From a virus (Duplodnaviria; Heunggongvirae; Uroviricota; Caudoviricetes): a stretch of DNA of 12,470 nt. Positions 1 to 12,470 of this stretch are shown piece after piece. The position numbers and the translations under genes were made by a program. How positions within the stretch are numbered: position 1 is the stretch's first letter; the number at the start of each line of letters is the position of its first letter. The stretch lies in the IMG/VR virus record IMGVR_UViG_2671180556_000003. The stretch is one strand, 5' to 3'. The notes beneath the pieces are model-generated. The model worked only from the letters and a program-made list of their open reading frames with translations, did not search any database and was not told the origin of the DNA.

Positions 1-96
1 CAAAGCAGTGGGCCTGAGGTTTGCTTGTGAACCCAACGCATGAGCAGATGGCTGGTGGGTGCCCCTAACACCCACCAACCGCCCATTTACCACAAA

Positions 97-121
97 TAAA
101 AAAGCCTTCACTGCGGAAGGC
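97..121 (-). terminator. Rho-independent terminator downstream of the small wHTH gene
   Basis: Seen in sequence: hairpin GCCTTC(104-109)/GAAGGC(116-121) with a 6-nt loop, followed on the minus strand by a T-run (plus-strand A-run 97-103). The stop codon of the 108..305 gene lies inside the stem. Confidence 0.5.
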
Positions 122-305
122 GTCTGTAACAACCGAACTGATAGTCTGCCAGACCCGCCATAACCAGCTGGGTCAGTATTAACTGGCAGCGTTCGCGTGA
201 AAGGTAAGTATTCTGCGCAATCTCCCCGACTGTCGCCGGTTCGGTGACGCTCAATTCATTAAACACCACTCTGGCGGTTTCGGTCATATCTTGCTGTTTT
301 AGCAT
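108..305 (-). CDS. Small hypothetical protein, possible winged-helix DNA-binding fold
   Basis: ORF 108..329 in the supplied track. ATG at 305 is preceded by AAGGGA (about 7 nt spacing), whereas ATG at 329 has no SD, so 305 is the preferred start (65 aa). The segment TVGEIAQNTYLSRERCQLILTQLVMAGL looks HTH-like. Function not recognised. Confidence 0.5.
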   Translation of the reverse strand: MLKQQDMTETARVVFNELSVTEPATVGEIAQNTYLSRERCQLILTQLVMAGLADYQFGCYRRLPQ

Positions 306-425
306 GTCTTTTTCCCTTCTGGTTAACATGACATACCAATAACTCTTGTCTAAAAAGCCAGCAAGATAAAAAGTCAGTATTCACGACCACCAGCGTGTTT
401 ACTGTACTGCACCAAGTTTACAGGT

Positions 426-452
426 ACAAAAAACCCGCTCAGTGGCGGGTTT
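426..452 (-). terminator. Rho-independent terminator downstream of the AT-rich orphan gene
   Basis: Seen in sequence: stem AAAACCCGC(429-438)/GCGGGTTT(445-452) with loop TCAGTG; on the minus strand the hairpin is followed by TTTTTTGT (plus 426-433). Lies about 125 nt past the stop of the 582..1199 CDS. Confidence 0.6.
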
Positions 453-581
453 AAGTTGTGTGGCGAAGTAACCACTCTTAACACACTAATAGCATTTTTG
501 TTATAACACAAGTAGCTCATTCAGTATTTTTAGAATCTTGACTTTCTTAAGCACGGCGAACTCTGAATACCAAACATAAAA

Positions 582-1199
582 TCAATTATCTTCCAGGCCG
601 GATGCTATCAACGAAAGCCTCTCAAAAAACGCTGTAGCAGCCTTGTCCAAAGTTGAATAAGTACTGTATTCTCCGTGTTCGGGACCAACCACTACCCATG
701 GTCGTCTTTTTGGGATTCGGGACTTCTCAGAAATCACTGTTCCAGATATACCAATATCAATTGTTACACCTGTTATTATTTTCTCTTCATCTCTTTCCCT
801 GAACTCAATTGCCATAAATGCCGTTTTTTTTCGTTTCCCGTTTTTAAAAAAATCAAATAAAGCAAAGCGATGCTCATTAAAATCAACACCCCATCGTCCT
901 TCAGGATAAAGGGCATGAAAGTTGTCATTTACGCTCTGCATCGTCTCATAAGCTTTAACTTCTAAATCTCCATAGTGCATAGATACCGCGCAGGAGTCAC
1001 TGGGTAACTGTATTTTCCCAAGATTGAAAACCTTTACTGCTCCAGAACTATGGCATCTTGCCCGCAATTTATCCCCATTTATACTAATCGGAGAAATATT
1101 CCTTAATGTTCCGGGCTGGCTCCCTCCTAAGTAAACGACTGTTAAAGATTGCTTATTTTCAATTGCATCAACTAATACATGCTCTACATTTTTATCCAT
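582..1199 (-). CDS. Hypothetical protein, AT-rich orphan (moron-like) gene downstream of Q; function unknown
   Basis: ORF 582..1226 in the track. ATG at 1199 is preceded by GGAGGT at 5-6 nt, while ATG at 1226 has no SD, giving 205 aa (MDKNVEHVLVDAIENK...). The region is visibly AT-rich compared with the flanking Q and nin genes. No signal peptide or TM segment is obvious, and I recognise no family. Confidence 0.65.
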   Translation of the reverse strand: MDKNVEHVLVDAIENKQSLTVVYLGGSQPGTLRNISPISINGDKLRARCHSSGAVKVFNLGKIQLPSDSCAVSMHYGDLEVKAYETMQSVNDNFHALYPEGRWGVDFNEHRFALFDFFKNGKRKKTAFMAIEFRERDEEKIITGVTIDIGISGTVISEKSRIPKRRPWVVVGPEHGEYSTYSTLDKAATAFFERLSLIASGLEDN

Positions 1200-1200
1200 A

Positions 1201-1237
1201 ATAACCTCCCAATGAACAGGTATCATCAGGAGGTTAT
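1201..1237 (-). promoter_or_regulatory. Inverted repeat predicted to sequester the SD of the 582..1199 gene in an mRNA hairpin
   Basis: Seen in sequence: plus 1201-1209 ATAACCTCC and plus 1229-1237 GGAGGTTAT are perfect 9-bp reverse complements separated by 19 nt. On the mRNA (minus strand) the upstream arm AUAACCUCC pairs with the SD-containing arm GGAGGUUAU that sits immediately 5' of the AUG. Confidence 0.4.
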
Positions 1238-1274
1238 AATAAAATATGATTATTTACTTTGATTGAATTTATTA

Positions 1275-1646
1275 CTATATGTAACAATCAATTTCTAAAG
1301 ATACCCCCAACATTGCCAGACAACCGTCAATAAACCCTTCAGCTTTCTGCAGTCTGATAACAACCTGATTAAGTGATATCCCCAGTTTTACCCCCAACAC
1401 CCGTAATGTAACCCCATACACATAATACATTTCCAGTAATTCGTATTGATACGGTTCCTTTTTCTTAAGAACTGTCATCGCAGAGCTAATGATCAGGCCA
1501 TCGTCATCGCTACATTGCGGGCGGGATTTTACTTTCGAAGGAATTAATCCCTTAAAACCTGCAGCAACAGATGACCATTCCACATCCTCGTGATTATTTG
1601 CCACCCATGCCCCCCAACGTTCAAGAACCATTTGAATATCACGCAT
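1275..1646 (-). CDS. Q: Late-gene antitermination protein Q (QuuD/Q82-type family)
   Basis: ORF 1275..1661 in the track; position 1661 is a TTG codon. ATG at 1646 is preceded by GGAG at 7 nt. N-terminus MRDIQMVLERWGAWVANNHEDV... closely matches my recollection of E. coli DLP12 QuuD (MRDIQMVLERWGAW...). It sits at the 3' end of the nin region, as expected. Confidence 0.85.
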   Translation of the reverse strand: MRDIQMVLERWGAWVANNHEDVEWSSVAAGFKGLIPSKVKSRPQCSDDDGLIISSAMTVLKKKEPYQYELLEMYYVYGVTLRVLGVKLGISLNQVVIRLQKAEGFIDGCLAMLGVSLEIDCYI

Positions 1647-1663
1647 CAACTTTCTCCACAAAA

Positions 1664-2659
1664 TCAGGCCAGCACGCCTATTGCCAGCGCACGATCGATA
1701 AAACGAAATATCAGCTCCAGCTGGGAGCCATACTTCTCTTCAAATGCCACGGTATCCGCATGCAGCTCGTCGTGATGCTTTCTGCACAAAGGCAGCACGA
1801 AGAGGTCATGCGCTTTTGTACCCATTCCCCCCTGACCGTGGCCTATCAGGTGGTGGGGATCATCAGCAGGCTTTCCACAACATGCACACGGCTGCGTCTT
1901 AACCCAGCGCGTGTACTTTTCGTTAACCCAGCGGCGACGTTTTGGGCGTAACATAAAAGACTCCGGCGACTCCGGATCCACTTTCAGCGCCAGCACCTTT
2001 TTCGCTTTATTCTGGATGATGCTGGTGGCCGGAACCGAAGGCACAAGGTCACTCTCCCGGGTGACAGACGGCACAACAGGCTTCGGTAATCTCAGTGCCT
2101 TACGGGCTGCACTTTCCGGTAAGGCATCCGCCAGATCATTACGAACCAGCCACCAGCACAGTTCCGGCATTGTCACAACGTGACTGTCATCAAAACCGAG
2201 ATCCCGACGCACAACAGACAACACCCAGCGGGCACAGTTATCCGTTGCCATTGATTCCAGCCGTTCCGTGAACTGATCGCGCAGCTGGTTATCGCAGTGC
2301 CAGCACAGACGGATTGCGCCCGGCGCGTGTCGCATTGTGGTCATGTTCTCGCTGTGCCAGTCGGAATGAGGCCACTGGCAACCTTTTTCACGAAGTAACC
2401 AGCTTTCAAGACATTCCACGCCACCAGCACGACGGATCACTGCCTCATTGCGGAACACGACCCGAACGGCAGGATCATCCGCCAGCGGTTGTGATGCTGC
2501 CGGAACGGCACCACTGGCAAAAGATGAATAACGTTCCGGCTCAGGCTCCAGCAGGACACGCCCCTGCATAAACAGGGGCATCAGCTCTGAACCGGGTCTG
2601 AACAATACGATCCCCATACGCGGGGCAATTTCAGGGGTCAGTAGTGCTCTCACGGTCAC
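1664..2659 (-). CDS. NinG/DUF968-like protein (YdfU-like) with a Cys/His HNH-type zinc motif; putative recombination nuclease
   Basis: 331-aa ORF. GTG start at 2659 lies 1 nt after the upstream stop. C-terminal PCACCG...HHLIGHGQGG...LPLCRKHHDELH resembles the lambda NinG pattern (PCISCG...HKQCVVCNQHK). Position immediately upstream of Q matches ydfU-quuQ style gene order. The family call is from memory and not verified. Confidence 0.65.
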   Translation of the reverse strand: MTVRALLTPEIAPRMGIVLFRPGSELMPLFMQGRVLLEPEPERYSSFASGAVPAASQPLADDPAVRVVFRNEAVIRRAGGVECLESWLLREKGCQWPHSDWHSENMTTMRHAPGAIRLCWHCDNQLRDQFTERLESMATDNCARWVLSVVRRDLGFDDSHVVTMPELCWWLVRNDLADALPESAARKALRLPKPVVPSVTRESDLVPSVPATSIIQNKAKKVLALKVDPESPESFMLRPKRRRWVNEKYTRWVKTQPCACCGKPADDPHHLIGHGQGGMGTKAHDLFVLPLCRKHHDELHADTVAFEEKYGSQLELIFRFIDRALAIGVLA

Positions 2660-2660
2660 C

Positions 2661-3476
2661 TCAATGAACGGTATCGAGCAGCTTTAACAGCTCAGGGAAT
2701 CGGGATTCGAAGAAATGCGGCTGCGTCTCGCGCGGATTTGCGGGACTGGTGATGTTCTTGCCGAACATGCAACCTTTCGCTGTCAGCGACCAGAATTTTT
2801 TGATGTTGTTAATCGCGGTACGGCTGTATCGTTCGCGTTGTTCAACGATCCCCAGCTTCGCCATCTGGTGATATGCCTGATTAGCCGTCAGGCGGATACC
2901 ATACTGCTTCAGCAGTGCACTCAGCGACAGCGTAGGGCGGCTTGAACCATCTGGCGCATCAGCAGGTGCATCAATGGCATAGATCGGCATAAGTTCAGGA
3001 AGACCAGCTACCTTTGATAATTTCTGGTATGCACCAAGTTTCGAGGAGTTTGACAGATTTAGAGTCTTTGCTGCTGATTCAAGCAGAATGACCCCGGATT
3101 TAATTTTGTCGGATGTGGTTTCTTCTGGTGATGAATTATGAAGCGCATCAAAAGTACGTATCACTTTTAAGCTGAATGCCGGGCTGATCCACATTGCATA
3201 TGCATAGACCAGCTCTTTACAGACATACGTCCCACCATTGCGCCCCTGAATGGTGATGACAGGAATACTACGGGAATCTCCCGTAGTTTCTTCTTCCAAT
3301 AATTCCACAAGAGCCTTCGTTTCAGGACGACGCATAAACTCGTGAACTTCCAGCGAACGGGAGGAGCGATTCTCACCAGCGGCAAGAAGAGCAGCTTTCT
3401 GAAGGTCGTTAAGACAGTAGTTAGATTCGAAGTACTGGCGCACAGAAACGCCATCAATTACAAGCAACTGATTCAT
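2661..3476 (-). CDS. KilA-N domain protein with antirepressor-type C-terminal domain (Bro/Ant-like)
   Basis: ORF 2661..3488 in the track; 3488 is GTG. ATG at 3476 is preceded by GGAG at 6 nt. The motif GRNGGTYVCKELVYAYAMWISPAFSLKVIRTFDAL is a typical KilA-N core. The C-terminal region (LSALLKQYGIRLTANQAYHQMAKLGIVE...) resembles phage antirepressor C-terminal domains. Confidence 0.8.
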   Translation of the reverse strand: MNQLLVIDGVSVRQYFESNYCLNDLQKAALLAAGENRSSRSLEVHEFMRRPETKALVELLEEETTGDSRSIPVITIQGRNGGTYVCKELVYAYAMWISPAFSLKVIRTFDALHNSSPEETTSDKIKSGVILLESAAKTLNLSNSSKLGAYQKLSKVAGLPELMPIYAIDAPADAPDGSSRPTLSLSALLKQYGIRLTANQAYHQMAKLGIVEQRERYSRTAINNIKKFWSLTAKGCMFGKNITSPANPRETQPHFFESRFPELLKLLDTVH

Positions 3477-3573
3477 TGGTTTCTCCACAAATTTTTATCC
3501 ACGAGCGGGACTGCACTCCCTTTTCGTTGATGCAGGATGAACTTACTGCGATTTTTAATAGTTATCAAGGATA

Positions 3574-3593
3574 CACTGTTCATAAATACAGTA
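3574..3593. promoter_or_regulatory. LexA (SOS) box upstream of the KilA-N antirepressor-like gene
   Basis: Seen in sequence: cACTGTTCATAAATACAGTa, i.e. CTGT-N8-ACAG with an AT-rich centre, matching the consensus TACTGT(AT)4ACAGTA. It lies about 100 bp upstream of the 3476 start. A candidate promoter on the minus strand, TTGATA-N17-TAAGTT, sits just downstream of it. Confidence 0.6.
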
Positions 3594-3638
3594 TCTTTAA
3601 CGAGGTAATACCCAAATTTAGGGTGTTGCTCAATTCCG

Positions 3639-4034
3639 TTACCGAGTTGCTAATTTGCAACTCGCTTTTTCGTACTTACTGATAGTGATCTCGACCTTCC
3701 CCTCCGGGATAACCGGTCCCCACTCCACCAGCATTCTTTTCACCTGTCTGTCGTCTTCCCACACACCCGCGTGGGTCAGGGCGTCAAACAGCGCCTTGTT
3801 ATAGTTGTCCAGATCGCGGATCCGGTTATCCGGAGGAAACAACACGATCTCCACTGAAGCAGGTGCCGACGTTGGTTTCGGCAGACGACGTAACTGCTCA
3901 ACTATTGCTGCACACGCCGCGCTCTGGAATTTTCGCCCCGCCGCGCTTATCAGGCTCTTACCAGCAAACGCCCCTTTGTTGGGGTGTCGCCAGTACGTGT
4001 TCACGCTGGGCGGAAAAGGCAGTATTAGCTTCAT
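3639..4034 (-). CDS. rusA: Holliday junction resolvase RusA
   Basis: 131 aa. ILPFPPSVNTYWRH and IRDLDNYNKALFDALTHAGVWEDDRQV match the RusA family (E. coli RusA: LPWPPSNNRYYRH...RRDLDNLQKAAFDALTKAG). ATG at 4034 overlaps the upstream stop (ATGA). Confidence 0.85.
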   Translation of the reverse strand: MKLILPFPPSVNTYWRHPNKGAFAGKSLISAAGRKFQSAACAAIVEQLRRLPKPTSAPASVEIVLFPPDNRIRDLDNYNKALFDALTHAGVWEDDRQVKRMLVEWGPVIPEGKVEITISKYEKASCKLATR

Positions 4035-4357
4035 ACTTTCAGGCCCCTCTCATGTAACCAGTGGGCTGCACGCAGCCTGGCGTTTGCCTCACCGGCAAGC
4101 AGGGCGCGGATAATCCCGACCGCCTCGCTGTCGTCGTCCTTCACCGCGGTATGAAGAGTGATACCCCGGGCCACGCCACGCTTTATCGTGATGACACCTT
4201 TTTTCTCCAGTGCGCGAAGATGCTCCACCGCTGCATTCACCGAACGGTATCCCAGCATGGTTGCCACCTCCTGATTGGTTGGCGGGAAGCCACGTTCTTT
4301 CTGATAAGAAATCAGCATATCCAGCACCTGCTGCTGGCATTGAGTTAATGTCGTCAT
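4031..4357 (-). CDS. LexA N-terminal DNA-binding-domain homolog lacking the S24 peptidase domain
   Basis: 108 aa. MTTLTQCQQQVLDMLISYQKERGFPPTNQEVATMLGYRSVNAAVEHLRALEKKGVITIKRGVARGITL aligns residue-for-residue with E. coli LexA 1-70 ([68 protein letters not shown]). The protein ends about 40 aa later with no Ser/Lys peptidase domain. GGAG SD at 8 nt; ATGA overlap with the Dam stop. Confidence 0.8.
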   Translation of the reverse strand: MTTLTQCQQQVLDMLISYQKERGFPPTNQEVATMLGYRSVNAAVEHLRALEKKGVITIKRGVARGITLHTAVKDDDSEAVGIIRALLAGEANARLRAAHWLHERGLKV

Positions 4358-5007
4358 GCCGCCATCTCCCTGACCAGTTTTTCCGCCTGCTGGCGAACCT
4401 GCGCCAGAAACGCCTCACCACATGCCTCAAGTTCATCGCGCCCGATGTAGCTGATTGCCGCTCCCTTCCAGGTCTTGTCGAAAACAGCAATAGCACCAGC
4501 GAAGAAAGCACCTGTTGGCACCTGCTTTTCGTCTTTCGGGATAAACCAGGCTGGCAGTTCAAAACCAATACGCCCGCGAATAAAAGCAATATGATCTGCA
4601 TCTTCCGGCCACCACACTTCGCTGGTGGCCGCTTTGATCAGGAAAACATAGCGCCCGCCCTTATCACGCATGGCACTGGCATGTTTCATGATGTAACGCA
4701 TGCCGGTGATGTATTGCCCCTCATGCTGACTGGCGCGGCTGTATGGGGGATTACCAAAGGCAGCACCTTTAAGCTCCGCAAGACGTTCTGACCAGTCATG
4801 CGCCAGCGCGTTGTCTTCCGCCGTGTAATACGCGGCACATTTGGCGTTATCACCGTCAGTGAACAGATCCAGAACAAACGGACCAAACAAGGTGTTAATT
4901 CCCCAGAAAATGTTGTCCGGCGTGCGCCACTGATCGCCCACTTCCTTCAGTTCATGGGCTGGTTTGTTCCGCAGTTCTACCAGCGCCTGGCAATATTTAT
5001 TACTCAT
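4354..5007 (-). CDS. Phage-type DNA N6-adenine methyltransferase (orphan, Dam family)
   Basis: ORF 4354..5052 in the track; 5052 is GTG with no SD. ATG at 5007 follows a GGGGG stretch. Motifs WRTPDNIF, DLFTDGDNAKCAAYYT and NPPYS (the N6-adenine MTase catalytic motif IV) are present. No restriction endonuclease partner is visible in the window. Confidence 0.8.
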   Translation of the reverse strand: MSNKYCQALVELRNKPAHELKEVGDQWRTPDNIFWGINTLFGPFVLDLFTDGDNAKCAAYYTAEDNALAHDWSERLAELKGAAFGNPPYSRASQHEGQYITGMRYIMKHASAMRDKGGRYVFLIKAATSEVWWPEDADHIAFIRGRIGFELPAWFIPKDEKQVPTGAFFAGAIAVFDKTWKGAAISYIGRDELEACGEAFLAQVRQQAEKLVREMAA

Positions 5008-5101
5008 TAAGCCCCCACGTAAAAAGCATCCGCAATGTCTCCGGAAGTACACCCCGGATGGGCTTCAATGAATTTCTGAACTTCATTCAAAAGACTCATG
5101 A

Positions 5102-6109
5102 TCACCCCCTGAATCCTTCCGGGATCTGGCTGTAGTCCACGTTGTCGTAACTGGCTTTGAAGTACGGGTCCTCGCGTCTGGCTGCAGATACCGCAGGAAC
5201 TTCCCAGGATTCTTCGAAATGACGATCCGGACCAAAGAACGTCGACGCCTGCTTCACGAACTGGGTACCGGTATTTCCAGAGACACGCACCCAGGCGGCA
5301 TAGCGTTTCACACCGTCGAGCATGGTTTCGGGTGTCACACCTTCCCTGATTCGGGCTTTCCAGGCTTTAAAAGCGGCGGATTTTGAATTACCACCAGCAC
5401 GTTTGGGATATTCCTGCCAGGCCTGTTCAAATTCCGGTGAATATTCCTGTCTGGCAGAACGCGCTGGTGCAGACGCGTCAGCGGATGCGCCAATAGTGTT
5501 TTTAGTCTCCGTTGTAATCTCTGTAGTAATCTCTGTAGTAATCTCTGTAGTAATCTCTGTATTTGTATCAACATTCGGCGTATCCCCTGTTCCGTTATGA
5601 CGTCGGGGGGTGTTCCGTTTTAACGTAATAGCTGTATCGCTGATTGCATTATTGCTGTTACTTTCTGGCGAAACAGAAGAAGGTGTGGTGATGGCCGCAA
5701 TTGCCTGTGGGTTGATCCCGACAAACAAAATATTGCTGCATTTCACCCCATCGAGCATTTCCACCGTGCGTAAATCCAGAGTAATAAACCCTGCATCGCG
5801 CAGACGCTTCAGCGCATCTGCGGTTTCCCTTTTCCCGAAACCAAACTGCTCAGCAAACGCCTGGTAGCTTCTTTGCAGTTTGTCGCCCTGAAAACGCTTG
5901 CGATATCCCAGCAACGCTCCGGTGTGCTCATCCCTGACCTCTGTCGGGCGGTACCAGTAAACGATCTCTGAAAGCAGAGCGATAGCCGTCGCATCCGGAC
6001 GCCCACTGGGTAGTCGAATATATTTCCACCAGGTCGCAGGTGTAACATTGCCGGAAATATTAATTTGACCAATAGCCATAACTTCCGGTGTGGGGGCGTA
6101 ACGGCTCAT
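5102..6109 (-). CDS. Replication initiation protein (O-like replisome organiser) with internal tandem repeats
   Basis: 335 aa. ATG at 6109 with GGAGG at 4 nt. It has a two-domain layout: an N-terminal winged-helix-like domain and a C-terminal domain containing EFEQAWQEYPKRAGGNSKSAAFKAWKARI, which I recall as typical of phage replication initiators. The two are joined by a low-complexity linker encoding (TEIT)x4. Position after the cro/cII-like/Rha genes fits an O-type gene. Confidence 0.65.
   Translation of the reverse strand: MSRYAPTPEVMAIGQINISGNVTPATWWKYIRLPSGRPDATAIALLSEIVYWYRPTEVRDEHTGALLGYRKRFQGDKLQRSYQAFAEQFGFGKRETADALKRLRDAGFITLDLRTVEMLDGVKCSNILFVGINPQAIAAITTPSSVSPESNSNNAISDTAITLKRNTPRRHNGTGDTPNVDTNTEITTEITTEITTEITTETKNTIGASADASAPARSARQEYSPEFEQAWQEYPKRAGGNSKSAAFKAWKARIREGVTPETMLDGVKRYAAWVRVSGNTGTQFVKQASTFFGPDRHFEESWEVPAVSAARREDPYFKASYDNVDYSQIPEGFRG
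5515..5562. repeat. Four perfect tandem copies of a 12-bp unit (GTAATCTCTGTA) inside the replication gene; iteron-like
   Basis: Seen in sequence: units at 5515-5526, 5527-5538, 5539-5550 and 5551-5562 are identical, with degenerate partial copies on both flanks. On the minus strand they encode TEITTEITTEITTEIT in the linker of the 5102..6109 protein. Confidence 0.9.
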
Positions 6110-6405
6110 ACAACCTCCTTCCGCAGCATGAGAATTGTGTAGCCACGCGCAGGTTGTAGTCTGGCTTTTGCATCAATAGTAAGCGTTGCAATTTTTCGGA
6201 TATGAAGATAACCAGCTCTTTCCAGTGCCAGGGTTTCCCTGAATATCGCTTGCTTAGAACAACAGCAGAAATCAGCAAGCACCTGATGATCAATAACTCT
6301 CTCGCCTTCACCGTCTGAAGAACCCGACATCAAAACACGCAACATAATTAGGCGCTGAATCGGGTTATCGAAAGCACATCCGCACACAAACTGAAAACAG
6401 TTCAC
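6106..6405 (-). CDS. Hypothetical small protein, possible wHTH DNA-binding fold
   Basis: 99 aa. GTG start at 6405 preceded by GGGAGG at 6 nt and overlapping the upstream stop (GTGA). Its 3' end overlaps the replication gene start. The segment VIDHQVLADFCCCSKQAIFRETLALERAGYLHIRKI looks HTH-like. Confidence 0.6.
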   Translation of the reverse strand: MNCFQFVCGCAFDNPIQRLIMLRVLMSGSSDGEGERVIDHQVLADFCCCSKQAIFRETLALERAGYLHIRKIATLTIDAKARLQPARGYTILMLRKEVV

Positions 6406-6626
6406 GCCACACCTCCCAGACGCTTAAACATTTTTCCGGAGCAAAAGGCTATAAGCGGCATACTGACGCGGTAATTACGGCCCAGCGGTTCACAAACCAC
6501 CTTCTGACATTCACGGTCAACCAGGCTAACACGTAGAACATGCCCAGCAGGCGTGGTGTACCACTGACCCGGACGAGGACAACGGAAAGTATGATTGGTA
6601 AACCGTTTGAAAATATTCCGGATCAT
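6402..6626 (-). CDS. Hypothetical small protein
   Basis: 74 aa. ATG at 6626 overlaps the Rha ORF stop (ATGA). AAGGGGG SD at about 5 nt. Contains paired Cys residues (RCPRPG...RECQKVVCEP), a possible zinc ribbon. Function unknown. Confidence 0.55.
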   Translation of the reverse strand: MIRNIFKRFTNHTFRCPRPGQWYTTPAGHVLRVSLVDRECQKVVCEPLGRNYRVSMPLIAFCSGKMFKRLGGVA

Positions 6627-7783
6627 TTGCGCCCCCTTACCTCTGAAGGGTTCAGCGACAAATTTATGAGACTGGCCAGCGCCGAAGCATCATTAATATA
6701 GTCATATAAGCTAACAGCCAGCGGAGATTCGGCTTTTGCCAACATAGGATAAAGCTGCTGCAGCCAGACCTGATGAATTGATGAAATGTAGGAACAGAGA
6801 ACGCTGGCGTTATGTGCAACGTCGCTCGGTACAGCGGGCTTTGAAAGCTGTTTCTCCATCTGGTTAAAGGCATTTATGTATGCCTCTTTGAACCGGGCAG
6901 CACGTTTACCCGTGAAACCCATAGCAAGAAACGCAAAACCGTCTCGTGTGATTTGATAGCAAGGGAGCTTGCGTGTACCACCGTTCGGTTGATTTACCGA
7001 AATCGATGTCTCCGCAAAATTGCGGGCACAAAACTCTGGGGAACAATCCAGAGTGCGGATCTTTTTCAGCACATCGTCGTGACGCTTGGAGAAGAAGTTG
7101 GCAACAGCCAAAGAAGTGGTAACGGCCTGGCCGTTGTCAATGGTGATTTCAGGTTGAGTGAGGGCTGGGATCGTAGCCATGATGGCAGCCTCCGTTGACA
7201 GTGAAAAACTTCCACCACCGGAAACGCCAATTTCACTGGTGGTGAACTGGACGGGGTTGGCGTAACCGGCGTCAACGGAGACCGGCGCACCTTTCGGTGC
7301 CCCCGCCCAGCCCACCATAATCTGGATGTGAGCAAATGCGGACGATAAAAAAGACGCTGGCGCGTCATACATCGCCGTTGACAATTTCAGGACGCCAATC
7401 CCGGCACCCGCTTTATAAGGTGCCTGAGCAGTGTAACGTCCCGGAATTGCAGAATCAATATGCTGGTGGTCCTTCACACTCAACAAAATCACGCCTGAAT
7501 TTCCACAAAGGACTAAAGCACTCATGCGGGTAGTCTTTGCGAAGATAGATAACGCGCTGTGTTTCTGGCTCCCAACGAATAACATGGACATAAAGCCCTC
7601 TTCCGTCACGAAACCAGCGGTTAAGTTCCTGCACAACTCGCCCCCCACAGTCAGGTAAAGTTCTCTGTGGTTACTTACAGCCAGGTGATTTGGTAATCTG
7701 CATTCATGCCGTAACAACAGGTGTTCAGCGACGCTGACCACCAGCTGTTGCGACAAACGGTTATTTGCCGTTAAACTATTCAT
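6623..7783 (-). CDS. Rha-family phage regulatory protein (Rha domain in the C-terminal half; alternative internal start at 7180)
   Basis: 386-aa ORF. Residues about 218-300 (TTSLAVANFFSKRHDDVLKKIRTL...KLPCYQITRDGFAFLAMGFTGKRAARFKEAYINAFNQMEKQL) match the Rha domain. ATG at 7783 overlaps the upstream stop (ATGA). An internal ATG at 7180 (MATIPALTQ...) has a GGAGG SD and would give a canonical 185-aa Rha protein. Both other minus frames across 7181-7780 are full of stops, so the extension is either coding in this frame or non-coding. Confidence 0.6.
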   Translation of the reverse strand: MNSLTANNRLSQQLVVSVAEHLLLRHECRLPNHLAVSNHRELYLTVGGELCRNLTAGFVTEEGFMSMLFVGSQKHSALSIFAKTTRMSALVLCGNSGVILLSVKDHQHIDSAIPGRYTAQAPYKAGAGIGVLKLSTAMYDAPASFLSSAFAHIQIMVGWAGAPKGAPVSVDAGYANPVQFTTSEIGVSGGGSFSLSTEAAIMATIPALTQPEITIDNGQAVTTSLAVANFFSKRHDDVLKKIRTLDCSPEFCARNFAETSISVNQPNGGTRKLPCYQITRDGFAFLAMGFTGKRAARFKEAYINAFNQMEKQLSKPAVPSDVAHNASVLCSYISSIHQVWLQQLYPMLAKAESPLAVSLYDYINDASALASLINLSLNPSEVRGRK

Positions 7784-8364
7784 GCGTTAGTTTCTCCACA
7801 ACCAGAAGCAATCGACGCCACGACGCCCGGAGCTGCACACTCGCGGGCGTTACTCTTTTCCGGCGCACAAAAAACACGAAATAACAGTGTTAAATGCTCC
7901 TGCCACTTCGCCATTACTTGGTAGCTGTTCTCTTCGATTTGCTCACGCTCAGCCTGGTCAATAACTCCATCAGCAGTTGCCTTGCGTAAGTACTGGGAAT
8001 GCTTGCCAATCCATTCTATTGACTCCATCAGCCGCTGATTAATGTCACCATTGTCAATGTCATCAATGACCACCAGCGGCACAAACACCCCATTACTACG
8101 ACGGGCTATTGCATCTGTTACATGCCTGGTACCACTGGCATCCTGTAAAACCATGGCCCACTCAAGTGGAAAAATTTGATCCCCACCGCTACGCAGTCTG
8201 TTATGCAATTGATCTTTTGCTGGGGTGATATCATCAGATTTATACAAACCAAGAATTTCTGCTGCTTCCTCATAGCCATGAGGTAAATCAGCAATCGTTC
8301 TTCGTATTGCTGCCACCAGCCATGCTGGTTGTTTATCAACTTTCCATTCAGGTTCTTTACCCAC
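7780..8364 (-). CDS. Putative early regulatory protein in the cII position (possibly YdaT-like)
   Basis: 194 aa. GTG start at 8364 with GAGGA SD at 7 nt, located 27 nt after the cro-like stop. Position immediately downstream of cro is where cII or YdaT-type regulators sit. The family call is tentative and from memory. Confidence 0.55.
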   Translation of the reverse strand: MGKEPEWKVDKQPAWLVAAIRRTIADLPHGYEEAAEILGLYKSDDITPAKDQLHNRLRSGGDQIFPLEWAMVLQDASGTRHVTDAIARRSNGVFVPLVVIDDIDNGDINQRLMESIEWIGKHSQYLRKATADGVIDQAEREQIEENSYQVMAKWQEHLTLLFRVFCAPEKSNARECAAPGVVASIASGCGETNA

Positions 8365-8391
8365 GGTTAATTCCTCATTTCTGTGGTGTTT

Positions 8392-8589
8392 TTATGCCGC
8401 AGCACTGTTAGTCTTTTGATATAAAGACACGTCAACTTTCAGTTTCCCGTTAGTAATTTTTTCTAACTGGTACGCTCGGCCTTCAGGAATAATCTCAGGC
8501 CACTCTGAAACAGACGGATGCTTAATACCTAGGGCTTCGGCGATTTTACAAACTCCGCCGAAATAATTAATCACGTCGGATTTCCGCAT
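8392..8589 (-). CDS. cro: Cro-like repressor (Cro/CI-type HTH)
   Basis: 65 aa, divergent from cI across the operator region. YFGGVCKIAEALGIKHPSVSEW is a typical Cro/YdaS-type HTH. GGGAGA SD at about 5 nt. Confidence 0.8.
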   Translation of the reverse strand: MRKSDVINYFGGVCKIAEALGIKHPSVSEWPEIIPEGRAYQLEKITNGKLKVDVSLYQKTNSAAA

Positions 8590-8620
8590 TTCTGTCTCCC
8601 GTTAAATTACGTTAAGCAGA

Positions 8621-8686
8621 AATGTAGGATATCCAACATGCCAATGTCAAGAATCCTACATGGGCATGTGGTAGGATTGCCTACAT
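8621..8686. promoter_or_regulatory. Right operator region: three operator sites overlapping the PR promoter (minus strand) and the cI start
   Basis: Seen in sequence: site 1 ATGTAGGATATCCAACAT (8622-8639), site 2 ATGTCAAGAATCCTACAT (8644-8661), site 3 ATGTGGTAGGATTGCCTACAT (8666-8686). PR on the minus strand has -35 TTGACA (plus 8650..8645) and, after an 18-nt spacer, -10 TACATT (plus 8626..8621). A possible cI promoter on the plus strand is TTAAAT(8602-8607)-N17-TAGGAT(8625-8630). Confidence 0.7.
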
Positions 8687-9338
8687 GATGAACATGAGTG
8701 ATCGTATTCGCCAAAGGCGAAAAGAACTGAACCTGACACAACAAGCACTGGCTGATTTGACTGGTGTGAACCGTGTCACGGTTACTGGATGGGAAAAGGA
8801 CGACTACCAACCAAATGGAGCCAACCTTCAAGCCCTAGCCAACGCACTTAAATGCGATCCTCTGTGGCTTGTTAGCGGAAAAGGCTCGCCTGAACCAAAG
8901 ATAAATCTAAAACCTGAAATATTCGCAGTTAAAAAAGTCCCCCTAATCTCGTGGGTTCAGGCGGGTTCATGGACAATGACGGAGCCTGGTGTCAGGAAAG
9001 AAGATGCTGAAGAGTGGGTTTATACTACCGCCCTTGTATCAGAAATGGCATTTGCACTACGGGTCCGTGGTGATTCAATGACCAATCCCCTCGGCTCACC
9101 ATCGATACCAGAAGGTTCTATCGTTATCGTAGAGCCAGATATTATTGATACAGAGTGTATTAACGGAAAAATCGTTGTTGCCCATATCAATGGTGGGCAA
9201 GAAGCGACACTCAAAAAATTTGTTGAGGACTGGCCGAACAGGTATCTCGTCCCACTAAATCCTAACTATAAAACTATTGAATGCGGTGAGAACTGCAGAA
9301 TAGTTGGTCTTGTCAAACAAGTAATAATGGATTTTTGA
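8685..9338 (+). CDS. cI: CI-type prophage repressor (N-terminal XRE HTH, C-terminal S24 LexA-like autopeptidase)
   Basis: 217 aa. N-terminal HTH LTQQALADLTGVNRVTVTGWE, then a C-terminal S24 domain with the catalytic Ser in RVRGDSM and a Lys in ATLKKF. Three in-frame ATGs at 8685, 8688 and 8694 make the exact start uncertain, and the first lies inside operator site 3. Confidence 0.9.
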   Translation: MMNMSDRIRQRRKELNLTQQALADLTGVNRVTVTGWEKDDYQPNGANLQALANALKCDPLWLVSGKGSPEPKINLKPEIFAVKKVPLISWVQAGSWTMTEPGVRKEDAEEWVYTTALVSEMAFALRVRGDSMTNPLGSPSIPEGSIVIVEPDIIDTECINGKIVVAHINGGQEATLKKFVEDWPNRYLVPLNPNYKTIECGENCRIVGLVKQVIMDF

Positions 9339-9356
9339 CACATCTTCCTCACTATC

Positions 9357-9386
9357 GCAAAACCGGGGTATCCCCGGTTTTTTTAT
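9357..9386 (+). terminator. Rho-independent terminator downstream of cI
   Basis: Seen in sequence: AAAACCGGGG(9359-9368) / loop TAT / CCCCGGTTTT with a T-run to 9386. Perfect 8-bp GC-rich stem plus A/T extension, 18 nt after the cI stop. The A-run on the other side makes it potentially bidirectional. Confidence 0.75.
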
Positions 9387-9400
9387 GAGCCTATCTTTTT

Positions 9401-9454
9401 ATGTAGGATAACCAACATAAACTCTTGACACTCGCATGTTGGATATCCTACATT
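9401..9454 (+). promoter_or_regulatory. Left operator region and PL promoter
   Basis: Seen in sequence: operator ATGTAGGATAACCAACAT (9401-9418) and inverted copy ATGTTGGATATCCTACAT (9436-9453). -35 TTGACA (9425-9430), 18-nt spacer, -10 TACATT (9449-9454). Same architecture as PR. Confidence 0.7.
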
Positions 9455-9612
9455 TGTTTTTAGAGTTGTGGTGAATGCGCAGGCTGATGCGCGAAAGACA
9501 TTGCAGCTATTGCGGAAAAGAGCTGTTCGGCGGGGCAATTAAACGCCCGTGAGAGTCTGAAATAACCGCAAGCCGGAGATCAGCATCGGTCACCACAGCA
9601 GCCACTGCTTTG

Positions 9613-9659
9613 GCGGTACCAGTTTGTACACTTGCTTCCGGCTGGTACCGCTCTTTTTA
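9613..9659 (+). terminator. Terminator-like hairpin in the PL leader (possible tL or attenuator)
   Basis: Seen in sequence: GCGGTACCAG (9613-9622) and CTGGTACCGC (9642-9651) are a perfect 10-bp inverted repeat with a 19-nt loop, followed by TCTTTTTAC. CGCTCTTTTTACAA also resembles a boxA-like element (rrn boxA is TGCTCTTTAACAA). Confidence 0.45.
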
Positions 9660-9661
9660 CA

Positions 9662-9744
9662 AAACAGAGAAGAGCATCACCGGACGACGGGCTCATAACC
9701 CAATCCACCCGGGCGGCTGCCACCGCAGGTGTTCTTCTCTGTTT
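9662..9744 (+). promoter_or_regulatory. Long inverted repeat or structured RNA element in the PL leader, upstream of the first gene
   Basis: Seen in sequence: AAACAGAGAAGA (9662-9673) and TCTTCTCTGTTT (9733-9744) are perfect 12-bp reverse complements, extendable to about 17 bp with G-U pairs, enclosing a GC-rich loop of about 49 nt that contains CCCGGG. Confidence 0.4.
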
Positions 9745-9781
9745 TGTGGAGAAACTAATATCTTGTGCAGAGGAAAATAGA

Positions 9782-10699
9782 ATGAAATTACCAAAATTTC
9801 GTAACGCAATTGTGTACCGAGCAACATTACCTAGTATACAGGCTATTGAAGGTCATCTTCTCGAACTCCCTTATTCTGAAATCGGGGAAACAGAATTTTC
9901 ACGGTCCTCTTTTGTAGAGAATCCTGTCACTGGTGAACTGGTAACTCCGATATCTGGTGGGTACGCAATGGTAATCCGTCATGATCAGAAAATAATTCCC
10001 CGACATGTCGTCATGAAAGAAGCTAATTCTCGAATCCAAACAATCGAAAATATGTCCGGGAATAAATTAAAGCGTGCCGAACGACTGGCCATTATTGATA
10101 ACGTACGAGTAGATCTATGCAAACAGGCATTTGTTAAGTCTACGCTGATTCTTGCATTGTACAGCACTGATGAGAAATTATTGGTAATCAACACAACCAA
10201 TAAAATAATAGCCGGTATGGTATGCGCAATGCTGATTAAGGTTGTCGGTTCAGTGAAAACAGAAACAATCAACATCAGTGATATCAAGAATGGACTGACT
10301 ACACGCCTGAATAACTACATCAATGGTGCAGCCAATGCATTTGAAGGATTCACTGTCGGAAATTATATTCAGCTATCACGCTACGCAGATCAAAAGGAAA
10401 TTATTCGCTACTCAGCTGAGCATGAGTCAATTCAAAGCGAACTGGCCGATAGTCTTAGTAGTAGTTTCACTGCTGATAAAATGGAGTTATCCGGTTGCGG
10501 TGTGACCTTCATTCTTACCGAAAATTTCCATTTTTCGCGCATCAATACTCAATCTCAGACATTTAATGATGAAGATGATAAAGCATTCCAGTGGCGTCAT
10601 CAGACTGGCGCTGACCTTTTCCAATTCAGCAAGGTAGTTAATTTGATGTGTGACCTTCTTTCTTACAAAGAAGATAAAAGCCAAAATCCAACAACTTAA
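9782..10699 (+). CDS. RdgC-like recombination-associated protein
   Basis: ORF 9632..10699 in the track; the ATG at 9782 follows GAGGAAAA. 305 aa, similar in length to E. coli RdgC (303 aa). N-terminus MKLPKFRNAIVYRATLP vs RdgC MLWFKNLMVYRLSR; QKIIPRHVVMKEANSRIQTIENMSGNKLKRAERLAIIDNVRVDLCKQAF vs RdgC [49 protein letters not shown]. Alignment is from memory. Confidence 0.7.
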   Translation: MKLPKFRNAIVYRATLPSIQAIEGHLLELPYSEIGETEFSRSSFVENPVTGELVTPISGGYAMVIRHDQKIIPRHVVMKEANSRIQTIENMSGNKLKRAERLAIIDNVRVDLCKQAFVKSTLILALYSTDEKLLVINTTNKIIAGMVCAMLIKVVGSVKTETINISDIKNGLTTRLNNYINGAANAFEGFTVGNYIQLSRYADQKEIIRYSAEHESIQSELADSLSSSFTADKMELSGCGVTFILTENFHFSRINTQSQTFNDEDDKAFQWRHQTGADLFQFSKVVNLMCDLLSYKEDKSQNPTT

Positions 10700-10704
10700 A
10701 AAAA

Positions 10705-10746
10705 TTGCAGCAATCATCCCATGTCAAATGGGCTGGATTGCTGCAA
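10705..10746 (+). promoter_or_regulatory. Perfect 11-bp inverted repeat (nested hairpin) between the RdgC-like and HD-domain genes
   Basis: Seen in sequence: TTGCAGCAATC (10705-10715) and GATTGCTGCAA (10736-10746), with a 20-nt loop that itself contains CCCAT(10718-10722)/ATGGG(10728-10732). Preceded by AAAAAA and followed by TCAAAATT. Confidence 0.4.
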
Positions 10747-10789
10747 TCAAAATTCAGAGCGGTGCAGCGCATATAACGTGGAGAACAAA

Positions 10790-11326
10790 ATGTCATTTAT
10801 TAAAACTTTTTCCGGGAAGCATTTTTATTATGACAAGATAAATAAAGACGACATCGTGATTAACGATATCGCGGTTTCCCTTTCAAATATCTGCCGCTTT
10901 GCCGGTCATCTTTCTCACTTCTACAGTGTCGCCCAACATGCGGTGCTTTGCAGCCAGCTGGTGCCGCAGGAATTTGCTTTTGAAGCGTTAATGCATGATG
11001 CAACAGAAGCGTATTGCCAGGATATTCCCGCTCCACTGAAACGCCTTCTTCCTGACTATAAACGGATGGAAGAAAAAATAGACGCCGTAATCCGTGAGAA
11101 ATACGGGTTACCCCCGGTTATGAGCACGCCTGTGAAATATGCCGATCTCATCATGCTGGCAACCGAACGCCGCGATCTCGGGCTTGATGATGGCTCTTTC
11201 TGGCCAGTACTGGAAGGTATCCCGGCAACAGAAATGTTCAAAGTTATTCCACTGGCTCCGAGCCATGCCTACGGGATGTTTATGGAGCGCTTTAACGAGT
11301 TATCGGAGTTACGCACATGCGCATGA
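10790..11326 (+). CDS. HD-domain phosphohydrolase (YfbR-like 5'-deoxynucleotidase family)
   Basis: ORF 10721..11326 in the track; the ATG at 10790 is preceded by GGAG at 7 nt, giving 178 aa. HD motifs: ICRFAGHLSHFYSVAQHAV and EALMHDATEAYCQDIPAPLK (compare YfbR SVAEHS...ALLHDASEVLTGDLPTPVK). Confidence 0.75.
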   Translation: MSFIKTFSGKHFYYDKINKDDIVINDIAVSLSNICRFAGHLSHFYSVAQHAVLCSQLVPQEFAFEALMHDATEAYCQDIPAPLKRLLPDYKRMEEKIDAVIREKYGLPPVMSTPVKYADLIMLATERRDLGLDDGSFWPVLEGIPATEMFKVIPLAPSHAYGMFMERFNELSELRTCA

Positions 11327-11928
11327 ATGTTTTCGAAATGGAAGGGTTTCTTCGCGGGAAATGTGTACCACGAGATCTGAAAGTGAATGAAACAAATGCT
11401 GAATATCTGGTGCGTAAATTTGCTGAAGCGGAGGCCAAGATTTTGGCTCTGTCCGAAGACCAACAGAAAGCGATTGAGTCAATTAAGCAGGCTGATGCAG
11501 CTGTTAAGTTGGCACACGAGAAGTTTTCGGCGCTGGCGGCGGAGAATGCGGGGCTGAAACACGCAATGGCCGTAACTCTTGAGCATGTGTCGGTCACGGA
11601 TGCAGGGCAGGCTGGTGTTGCTGCAATGATTATCAACGATGCCCTACACCACAGCGAAACTCCAGCCACCGATGCTTTCCTGGCTGAAATTCGTGCGGAA
11701 GCACGCAACGAGGGGATTAACTATACCGCAAGCCGTCTTGCTGCTACTTTCAATCACGGATTTATCAATAAGTCTTTACGTGAAGTTTTCGACGTTACAC
11801 GCATGATTCTGTCAGCGAAAGAAGAGTTGGCTAATGAACCACACCCGATTGATGGCCTGTCCGGTGAATATGCGGAGAAATCCCTAGAAGAATGGGCGGA
11901 ACAGATTCGCAAAGGAGGCAACCAGTGA
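11317..11928 (+). CDS. Hypothetical protein (predicted coiled-coil N-terminal region)
   Basis: 203 aa. ATG at 11317 preceded by GGAG at 8 nt; start overlaps the HD gene stop (ATGCGCATGA). No family recognised. Confidence 0.65.
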   Translation: MRMNVFEMEGFLRGKCVPRDLKVNETNAEYLVRKFAEAEAKILALSEDQQKAIESIKQADAAVKLAHEKFSALAAENAGLKHAMAVTLEHVSVTDAGQAGVAAMIINDALHHSETPATDAFLAEIRAEARNEGINYTASRLAATFNHGFINKSLREVFDVTRMILSAKEELANEPHPIDGLSGEYAEKSLEEWAEQIRKGGNQ

Positions 11929-12149
11929 GCGGAAAAAGAATGACTAACAGAGAGCTTGTTGATGCCGCGATTAAGCTTGCTGGTGATTTTTATTCAATGA
12001 TGGGGTACGCGCATCGCCCTGGATTCAAATATTGGGAATCACCGCATCCGCAAGAGCAACTGGTATTTCAAATGGCCTGCCGTGCTTTTGAGGTTATTCG
12101 CGGTTCTGATGTGATGGACGCCGTTGCCGACTTGGAGGATGAAGAGTGA
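11925..12149 (+). CDS. Hypothetical small protein
   Basis: ORF 11892..12149 in the track. GTG at 11925 is preceded by AGGAGG at 6 nt and overlaps the upstream stop (GTGA). Alternative ATG at 11940. 74 aa from the GTG. No family recognised. Confidence 0.5.
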   Translation: MSGKRMTNRELVDAAIKLAGDFYSMMGYAHRPGFKYWESPHPQEQLVFQMACRAFEVIRGSDVMDAVADLEDEE

Positions 12150-12470
12150 CCCAAATTAACTATCAGGCACTGCGTGAAAAGGCAGAGAAAGCAACTAAAG
12201 GAAGCTACATCGTAGGGCATACATCTGTTAACCAGCACGGCAATTTAACAGGAGTTTTTGTTTGCCAAAAATGGAAAGGAGAACCCGGTGGCGTGATTGC
12301 GGAATGTCATGTTAACTGCCTGATTGAATCAGATGTGAACCGCCCCGGGTTTCCTGGAGAGTATTTTATCTGTGAACTCAGGCTGCCAGATCATCGTTTC
12401 CGATGGAAGCATAATAAGCTTTTTCTGCTTCTGCCGGAGGAGTATGGCCCAGCCTTTCCAGCAATCGTCG
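12146..12470 (+). CDS. Hypothetical protein, 5' partial within the window (runs off the right edge)
   Basis: Not in the supplied track because it has no stop in the window. GTG at 12146 is preceded by GGAGG at 7 nt and overlaps the upstream stop (GTGA). Manual translation gives VTQINYQALREKAEKATKGSYIVGHTSVNQHGNLTGVFVCQKW... with at least 108 codons open. Confidence 0.5.
   Translation, partial: MTQINYQALREKAEKATKGSYIVGHTSVNQHGNLTGVFVCQKWKGEPGGVIAECHVNCLIESDVNRPGFPGEYFICELRLPDHRFRWKHNKLFLLLPEEYGPAFPAIV

What the first reader, a model, noticed from the sequence alone, without database searches (positions are those of the whole stretch)
426..1275. AT-rich orphan gene inserted just downstream of Q, with an RBS-sequestering hairpin and its own terminator
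The 205-aa ORF (582..1199) has clearly lower GC than the flanking phage genes and occupies the slot downstream of Q where lambdoid phages carry morons such as toxins or host-fitness and exclusion genes. I recognise no family for it. A perfect 9-bp anti-SD/SD pairing (plus 1201-1209 with 1229-1237) would occlude its ribosome-binding site, which suggests translation is kept off until some trigger. A strong intrinsic terminator (426-452) insulates it from what follows. This is a plausible single-gene defence, toxin or exclusion module of unknown type.
Basis: partly seen in the sequence, partly recalled or inferred. Interest (0 to 1): 0.8.

Follow-up and report, generated by a model that had tools for sequence, protein, structure and literature searches.

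The report
Prophage WYL-domain cargo gene beside Q
The "orphan" gene encodes a probable single-stranded-DNA sensor of the WYL type with no DNA-binding or enzyme part, from a large unstudied family found in prophages and bacterial defence islands, and it sits between a phage late-gene regulator and that regulator's own promoter.

Summary
There is a 205-aa ORF (1199→582, minus strand), low GC, a hairpin that pairs the ribosome-binding site, and a terminator at 452-426.

2. The terminator is not the gene's own. It belongs to a promoter-leader-terminator cassette shared by prophages that carry other cargo in this slot. The sequence upstream of the cassette's -10 changes with the Q allele. I read the cassette as Q's late promoter and tR'.

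3. The low-GC block includes the 3' half of Q. Q and the ORF have diverged together (dS about 0.8 for both).

The hairpin is conserved in a 72%-identical orthologue, but covariation is not statistically significant.

Function is inferred only. Distant relatives lie beside prophage repressors and in defence islands, and the family is almost absent from isolated phages. I therefore favour an ssDNA-sensing exclusion or defence role (about 0.4). An ssDNA "alarm decoy" is the main rival.

The parts
1275..1646 (-). Q antiterminator gene (123 aa) of the Q21 family. Its 3' half (from about 1485) belongs to the same low-GC mosaic block as the ORF.
   Evidence: Pfam PF06530 1.3e-47. Phmmer to Q21 structures 6p18/6jnx E 5.6e-10. 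The Q 3' half and the ORF occur together in all 52 E. coli genomes that match.
1198..1241 (-). RBS-sequestering hairpin. The 5' arm (about 1241-1223) holds the anti-SD CCUCC. The 3' arm (1215-1198) holds the SD GGGAGG (1210-1205) and part of the AUG (1199-1197). The -10-like TATTAT at 1241-1236 overlaps the 5' arm.
   Evidence: Conserved in the 72% orthologue. 93% of pair cells are standard pairs against 34-60% in slid controls, but the shuffle control is not exceeded.
582..1199 (-). CDS of the 205-aa WYL-family protein (WP_000360285.1).
   Evidence: dN/dS 0.22 against the orthologue in L056. phrog_8498 E 2.9e-126. Family of at least 954 clusters.
1008..1193 (-). WYL domain (aa 3-64): N-terminal helix plus Sm/SH3-like barrel. 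Y23, S27, R33, R46, K56, F58 and K62 are candidate single-stranded nucleic-acid contacts.
585..944 (-). C-terminal alpha-beta5-alpha domain (aa 86-205) of unknown function. Conserved motifs GW, FKNGK..K and RPW. A low-confidence variable insert lies at aa 134-165.
483..511 (-). PR'-like promoter: -35 TTGTGT (511-506), 17-nt spacer, -10 TAGTGT (488-483). The palindrome TGTTATAACA (508-499) is a candidate Q-binding element.
   Evidence: T, A and T of the -10 are invariant in five lineages whose upstream sequence otherwise differs (A3). The upstream sequence changes with the Q helix-turn-helix allele (A4). Palindrome. No transcript data.
453..482 (-). Conserved leader GTTAAGAGTGGTTACTTCGCCACACAACTT between the promoter and the terminator.
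   Evidence: Nearly invariant in five lineages that carry four different cargos.
426..452 (-). Intrinsic terminator, read here as tR' of the late operon and not the ORF's own terminator.
   Evidence: Fold. Shared at up to 100% identity with Stx2c phages, mEp460, Ayreon, cdtI and PhiR40_1, which lack the ORF. Annotated as a terminator in Ayreon.
108..329 (-). Context only: 73-aa winged-helix gene, the first gene after the terminator. DNA methylase, holin, lysozyme and Rz follow beyond the window end.

Best explanation
WHAT IT IS (shown).
- The ORF is a real gene under purifying selection.
- Its N-terminus is a WYL (Sm/SH3-like) ligand-sensing barrel. It keeps the residues with which DriD and CapW hold single-stranded DNA.
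- The WYL domain is joined to a ~120-aa alpha-beta5-alpha domain with no helix-turn-helix and no conserved catalytic-type residues.
- It belongs to a large uncharacterised family of stand-alone ~195-aa proteins. These are carried as single-gene cargo in prophages, satellites and defence islands.

WHERE IT SITS (well supported by comparison).
- It lies in a variable cargo slot between a Q21-family antiterminator gene and that Q's own late-promoter cassette (PR'-like promoter, 30-nt leader, terminator 452-426).
- The terminator is therefore the phage's tR'.
- The gene travels locked between Q and its cognate binding site.

HOW IT IS EXPRESSED (inferred).
- No terminator separates it from Q and no good sigma-70 promoter precedes it. 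It is probably the tail of the Q (early-right) transcript.
- On that RNA a 14-17 bp hairpin buries the SD and AUG and holds translation low.
- A weak promoter whose -10 (TATTAT; TATAAT in 12 natural variants) overlaps the 5' arm could give a short mRNA that lacks the anti-SD. That mRNA would be translatable in the lysogen.

WHAT IT DOES (inferred; my best guess).
- It is a prophage-borne exclusion or abortive-infection type protein.
- Its WYL pocket binds single-stranded DNA (or RNA) that appears when a phage replicates or DNA is damaged.
- The signal passes through the C-terminal domain, probably by a dimer rearrangement as in DriD/CapW, to an unknown protein or nucleic-acid target.
For: Gene reality:
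- dN/dS 0.22 overall and 0.14 in the WYL domain.

WYL identity:
- Profile against PDB E 1.3e-4. hhalign to CapW 92.9%. 40 of 109 members hit Pfam WYL.

Ligand pocket:
- DriD Tyr168, Ser172 and Arg178 align with invariant Y23, S27 and R33 (PMC9186387).
- CapW R184 and R200 align with R46 and K62. Invariant K56 aligns with CapW R194, which the paper does not list as a contact (PMC11662680).

Family size and architecture:
- 954 clusters, mostly 187-210 aa.

Slot and cassette:
-.
- The Q homologue of Q21, with the Q cassette architecture as described in doi 10.1101/651190.

Co-inheritance:
- dS is 0.80 for Q and 0.83 for the ORF.

Hairpin:
-.

Defence-type contexts of relatives:
- Directly after cI-like repressors (L063, L064, L071).
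- Alone within a prophage immunity region, between two oppositely oriented genes (L076).
- In a repressor-membrane protein-X-integrase operon (pENTAS02).
- Beside the integrase, facing the LexA-like repressor (phage PY3).
- Next to Mrr-nSTAND and AAA_13 genes (L072), HD and OLD-like genes (L075), and AAA/DUF262/NERD genes (L003).
- Sources.

Distribution:
- Only 2 of 50,697 isolated phage genomes carry a relative.
Against: - There is no experimental datum on any family member. Literature searches found none.
- PADLOC gives no hit beyond generic WYL models.
- No effector or toxin domain is visible and no conserved acidic or His residues. How binding would stop a phage is unknown.
- In this prophage the gene lies in the lytic early-right transcription unit with no convincing promoter of its own. 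That fits lysogen-expressed defence poorly.
- The ligand is inferred from aligned residues only. DriD Arg176 is not conserved (T31).
- Hairpin covariation is not significant: 297 of 500 shuffles reach the observed score.
- The PR' assignment rests on comparative anatomy. The -35 is poor in two lineages and no sigma-dependent pause element was identified.
Confidence: 0.4

Rival explanations
1. Counter-defence decoy. The protein is the sensor half of a WYL regulator with no DNA-binding domain. Made together with Q when the prophage is induced, it soaks up the short ssDNA by-products that would otherwise switch on WYL-controlled host immunity (CapW-CBASS, BrxR-BREX). Alternatively it forms dead heterodimers with those regulators.
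For: - There is no HTH, and the ssDNA-pocket residues are kept.
- The gene is co-transcribed with Q in the lytic programme, with no own promoter found.
- CapW-driven CBASS cuts lambda yield about 100-fold on prophage induction through WYL-ssDNA sensing (PMC11662680), so a lambdoid phage has a motive.
- Foldseek local alignments to the DriD WYL+WCX fragment run 125-143 columns, beyond the barrel.
Against: - Relatives sit in chromosomal defence islands and directly behind prophage repressors, which are lysogen-expressed positions.
- The family is nearly absent from isolated, mostly virulent, phages, where anti-defence genes are common.
- A sponge needs abundance, yet the hairpin throttles translation.
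- hhalign finds no WCX homology.
Confidence: 0.18
2. Regulator of the phage's own development. It acts as an ssDNA sensor that reports DNA damage or the state of phage replication. It then tunes induction, the Q-dependent late switch or lysis timing through protein-protein contacts, for example as an anti-repressor where it sits beside non-cleavable repressors.
For: - Long co-inheritance with Q (equal dS; always together).
- In other elements it is directly adjacent to the immunity repressor.
- BRCT fusion in pENTAS02 (Pfam 2.2e-8).
- Known WYL proteins are regulators that respond to DNA damage (PMC9186387, PMC11662680).
Against: - Linkage to Q is explained more simply by hitch-hiking between Q and its binding site. 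The same slot holds unrelated cargo in sister prophages that work without it.
- Members also occur in non-phage chromosomal islands.
Confidence: 0.12
3. An autonomous moron (own regulation, own terminator) encoding a toxin. Its translation is kept fully off by the hairpin until a specific trigger opens it.
For: The hairpin is real and conserved. The gene is AT-rich. The slot is variable.
Against: - The terminator is shared backbone.
- No promoter was found.
- The low-GC block includes part of Q.
- No toxin-like domain or catalytic residues are present.
- No trigger-responsive element such as a riboswitch was found; Rfam gave nothing above threshold.
Confidence: 0.08

Closest known systems
wHTH-WYL-WCX transcription regulators (CapW, BrxR, DriD, PafBC)
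   Different: There is no winged-helix DNA-binding domain, so it cannot act as a repressor or activator by itself. The WYL domain is at the N-terminus. The C-terminal domain shows no sequence homology to WCX and only ambiguous structural similarity. The protein is a stand-alone 205 aa.
WYL1, the accessory protein of type VI-D CRISPR-Cas13d
   Different: WYL1 has an N-terminal ribbon-helix-helix domain and is encoded next to Cas13d. The family here has no conserved neighbour.
Lambdoid morons and immunity-region exclusion genes (lambda rexAB behind cI, stx behind PR'/tR', nmpC behind quuD in DLP12)
   Same: It is variable accessory cargo near Q. Relatives lie directly behind the repressor gene as rexAB does.
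   Different: Here the gene lies upstream of the late promoter, between Q and its binding site, not downstream as stx does. It lacks its own terminator and shows no clear promoter.
Translation control by RBS hairpins that depends on where the transcript starts (T4 lysozyme gene e, from my own knowledge)
   Same: The anti-SD arm lies upstream of the SD, and a -10-like hexamer overlaps the 5' arm. Transcripts starting there would lack the anti-SD and be translatable, whereas read-through RNA would be silent.
   Different: No transcript start has been mapped. The putative promoter is weak: a 3/6 -35 in the window, and TGAACA-16-TACAGT in the orthologue.
Q21 antitermination cassette (Q gene, PR', pause element, terminator)
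   Same: Q is a homologue of Q21. A promoter-like element, a short conserved leader and an intrinsic terminator precede the late genes.
   Different: In the textbook cassette PR' follows Q directly (doi 10.1101/651190). Here 0.6-1.5 kb of cargo is interposed. The candidate binding elements are inverted repeats rather than the direct repeat of Q21.

Membership tests
WYL domain (Pfam PF13280) | Sequence match to the WYL profile | tested here: met
   This protein alone scores E 0.0085, 16.5 bits, below the gathering score of 21.8. However, 40 of 109 family members match, best 4.8e-8. The family profile hits DriD at E 1.3e-4, and hhalign to CapW gives 92.9%, E 3.8e-7.
WYL domain (Pfam PF13280) | Sm/SH3-like five-stranded barrel fold | tested here: met
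WYL domain (Pfam PF13280) | Binds a single-stranded nucleic-acid ligand in the basic pocket | not testable with these tools
   Only indirect evidence: Y23, S27 and R33 align with DriD Tyr168, Ser172 and Arg178, and R46 and K62 align with CapW R184 and R200. DriD Arg176 is not conserved.
wHTH-WYL-WCX regulators (CapW/BrxR/DriD/PafBC) | N-terminal winged helix-turn-helix DNA-binding domain | tested here: not met
   The WYL domain starts at residue 3. No HTH family was found by Pfam or NCBIfam, and there are no helical DNA-binding elements in the model.
wHTH-WYL-WCX regulators (CapW/BrxR/DriD/PafBC) | C-terminal WCX dimerisation domain | tested here: inconclusive
Known anti-phage defence systems (PADLOC-DB v2.0) | Match to a model of a described or candidate system | tested here: not met
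   Only weak hits to CRISPR-associated WYL models (E 0.0014 and 0.0066).
Moron (autonomous promoter-gene-terminator unit) | Own terminator | tested here: not met
   Terminator 452-426 and its leader are shared by prophages with other cargo or none of this kind.
Moron (autonomous promoter-gene-terminator unit) | Own promoter | tested here: inconclusive
   No minus-strand sigma-70 match lies upstream of the ATG in the scan. TATTAT at 1241-1236 (TATAAT in 12 loci; TACAGT in the orthologue) has a weak -35.
Moron (autonomous promoter-gene-terminator unit) | Deviant base composition and variable presence at a fixed site | tested here: met
   GC is 39.6% against 48%. The slot holds four other cargos. 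The deviant block also includes the 3' half of Q.
Q21-type late regulatory cassette | Q homologue, followed by promoter, pause element and terminator ahead of the late genes | tested here: inconclusive
   Q homologue is met. Terminator ahead of the methylase-holin-lysozyme genes is met. The promoter is supported by an invariant TAnnnT and by co-variation of upstream sequence with the Q HTH allele. The pause element was not identified, and there are no transcript data.

The most novel reading that the evidence does not exclude
The protein is a phage-made 'alarm silencer'. It is an HTH-less copy of the ssDNA-sensing half of bacterial WYL immune regulators. Produced with Q at prophage induction, it captures the ssDNA fragments that would otherwise derepress CBASS, BREX and other WYL-gated defences. 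It may also poison those regulators by heterodimerising with them. This would be the first counter-defence aimed at the transcriptional alarm rather than at an effector.
Probability: 0.15. Interest if true: 0.85.

Novelty: new variant of a known kind. Interest (0 to 1): 0.58.

Why it matters
- WYL domains are currently understood as the ssDNA-sensing switch of transcription factors that gate anti-phage systems. A widespread family with no DNA-binding or enzymatic part (at least 954 clusters at 50% identity) implies an output we do not know. This family sits next to prophage repressors and in defence islands. The output could be direct exclusion, signalling to a partner, or sequestration of the alarm signal.
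- The member described here is in E. coli prophages, so plating assays, ssDNA-binding assays and existing CapW/BrxR reporters could test it quickly.
- The locus also shows a cargo slot wedged between an antiterminator gene and its cognate binding site. Any gene placed there is inherited with the Q specificity pair.
- The RBS hairpin may distinguish read-through transcripts from locally initiated ones.

Tried and rejected
- Pfam, NCBIfam, PHROGs and PADLOC on the single protein gave only sub-threshold WYL hits and an unannotated PHROG.
- The word-indexed homology search found just 9 relatives. The exhaustive profile search was needed.
The 5-sequence alignment worked.
- The Gifsy-1/RtcR paper that mentions WYL was unrelated.
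- K-12 yafY is not a WYL regulator. Authentic CapW was taken from strain EcPF14 instead.
- Other cargos in the slot have no Pfam or PADLOC identity, so calling the slot a defence hotspot could not be backed by known systems.
- Rfam found nothing above threshold in 1-2000.
- Hairpin covariation was counted and is not significant.
- Literature and supplement searches for the accession, for phage-encoded WYL proteins and for defence screens found no characterisation.
- The upstream in-frame ATG at 1226 was rejected because it is out of frame in the orthologue.
- Translational coupling to Q was rejected. The Q stop (1277-1275) lies more than 30 nt from the stem.
- An RNA-thermometer reading was judged unlikely for a stem of -18 to -23 kcal/mol.
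Full report
**Orientation**

All relevant genes read on the minus strand. The window is an E. coli lambdoid prophage, 100% identical over 300-1700 to strain E189.

The gene order is: DUF968/HNH gene, Q, the 205-aa ORF, terminator, a 73-aa winged-helix gene, DNA methylase, holin, lysozyme, Rz, terminase.

**Check of the observation**

- The ORF (1199→582) is as described. GGGAGG lies at 1210-1205, five bases before the ATG, and RefSeq annotates the same CDS.
- GC is 39.6% (GC3 32%), against 48% for the window and 52-56% just beyond Q.
- The exact 9-bp pairing 1237-1229 with 1209-1201 is the core of a 14-17 bp stem that also reaches the AUG. ΔG is -23.3 kcal/mol, z -3.3.
- The hairpin plus U-run at 452-426 folds as a terminator (z -2.6). 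Its homologue is annotated as a terminator in phage Ayreon. The simple consensus scan did not list it.

All four physical features are therefore real. What fails are the labels 'orphan', 'inserted downstream of Q' and 'its own terminator'.

**The protein**

- *Single-sequence searches.* They give only a sub-threshold WYL hit at aa 8-64 (Pfam E 0.0085) and an unannotated PHROG.
- *Family size.* An exhaustive profile search finds 954 clusters at 50% identity with E ≤ 1e-3, and 191 with E ≤ 1e-30. Nearly all are 187-210 aa and match end to end.
- *WYL by sequence.* Of 109 diverse members, 40 match Pfam WYL, best 4.8e-8. The family profile hits DriD in the PDB at E 1.3e-4. hhalign to authentic E. 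coli CapW gives 92.9% probability over CapW 136-208, the WYL domain, and stops there.
- *Ligand pocket.* The alignment puts invariant Y23, S27 and R33 on DriD Tyr168, Ser172 and Arg178, which hydrogen-bond ssDNA phosphates (PMC9186387). R46 and K62 fall on CapW R184 and R200, residues lining its ssDNA pocket (PMC11662680). Invariant K56 aligns with CapW R194.
- *What is missing.* There is no helix-turn-helix. The protein is soluble with pI 6.6, and the WYL part has pI 9.4.
- *Fusions elsewhere in the family.* These add an N-terminal BRCT domain (Pfam 2.2e-8), transmembrane helices, zinc ribbons or an unknown ~170-aa extension. None adds an obvious enzyme.

**The locus**

- *Block boundaries.* Similarity to phage PhiR40_1 covers only window 300-500 and 1485-1700. 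A different gene on the opposite strand lies between those segments.
- *Linkage to Q.* All 52 of 5,426 complete E. coli genomes that match window 1100-1480 (the start of the ORF plus the low-GC 3' half of Q) match it essentially in full. The exchanged block therefore runs from the HTH-coding half of Q to about position 500.
- *The orthologous block.* A 72%-identical orthologue (IMG/VR loci L055-L062, and E. coli 2014C-4587) has the same Q-ORF arrangement. dS is 0.80 for Q and 0.83 for the ORF, and the ORF has dN/dS 0.22. The pair has travelled together for a long time.
- *The shared cassette.* Five lineages were aligned: the window, the orthologue, PhiR40_1, and two E. coli prophages whose slot holds 308+182-aa and 339-aa genes on the opposite strand.
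  - They share a nearly invariant GTTAAGAGTGGTTACTTCGCCACACAACTTAAACC followed by the terminator.
  - It is immediately preceded by a hexamer whose T, A and final T are invariant: TAGTGT, TAATCT, TATGCT, TATCGT, TACTGT.
- *Co-variation with Q.* Upstream of that -10-like hexamer the sequence is lineage-specific. It changes whenever the HTH region of Q changes, and it is the same (TTGTGTTATAACAAAAA) in the two lineages that share the Q HTH. Each lineage has its own inverted repeat there. In the window this is TGTTATAACA at 508-499.
- *Phages with unrelated Q.* Phages with an unrelated 250-aa Q (mEp460, Ayreon, Stx2 phages) share only the terminator and what follows. Ayreon, mEp460 and the Stx2k phage carry a different 138-141-aa gene before it.
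- *Reading.* Q is a homologue of Q21 (E 5.6e-10). The Q cassette is defined as Q gene, PR', pause element, terminator, late genes (doi 10.1101/651190). I therefore read 511-426 as PR' with its Q-binding element, leader and tR'.

The ORF thus lies between Q and Q's own promoter. That explains why it hitch-hikes with the Q/binding-site pair. It also means the gene is not Q-dependent, unlike stx. This reading is comparative inference. No pause element was pinned down, and the -35 is poor in two lineages.

**Expression**

- No terminator lies between the Q stop (1277-1275) and the ORF.
- The promoter scan finds no usable minus-strand promoter.
- The most economical reading is read-through from Q, ending at tR'.

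The hairpin is kept in the orthologue (-19.4 kcal/mol, z -2.7). Natural variants mostly keep or improve pairing:

- U→C turns G·U into G-C in 6 of the closely related IMG/VR loci, and the orthologue carries the same change.
- T1238A closes a T·T mismatch in 12 loci.
- One UA→CG double change occurs.
- Two changes break a pair.

Formally, 93% of pair cells are standard pairs against 34-60% when partners are slid. The shuffle control is not exceeded (297 of 500), so covariation proves nothing.

A -10-like TATTAT (1241-1236) overlaps the 5' arm. It is TATAAT in those 12 loci and TACAGT, preceded by TGAACA-16, in the orthologue. A transcript started there would lack the anti-SD. This offers a testable two-transcript logic: read-through RNA silent, local RNA translated. 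It is speculation.

**Function**

Contexts of distant relatives were sampled in about 18 loci. There is no conserved partner gene. Recurrent settings are:

- directly after a cI-like repressor in prophage immunity regions (L063, L064, L071);
- alone between two oppositely oriented genes in a prophage immunity region (L076);
- in a repressor-membrane protein-X-integrase operon of a P2-like plasmid-prophage (pENTAS02);
- next to the integrase of phage PY3, facing the LexA-like repressor;
- chromosomal islands with Mrr-nSTAND3 and AAA_13 (L072), HD and OLD-like TOPRIM ATPase (L075), and AAA/DUF262/NERD (L003);
- beside terminase or Rha genes (L065, L074, L078).

Only 2 of 50,697 isolated phage genomes carry a relative.

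This pattern matches host- or prophage-side conflict genes better than phage counter-defence. I therefore commit, at about 0.4, to an ssDNA-sensing exclusion or abortive-infection role with an unknown output through the C-terminal domain.

The weak points are the absence of any effector-like feature and the gene's wiring into the lytic early operon here.

The main rival (about 0.18) is an ssDNA alarm decoy. CapW-controlled CBASS suppresses lambda induction about 100-fold through WYL-ssDNA sensing (PMC11662680). An HTH-less WYL protein made with Q could blunt that. A role in the phage's own developmental switch is third (about 0.12).

**Novelty and verdict**

No paper in the searchable library describes this family or a phage-encoded HTH-less WYL protein. 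PADLOC has no model for it.

It is a new architectural variant of a known sensor domain, placed in a cargo slot that I did not find described. It is not a categorically new system. Interest is moderate to high because the family is large, untested and experimentally accessible in E. coli.

Noticed in passing
window 1213-1240 (+ strand): The palindromic hairpin DNA also reads as a good sigma-70 promoter on the opposite strand (TGAACA-16-TATAAT, 10 of 12). It would fire antisense into Q, reminiscent of lambda PaQ.
   Followed up: no
window 499-508; L066, L067 and L002 at the equivalent place: Each Q allele has its own inverted repeat over the -35/spacer of the PR'-like promoter: TGTTATAACA here, GCGTACGC, GCGGTCCGC, and TTTAC-n4-GTAAA. 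These are candidate Q-binding elements. They are palindromic, unlike the direct repeat reported for Q21.
   Followed up: partly
window 426-482: If the PR' reading is right, lysogens should make a constitutive ~50-nt leader RNA ending at the terminator. This is the same kind of short PR'-tR' transcript as lambda 6S RNA.
   Followed up: no
window 324-460 (+ strand): Weak Rfam match to the enterobacterial sRNA STnc130 (30.1 bits, gathering score 55, E 0.053), antisense to the tR'-to-wHTH-gene interval.
   Followed up: no
window 108-329 (-): A 73-aa winged-helix protein (phrog_331, weak TrmB/MarR-like hits) is the first gene after the terminator and has its own terminator at 121-104. Its 5' end and the region upstream of it (window 300-451) are among the segments that find matches in about 1,960 of 5,426 E. 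coli genomes, including Stx2 phages. Its function is unknown.
   Followed up: no
L066 3271-4732; L067 3326-4345; L002 5277-5723; L010 2730-3146: The same slot holds other uncharacterised cargo, with no Pfam or PADLOC identity. In prophages with the Q21-family Q these are 308+182 aa, 339 aa and 148 aa, all on the opposite strand. In mEp460, which has an unrelated Q, a 138-aa gene lies before the same terminator on the same strand. They are possible further conflict genes.
   Followed up: partly
L030 (IMG/VR), equivalent of window ~1211: One natural copy has an IS1 end inserted in the 3' arm of the hairpin, just before the Shine-Dalgarno sequence. This separates the gene from its leader.
   Followed up: no
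L069 3725-4588 (Enterobacter soli pENTAS02): A family member is fused to an N-terminal BRCT domain. It sits in a repressor-membrane protein-X-integrase operon. BRCT domains are typically linked to DNA-damage and DNA-end biology.
   Followed up: partly
L068 2006-3115 (Pseudoalteromonas phage PY3) and P0068: Longer family members (356-369 aa; they appear to correspond to the 374-position profile phrog_31886) carry a conserved ~170-aa C-terminal extension with no Pfam match.
   Followed up: no

Follow-up and report, generated by a model that had tools for sequence, protein, structure and literature searches.

A polymorphic 12-mer array within a prophage replication initiator gene is conserved at the nucleic-acid level across phyla and very probably forms part of an origin

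What role is played by four perfect tandem copies of a 12-bp unit that lie within the coding sequence of a phage replication initiator? We addressed this question for a stretch of 12,470 nucleotides (hereafter, the window), which represents the early region of a lambdoid prophage from E. coli and lies in reverse orientation. In the listed gene order, a CI-like repressor gene (8685-9338, plus strand), a CII/YmfL-like gene (7780-8364, minus strand), a Rha/Ash gene (6623-7783, minus strand) and two small ORFs precede the initiator gene (5102..6109, minus strand), which is followed by genes for a Dam methylase, a LexA-like protein, RusA and a KilA-N protein. Exact pattern matching on the plus strand located GTAATCTCTGTA four times, head-to-tail and with zero mismatches, at 5514-5525, 5526-5537, 5538-5549 and 5550-5561. 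The four mismatch-free copies of the original prediction were thus recovered, although their true span, 5514-5561, lies one base to the left of the 5515-5562 it had given. The perfect run is exactly 48 nt long, because T5513 and T5562 each break the period. TRF reported 5506-5561 (period 12, 4.7 copies, score 98) as the sole tandem repeat of the window and, when up to two mismatches were allowed, the window held six matches to GTAATCTCTGTA vs 0.72 expected, a number reached by none of 200 shuffles. Read in codon register on the gene strand (5560-5513, minus strand), the array consists of three copies of ACAGAGATTACT and one of ACAGAGATTACA, with the reading ACA-GAG-ATT-ACT, so that residues 184-203 of the protein comprise four TEIT units and a TETK. 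The latter is encoded by a degenerate fifth unit, ACGGAGACTAAA (5501..5512, minus strand), which directly follows the array on the gene strand and leads into AACACTATTGGC (NTIG; 5489..5500, minus strand). This last segment marks the start of a shared C-terminal module and is kept after the array in Salmonella, Pectobacterium, Stx2a-type and P0106-type genes.

The 335-aa product of the gene matched phrog_270, 'replication initiation protein', with an E value of 3e-77. Against Pfam, the whole protein returned nothing at E 0.01, the RepA_N model PF06970 and the lambda O family included, while its N-terminal domain gave only a sub-threshold hit to HTH_36 (E 0.018). In an AlphaFold2 model, residues 1-143 and 221-305 are folded, and residues 144-220 fall below a pLDDT of 50. 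The first of these regions is a winged-helix domain (5681..6109, minus strand), presumed to be the origin-binding domain. The C-terminal domain (aa 221-305; 5195..5449, minus strand; pLDDT 81-93) is a mosaic module common to many lambdoid phage initiators; it matched phrog_1701, a 'DnaD-like helicase loader' (E 1.9e-37), and the initiator genes of the cdtI, SfV, mEp460 and Stx phages share 84-94% DNA identity with the window gene in the C-terminal half only, the match of phage cdtI to this module stopping at window position 5496. A winged-helix N-terminal domain, a disordered linker and an exchangeable C-terminal domain are also the architecture of DnaD-NTD-like / RepA_N-like initiators. Given this pLDDT layout, the repeats sit in the interdomain linker, as had been predicted. 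The segment coding for the linker (aa 144-220; 5450..5680, minus strand) holds both the 12-mer array and the iteron-like repeats described below, and we take it to be the in-gene origin region. The idea that the repeats occupy the position of a lambda-type origin also held up: they occupy the centre of the initiator gene, where the linker is encoded, just as the annotated iterons of lambda lie in the middle of O. Taken as a whole, it is very probable that the 12-mers belong to an origin.

We then compared the array among related prophages, using the 221 complete E. coli genomes in which the locus is present. Where the sequences themselves were read, four units were found in the window and in strain G1/2, three in ExPEC XM, two in four strains, five in SCPM-O-B-12142 and eleven in STEC2018-553. 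All of these alleles consist of perfect copies followed by the same degenerate unit, ACGGAGACTAAA, which is unchanged in every E. coli allele whatever the unit number. As estimated from match spans across the 221 loci, ~178 genomes carry two units, ~37 carry three, three carry four, two carry five and one carries eleven; variants with one unit occur among protein-database entries. The N-terminal half of the gene is 99.8-100% identical among the alleles with 2, 3, 4, 5 and 11 units, and the copy number therefore differs between strains, from 1 to 11 units, against a nearly constant background, in agreement with the original prediction. Between the window and its E. coli relatives, DNA identity reaches 99.8-100% in the part upstream of the array, and in some genomes it falls to 76-90% downstream. 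With a near-identical upstream half and a diverged C-terminal half, the array thus marks a junction between mosaic segments and varies in the manner of a VNTR driven by slippage, which makes the locus a hypervariable marker (1-11 units) within a prophage replication gene that should be of interest for E. coli genomics. We also observed that one intact allele has been annotated as a partial pseudogene, so the array can break gene calling.

These data raise the possibility that the 12-mers are a plain coding minisatellite, prone to slippage, which alters the length of a disordered linker and has no function as DNA. Such a repeat would be expected to have a unit length that is a multiple of three, as is the case here, and to vary in copy number between strains, as do the 1-11 perfect in-frame copies in near-identical genes. 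Furthermore, the units lie in a region of pLDDT <50, the TEIT frame is used in 78 of 80 viral loci (among the matches listed), and the central linker of the pSK41 Rep protein is dispensable for Rep function in trans (PMC5703833). A VNTR with no role as DNA would, in addition, be lineage-specific and free of synonymous constraint, and it is on these two points that the comparison with more distant relatives bears.

Loci were gathered for this purpose by similarity to the N-terminal part of the protein, with one genome per species, and 80 were kept. At least two copies of ACAGAGATTACT with no more than two mismatches were present in 46 of the 80, almost all of them 400-700 nt into the gene. The hosts include Gammaproteobacteria (Serratia, Yersinia, Rosenbergiella, Arsenophonus, Xenorhabdus, Providencia and Acinetobacter) and many Bacillota (among them Brevibacillus, Lysinibacillus, B. 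thuringiensis, Syntrophomonas and Lachnospiraceae), together with a Rickettsiaceae MAG, an Atribacterota MAG and a cyanobacterium. A Flavobacterium phage carries a variant array, CCAGATATAAAC. Codon usage was examined in 22 loci in which the units had been defined at the protein level only, with the remainder of the same genes as background. Within the units, the first Thr codon was ACA in 53/53 cases vs 37% in the background, the Glu codon GAG in 42/44 vs 39% and the Ile codon ATT in 26/28 vs 40%, with Lys encoded by AAG in 8/8; Fisher tests gave p values of 1e-8 to 1e-22 for the Thr, Glu and Ile comparisons, in which units within one locus are non-independent. The consensus of 43 distinct arrays is ACAGAGAWTACW. 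Across these arrays, the information content is 1.4-1.8 bits at the wobble positions 3, 6 and 9 and only 0.65 bits at the non-synonymous position 8, positions 8 and 12 being the least conserved of the twelve. In several lineages, moreover, we found units displaced by one base, which read IQRIH, YRDY, DRDY, KRDF or QRI and nevertheless keep the DNA motif.

The frozen synonymous sites and the off-frame units show, at the level of comparative sequence data, that the constraint acts on nucleic acid rather than on the peptide. The suggestion that the repeats might be just a coding minisatellite therefore fails, since synonymous positions are frozen across phyla and the most variable positions include a non-synonymous one. 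A minisatellite would likewise not account for off-frame units that preserve the DNA motif, nor for a place directly after the iterons that is fixed in every family (see below), and overall we consider this explanation unlikely. Horizontal transfer as the source of the cross-phylum identity was considered and rejected, since at the protein level the coding sequence on either side reaches only 35-60% identity.

To survey viral genomes without reference to protein similarity, IMG/VR was scanned with an exact IUPAC pattern for two adjacent units, which returned at least 120 contigs, and 80 loci were kept. Among the matches listed, the array was in frame 0 in 78 of these 80 loci, at about aa 140-210 of ORFs of 260-370 aa, with the motif on the coding strand in every case and out of frame only rarely. 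The prevalence of frame 0 implies that the peptide is of some importance too, or at least that the QRLL and RDYY frames are avoided. The relevant nucleic acid could also be RNA, since a constraint at that level would freeze synonymous sites just as well as one on DNA. The array could, for example, be a signal that pauses translation after the N-terminal domain has emerged, thereby favouring action in cis, or it could be a site of autoregulation. The 41 codons that separate the end of the folded domain from the start of the array approximate the length of the ribosome exit tunnel, and a motif confined to the coding strand and nearly always in frame is also what this reading would lead one to expect. 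Against it, no slippery or structured RNA element is apparent, the array is predicted to be unstructured (using DNA parameters), and no Rfam family matched at the repeats. Pausing at specific codons would, moreover, not be expected to persist across hosts with different tRNA pools, and the off-frame units speak against any codon-based effect. We therefore view an RNA or translation signal as very improbable.

If the constraint is on DNA, one proposal is that the 12-mers are iterons, each duplex unit being bound by the N-terminal domain, with the copy number setting the number of binding sites. The DNA around the array holds other candidates. Direct-repeat search and exact pattern matching identified two semipalindromes of the form ACGTYAWAACGG upstream of the array on the gene strand, 23 bp apart. 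The first, ACGTTAAAACGGAACA (5611..5626, minus strand), has its core ACGTTAAAACGG at 5615-5626, and the second, ACGTCATAACGGAACA (5588..5603, minus strand), has its core ACGTCATAACGG at 5592-5603, 23 nt further downstream; the string ACGTYAWAACGGAACA that they share occurs twice in the window, at the same distance of 23 nt. A weak third site, ACGCCGAATGTT (5570..5581, minus strand), lies 22 nt beyond the second and matches 5/10 core positions; it might represent a further iteron, judging from its place, which matches that of the last iteron of locus L017 and of Yersinia. The array starts 31 nt past the 12-nt core of the second iteron and 9 nt past the weak third site. We note that the pattern for the window iterons was built from its own two copies and that 21/200 shuffles gave at least two matches to it at up to three mismatches, so that the iteron call rests on comparative evidence. 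A five-unit, 23-bp periodicity of 'TGT...' starts was also considered and was dropped, as only two units and the weak third resemble the iteron of the family.

The comparative evidence comes from homologues with an N-terminal domain of the window type, found in Yersinia, Serratia, Salmonella, Pectobacterium, Geobacillus phage PT9.1 and Acinetobacter phage IME-AB2. These carry the palindromic core ACGTTnnAACGT in 3-6 copies at a spacing of 22-23 bp (in the form GACGTTAGAACGTC, four to five times, in Geobacillus phage PT9.1), as compared with only two good iterons in the window. In the homologues the repeats are read in several frames, with the 12-mer array always directly downstream and beginning 5-10 nt after the last iteron. 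The window pair is likewise translated in different frames, iteron 1 as TLKRNT and iteron 2 as RRHNGT, a hallmark of repeats under selection at the DNA level. In their spacing, dyad symmetry and co-conservation with the domain, these elements agree with published descriptions of the iterons of lambda, pSK41 and RepA_N plasmids (PMC5703833; PMC7145576). The true candidate iterons are therefore likely to be the ACGTYAWAACGG semipalindromes and not the 12-mers.

In line with this, the 12-mers lack the properties expected of iterons, which are repeats of ~17-22 bp spaced about two helical turns apart. The 12-mers are contiguous, with a period of 12; TACAGAGATTAC is not self-complementary, whereas the neighbouring ACGTTnnAACGT core is a palindrome; and a repeat search of the window found no inverted repeats within the array. 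The wider survey of viral loci bears on a third property, namely co-variation with the DNA-binding domain of the initiator. The N-terminal parts of the kept IMG/VR loci fall into three families that are unrelated by BLAST: an mEp460_4F5 / Staphylococcus-phage type (46 loci), the window type (15 loci) and a Stx2a-phage type (13 loci). Upstream of the array, each family has 20-23-bp repeats of its own (GGTCAAAATG-type, ACGTTnnAACGT and GGGAAA/TTCCC-type), and these co-vary with the family of the N-terminal domain, whereas the 12-mer does not. Profile-profile comparison with hhalign identified the three families as remote homologues (probabilities 95%, 97% and 69%), and no Pfam model was found for any of the three N-terminal families. 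The array is, in addition, joined to a different C-terminal domain, DUF6017, in P0034, and the neighbouring helicase partners vary from an IstB-like ATPase with DnaB, through a G39P-like loader with DnaB and a primase-helicase, to none in the window. The array is thus independent of the iteron type and, with iterons, C-terminal domains and helicase partners all varying, its only constant partners are the initiator superfamily and the DNA.

These observations count against the part of the original prediction in which the 12-mers were iterons bound by the N-terminal domain. In favour of that reading, the 12-mers are direct repeats in the linker-coding centre of an initiator gene, as in lambda; the array is co-conserved across phyla with a highly conserved N-terminal domain; and the remote homology of the three families that share it would permit a common recognition surface. 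Nonetheless, the units are contiguous and without dyad symmetry, whereas the iterons of lambda, pSK41 and RepA_N plasmids are semipalindromes about two helical turns apart (PMC7145576), and one and the same 12-mer accompanies the differing repeats of all three families. That the 12-mers themselves are the iterons is, in our judgement, very unlikely.

A further explanation starts from the mosaic structure of these genes. As a patch of homology at a module boundary, the 12-mers might provide crossover points at which 'N-terminal domain plus iterons' is shuffled with C-terminal modules. This would be consistent with the change in identity at the array in E. coli (99.8-100% upstream, 76-90% downstream) and with the joining of at least three N-terminal families to two or more C-terminal ones, represented by the DnaD-like type and the DUF6017 of P0034. 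Selection for evolvability is, however, too weak a force to have frozen 10/12 positions in hosts as distant as E. coli, a cyanobacterium and an Atribacterota MAG, and recombination at the array is more likely to be a consequence of its conservation. The fixed position beside the iterons would also be left unexplained, and we consider this explanation very unlikely.

We next considered the physical properties of the array, using nearest-neighbour energies. The array contains the least stable 40-bp duplex within window positions 4500-6700, with a dG of -43.9 kcal/mol vs -43.0 kcal/mol for the AT-rich ori segment of lambda, and it ranks in the top 0.2% for instability among 48-bp windows of the gene. 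Across 47 loci, the z-score for its instability was positive in 47/47, with a median of +1.65. In low-GC hosts (median z +1.3), the array is less stable than average, but neither extreme nor the stability minimum, which means that melting propensity alone cannot explain conservation at the level of individual letters. Its A+T content is 67-70% vs ~78% for the segment of lambda, and unwinding elements typically contain at least 75% A+T. Together with the low-GC hosts, the tolerance of 1-11 units in E. coli and the preference for frame 0, this modest A+T content speaks against melting as the whole of its role. As would be expected of an unwinding element, the array adjoins candidate initiator binding sites and has a helical stability below that of the surrounding DNA. 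No hairpin or other single-stranded structure was predicted in the array on either strand with DNA parameters, no DnaA box (TTWTNCACA) or IHF consensus was present anywhere in the window, and promoter-like and terminator-like sites were not enriched around the gene.

Based on its lambda-like position, its low stability and the in-gene origins that have been studied, we propose that the array serves in unwinding or loading as a repeat-type element; more specifically, and with modest confidence, that the 12-mers are a conserved element, distinct from the iterons, of a theta-type origin located inside the initiator gene, present here in expanded and polymorphic form. On the gene strand, such an origin would begin with the part coding for the N-terminal domain, followed by two (possibly three) ACGTYAWAACGG iterons at 22-23-bp spacing, the 9 nt GATACAAAT, the array (ACAGAGATTACT)n and the C-terminal module. 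Initiator dimers would bind the iterons via their N-terminal domains, the helix would open at the adjacent array, and the initiator and/or the helicase would engage single strands there. The array would then belong with the 13-mers of oriC and RK2 oriV among the repeat-type DNA unwinding elements, and it would be contacted sequence-specifically; selection acts on its sequence and not on A+T content alone. The same DNA would be translated in a harmless frame, TEIT, as part of the disordered linker. Since the E. coli copies are identical, replication slippage alters the number of units (1-11) and, in doing so, would lengthen both the linker and the element. The width of this range suggests either that spacing requirements are loose or that some of the prophages no longer replicate. 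The sequence comparisons establish the layout, the polymorphism, conservation as nucleic acid, independence of iteron type and low duplex stability; origin activity, binding and the role in unwinding or loading are what we infer.

A broader version of this proposal, which we put forward only tentatively, is that a very large superfamily of initiators of the winged-helix (DnaD-NTD-like) type universally uses tandem ACAGAGAWTACW as a sequence-specific origin element. Members of this superfamily would be encoded by phages, by prophages and by mobile elements of other kinds, in hosts ranging from Proteobacteria to Bacillota and Cyanobacteria, and the initiator or the incoming helicase would recognise the array in single-stranded form. 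The array might then be regarded as the mobile-element counterpart of the chromosomal DnaA-trio or 13-mer elements, hidden in coding sequence as a 'TEIT' linker. The way in which DnaD-like/RepA_N-like initiators open DNA and recruit the helicase is still described as unknown (PMC7145576), and a motif of 12 nt that is retained when iterons, C-terminal domains and helicase partners differ is a testable candidate for a common step. It would also serve as a simple signature for finding origins in thousands of prophages and phage contigs that lack annotation. Full-text searches by sequence string or by 'TEITTEIT' retrieved only unrelated primers; these searches covered RepA_N reviews incompletely, so an earlier description is possible.

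How does this arrangement compare with those of well-characterised origins? As in the window, the ori of lambda lies in the linker-coding middle of an initiator gene, O, where four iterons are followed by the least stable duplex of the gene, and the N-terminal half travels together with the origin as one module while the C-terminal half is exchangeable. In lambda, however, the AT-rich segment lacks tandem repetition and has a higher A+T content, and the 12-mers of the window, for their part, do not appear to be iterons. The RepA_N plasmid origins, exemplified by pSK41, belong to initiators with a DnaD-like winged-helix N-terminal domain and a host-specific C-terminal domain; pSK41 has four Rep boxes centrally within rep (PMC5703833), and in its sequence we found these boxes to be followed by ACAAAT and GATACTGATTTTATT repeats. 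In SPP1, oriL lies inside gene 38, which encodes the replisome organiser G38P, and combines direct repeats with an AT-rich DUE (PMC6316719), an organisation within an initiator gene that resembles that of the window. The gene 38 sequence shows repeats followed by an AT-rich, repetitive stretch coding for N/D, and SPP1 has no ACAGAGATTACT motif even at 3 mismatches. An SPP1-like neighbourhood is found around a relative of the window protein, gp41 of Geobacillus phage PT9.1, which adjoins a G39P-like loader and a DnaB helicase.

A parallel to the proposed function is offered by the 13-mers of oriC and RK2 oriV, in which several head-to-tail units of 12-13 nt likewise lie beside initiator binding sites. 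RK2 oriV requires the sequence of all four DUE 13-mers, one strand of which is bound as ssDNA by TrfA, a winged-helix Rep protein (PMC4081077). In contrast to the array of the window, which is translated and whose unit number ranges from 1 to 11 between strains, these 13-mers are intergenic, richer in A+T and fixed in copy number. With bacterial coding VNTRs, on the other hand, the array shares perfect in-frame units and copy-number polymorphism between strains in near-identical genes; ordinary VNTRs differ in being lineage-specific and subject to synonymous drift, whereas the unit of the window is conserved nearly letter for letter across phyla. Thus, while the presence of iterons and an unwinding segment within a gene is textbook knowledge from lambda, SPP1 and pSK41, the unusual part of this locus is a 12-mer that is embedded in coding sequence and conserved across phyla.

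The copy number of the 12-bp unit varies widely among E. coli alleles of the initiator gene, and an allele from strain STEC2018-553 (L230, 623-1714) carries 11 units, encoding TEIT x11 in 132 nt of perfect repeat. The neighbouring proteins of this prophage have accessions identical to those in strain G1/2, where the array has 4 units, so the expansion to 11 units in STEC2018-553 is very recent. The 2-unit allele of E. coli STEC2018-607 (L004, 923-1906) forms an intact ORF of 327 codons. In RefSeq, only the 3' part of this ORF is annotated, as a partial pseudogene ('missing N-terminus'), a call that looks like an annotation artefact at that locus. The linker also contains a second in-frame length polymorphism, of six bases, at about 5465-5470 of the window. 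These bases read GCACCA on the gene strand and encode AP within ASADASAPARSAR; they are missing from many E. coli alleles (such as L006 and L007), which accounts for the -30 nt match spans.

The last ~30 residues of the initiator (5105-5194, minus strand) form a C-terminal tail that co-varies with the downstream genes. Tails ending in '...EDPYFKASYDNVDYSQIPEGFRG' are found where no loader or helicase lies downstream and Dam or yfdN comes next, and those ending in '...GGRQRQVDVLAGLGAMSDKFGKSSNKLTF' where the genes downstream encode an IstB-like ATPase and a DnaB helicase. The tail is probably a partner-docking segment. In addition, the start codon of the initiator is overlapped by a 99-aa ORF (6106-6405, minus strand), which matches phrog_4617 'replication initiation protein' (E 4e-29) and has no Pfam match. 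An ORF of 99-103 aa occupies the equivalent position in the loci from Yersinia, Salmonella and Serratia, as well as in the metagenomic contig L014, and may encode a conserved initiator partner.

Further upstream, Rfam matches to a C4 antisense RNA (7235-7322, minus strand; 81 bits, E 4e-15) and to the Hfq-binding RNA isrK (7347-7423, minus strand; 62 bits, E 1e-11) both lie within the long Rha/Ash ORF (6623-7783, minus strand), in its 5' part. The presence of this pair inside the ORF suggests a P1-like c4/antirepressor control cassette. The annotated start of the Rha/Ash ORF may lie too far upstream.

In the lambda ori (L018, NC_001416, locus 519-600), ACAAAAGACACTATTACA lies downstream of iteron 4 and resembles the post-array ACTAAAAACACTATTGGC of the window (5489-5500, minus strand), and the same region holds TCAGAGAATTCT, which differs by two mismatches from the unit variant ACAGAGAATACT and by one from the Stx2a-type unit TCAGAGAATACT. 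These resemblances may be what remains of the array element in an initiator family distinct from that of the window, or may have arisen by chance. The origins of pSK41 and SPP1 are both in-gene origins that have been studied experimentally. Short in-frame AT-rich tandem repeats directly follow the iterons in each, as two to three copies of GATACTGATTTTATT in pSK41 (L227, 13610-13800) and as AACAATGATAAC-type repeats in SPP1 (L229, about 515-615), so that iterons followed by a short coding tandem repeat may be a general layout.

Follow-up and report, generated by a model that had tools for sequence, protein, structure and literature searches.

A probable P4/P1-type antisense-RNA control module inside the composite reading frame that leads into a prophage rha gene

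In the window analysed here, a stretch of 12,470 nucleotides from a virus of the Caudoviricetes (IMG/VR record IMGVR_UViG_2671180556_000003), the region in front of a gene for a Rha-family antirepressor-type protein is most probably an antisense-RNA control module of the P4/P1 type. The module belongs to a known kind, represented by P4 immunity, immI of P1 and isrK-anrP of Gifsy-1, and its genomic setting is the early-right operon of an SfV/ST64B/e14-like prophage. The region is traversed by a reading frame that consists of a ymfM-like frame, followed by the translation of an RNA leader and then by Rha. A first-pass annotation, made from the sequence alone, had offered three readings for the 600 bp upstream of Rha, namely a novel N-terminal domain, a second in-frame isoform, or a decayed gene remnant. 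We find that the 201 codons upstream of Rha are made up of three parts and do not constitute a new protein domain.

The long reading frame and the rha gene at its end

An open reading frame of 386 codons is present at 6623..7783 on the minus strand, as that annotation had claimed, and its start overlaps the stop codon of ymfL in the ATGA at 7783-7780. The preceding gene ymfL (7780..8364, minus strand) encodes a CII-like regulator (NCBIfam YmfL, 8.4e-54; CII-like family phrog_101). Also, the odd composition that had been noticed in the N-terminal segment is real, residues 1-201 containing 43.3% Ala+Gly+Ser+Leu versus 34.1% in the Rha part and 12.4% charged residues (Asp+Glu+Lys+Arg) versus 18.4%. 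The Rha domain was indeed found in the C-terminal half, where Pfam Phage_pRha matches residues 222-311 (E 8e-28; PF09669, 97.3 bits with a cut-off of 29.9) and TIGR02681 scores 90.7 with a cut-off of 45.95, and the Rha part has a synonymous fraction of 0.54 when 0.26 was expected (P 8e-24).

The internal in-frame ATG at 7180, preceded by GGAGG at 7193-7189, is likewise present and gives a Rha-family antirepressor-type product of 185 aa (6623..7180, minus strand), which is detected by Pfam and TIGR02681. This product had been called canonical, and relatives from Pseudomonas, Paenibacillus, Vibrio and Listeria phages align from its residues 1-16. Rha relatives elsewhere lack an N-terminal extension, and in the 185-aa product the domain is N-terminal.

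The statement that the upstream segment is open only in this frame could not be confirmed. Between 7181 and 7783 the frame of the ORF has no stop and the other two minus frames have 12 and 10, but a DUF4222 gene occupies frame +2 at 7455-7634 and an ORF of 100 codons lies in the third frame at 7066-7368. Among 84 loci, the frame upstream of the Rha ATG was open for 200-203 codons in almost all full-length single-module relatives and was shorter in tandem copies and in a few other contexts. Hundreds of prophages have conserved this arrangement; the upstream segment occurs in 1,624 of 5,426 complete E. coli genomes (~30%) and in 313 phage records, and many Stx phages also have the match.

A ymfM counterpart and a nested DUF4222 gene

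The first part of the long frame, from codon 1 to codon ~103 (7475..7783, minus strand), is the counterpart of ymfM from the e14 element of E. coli K-12, a gene annotated there as a cell division inhibitor. Identity to YmfM of e14 is 33%, and both proteins start with MNSLT on the ymfL stop. In e14, ymfM and its nested DUF4222 ORF lie at 1,203,822-1,204,180 of NC_000913.3, and one of the two products would account for the SfiC filamentation. An ORF of 109-130 codons in the ymfM frame is kept in five further divergent phages, and in the six divergent phages the ymfM part differs by indels of 9, 18 and 21 nt, all multiples of three. Over codons 1-50, the synonymous fraction was 0.40 versus 0.29 (P 0.08) and pairwise pN/pS was 0.29, the pairs being non-independent.

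The DUF4222 gene (7455..7634, minus strand) encodes 59 aa from a GTG start in frame +2 of the long ORF, with which it overlaps over residues 51-110. It is recognized by both Pfam (PF13973, 9.4e-14, 51.1 bits with a cut-off of 27) and PHROG (phrog_1343, 1.9e-36), and its product is 69% identical to the e14 copy. The search for related loci yielded relatives of 95-98% identity only, and divergent copies were obtained via contigs that encode the protein. Within the overlap, the variable sites are distributed 5/19/5 over the codon positions of the long ORF, the peak corresponding to the third position of DUF4222 codons. The synonymous fraction amounted to 0.62 in the DUF4222 frame (0.27 expected; P 7e-5) and to 0.10 in the long-ORF frame, and pN/pS was 0.13 in the former and 1.32 in the latter. 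In the overlap, purifying selection at the protein level acts on the DUF4222 frame and not on the long ORF, for which no protein-level selection was found over codons 51-201. PGAP (NCBI) calls DUF4222 as a separate gene in many E. coli genomes and often reports a shorter Rha plus a separate DUF4222. Other database records give products of 381-386 aa, and the long product is covered end to end by PHROG families (phrog_821, 2.6e-180); when such long products are annotated, the nested gene is concealed.

IsrK, C4 and their target sites

Two RNA families, isrK and C4, lie on the same strand inside what had been described as the N-terminal half and had been missed in the first pass. Together with DUF4222, these RNA genes mean that the interval 7181-7783 holds genes other than the supposed N-terminal segment, an outcome that the first-pass annotation had itself named as a refutation.

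The IsrK-like sRNA (7347..7423, minus strand; Rfam RF01394, 62.2 bits with a gathering threshold of 50) has its own terminator and is the counterpart of seqA of P4 and of a1/b1 of P1. On the minus strand it contains site b1 (TTGGCGT, 7398-7392), site a1 (GTCAACGG, 7382-7375) and an intrinsic terminator (7366-7347), for which the terminator scan returned GACGCGCCAGCGTC followed by T6; a sub-threshold match to the Rfam family c4-a1b1 extends over 7384-7436. A putative IsrK promoter is located at 7430..7458 (minus strand) and consists of TTGATT, a spacer of 17 nt and TACACT, the latter ending 6 nt before the first base of IsrK. With 8 of 12 consensus positions it falls below the threshold of the consensus scanner and was missed by the scan, but both hexamers are unchanged across 46 relatives and the -10 hexamer keeps the form TAnnnT in distant modules (TACACT, TATAGT, TATGAT).

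Downstream of IsrK, an antisense RNA of the C4/CI type is encoded at 7235..7322 (minus strand), where the full-length model Rfam RF01695 scores 81.4 bits with a threshold of 45. Its loop a' (CTCCGTTGAC, 7280-7271) and its segment b' (ACGCCAA, 7263-7257) are complementary both to a1/b1 of IsrK and to two sites in the leader of rha, and its closing stem is followed by CC(A)CC, which matches the family consensus. An in-frame ATG resembling the start of orf45 is situated inside C4 at 7318 (minus strand) and is invariant in 77 modules. The leader itself (7181..7234, minus strand) carries, besides the Shine-Dalgarno sequence (SD), the downstream C4 targets, which are b2 (TTGGCGT, 7230-7224) and a2 (GTCAACGGAG, 7199-7190), the latter covering the GGAG of the SD of Rha.

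Covariation was evaluated in 77 unique modules, in which 96.7% of the cells are paired, versus ~40% in slid controls, and the covariation score is 0.42-0.45 versus 0.05-0.08. The closing stem and hairpin 1 of C4 are paired to 100%, with compensatory changes in 8/17 and 5/5 pairs (13 in all). Pairing of a' with a2 was maintained in 96.9% of the cells (7/10 pairs compensatory), that of b' with b2 in 99.8% (5/7 compensatory), and a1 and b1 pair with C4 in 96-98% of the cells (compensatory pairs 7/8 and 5/7). The sites in IsrK, C4 and the leader co-vary three-way, with seven alleles among close relatives, and a set of 93 unique modules displays 44 different loops, every one of which is complementary over 8 nt or more (median 11) to the sequence preceding the start codon. 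The module amounts to a ready-made RNA switch acting on an antirepressor-type gene, and its triplets of co-varying sites provide dozens of naturally occurring specificity alleles.

Since the sites in C4, IsrK and the leader, including the one over the SD, co-vary through many alleles, the ATG at 7180 is a genuine, RNA-regulated start. Among the three earlier readings, that of a second in-frame isoform comes closest: the internal start is real and its SD is a co-varying C4 target, while the long frame is also held open, by indels in multiples of three (see below), and may be translated as well. C4-type RNAs of P1 and P4 are made by RNase P processing of a longer transcript, and C4 of the present module would be produced by processing of a longer transcript, too.

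The proposal that the upstream 600 bp are the remnant of a decayed gene, fused to Rha by chance, could draw on the unusual composition and low charge of the segment and on the fact that codons 51-201 show no protein-level selection in this frame. It is nevertheless hardly credible and is unsupported, given that hundreds of prophages have retained the arrangement; moreover, the segment is highly conserved and harbors an intact DUF4222 gene under purifying selection as well as two structured RNAs with covariation support.

The 'Ash' match and the domain reading

Pfam PF10554 (Phage_ASH) matches residues 117-212 of the long product (nt 7148-7435; E 3.7e-21, 76 bits with a cut-off of 26), and this match spans exactly the -10 box of IsrK, IsrK, C4, the leader and the first Rha codons. 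For residues 117-212, the synonymous fraction was 0.28, identical to the expected value of 0.28 (P 0.44). Variable sites in the leader are distributed over the codon positions as 13/13/9, 12/13/17 and 11/14/12, versus 37/26/82 in Rha, and column identity in the leader is equal across the three codon positions, so that there is no periodicity. The Ash stretch does not behave as a protein domain, and no selection on its amino-acid sequence was found. Records named 'Rha family phage regulatory protein' (381-386 aa), 'ash family protein' and in some cases 'Icd-like protein' are largely translated IsrK and C4 genes.

These data bear on the view that the product of 386 aa is a genuine protein of several domains, the 'Ash' region being a folded functional domain fused to Rha. 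The Phage_ASH match at residues 117-212, the PHROG families of whole length such as phrog_821, the conservation of the ORF with indels in multiples of three and the database products of 381-386 aa would all be expected of such a protein. However, the match coincides with RNA elements and the first Rha codons, the variation in it is accounted for by RNA pairing, with neither synonymous excess nor codon periodicity, and an intrinsic terminator lies inside the supposed domain. In other phages, furthermore, these 201 residues are joined to unrelated C-terminal genes (a 77-aa gene, a 120-aa gene and a Kil-like gene), and Rha relatives elsewhere do without the extension. We consider a multidomain protein very improbable, and the novel N-terminal domain of the first-pass annotation is not supported either: its residues 117-212 are translated sRNA genes plus leader, its residues 51-110 overlap DUF4222, whose frame is the selected one, and all 201 residues recur in front of unrelated genes. 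A homology search with residues 1-201 gave 1,449 matches, the best 120 of which were all close relatives named 'ash family protein', with no distant family listed among them. Structure prediction with AlphaFold2 from the single sequence was uninformative, with a mean pLDDT of 33 along the entire chain, of which the known Rha domain is a part.

Maintenance of the open frame

Indels in the long frame were multiples of three in 4/4 cases among 46 relatives, and spacers of 55, 58, 82, 97 and 103 nt each preserve the phase and leave the frame open. In the modules of this spacing class, 57 of 59 have an open frame over 300 nt or more upstream, whichever gene follows downstream. Among 44 start contexts, 20 are ATGA-coupled to an upstream ORF, later copies of tandem arrays included, and in 38 the frame extends at least 294 nt past the internal promoter. 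The frame is closed in 6 of the 44 contexts of the enterobacterial class, indicating that it is dispensable in some lineages. An in-frame ORF through C4 is not universal, as 22 of 59 modules had it open in a genome-wide sample, mostly from Pseudomonas, versus 15 and 16 for the control frames.

Judged by the indels in multiples of three, the 57 of 59 open modules and the frequent ATGA coupling, the long reading frame is maintained open by selection, and it would be translated from 7783 (or from 7318). The alternative is that translation never proceeds over the RNA leader and that the openness of the frame there is a by-product of a G+C-rich conserved RNA and of shared ancestry, in which case the real genes would be limited to ymfM, DUF4222, the two RNAs and the rha gene for 185 aa. 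RNA constraint alone accounts for the sequence conservation, PGAP often calls the short Rha together with a separate DUF4222, stops occur in some lineages (the third copy of locus L075, L077, and the group of L097 and L108), and the in-frame arrangement is not enriched among C4 modules from other taxa. Against it, every one of about ten indel events in frame-keeping lineages is a multiple of three, and the sole two out-of-phase lengths (62 and 78 nt) belong to closed-frame lineages; a third closed-frame length variant, of 79 nt, is in phase. Furthermore, the frame continues well past the internal promoter in most contexts, ATGA coupling includes tandem junctions that were formed independently, and the equivalent frame of P4 (eta) is reported, in the summary of the P4 model in PMC10111431, to be functional when translated. 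Absence of translation is on balance doubtful, although it is the most serious of the alternatives. A crude codon-usage score over the RNA leader favored the ORF frame by 0.27 per codon, but it was set aside because stops in the competing frames dominate its value. The conserved openness of the frame over the RNAs offers a directly testable link between translation and antisense/terminator control outside P4.

Proposed mechanism

Precedents were taken from the P4 immunity model with eta, kil and CI, as far as it is summarized in PMC10111431, from isrK-orf45-anrP of Gifsy-1 in Salmonella (PMC4825925) and from c4-icd-ant of P1 (PMC8198154). In a lysogen, the internal promoter would give rise to IsrK, which would mostly end at its own terminator, by analogy with c4 of P1, CI of P4 and IsrK of Gifsy-1, and transcripts that read through from this promoter would be processed into C4, as suggested by the same three systems. 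C4 could then pair with a2/b2, either in cis or in trans, thereby blocking translation of Rha from the ATG at 7180, and free IsrK could compete for C4 and relieve this block. On transcripts from the early promoter, ribosomes leaving ymfL would enter the long frame at the ATGA, as eta/kil of P4 and the conservation of the frame suggest, translate the ymfM-like part and continue across IsrK and C4. Such read-through translation may suppress the terminator as well as the antisense block, and its product would be either Rha or a form of it with an N-terminal extension. The 386-codon frame would then be a read-through frame that is selected for being open and not for its sequence.

For prophages of the SfV/ST64B lambdoid type, we give about an even chance to a P4-style frame of this kind, selected only for openness, in which ribosomes from ymfL cross ymfM/DUF4222 and the sRNAs and melt the IsrK terminator and the pairing of C4 with its target. 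Early transcripts would in this way escape the RNA 'immunity' that silences Rha in the lysogen, and the extended Rha isoform would be a by-product.

Comparison with known systems

The module resembles immI of P1 and P7 in that C4 has the recognition segments a' and b', with targets a1 b1 upstream and a2 b2 downstream on the same transcript, that an antirepressor-type gene is controlled, and that the specificity alleles co-vary; the upstream targets of P1 form an Rfam family of their own, c4-a1b1. In contrast to immI of P1 (c4, icd, ant1/ant2), there is no separate icd here, and the distance from the 3' end of C4 to the Rha ATG is 54 nt. The P1-like modules in our sample, with a spacing of 56 nt and a 76-aa gene beginning MANRKQ, have the frame closed 33 nt before the downstream start.

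Gifsy-1 shares an IsrK with a leaky terminator, followed by orf45/STnc1160, a stretch of conserved nucleotides and variable peptide that occupies the position of C4, and then by an antirepressor-type gene, and the ATG at 7318 corresponds to that of orf45. IsrK of Gifsy-1 is complementary to the orf45/STnc1160 stretch, and the likeness to seqA/CI of P4 was drawn by the authors of that study (PMC4825925). In the tested case of Gifsy-1, however, the orf45 stop overlaps the anrP start (AUGA) and the two frames are not fused, which speaks against the read-through reading, whereas here the frame from ATG 7318 enters Rha unstopped, and no upstream ORF enters IsrK of Gifsy-1, since antQ occupies that place. 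With ymfL-ymfM of e14, the present region has in common the overlap with the ymfL stop and an MNSLT ORF that reads across DUF4222 in another frame; ymfM of e14 ends ~20 nt before the end of DUF4222, and e14 is without IsrK, C4 and Rha.

The layout is also that of the immunity region of P4 (seqA, CI RNA, seqC and the nested genes eta and kil). There too, a long ORF encloses a C4/CI-type RNA together with a seqA/IsrK-type element upstream of it, and the 3' end of this ORF contains a shorter gene in the same frame, whose ribosome-binding site holds the antisense target; the long ORF begins before the internal promoter and is coupled through an ATGA to the gene in front of it. Differences are that the nested gene of P4 is the small Kil and here is the 185-aa Rha, that the long frame is ~240 nt longer here because it is fused to the ymfM-like ORF overlapping DUF4222, that P4 is a satellite whereas the present element sits in a lambdoid early-right operon, and that P4 acts through Rho-dependent termination whereas an intrinsic terminator is present here. 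A P4-like satellite in E. coli O157:H7 (locus L085) shows precisely the layout of P4, with matches to the Rfam families isrK and C4 and a nested gene of 64 aa. The pair of isrK and C4 was found inside an 'Icd-like' CDS of a P4-like satellite and inside sb41 of ST64B, the homologue Sb41 being annotated as similar to ORF199 of P4.

Genomic setting and annotation of the long ORF

The window covers the immunity and early-right region of an E. coli lambdoid prophage of the SfV/ST64B/e14-like type. A gene for a LexA-like cI repressor lies on the plus strand (8685-9338) and the minus strand carries, in this order, a P22-Cro-like gene (8392-8589), a ymfL/CII-like gene (7780-8364), an ORF of 386 codons (6623-7783), two small ORFs and a replication-type gene, beyond which Dam, a LexA-DNA-binding-only protein, RusA and KilA-N are encoded. 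The locus of E. coli strain E2 is 100% identical to the 1,161-nt long ORF, which was matched in 1,624 of 5,426 complete E. coli genomes and, with high identity, in 69 phage records. As described in the first-pass annotation, the long ORF overlaps ymfL as ATGA, contains a Rha domain (residues 222-311) and has an in-frame ATG at 7180 behind GGAGG. The odd composition of residues 1-201 was confirmed as well, with 43.3% Ala+Gly+Ser+Leu and 12.4% charged residues. The claim that this region is open only in the long-ORF frame was not confirmed: there are indeed 12 and 10 stops in the other two frames, but an intact DUF4222 gene of 59 codons (7455-7634, minus strand) lies in frame +2 of the long ORF.

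Records disagree on the product of this DNA, which has 386, 385 or 381 aa in those of strain E2, ST64B sb41 and Lys8385Vzw, and 287 or 278 aa in those of phage 1720a-02 and SfV, where DUF4222 may or may not be annotated as a gene of its own. In many genomes, PGAP calls DUF4222 as a separate gene, plus a shorter Rha or an 'ash family protein'. Several GenBank records name the long-ORF homologue 'peptidase' (for example Lys8385Vzw_44 of MT225100.1, locus L001, 1714-2859), a name for which there is no sequence support.

Two RNA genes, rather than a protein domain, in the upstream half

Two Rfam families exceed their gathering scores inside the supposed N-terminal half, both on the coding strand: isrK (7347-7423, minus strand), whose 3' end is the intrinsic terminator GACGCGCCAGCGTC followed by T6, and the C4 antisense RNA (7235-7322, minus strand). 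The window also has a sub-threshold match to the Rfam family c4-a1b1, which in other genomes overlaps isrK. A Pfam 'Ash' match to residues 117-212 (nt 7148-7435) covers exactly the putative IsrK -10 box, IsrK, C4, the leader and the first Rha codons. The same isrK and C4 pair is contained in ST64B sb41 and, in a P4-like satellite of E. coli O157:H7, within a 185-aa CDS termed 'host cell division inhibitor Icd-like'.

Variable sites were counted by codon position (1/2/3) of the long ORF, giving 37/26/82 and 22/15/47 for Rha, 13/13/9 for IsrK, 12/13/17 for C4, 11/14/12 for the leader and 5/19/5 for the DUF4222 overlap, where long-ORF position 2 corresponds to DUF4222 position 3. When each variable-site allele was counted once, the synonymous fraction was 0.54 for Rha compared to a neutral expectation of 0.26 (P = 8e-24) and 0.62 compared to 0.27 for the DUF4222 frame (P = 7e-5). 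Upstream of Rha, in the long-ORF frame, it was 0.10 over DUF4222 (expected 0.28; P = 0.99), 0.28 from IsrK to the leader (expected 0.28; P = 0.44) and 0.40 for codons 1-50 (expected 0.29; P = 0.08). Column identity among 77 diverse modules (units of isrK, C4 and downstream gene) was equal across the three codon positions. These tests therefore indicate that residues 104-201 are no protein domain under selection, and residues 51-103 are an off-frame reading of DUF4222. Of the three readings offered, neither a novel N-terminal domain nor a decayed gene remnant is supported, and a second in-frame isoform comes nearest to the evidence.

C4 covaries with sites in IsrK and in front of Rha

Covariation among 46 unique close relatives links three short sequences: a site in IsrK, the loop of C4 hairpin 2 and the stretch before the Rha ATG. 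Their respective alleles are GTCAACGG, CCGTTGAC and GTCAACGGAGG in the window, GTTATCGG, CCGATAAC and GTTATCGGAGG in the related locus L076, CACCAAAG, CTTTGGTG and CACCAAAGAGG in the related locus L068, and CAATATAG, CTATGTTG and CAACATAGAGG in ST64B. A second covarying triplet consists of TTGGCGT in IsrK, ACGCCAA in C4 and TTGGCGT in the leader. In an alignment of 77 unique modules, the C4 internal stems were paired in 100% of cells (13 compensatory pairs). The C4 segment a' paired with its leader target a2 in 96.9% (7 of 10 pairs compensatory) and with its IsrK target a1 in 96.3% (7 of 8), and segment b' with b2 in 99.8% and with b1 in 98.2% (5 of 7 each), compared to about 40% of cells in slid controls. 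A wider sample, combining an unbiased C4-pattern set of viral contigs with the earlier loci, comprised 93 unique modules with 44 different C4 loops, every one complementary over at least 8 nt (median 11) to the sequence immediately before the start codon of the downstream gene. Targets upstream (a1/b1) and downstream (a2/b2) follow the two-site logic of P1/P7 c4.

Since the GGAG of the Rha Shine-Dalgarno sequence lies within site a2, ATG 7180 is a genuine, RNA-regulated start. Very distant phage homologues align from residues 1-16 of its 185-aa product, which therefore has the canonical Rha architecture.

Some prophages carry tandem arrays of two or three modules (L120, 9649-11221; L080, 547-3046; L075; L014; L031-L035), in which the C4 specificity allele differs from copy to copy and each later long ORF begins with ATGA on the preceding gene's stop. 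In Pseudomonas entomophila WZ006 (L211, 2328-3605), a C4 RNA and its a1/b1 target element lie about 200 nt from a CRISPR array of 16 repeats (Rfam CRISPR-DR4) on the same strand.

The frame across the RNA module is kept open

The 46 relatives show four indels upstream of the Rha ATG, each a multiple of three. In the 77 modules, IsrK-C4 distances of 55, 58, 82, 97 and 103 nt, all in phase, occur in open-frame lineages, whereas 62, 78 and 79 nt are found in closed-frame lineages only. Where C4 and the start are 54 or 57 nt apart, the frame of the downstream gene is open for at least 300 nt in 57 of 59 unique modules, beyond both RNAs and the putative IsrK promoter, and independently of whether that gene encodes Rha, a 120-aa, 77-aa or 243-aa protein or a Kil-like protein of 62-65 aa. 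ATGA on the upstream ORF's stop is the start in 20 of 44 distinct start contexts, including second and third tandem copies and the HTH gene of P4-like satellites; however, 6 of the 44 are closed, which counts against generality. A genome-wide, mostly Pseudomonas sample, for which Rfam confirmed C4 at all 18 loci checked, showed no enrichment of the in-frame arrangement through C4 (22 of 59 versus 15 and 16 in control frames).

P1-like C4 modules (L101, L106, L125, L150 and others) have a 56-nt spacing and a 76-aa gene starting MANRKQ, whose frame is blocked 33 nt before the gene begins; an open stretch of more than 300 nt in a different frame extends through C4 and past the small gene's start.

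Precedents and a possible mechanism

Systems of this kind are already known, and the element adds one more member. The window's arrangement matches P4 as summarised in PMC10111431, where CI RNA and seqA are located inside eta, an eta-internal promoter drives transcripts that undergo termination and are processed to CI, a truncated in-frame Kil is made on read-through only, and full-length Eta, whose translation prevents termination, is translated only from an upstream promoter, coupled to the preceding gene. It also matches the IsrK-orf45/STnc1160-AnrP system of Gifsy-1, where transcripts reading through the IsrK terminator serve as an mRNA for the antirepressor AnrP that is translationally silent; trans-supplied IsrK activates this mRNA by pairing with the orf45/STnc1160 stretch, conserved in nucleotides and not in peptide (PMC4825925). 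Alongside the RNA genes, pairing scheme, regulated start and absence of protein-level constraint demonstrated for the window, we infer that in the lysogen the internal promoter would supply IsrK and C4, C4 would occlude the Rha Shine-Dalgarno sequence and IsrK would compete for C4. On early transcripts, ribosomes entering at 7783 would translate across the leader and thereby override terminator and antisense block. In practical terms, these results correct a widespread annotation and supply a natural series of specificity alleles of an RNA switch.

The ymfM frame and DUF4222

E. coli K-12 e14 shows the same overlap with the ymfL stop, followed by ymfM (112 aa, MNSLT...), the counterpart of long-ORF codons 1 to about 100 (33% identity). 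This ymfM holds an intact out-of-frame DUF4222 ORF, unannotated in K-12 and 69% identical to the window's copy. The 'cell division inhibitor YmfM' (SfiC) of e14 is located at NC_000913.3 1,203,822-1,204,180 (L329, 4323-4681). The label derives from over-expression of a cloned ORF, and the clone included both frames, with DUF4222 short of its last 6 codons only (bioRxiv 10.1101/2020.11.19.390815); therefore, the division inhibitor could be either product.

IsrK, C4 and Rha are absent from another four divergent phages (Kosakonia, Citrobacter, Salmonella and an Enterobacteriaceae metagenome-assembled genome), which have a ymfM-like ORF of 109-130 codons that starts at or adjoining the ymfL stop and spans DUF4222; the ORF ends about 20 nt before the DUF4222 stop in three, whereas the one in the Salmonella phage ends just past that stop. 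In all four, no ORF is open in the third frame. Because this ORF recurs in divergent phages and indels in the non-overlapping part of six ymfM-type sequences are 9, 18 and 21 nt, conservation of the ymfM frame lies in its being open. The lineage of the window has lost the stop of this frame, which there continues into the RNA module.

Further down the same operon, a 108-aa protein corresponding to the LexA DNA-binding domain alone (4031-4357) and a 275-aa KilA-N protein (2661-3488) are possible extra anti-repression or regulatory factors. An ORF of 335 aa (5102-6109), for which no match was obtained in Pfam or NCBIfam, contains 4.7 tandem repeats of a 12-nt unit (5506-5561; 95% matches), translated as TEITTEITTEIT..., which may be origin iterons inside a replication-initiator gene.

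Follow-up and report, generated by a model that had tools for sequence, protein, structure and literature searches.

How does a lambdoid phage without an N gene express its early left operon, and what occupies the stretch between its PL promoter and its first gene? We addressed this question in a 12,470-nucleotide stretch of Caudoviricetes DNA (IMG/VR record IMGVR_UViG_2671180556_000003, hereafter the window) that spans from Q to 2.7 kb beyond PL and contains a gap of 326 nt between PL and the first gene. The question extends to other N-less lambdoid prophages, which include SfV, mEp460, cdtI, Stx2c phages, ST64B-like phages and phiNP. An earlier note on this DNA had offered three explanations for the gap, namely RNA-based antitermination of the HK022 put type, attenuation by a leader peptide and an N-like gene broken by a nonsense codon. 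We conclude that the PL-to-first-gene stretch is a conserved folded RNA leader and not a broken N gene.

The PL control region is bounded upstream by the terminator of a cI-like repressor gene (9360..9385, + strand), read from the sequence as AAACCGGGG-UAU-CCCCGGUUU followed by a T-run. The cI-like protein itself (8685-9338) carries HTH_3 and Peptidase_S24 domains according to Pfam. PL lies at 9425..9454 on the + strand as TTGACA-18 nt-TACATT, with 10 of 12 matches, which confirms the − 10 hexamer previously placed at 9449-9454; PR, at 8650-8621 on the − strand, is its twin. The OL region (9401..9453, assigned to neither strand) is composed of two 18-bp operators at 9401-9418 and 9436-9453 that flank or overlap PL and are of the same type as the operator covering PR (8622-8639). 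This 18-bp operator pattern is found at three sites in the window, with none expected from 200 shuffles. PL is a repressor-controlled promoter.

The first early-left gene, a place held in lambda by N with its arginine-rich motif, here encodes an RdgC-family protein (9782-10699; RdgC Pfam match, E 5e-31). The segment 9761..9784 (+ strand) contains the remnant of a small hairpin with a (G)UGCAG loop (UCUUGUGCAGAGGA), the Shine-Dalgarno sequence GAGGA (9770-9774) and the ATG of this gene at 9782; at the same site relatives have a GC hairpin that is stronger and has UGCAG or GGCAG as its loop. From Q (1275-1661) onwards up to 12149, Pfam searches of every sizeable ORF revealed no N-like protein, and Pfam and PHROG searches of the window ORFs found no ORF of N size with a family match between PL and the RdgC-family gene at 9782, as the earlier note had observed for N-size ORFs in general. 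The complete phage Lys8385Vzw, which has the immunity region and leader in common with this prophage, has no N annotated between PL and int. A conventional N gene elsewhere in the phage had been named as the finding that would speak against an unusual leader; none is present among the window ORFs and none is annotated in Lys8385Vzw. This is a phage without an N gene.

The leader contains a hairpin that resembles an intrinsic terminator and is followed by a U-run (9612..9658, + strand). The arms 9613-9622 and 9642-9651 are 100 % complementary, and RNAfold extends the stem to 13 bp (9612-9652; − 21.2 kcal/mol, z − 3.7) upstream of TTTTT at 9654-9658, so that the 10-bp-stem hairpin and T-run first described at 9613-9659 are upheld with a longer stem. 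The loop of 15-19 nt is unusually large, and a simple terminator scan misses the hairpin because the loop exceeds 8 nt. A GC-rich hairpin of variable sequence and a run of T5-T7 stand directly before the conserved element that follows (module 2, below) in about 139 of its 142 copies, a count that overstates the independent support because many of these copies are near-identical. We consider the hairpin at 9612..9658 to be the putative leader attenuator and the putative 3′ end of a PL leader RNA of about 200 nt. The boxA-like string noticed earlier in this region did not hold up: GCTCTT is found in only 45 of the 142 copies, where it corresponds to the 3′ end of one terminator-stem allele, and no GNRA-like pentaloop hairpin of the boxB kind follows it in the leader sequence. 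The boxA reading was rejected as an allele-specific coincidence within the terminator stem.

Upstream of this hairpin lies module 1 (9465..9599, + strand), a multi-branched RNA of about 135 nt in which GUUGUGGUGA (9465-9474) pairs with UCACCACAGC (9590-9599). The PL transcript enters module 1 a few nucleotides after its presumed start, as placed from the − 10 hexamer. Module 1 is one allele of an exchangeable cassette slot: in related leaders, the same closing helix and flanks recur around 10 or more different interiors. Taken on its own, the fold of module 1 is not better than that of shuffled sequences (z only − 1.1). Together with the terminator hairpin and U-run it makes up a unit of about 200 nt arranged as promoter, structured RNA and intrinsic terminator. 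Some slot alleles resemble the Hfq-bound sRNA STnc100 (Rfam RF02076), with 39.5 bits for the SfV-type allele and 35.1 and 36.3 bits for the alleles of leaders L004 and L123, all under the gathering cut-off of 47 bits. The allele of leader L105 scores 43.9 bits on the Rfam tRNA model (cut-off 29) and is the sole module 1 allele to score as a tRNA. The window allele has no Rfam match at E <= 10, STnc100 included; its 5′ flank GUUGUGGUGAAUGCG and its 3′ flank CACCACAAC running into the terminator are common to the window and the STnc100-like alleles, while the interior differs.

Module 2 (9659..9758, + strand; covariance model R1) is 100 nt long and starts directly after the terminator U-run. It is modelled as a three-way-junction RNA on the + strand with P1 (9659-9678 with 9728-9747), P2 (9680-9712), P3 (9713-9726) and a conserved tail GGAGAAAC (9748-9755). 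The inverted repeat that the earlier note had placed at 9662-9744 is part of this element and longer than described, with arms at 9659-9683 and 9723-9747. As RNA, P1 forms 23 consecutive pairs (9656-9678 with 9728-9750; − 47.1 kcal/mol, z − 5.8). R1 detects a single copy in the window, at 9659-9758, with 105.1 bits on the + strand and 40.5 bits on the − strand. Copies elsewhere measure 98, 99, 100, 101, 102, 121 or 125 nt.

Judged by sequence comparison, neither the hairpin and U-run nor the inverted repeat can be put down to chance: in more than 140 related leaders the structures are conserved while the sequences change. Structural conservation in relatives had been suggested as a check on these hairpins, and the comparison shows it. 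RNAalifold and pair counts gave 97.5 % of cells paired compared to 36-49 % in slid controls, and in alignment A3 the P1 and P3 segments were hand-picked for complementarity. Eight pairs of module 2 have compensatory changes, with compensation in all variable helices, and none of 500 shuffles of the module 2 alignment reached the observed value on four of five measures. Many of the G·U pairs are valid on the + strand only. For the lower part of P2, the register given by RNAalifold (G28-C47, A29-U46) was replaced by a 7-bp helix, P2a, on the basis of covariation in Klebsiella, L046 and L249. Six of the seven pairs of the position-defined P2a helix are changed on both sides among enteric and non-enteric copies.

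Rfam has no family for module 2, either in the window at gathering cut-offs or in the leader at E <= 10, and the non-enteric copies have no Rfam match either. A literature search with the module 2 core sequence gave no paper with a match. Module 2 is a previously undescribed RNA motif, absent from Rfam 15.

The apex of P2 in module 2 (9687..9705, + strand) is near-invariant and reads AC-GGG-CUCAUAA-CCC-AAUC with CAU at 9694-9696. Positions 9689-9701 correspond to three G-C pairs closing a 7-nt loop in which CAU occupies tRNA positions 34-36. Compared to the anticodon arm of E. coli tRNA-fMet (nt 27-43; tRNA sequence confirmed with annotated tRNA-Met genes), the apex agrees at 15 of 17 positions, with 27:43 and 28:42 mismatched when the window sequence is read against tRNA-fMet. 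CAU is invariant in all module 2 copies, including those found without requiring the core, and in the latter the variation is limited to loop positions 32, 33, 37 and 38 and one stem base; 37 and 38 may be occupied by U and C, which is not tRNA-like. By these letters, the P2 apex is nearly identical to the initiator-tRNA anticodon arm. The tRNA likeness of module 2 is confined to this arm: ARAGORN finds 0 tRNA genes and Rfam no tRNA match in the window, and tRNA finders report none in 11 related leaders.

In Klebsiella, Raoultella, Pantoea, unknown metagenome contigs and, as the most distant case, a MAG of the Acidobacteriaceae, the flanking helices are unrelated and the apex core between them is identical in every letter. 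A sequence conserved in this way is usually one that touches a universal cellular machine, and the copying of the initiator anticodon arm suggests either the translation-initiation apparatus or enzymes that act on tRNA.

Of 5426 complete E. coli genomes, 2487 (about 46 %) carry module 2 without an annotation, and it is found in at least 15 genera of Enterobacterales in addition to non-enteric contigs. It occurs once per phage, on the sense strand, and always in the leader of the early-left or the late operon. The first genes after it are of the RdgC type, the YfdP type and others; in Raoultella it stands upstream of a holin-like gene, and in a non-enteric contig upstream of YqaJ/RecT. In K-12, the CPS-53 prophage has module 2 deleted upstream of yfdP. 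The one plasmid copy examined is on an IncF plasmid, seems to be left over from a prophage and adds no information.

Two settings can be distinguished. In PL-type leaders, module 2 is always located 17-45 nt upstream of the first start codon, within a helix of 19-25 bp, a placement that a purely cis role would explain equally well. In Klebsiella phages, it is located in the Q-dependent late leader after Q and the tRNAs, as the last unit of the tRNA array, with tRNA-like spacing and an RCCA tail; P1 of these late-leader copies is only 6 bp, and they lie far from any start codon. Some related leaders have weaker long-stem units with other interiors arrayed upstream of module 2.

We propose, with a probability of roughly 45 %, that the 326-nt leader is a non-coding modular RNA in which an attenuating terminator is followed by a mimic of the initiator-tRNA arm. 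Without N, the leader terminator would act as an attenuator of PL transcription, and most PL transcripts would end as an sRNA-like leader of about 200 nt. The read-through fraction would carry module 2 together with the rdgC operon. Module 2 would then be a functional RNA itself. By imitating the anticodon arm of the initiator tRNA, it would engage a conserved component of the cell that reads this arm; the candidates are the 30S P site together with IF3, or else a nuclease or other enzyme directed at tRNA-fMet. From such mimicry it would follow that module 2 is a regulator or decoy that the operon yields before any other product, and that it does not modify RNA polymerase in the manner of put.

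A more specific form of this proposal, which we hold only tentatively and consider rather doubtful, is that module 2 is an initiator-arm decoy that neutralises a host factor targeting tRNA-fMet or docks in the 30S P site. An example of such a target may be a VapC-type anticodon nuclease acting as an abortive-infection toxin, while docking in the 30S P site may reprogram initiation. On this decoy reading, module 2 would be produced ahead of everything else in the early-left operon, or else together with the late tRNAs.

Alternatively, module 2 may be a cis element for processing, stability or translation, a possibility that we also rate as doubtful. The P1 duplex would absorb the terminator U-run, and cleavage would free the leader RNA from the early-left mRNA, setting the 5′ end, the stability and the translation of the first gene. 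A P1 of 19-25 bp is a plausible RNase III substrate, and the C4-like shape is a plausible RNase P substrate. RNase III acts likewise in the lambda N leader and at T7 early sites. In favor of a cis element are the 23 consecutive pairs of P1 with the U-run included, the position 17-45 nt before the start codon in PL-type leaders with a small hairpin overlapping the Shine-Dalgarno sequence behind it, the topology of a long stem enclosing two hairpins as in the RNase P-processed C4, and the arrays of weaker long-stem units in related leaders. However, a cis element gives no reason for a near-invariant P2 apex next to a freely covarying P1. It also does not account for the late-leader copies, whose 6-bp P1 is too short for RNase III and which are far from start codons, nor for the presence of the same core with unrelated P1 helices in other lineages.

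Processive antitermination of the put type, in which a leader module would bind RNA polymerase, carry it past the leader terminator, downstream terminators and Rho sites and so replace N, is in our view unlikely. The lack of an N gene is consistent with it, and so are the start of module 1 about 5-10 nt from the PL start and before the terminator, where putL sits, and the restriction of the modules to leaders of antitermination-type operons (PL and Q-dependent late). On the other hand, the best-conserved module, module 2, comes after the terminator, and in some relatives (such as L089) it follows PL with no terminator between, while module 1 is a freely exchanged cassette and not a conserved sequence. 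No strong intrinsic terminator is predicted in the 2.7 kb after the leader, and no counterpart of the modules is found downstream of PR. The suggestion of an HK022-put-like element finds no backing in sequence likeness (a low-power test, detailed below), in architecture, which is not that of two stem-loops of about 70 nt, or in a second copy in the PR operon.

Module 2 might also be a C4-type antisense RNA whose CAU loop, after processing, pairs with AUG initiation regions in cis or in trans and blocks translation, although we judge this improbable. Its three-way topology is the same as that of the C4 in the PR operon of the same phage, and the loop GCUCAUA is complementary to the start region UAUGAGC/GAUGAGU of first genes of the YfdP/sb37 type. 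This complementarity falls to 4 nt for first genes of the RdgC type, the window included, and no conserved complement of the CAU loop was found within 2 kb on either side. Pairing of the loop would require neither the invariant GGG/CCC stem nor the AC/AAUC internal loop, and the C4 clan of Rfam gives no match. A comparison of the CAU loop with the downstream 120 nt by RNAduplex yielded no consistent site. A perfect 9-nt complement, TTATGAGCC at 9384-9392, was considered as a target and set aside, being found only in this immunity type.

Coding readings have very little chance of being correct, and we have rejected them on both strands. An ATG at 9475 opens a 25-codon ORF (9475..9552, + strand; peptide MRRLMRERHCSYCGKELFGGAIKRP) that ends at TGA 9550-9552, and translation confirms the earlier observation that the frame then stays open to TAG 9778-9780, giving a frame of 101 codons interrupted by one TGA. 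This would be compatible with an N-like gene broken at 9550. A minus-strand ORF at 9580-9723, annotated in mEp460 and cdtI, matches phrog_3651 (E 7e-27), a phrog with no assigned function, as a real gene might. Against a coding remnant on either strand, neither the 25-codon ORF nor the read-through frame has a PHROG match, related copies differ in length by numbers not divisible by 3, relative L046 has stops in all six frames, and the helices of the leader RNA carry compensatory changes and G·U pairs. The source of phrog_3651 is likely to be automatic ORF calls over a conserved palindromic RNA element, and the hypothetical protein annotated over module 2 in several phage records is probably an artefact. 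We judge the 25-codon ORF to be non-coding. Attenuation by a leader peptide, in which translation of this ORF would control the hairpin at 9612-9658, has next to no chance of being right: an ATG-initiated ORF does lie upstream of a terminator-like hairpin and the 3′ foot of the terminator has an 11-nt complement at 9516-9526, but by our estimate about 0.5 such complements are expected by chance in the stretch, the ORF has neither a Shine-Dalgarno sequence nor a run of regulatory codons, its peptide is not conserved, its ATG, located within the conserved closing-helix motif, is absent from most slot alleles, and its stop codon is about 60 nt upstream of the hairpin.

Returning to the modular RNA with an initiator-arm mimic, the leader offers a testable unit for N-less early-left expression, consisting of promoter, structured RNA, terminator and conserved RNA. 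There is current interest in phage tRNAs that overcome defences based on tRNA cleavage, and a minimal RNA mimic would be a new variation on this theme and possibly a new class of tRNA mimic. If true, the decoy would be an RNA-only device for counter-defence or takeover, present in the prophages of about 46 % of complete E. coli genomes and in phages from other phyla as well.

HK022 put RNA, which acts on RNA polymerase through the beta′ zinc-binding domain and so suppresses pausing and termination, is among the nearest known systems. It consists of two stem-loops in about 70 nt (PMC9378689). Both it and the elements described here are structured, cis-encoded RNAs in the early leader of an N-less lambdoid phage, and module 1, like putL, begins nearly at the PL start. 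In contrast to put, we find a multi-branched module of about 135 nt and a three-way junction of 100 nt, whose predicted folds differ from those of put, and the best-conserved module is downstream of the first terminator. While put is found in both the PL and the PR operon, these modules are downstream of PL with none after PR, where there is no room for a put-like copy because only about 27 nt separate cro from the next gene. For the sequence comparison, putL and putR were taken from NC_002166, whose numbering agrees with PMC9378689. Using blastn-short, only chance 7-11-mers were recovered, one 7-mer of them within 9455-9781, in what is a low-power test because putL and putR share only 7-8-mers with each other. 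A literature search on N-less lambdoid antitermination gave nothing relevant.

The first half of the leader is reminiscent of the STnc100 (RF02076)/PasD sRNAs, which are likewise Hfq-type units of about 200 nt with a structured body, a terminator hairpin and a U-tail in prophage leader or moron regions. Slot alleles match STnc100 over its full length and share the GUGGUGAAU...CACCAC closing helix and the terminator. They differ in scoring 35-39 bits against a cut-off of 47, the window allele has another interior and no match, and the unit described here is driven directly by PL. The literature on STnc100, Pas sRNAs and anti-sRNAs describes neighbouring elements and not module 2.

Module 2 can be compared to the C4 RNA of P1/P7 (RF01695), with which it shares a long closing helix around two hairpins and a position in a phage operon leader. 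A true C4 (7235-7322, 81 bits) is present in the PR operon of this phage, while the C4 clan (CL00128; C4, c4-2, c4-a1b1) has no match in 9300-9900 at E <= 10. The single-stranded conserved parts of module 2 are the 7-nt CAU loop and the AC/AAUC internal loop, in contrast to the a′/b′ antisense loops of C4.

Other RNAs are known to imitate tRNAs in part or as a whole. In the thrS operator, a hairpin in the 5′ leader copies the anticodon arm of one specific tRNA. Module 2 similarly places a copy of an anticodon arm a few tens of nucleotides ahead of a start codon, but the tRNA is the initiator, the element is phage-borne, the downstream genes are many and some copies are far from genes. T4 species 1 and 2 RNAs are small stable tRNA-like RNAs encoded in phage tRNA clusters. 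Module 2 differs from them in having neither a D nor a T arm and in being missed by tRNA finders, and its E. coli-type copies lie in a 20-bp helix without CCA. The likeness to the T4 RNAs lies in the Klebsiella late-leader copies, which close a tRNA array, keep a tRNA-like spacing and carry an RCCA tail.

Module 2 (9659-9758), the 3' part of the PL leader, is a covarying three-way junction whose apex copies the anticodon arm of the initiator tRNA. Upstream of it lie module 1 (9465-9599), which is one allele of a cassette slot, and the leader terminator (9612-9658). We hold this anatomy of the leader with high confidence.

The window covers a lambdoid prophage's immunity and early region. On the minus strand, in order of increasing distance from the immunity region, come a P22-type cro gene (8392-8589), a CII/CP76-like gene, the isrK and C4 RNAs (7423-7235), an Ash/Rha gene, then replication genes, Dam, a LexA-domain protein, RusA, KilA-N, DUF968 and finally the antiterminator Q (1275-1661). 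On the plus strand, a cI-like HTH/S24 repressor gene (8685-9338) with its own terminator behind it is followed by PL (9425-9454, TTGACA-18-TACATT), a gap of 326 nt without a gene, an RdgC-family gene (9782-10699), a YfbR/HD-like gene and more small genes. The twin of PL on the minus strand is PR (8650-8621), and a single 18-bp operator type lies over both (8622-8639, 9401-9418 and 9436-9453; 0 expected). Because of the twin promoters and their common operator the assignment of PL in the earlier note is sound, and PL is a repressor-controlled promoter.

The phage has no N gene. As had been claimed, no gene of N size follows PL: none of the ORFs that lie between PL and 9782 matches a protein family, and a family search of the ORFs from Q to the window end returned no N-like protein. 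The complete phage Lys8385Vzw, which has the repressor, PL and leader in common with the window at 98% identity, has no N gene annotated between PL and int.

On the PR side, C4 antisense RNA (81 bits) and isrK (62 bits) are full-length matches (7235-7423, minus strand) in the PR operon, and the pair is also found in SfV, mEp460 and others. Both lie within a long mechanical ORF (6623-7783), in which Ash and Rha make up the C-terminal half; by analogy with P1 icd-ant, the true start of the Rha/antirepressor gene is probably downstream of C4. Downstream of the Rha region, a 335-aa protein (ORF 5102-6109) with no Pfam match carries the tandem peptide repeat TEITTEITTEITTEITTE at about 5480-5560 (minus strand).

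The inverted repeat reported behind the terminator is real (arms 9659-9683 and 9723-9747), and 9656-9770 folds with 23 consecutive closing pairs and two inner hairpins (-47.1 kcal/mol, z -5.8). For seventeen representatives of at most 93% identity, RNAalifold gave three elements: P1, a long 19-pair helix, and two hairpins, P2 and P3, the latter hypervariable in both sequence and length. Paired cells reach 97.5% and 8 pairs are changed on both sides; on four of five measures 0 of 500 shuffles equalled the observed value, and sliding the 3' partners as a control lowered pairing to 36-49%. For a broader alignment, helix segments from 18 diverse copies were concatenated. In its most divergent members P1 and P3 were chosen by complementarity, and the counts for these two helices lean towards the structure. 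P2a, the 7-bp lower stem of P2 (9680-9686 with 9706-9712, plus strand), was set by position alone; 91% of it is paired, and changes on both sides are seen in 6 of its 7 pairs. Its covariation is strong, for example CCGGGUG/CACCCGG, CCAGGCG/CACCUGG, CCAUGCG/CGCAUGG, CCUGAUG/CAUCAGG, CUGUCUG/CGGGCAG, GAUCGUG/CACGAUU and CCAAUCG/CGAUUGG.

Many sequences have G·U at several positions, and U·G is found at columns 19:96 in 15 of 17. These pairs would read A·C on the opposite strand, which supports the plus strand. The covariance model built from the seventeen sequences (R1) scores 105.1 bits on the plus and 40.5 bits on the minus strand of the window, with no further copy there. A minus-strand ORF (9580-9723) matches phrog_3651 and is annotated in mEp460; since module 2 copies vary in length (98, 99, 100, 101, 102, 121 and 125 nt) and one has stops in all six frames, we regard this ORF as an annotation artefact.

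The motif GUUGUGGWGAA (window 9465-9475 and 9741-9755) recurs: every long-stem unit has it at the 3' end, and module 1 has it at the 5' end. In related leaders long-stem units are found in tandem; their interiors are different, some include T-loop-like hairpins (GUCCGUUCAAUUCGGAC), and the R1 scores of these units are weak (13-23 bits).

Above P2a, P2 has an asymmetric internal loop AC / AAUC, three G-C pairs and the loop CUCAUAA. The resulting AC-GGG-CUCAUAA-CCC-AA agrees with E. coli tRNA-fMet (nucleotides 27-43) in 15 of 17 positions. The tRNA-fMet reference has 100% identity to tRNA-Met genes annotated in four copies per genome, which we take to be the initiator genes. Because the first scans demanded the core, its invariance among their copies is circular; we therefore retrieved loci without this bias, scanning by the 3' flank motif and searching the new loci with the module 2 model. 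The ten further copies have at most one or two apex changes each: the loops UUCAUAA, CCCAUAA and CUCAUUC, CUC or ACC for CCC in the 3' strand of the upper stem and, in one copy, GG for GGG. CAU is unchanged throughout, including in these ten core-independent copies.

Right behind the cI terminator, TTATGAGCC (9384-9392) is a perfect 9-nt complement to the module 2 loop GGCUCAUAA, probably by chance, since it is restricted to phages with this immunity region. The 18-mer core also matches a locus of the Gammaproteobacteria MAG DTU037 (L175, ~3640-3740), seemingly an internally deleted tRNA-fMet gene in which the D arm and anticodon arm run straight on to the acceptor 3' strand and CCA.

The segment 9591-9758 is found at 95-99% identity in many phages of E. 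coli and Shigella (mEp460, cdtI, SfV, SfIV, 2H10, Ayreon and Stx2c/Stx2a phages) that differ in upstream repressors and downstream genes. Module 2 alone (9656-9765, at least 80% coverage) is found at 3359 places in 2487 of 5426 complete E. coli genomes, almost none of them annotated among the matches listed, and several hundred more copies came from pattern scans in collections of viral, genome and metagenome sequences. In early-left leaders of enteric prophages it lies 17-45 nt 5' of the first gene (YfdP/sb37-type, RdgC-type or other), often with a small (G)UGCAG-loop hairpin in between. In late leaders of Klebsiella phages it stands behind Q and a tRNA array, spaced as one more tRNA, and has a 6-bp P1 (GGCCUG/CAGGCC) followed by GCCA or ACCA; in Raoultella it is 60 nt upstream of a gene that is holin-like by sequence appearance. 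Other lineages are Pantoea, higher-GC contigs whose downstream genes include YqaJ exonuclease and RecT, which looks like an early-left recombination operon again, and an Acidobacteriaceae MAG, where it is an intergenic hairpin. There the 21-23-nt core is identical and every flanking helix is different; module 2 is therefore tied to phage operon leaders, not to a given downstream gene, terminator or P1.

In most relatives the space from module 2 to the first gene's SD holds a small GC hairpin (e.g. GGCGGUGGCAGCCGCC, CGCCAGUGCAGAGGCG) whose loop is (G)UGCAG or GGCAG, and in the window only UCUUGUGCAGAGGA is left of it (9761-9775); a similar hairpin is also near module 2 in non-enteric contigs (L355/L365). 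In CPS-53 of K-12 (L188, 7200-7640) unrelated repetitive sequence stands in place of the leader 5' of yfdP: the entire unit of terminator and module 2 is absent, and homology picks up again at ...ATGATGAGGAGCAGCAAAATGGCT.

The terminator-like hairpin is where it had been placed (arms 9613-9622 and 9642-9651, TTTTT at 9654-9658) and as RNA has 13 bp (-21.2 kcal/mol, z -3.7). About 139 of 142 early-left copies, many of them near-identical, have a GC-rich hairpin and a T5-T7 run directly 5' of module 2; an intrinsic-terminator-like hairpin is kept as structure across leaders. The boxA-like reading does not survive: GCUCUU, seen in just 45 of 142 copies, forms the end of a single allele of the terminator stem. 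Inside module 1, AAAAGAGCUGU (9516-9526) is 91% complementary to ACCGCUCUUUU (9647-9657), the terminator 3' foot and U-run, and could compete with the terminator; we estimate that ~0.5 such pairs are expected by chance.

5' of the terminator, related leaders have in common the helix GUUGUGGUG/CACCACAAC, which encloses at least ten unrelated interiors. The SfV-type interior matches the whole Rfam STnc100 model including the terminator at 39.5 bits, and two others score 35-36 bits (cut-off 47). Both STnc100 and PasD, which is related to it in structure, are prophage sRNAs that depend on Hfq (bioRxiv 10.64898/2026.05.13.724894; PMC8550237; PMC12370729). Another slot content (L105 1077-1203, minus strand; same slot in L099 and L126) scores 43.9 bits on the Rfam tRNA model, with the closing helix as acceptor stem, and received no tRNA call from ARAGORN. 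Hairpins resembling D and T arms are present, as is an insert of ~55 nt with a second CAU-loop hairpin, GG-UUCAUAA-CC, and this likeness suggests that the leader cassettes are tRNA-derived. The module 1 interior of the window has no Rfam match and folds no better than shuffles (z -1.1); it is thus a positional allele of the slot, not an STnc100 member. In the window the slot begins a few nt 3' of the presumed PL start (inferred from the -10 hexamer), and thus PL, module 1 and terminator are a complete unit of ~200 nt. The last hairpin of module 1, GCAAGCCGGAGAUCAGCAUCGGUCACCAC (L006 2600-2900; window 9560-9600), is matched at 85-93% over 30-40 nt in phages of very different kinds: P1-like RCS47 (within an annotated plp gene), various unrelated Klebsiella, Escherichia and Salmonella phages, and Aeromonas, Pseudomonas and Erwinia phages.

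The leader terminator would attenuate PL transcription, giving an sRNA-like leader of ~200 nt, with the early-left genes expressed from the fraction that reads through; we consider the chances of attenuation at this putative terminator evenly balanced. Module 2 may be a functional RNA that touches a universal cellular component recognising the initiator arm, the candidate partners being the 30S P site together with IF3, or else an enzyme or nuclease directed at tRNA-fMet. We hypothesize such a contact because module 2 occurs in two operon types, next to many neighbour genes, and its apex is conserved far beyond its helices. From sequence, action by initiator-arm mimicry is a tentative reading (probability roughly 0.3), which we rate above a purely cis processing role for module 2 and above a put-like role for the leader.

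The put-like role, in which the leader would act like the HK022 put RNAs, was one of three explanations offered by the earlier note. With putL and putR read from the HK022 genome, in a numbering under which the pairs and the -10-like element come out as published (PMC9378689), a sequence comparison of low power found chance words alone in common with the window. Unlike HK022, whose put folds differ from those of this leader, the window has no module copy on the PR side by R1 and has a conserved module downstream of the terminator. Leaders of phiNP and Salmonella (L003 ~1815-1890, L004 ~1945-2015, L112) have a conserved hairpin-rich element right after PL, CAGCGAACAGGCAGGACGCC...GGGAUGAUUCGCUG, at the position of putL in HK022 and with short strings in common with put (CGAAC.GGC, GGAUGA); the window is without this element. 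Leader-peptide attenuation fares worse. The 25-codon ORF exists and its frame does run on open beyond the stop, but the ORF has no SD and its ATG falls in the closing-helix motif GUGGUGAAUGCG, which is altered to GUGGUAAUCC, GUGGUGAUCA, GUGGAGUAUA or GUGGUUUAGC in other alleles. An N-like gene broken by the TGA at 9550 is dismissed, as the region has no family match and behaves as RNA.

Neither the window copy nor distant copies of module 2 fall in a family of Rfam 15, its core sequence was not found in the literature searched, and it does not feature in papers about prophage sRNAs that neighbour it. A member of no curated family, module 2 is filed here as akin to tRNA-arm mimics and phage leader RNAs.

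Follow-up and report, generated by a model that had tools for sequence, protein, structure and literature searches.

Gene content and layout of the early-left region

The window analyzed here is the whole 12,470-nt stretch of a tailed-phage sequence (IMG/VR record IMGVR_UViG_2671180556_000003). Its right-hand part carries a cI-type repressor gene and a putative early-left promoter (PL), followed in order by a leader, rdgC, yfdR, three overlapping accessory ORFs and the end of an IS3-family element at position 12335 (Table 1). The cI gene and rdgC are separated by the cI terminator, two operators and PL. The OL operators (9401-9418 and 9436-9453, sequence ATGTAGGATAWCCWACAT) accompany PL at 9425-9454 (TTGACA at 9425, TACATT ending at 9454); the same 18-bp palindrome recurs at OR (8622-8639) and, in a weaker form (82%), at 8671-8687, and the PR and PL regions are linked by a 40-nt inverted copy (88%), PL being a near-copy of PR. 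Downstream of the leader terminator, a sigma-70 scan picked up no further promoter ahead of rdgC. A Klebsiella phage of a different immunity type is organized in the same way (cI, terminator, operators with promoter, long-stem leader, RdgC). This organization indicates that rdgC is transcribed from PL and that the cI transcript ends at its own terminator; the positions of this terminator, the operators and PL bear out the sequence-only reading of the locus, in which an RdgC-like and an HD-domain gene come first in the PL operon.

Table 1. Features of the putative early-left operon and its upstream region, in window coordinates.
Feature	Position	Strand	Basis
cI-type repressor, HTH + S24 self-cleaving domain	8685..9338	+	Pfam Peptidase_S24 3.7e-25, HTH_3 1.1e-15
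Intrinsic terminator of cI transcript	9359..9381	+	10-bp GC-rich stem then U run; fold -15.2 kcal/mol, z=-3.2
OL operators + PL promoter	9401..9454	+	18-bp palindrome repeated; promoter boxes
PL-proximal leader, mosaic non-coding, without N gene	9461..9611	+	short ORFs only in three frames
Intrinsic terminator within leader	9612..9658	+	13-bp stem then UCUUUUU; fold -21.2 kcal/mol, z=-4.1
Conserved structured leader RNA (predicted)	9654..9755	+	fold -47.7 kcal/mol, z=-6.8; covariation
Exchanged cassette	9756..10749	+	replaces YfdP+YfdQ segment of phage Lys8385Vzw; otherwise 99.5-99.7% identical
RdgC-family protein, phage-type lineage, 305 aa	9782..10699	+	Pfam, phrog_724, structure match
YfdR, HD-domain phosphohydrolase, 178 aa	10790..11326	+	97.8% identical to K-12 YfdR, 100% to Lys8385Vzw gp38
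203-aa mosaic accessory ORF (ORF203), "Eae protein" in Lys8385Vzw	11317..11928	+	phrog_14548, phrog_614 ~1e-90
74-aa ORF, function unassigned	11925..12149	+	GTGA overlap; 100% identical to Lys8385Vzw gp36; phrog_4132
Ead/Ea22-like protein, N-terminal 63 codons, interrupted	12146..12334	+	100% identical to Lys8385Vzw gp35 residues 1-63
IS3-family insertion sequence end, IS1203/IS629-like	12335..12470	.	homology to relatives stops at 12335

A conserved leader upstream of rdgC

Between PL and rdgC lies a leader of ~320 nt that includes an intrinsic terminator. Its PL-proximal part is mosaic, with positions 9465-9600 being 97% identical to a stretch of phage RCS47 and a different sequence standing in place of 9461..9611 in L001, a relative that is near-identical over the shared segments. 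No N-like gene was found in the leader: neither SfV orf33 nor YeP2 gp48 matched in tblastn, and a ClpX-type zinc-finger protein matched only weakly, over 11 residues (E=0.22). The leader terminator recurs in many IMG/VR contigs as well as in ST64B and Kp4866-6, with stem letters that vary, complementarity that is kept and a T run that always follows.

The structured element downstream of this terminator comprises a closing stem of 20-24 bp, an invariant hairpin and a variable arm, and its core was detected in at least 120 viral contigs. Across the alignment, 95.5% of the cells were paired (vs. 38-48% in slid controls) and eight pairs had both sides changed, a clear covariation. The invariant hairpin (GGG/CCC stem, CUCAUAA loop) reproduces the anticodon stem-loop of the initiator tRNA, with a 14-nt identity to metZ. 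A tRNA gene was ruled out as the identity of this hairpin, since ARAGORN finds none in the window. No Rfam family matched the leader, whether the threshold was the gathering score or a lax E-value, and a literature search on the leader RNA or on an initiator-tRNA mimic in lambdoid phages returned nothing relevant. A search with a covariance model made from 27 sequences located a single copy of the element in the window, without a second after PR. Membership in the put-type RNAs of HK022 was rejected: the model had no match at the HK022 put sites, and local alignments of the leader with the putL and putR regions (placed approximately, by promoter position) were no better than those with shuffles; a function similar to that of put would still be compatible with these results. 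More speculatively, the hairpin could serve as a translational operator, be a site for RNase III or for processing, or act on factors that recognize tRNA-fMet, as their decoy or sensor. We consider as new here a leader that combines a conserved terminator with a ~100-nt structured RNA showing covariation, and this RNA may account for the control of early-left genes in lambdoid phages without N.

A divergent RdgC-family protein

The first gene of the operon encodes a full-length but divergent member of the RdgC family, in line with the homolog first called from the letters alone. The Pfam RdgC profile (PF04381) matched with E=5.4e-31 (108.4 bits, cut-off 25; residues 6-280 aligned to profile positions 3-278) and phrog_724 with E=4e-77, and the AlphaFold model (pLDDT 88.3) is predicted to adopt the three-domain RdgC fold (Foldseek vs. 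2OWL_A, TM 0.82, E=5.8e-20). Identity to E. coli RdgC is ~18-23%, and the best score against the NCBIfam host-RdgC equivalogs was 91 bits, below their cut-offs of 227-501. A fingertip basic cluster (K95, K97, R98) and a gate residue (F117) align with E. coli K98, K100, K101 and F120, the roles of the fingertip basic residues and of the gate Phe120 being those described for E. coli RdgC (PMC2965237). The position of E. coli R97 is N94 in the phage protein, and the motif KLKK..ER is the consensus among 34 homologues. The horseshoe-interface network (E. coli Q212, E218, H222, K227) corresponds to H214, E220, S224 and F229, so that Q212, H222 and K227 are not conserved in what is a weak stretch of the alignment. 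The gene is under purifying selection (dN/dS 0.04, vs. an 86%-identical homologue).

YfdR and the accessory ORFs

The second gene is a genuine HD-domain protein, as had been proposed from the sequence, but its identity is YfdR and its start is at 10790 rather than at the ATG at 10721; the 178-aa form is conserved in K-12, mEp460 and Lys8385Vzw, and the cassette boundary at 10749/10750 falls within the longer HD ORF. Identity to K-12 YfdR extends across all 178 residues, phrog_318 matched at 1.7e-109, and the Pfam YfbR-like profile scored just under its gathering threshold (24.0 vs. 25.9 bits). On close inspection the H...HD...D metal-binding residues are intact (H50, H69, D70, E73, D119) and align with the HD structure 2GZ4.

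In K-12, YfdR binds DnaA, its sole demonstrated partner, and has a weak affinity for nucleotides, far below that of YfbR (PMC4776307). The reshaping of nucleotide pools suggested for this protein by the sequence-only reading is therefore not its best-supported role. The genes yfdQRS/T inhibit replication initiation in K-12, where YfdQ is needed along with YfdR (PMC4776307). YfdQ is absent from the present locus, a point against a role of this YfdR in holding down initiation.

Three overlapping ORFs follow, as previously noted, yet at least two are no longer unknown: the Eae-like ORF203 and the Ead/Ea22-like ORF belong to common lambdoid ea-type families. ORF203 (junction with yfdR, ATGCGCATGA) resembles the YfdS N-terminus over its first ~61 aa (phrog_583; 66% identity to YfdS residues 1-68), and searches of Pfam and of PDB sequences gave no match; Pfam also had none for the 74-aa ORF. 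The Ead/Ea22-like ORF is joined to its upstream neighbor by a GTGA overlap, and its full-length gp35 relative matches Pfam Ead_Ea22 (PF13935) at 2.3e-34. The IS end that interrupts it (12335-12470) has counterparts in thousands of E. coli records, at IS3-family or IS1203 transposase loci.

An exchangeable slot between leader and yfdR

Compared with Lys8385Vzw, the segment holding rdgC is bounded by sharp blastn breakpoints (9755/9756 and 10749/10750). To describe what occupies this position elsewhere, we surveyed 115 loci downstream of the conserved leader (IMG/VR contigs, the window and reference loci). YfdP-YfdQ-YfdR was found in 70 of them, RdgC in 18, YfdR directly after the leader in 10 and other content in three, and the remaining 14 had YfdP, alone or with YfdQ, and gave no YfdR match (some of these loci being too short). 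Among the 18 RdgC loci, 10 encode a host-type protein (58-68% identity to K-12 RdgC) and eight a protein at 20-23%, two unrelated RdgC lineages having landed in this one slot. It is new here that RdgC fills an exchangeable slot, with the conserved leader on one side and yfdR on the other.

Phage class and recombination functions

A class of Rec-less lambdoid phages, in which YfdR clusters and, occasionally, RdgC genes adjoining cI are found, was described in 2025 and comprises about one-fifth of enterobacterial lambdoid phages; recombination in this class is presumed to rely on host RecBCD/RecA (PMC12315714). In the window, no exonuclease, annealing or anti-RecBCD genes were found, and 12 GCTGGTGG (Chi) sites occur in 12.5 kb (vs. 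0.4 expected). The claim that the early-left genes stand "instead of" an exo/bet/gam set is not visible inside the window, because the operon is truncated by the IS element and by the end of the window; it holds in the complete early-left operons of three relatives (L001, L003 and L005), which lack Red/Erf/Gam-type genes and are 99-100% identical to the window over shared segments only.

We read 9782-12470 as the promoter-proximal part of the PL operon of an E. coli lambdoid prophage of the SfV/mEp460/CPS-53 type, and place the phage in the described Chi-rich lambdoid class without a Red/Erf-type recombination module; to this explanation, together with the working proposed below for the cassette, we assign a probability of roughly 60%. 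The arrangement itself is not new, both rdgC and yfdR being already named in RefSeq, and for genome annotation the locus is ordinary within its phage class. What is new is the placement of rdgC in the PL operon, and not in the cI transcript as suggested previously (PMC12315714).

Proposed working of the cassette and alternatives

In such an operon, the cassette would be silent in the lysogen and expressed after loss of repressor or upon infection, at a level that may be set by the leader terminator. RdgC would probably dimerize into a ring clamped on duplex DNA, restraining the activity of RecA filaments on DNA of the phage or the host, and YfdR would probably bind DnaA domain I and, with partner proteins, hold down host replication initiation. 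Together they may represent an accessory DNA-transaction or host-takeover cassette rather than a recombinase set, recombination being presumably left to host RecBCD/RecA at Chi sites. That RdgC would modulate RecA, as proposed in the sequence-only reading, can reasonably be inferred from its family. A plain RecA inhibitor would nonetheless be awkward, because phages of this class are presumed to recombine through host RecBCD/RecA and the window holds 12 Chi sites. All functions given here for the cassette proteins are candidate ones, and for Rec-less lambdoid phages the locus offers a testable handle on how early-left genes may manage host RecA and replication initiation.

One could speculate further, at rather long odds, that RdgC (recruited twice) and YfdP+YfdQ are interchangeable partners of YfdR within a modular replication-recombination cassette governed by the tRNA-mimic leader RNA. 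Slightly less likely still is the version in which they form one unit with YfdR that controls host or phage replication, RdgC being the DNA-binding component that replaces YfdQ. Both occupants hold the same slot, with the same leader and the same yfdR; the slot recruited two unrelated RdgC lineages; YfdR follows RdgC in 27/27 contigs of the two closest clades; and the requirement for YfdQ alongside YfdR in K-12 (PMC4776307) would fit a shared unit. However, profile and fold comparisons detected no relatedness between YfdQ and RdgC, the slot is empty in 10 loci, the Klebsiella RdgC clade usually lacks YfdR (present in 10/47 contigs), and slot sharing could merely reflect recombination at conserved flanks.

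It is improbable that the RdgC-like protein acts like RexA, i.e., is made in the lysogen with cI and serves superinfection exclusion or a lysis-lysogeny bias. This suggestion has been published (PMC12315714), and in 73 of 76 contigs phage-type rdgC does come just after a cI-like gene on the same strand, but a strong terminator, two operators and PL separate the two genes both here and in the Klebsiella phage, and the next gene is yfdR, a RexB-like partner being absent. The model, moreover, matches full-length RdgC with no RexA among the 50 PDB matches listed, and elsewhere the same slot is occupied by the host-type genes.

Phage accessory early genes often counter host defences, and YfdR has its HD catalytic residues intact, but a counter-defence or nucleotide-pool module, in which dNMPs, dNTPs or signalling nucleotides would be substrates of YfdR and RdgC would protect DNA against defence nucleases, is the least probable reading and this role, put forward earlier for the cassette, is left unsupported: K-12 YfdR has the low nucleotide affinity and the single partner described above, no homology to known anti-defence proteins was seen, and none of the seven cassette proteins matched PADLOC, which is weak evidence because that library holds defence, not anti-defence, proteins.

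Comparison with known systems

Returning to the preferred reading of a PL-operon cassette, its RdgC shares with the E. coli protein (2OWL), a recombination- and nucleoid-associated ring protein, the full-length fold, the Pfam family, the fingertip cluster and the gate Phe, and differs from it in sequence (18-23% identity, below equivalog cut-offs), in the non-conserved horseshoe residues and in its placement behind PL. The HrdC proteins of phages P1 and P7 and other phrog_724 homologues are phage members of the same family (matched by 185 phage records), P1 HrdC being ~22% identical and in a different genomic setting. Lambda RexA has two domains structurally homologous to RdgC and its gene is also near cI; it belongs to the cI transcript, upstream of OL/PL, and has RexB as partner, whereas the phage rdgC gene stands downstream of PL, encodes the complete RdgC architecture and has no RexB beside it.

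The leader RNA and HK022 put are both structured, cis-acting elements of the early leader in lambdoid phages without N. The leader RNA differs by the lack of sequence or model similarity, by its single copy, by its position after a terminator ~190 nt from the transcript start and by its single closed multi-branch structure, whereas put, with one copy after PL and another after PR, consists of two open stem-loops at the transcript 5' end.

The LLS-type "no Rec module / high Chi" phages (PMC12315714) resemble the present one in Chi enrichment, a YfdR-type early-left cluster, an RdgC gene adjoining cI, a PL-proximal operon without an N gene up to the IS element and, in the relatives near-identical over shared segments, the lack of Red/Erf/Gam-type genes; co-transcription of RdgC with cI, suggested as possible for them, contrasts with the terminator and PL that separate the two here. 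A further counterpart is the yfdP-yfdQ-yfdR-yfdS-yfdT module of CPS-53 (KpLE1) in K-12, also found in SfV, mEp460, ST64B and LLS, which shares the leader element, the operon position, a 97.8%-identical YfdR and, in ORF203, the YfdS N-terminus; relative to it, RdgC replaces YfdP+YfdQ, and other ea-type ORFs replace the DUF551 part of YfdS together with YfdT.

An rdgC gene at the head of the PL operon

The window comes from an E. coli lambdoid prophage of the SfV/mEp460/cdtI/CPS-53 type and spans its immunity and early region, the + strand corresponding to the "leftward" direction. Its nearest matches among public sequences are chromosomes of E. coli (99.2-99.8% identity, 83-92% query cover) and phage Lys8385Vzw. 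The PR and PL regions (8613-8652 and 9423-9462) are 40-nt inverted copies (88%), each with TTGACA-18-TACATT overlapping an operator, and a third weaker operator copy in OR can be read by eye at about 8644-8661. Because the cI terminator, the operators and the PL promoter separate cI from rdgC, the latter is predicted to be the first gene of the PL operon, as the sequence-only reading had proposed, and to lie outside the cI transcript.

Features of the immunity region and early-left operon
Feature	Position	Strand	Basis or remark
LexA-like protein, 108 aa	4031-4357	-	N-terminal DNA-binding domain only; RefSeq "LexA family"
C4 antisense RNA	7235-7322	-	Rfam, 81 bits, E=4e-15
isrK	7347-7423	-	Rfam, 62 bits, E=1e-11
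CII/YmfL-like gene	7780-8364	-	
Cro, P22-type	8392-8589	-	
OR operator ATGTAGGATAWCCWACAT	8622-8639		18-bp palindrome
Weaker OR copy	8671-8687		82% identical
cI	8685-9338	+	HTH and S24 peptidase (Pfam)
cI terminator	9359-9381	+	10-bp GC-rich hairpin, then U run
Operators ATGTAGGATAWCCWACAT beyond cI	9401-9418, 9436-9453		two copies
PL promoter	9425-9454	+	TTGACA-18-TACATT
Leader terminator, intrinsic	9612-9658	+	13-bp stem, then UCUUUUU; -21.2 kcal/mol
Structured leader RNA	9654-9755	+	-47.7 kcal/mol, z=-6.8; directly after terminator
Predicted RdgC-family protein	9782-10699	+	Pfam, phrog, phmmer, AlphaFold model
Mosaic protein, 203 aa	11317-11928	+	"Eae protein" in Lys8385Vzw; first ~61 residues YfdS-like
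74-aa ORF	11925-12149	+	
Ead/Ea22-like protein	12146-12334	+	first 63 codons
IS3-family end (IS1203/IS629-like)	12335-12470		breaks Ead/Ea22-like gene, fills remainder of window

A mechanically listed 386-aa ORF (6623-7783) upstream of a Rha/antirepressor gene is probably an artefact, since both the C4 and isrK matches fall within it; the locus looks like a P1 immI or Gifsy-1 IsrK-type module. The LexA-like gene lies in the early-right operon, flanked by a methyltransferase gene and RusA.

The RdgC-like protein

That the first PL gene encodes an RdgC homolog, as claimed earlier, is borne out by its matches to Pfam RdgC (E=5.4e-31) and to phrog_724 "exonuclease recombination-associated" (E=4e-77), and by an AlphaFold model (pLDDT 88.3) that superposes on E. 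coli RdgC (2OWL) along its whole length (TM 0.82, 18% identity); phmmer also recovers 2OWL (E=2e-9). Profile and model together point to a bona fide RdgC-family protein, and a dN/dS of 0.04 (against an 86%-identical homologue) indicates strong purifying selection. The E. coli protein forms a dimeric ring that clamps DNA and prevents strand exchange by RecA; it is loaded onto DNA by a basic fingertip, and F120 closes its gate (PMC2965237). It is also reported to reduce RecA-dependent LexA cleavage. The fingertip aligns with phage residues K95, K97 and R98 and the gate residue with F117; the horseshoe network is not conserved in the aligned phage protein. Some remote homologues of this phage-type RdgC (P0110, P0111, P0115, P0118 and P0120; 372-385 aa, about 37-39% identity) also carry an FtsK-gamma DNA-binding domain (PF09397).

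An exchangeable slot upstream of yfdR

The segment 9756-10749 stands where Lys8385Vzw has YfdP and YfdQ, between flanks that are 99.5-99.7% identical, with breakpoints one base past the leader element and 40 nt 5' of the yfdR start. Scoring what lies 3' of the leader core across 115 loci (contigs from IMG/VR, the window and reference loci), we found YfdP-YfdQ-YfdR in 70, RdgC in 18, YfdP with or without YfdQ and lacking a YfdR match in 14 (some of these loci being too short), YfdR directly 3' of the leader in 10, and other content in three. Eight of the 18 RdgC loci have the window's type of RdgC (20-23% identity to the K-12 protein), and the other ten (contigs L015, L031, L036, L040, L043, L066, L069, L080, L083 and L116) carry, between leader and yfdR, a full-length gene whose product is 58-68% identical to K-12 RdgC. 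RdgC has thus been recruited to this slot twice, independently, from unrelated lineages, which argues that canonical RdgC activity is what selection keeps there.

The surroundings are also recurrent: 97 of 102 loci have a cI-like gene on the same strand 5' of the leader core (median distance 854 nt). A separate search for phage-type RdgC (80 viral contigs) placed a cI-like gene upstream in 73 of 76 contigs; YfdR followed RdgC in all 27 contigs of the two closest clades, and in only 10 of 47 contigs of the 65-71% (Klebsiella-type) clade.

A terminator and a structured RNA in the PL leader

The rdgC ATG lies about 320 nt beyond the PL start, itself at about 9461. The stem of the leader terminator has other sequences in ST64B, in Kp4866-6 and in many viral contigs, yet complementarity is kept and a T run always follows, so that it is structure and not sequence that is conserved. 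No N-like gene is present in the PL leader, and neither an N gene nor a put-like RNA was found that would account for terminator read-through. Further upstream, 9465-9600 (136 nt) is 97% identical to stretches of Salmonella phage IME207 and of the 115-kb phage RCS47, which also has rdgC and in which this stretch falls under the annotation "putative lipoprotein Plp"; E. coli strain CAU16175 has a different sequence at this place.

For the structured RNA, standard pairs occupy 95.5% of cells across 27 distinct leader sequences, versus only 38-48% once the 3' partners have been shifted by 1-3 columns. Eight pairs changed on both sides (one reads GC in 15 sequences, CG in the other 12), and U-G pairs, one of them seen in 24 of the 27, favour the + strand, i.e., the PL transcript. 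Its second inner arm is longer in some sequences than in others, as is usual for variable arms in structured RNAs. The element has no Rfam family; a covariance model detects a single copy in the window, none in HK022, and, 5' of RdgC, diverged copies in Yersinia phage YeP2 (27.8 bits) and Klebsiella phage ST101-KPC2phi6.3 (18.8 bits). Membership among the HK022 put RNAs was rejected, given the missing covariance match and an alignment to putL/putR (regions placed only approximately, from promoter position) no better than shuffles.

An exact 27-nt leader core is shared by at least 120 IMG/VR contigs, its invariance there being by construction, as the exact core was the query. It contains CGGGCUCAUAACCC, which over 14 nt is identical to the metZ (E. 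coli initiator tRNA) anticodon stem-loop (16 of 17 positions with flank), covering the CUCAUAA loop and three G-C pairs (GGG-CUCAUAA-CCC) and forming the corresponding hairpin in the predicted leader fold. None of 2000 shuffles reached 14 nt, for a match noticed afterwards and compared with one tRNA only. The leader RNA may serve as a translational operator, as a decoy, or as an RNase III/processing site of the kind known from the lambda N leader.

YfdR and the downstream genes

The HD hydrolase described earlier as YfbR-like is an HD protein with intact residues (H50, H69-D70, E73 and D119), and is more precisely identified by sequence as YfdR, with 97.8% identity to K-12 YfdR and 100% to Lys8385Vzw gp38, and a conserved start at 10790 (178 aa) rather than at the upstream ATG (10721). 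K-12 YfdR attaches to DnaA by way of Phe46 in domain I, causes moderate inhibition of DiaA and DnaB binding, and has a nucleotide affinity much below that of YfbR; when yfdQ, yfdR and yfdS or yfdT are present in extra copies, initiation at oriC is inhibited, an effect that required YfdQ (PMC4776307). The downstream ORFs, at least three of which had been called unknown, are present with their GTGA/ATGA overlaps, and two match Eae and Ead/Ea22 annotations.

Rarity, and relatives that lack a Rec module

The window's rdgC segment occurs in 24 of 5426 complete E. coli genomes, where RefSeq already uses the labels "rdgC" and "yfdR". RdgC homologues are found in 185 phage records, P1/P7 HrdC among them; at the protein level, no sequenced phage record has the window's RdgC above 67% identity. 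The sequence-only reading had this cassette replacing an exo/bet/gam-type set, which holds for relatives near-identical over the shared segments; the window's own operon is cut by the IS element. Next in the operon of these relatives come Ead/Ea22, a hypothetical protein, DUF551, an Rv2179c-like 3'-5' exonuclease and a PrtN-type excisionase, followed by an integrase in one of them (L003) and in the more distant mEp460; there is no annealing protein, Exo or Gam/Abc2. Chi sites (GCTGGTGG) number 12 in the window against 0.4 expected, all within 51-8320, eight on the - strand and none in the PL operon. By these features the window matches the "no Rec module, high Chi" class, which accounts for 22% of a panel of 314 phages and has been proposed to depend on host RecBCD-promoted recombination (PMC12315714).

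Proposed working and comparison with known systems

The cassette would be repressed in the lysogen and expressed from PL upon induction or infection, with expression attenuated by the leader terminator. Phage RdgC would then hold back the loading of RecA, or its strand exchange, on the DNA of phage and host alike, and YfdR would interfere with DnaA-dependent initiation. A tension remains in finding a RecA antagonist within a phage class that seemingly needs RecA-dependent recombination; the phage RdgC may be selective, e.g., against RecFOR-type loading (as reported for Moore et al. 2003), or act only transiently. Less well supported than this proposed working are a RexA-like mode of action for the RdgC-like protein and a counter-defence role for the cassette.

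Overall, the gene identities first read from the sequence are correct and the finding is real. The RdgC and YfdR arrangement is one that annotations and the literature on this phage class already contain; new here are the assignment of rdgC to the PL operon, the exchangeability of the slot 5' of yfdR, and a conserved, so far undescribed leader RNA. In the published phages, RdgC genes adjoining cI were suggested to be part of the cI transcript (PMC12315714), whereas in the window rdgC is placed in the PL operon. Klebsiella phage ST101-KPC2phi6.3 keeps the same order of cI, terminator, operator repeats and promoter, long-stem leader and RdgC, and has an immunity specificity different from that of the window.
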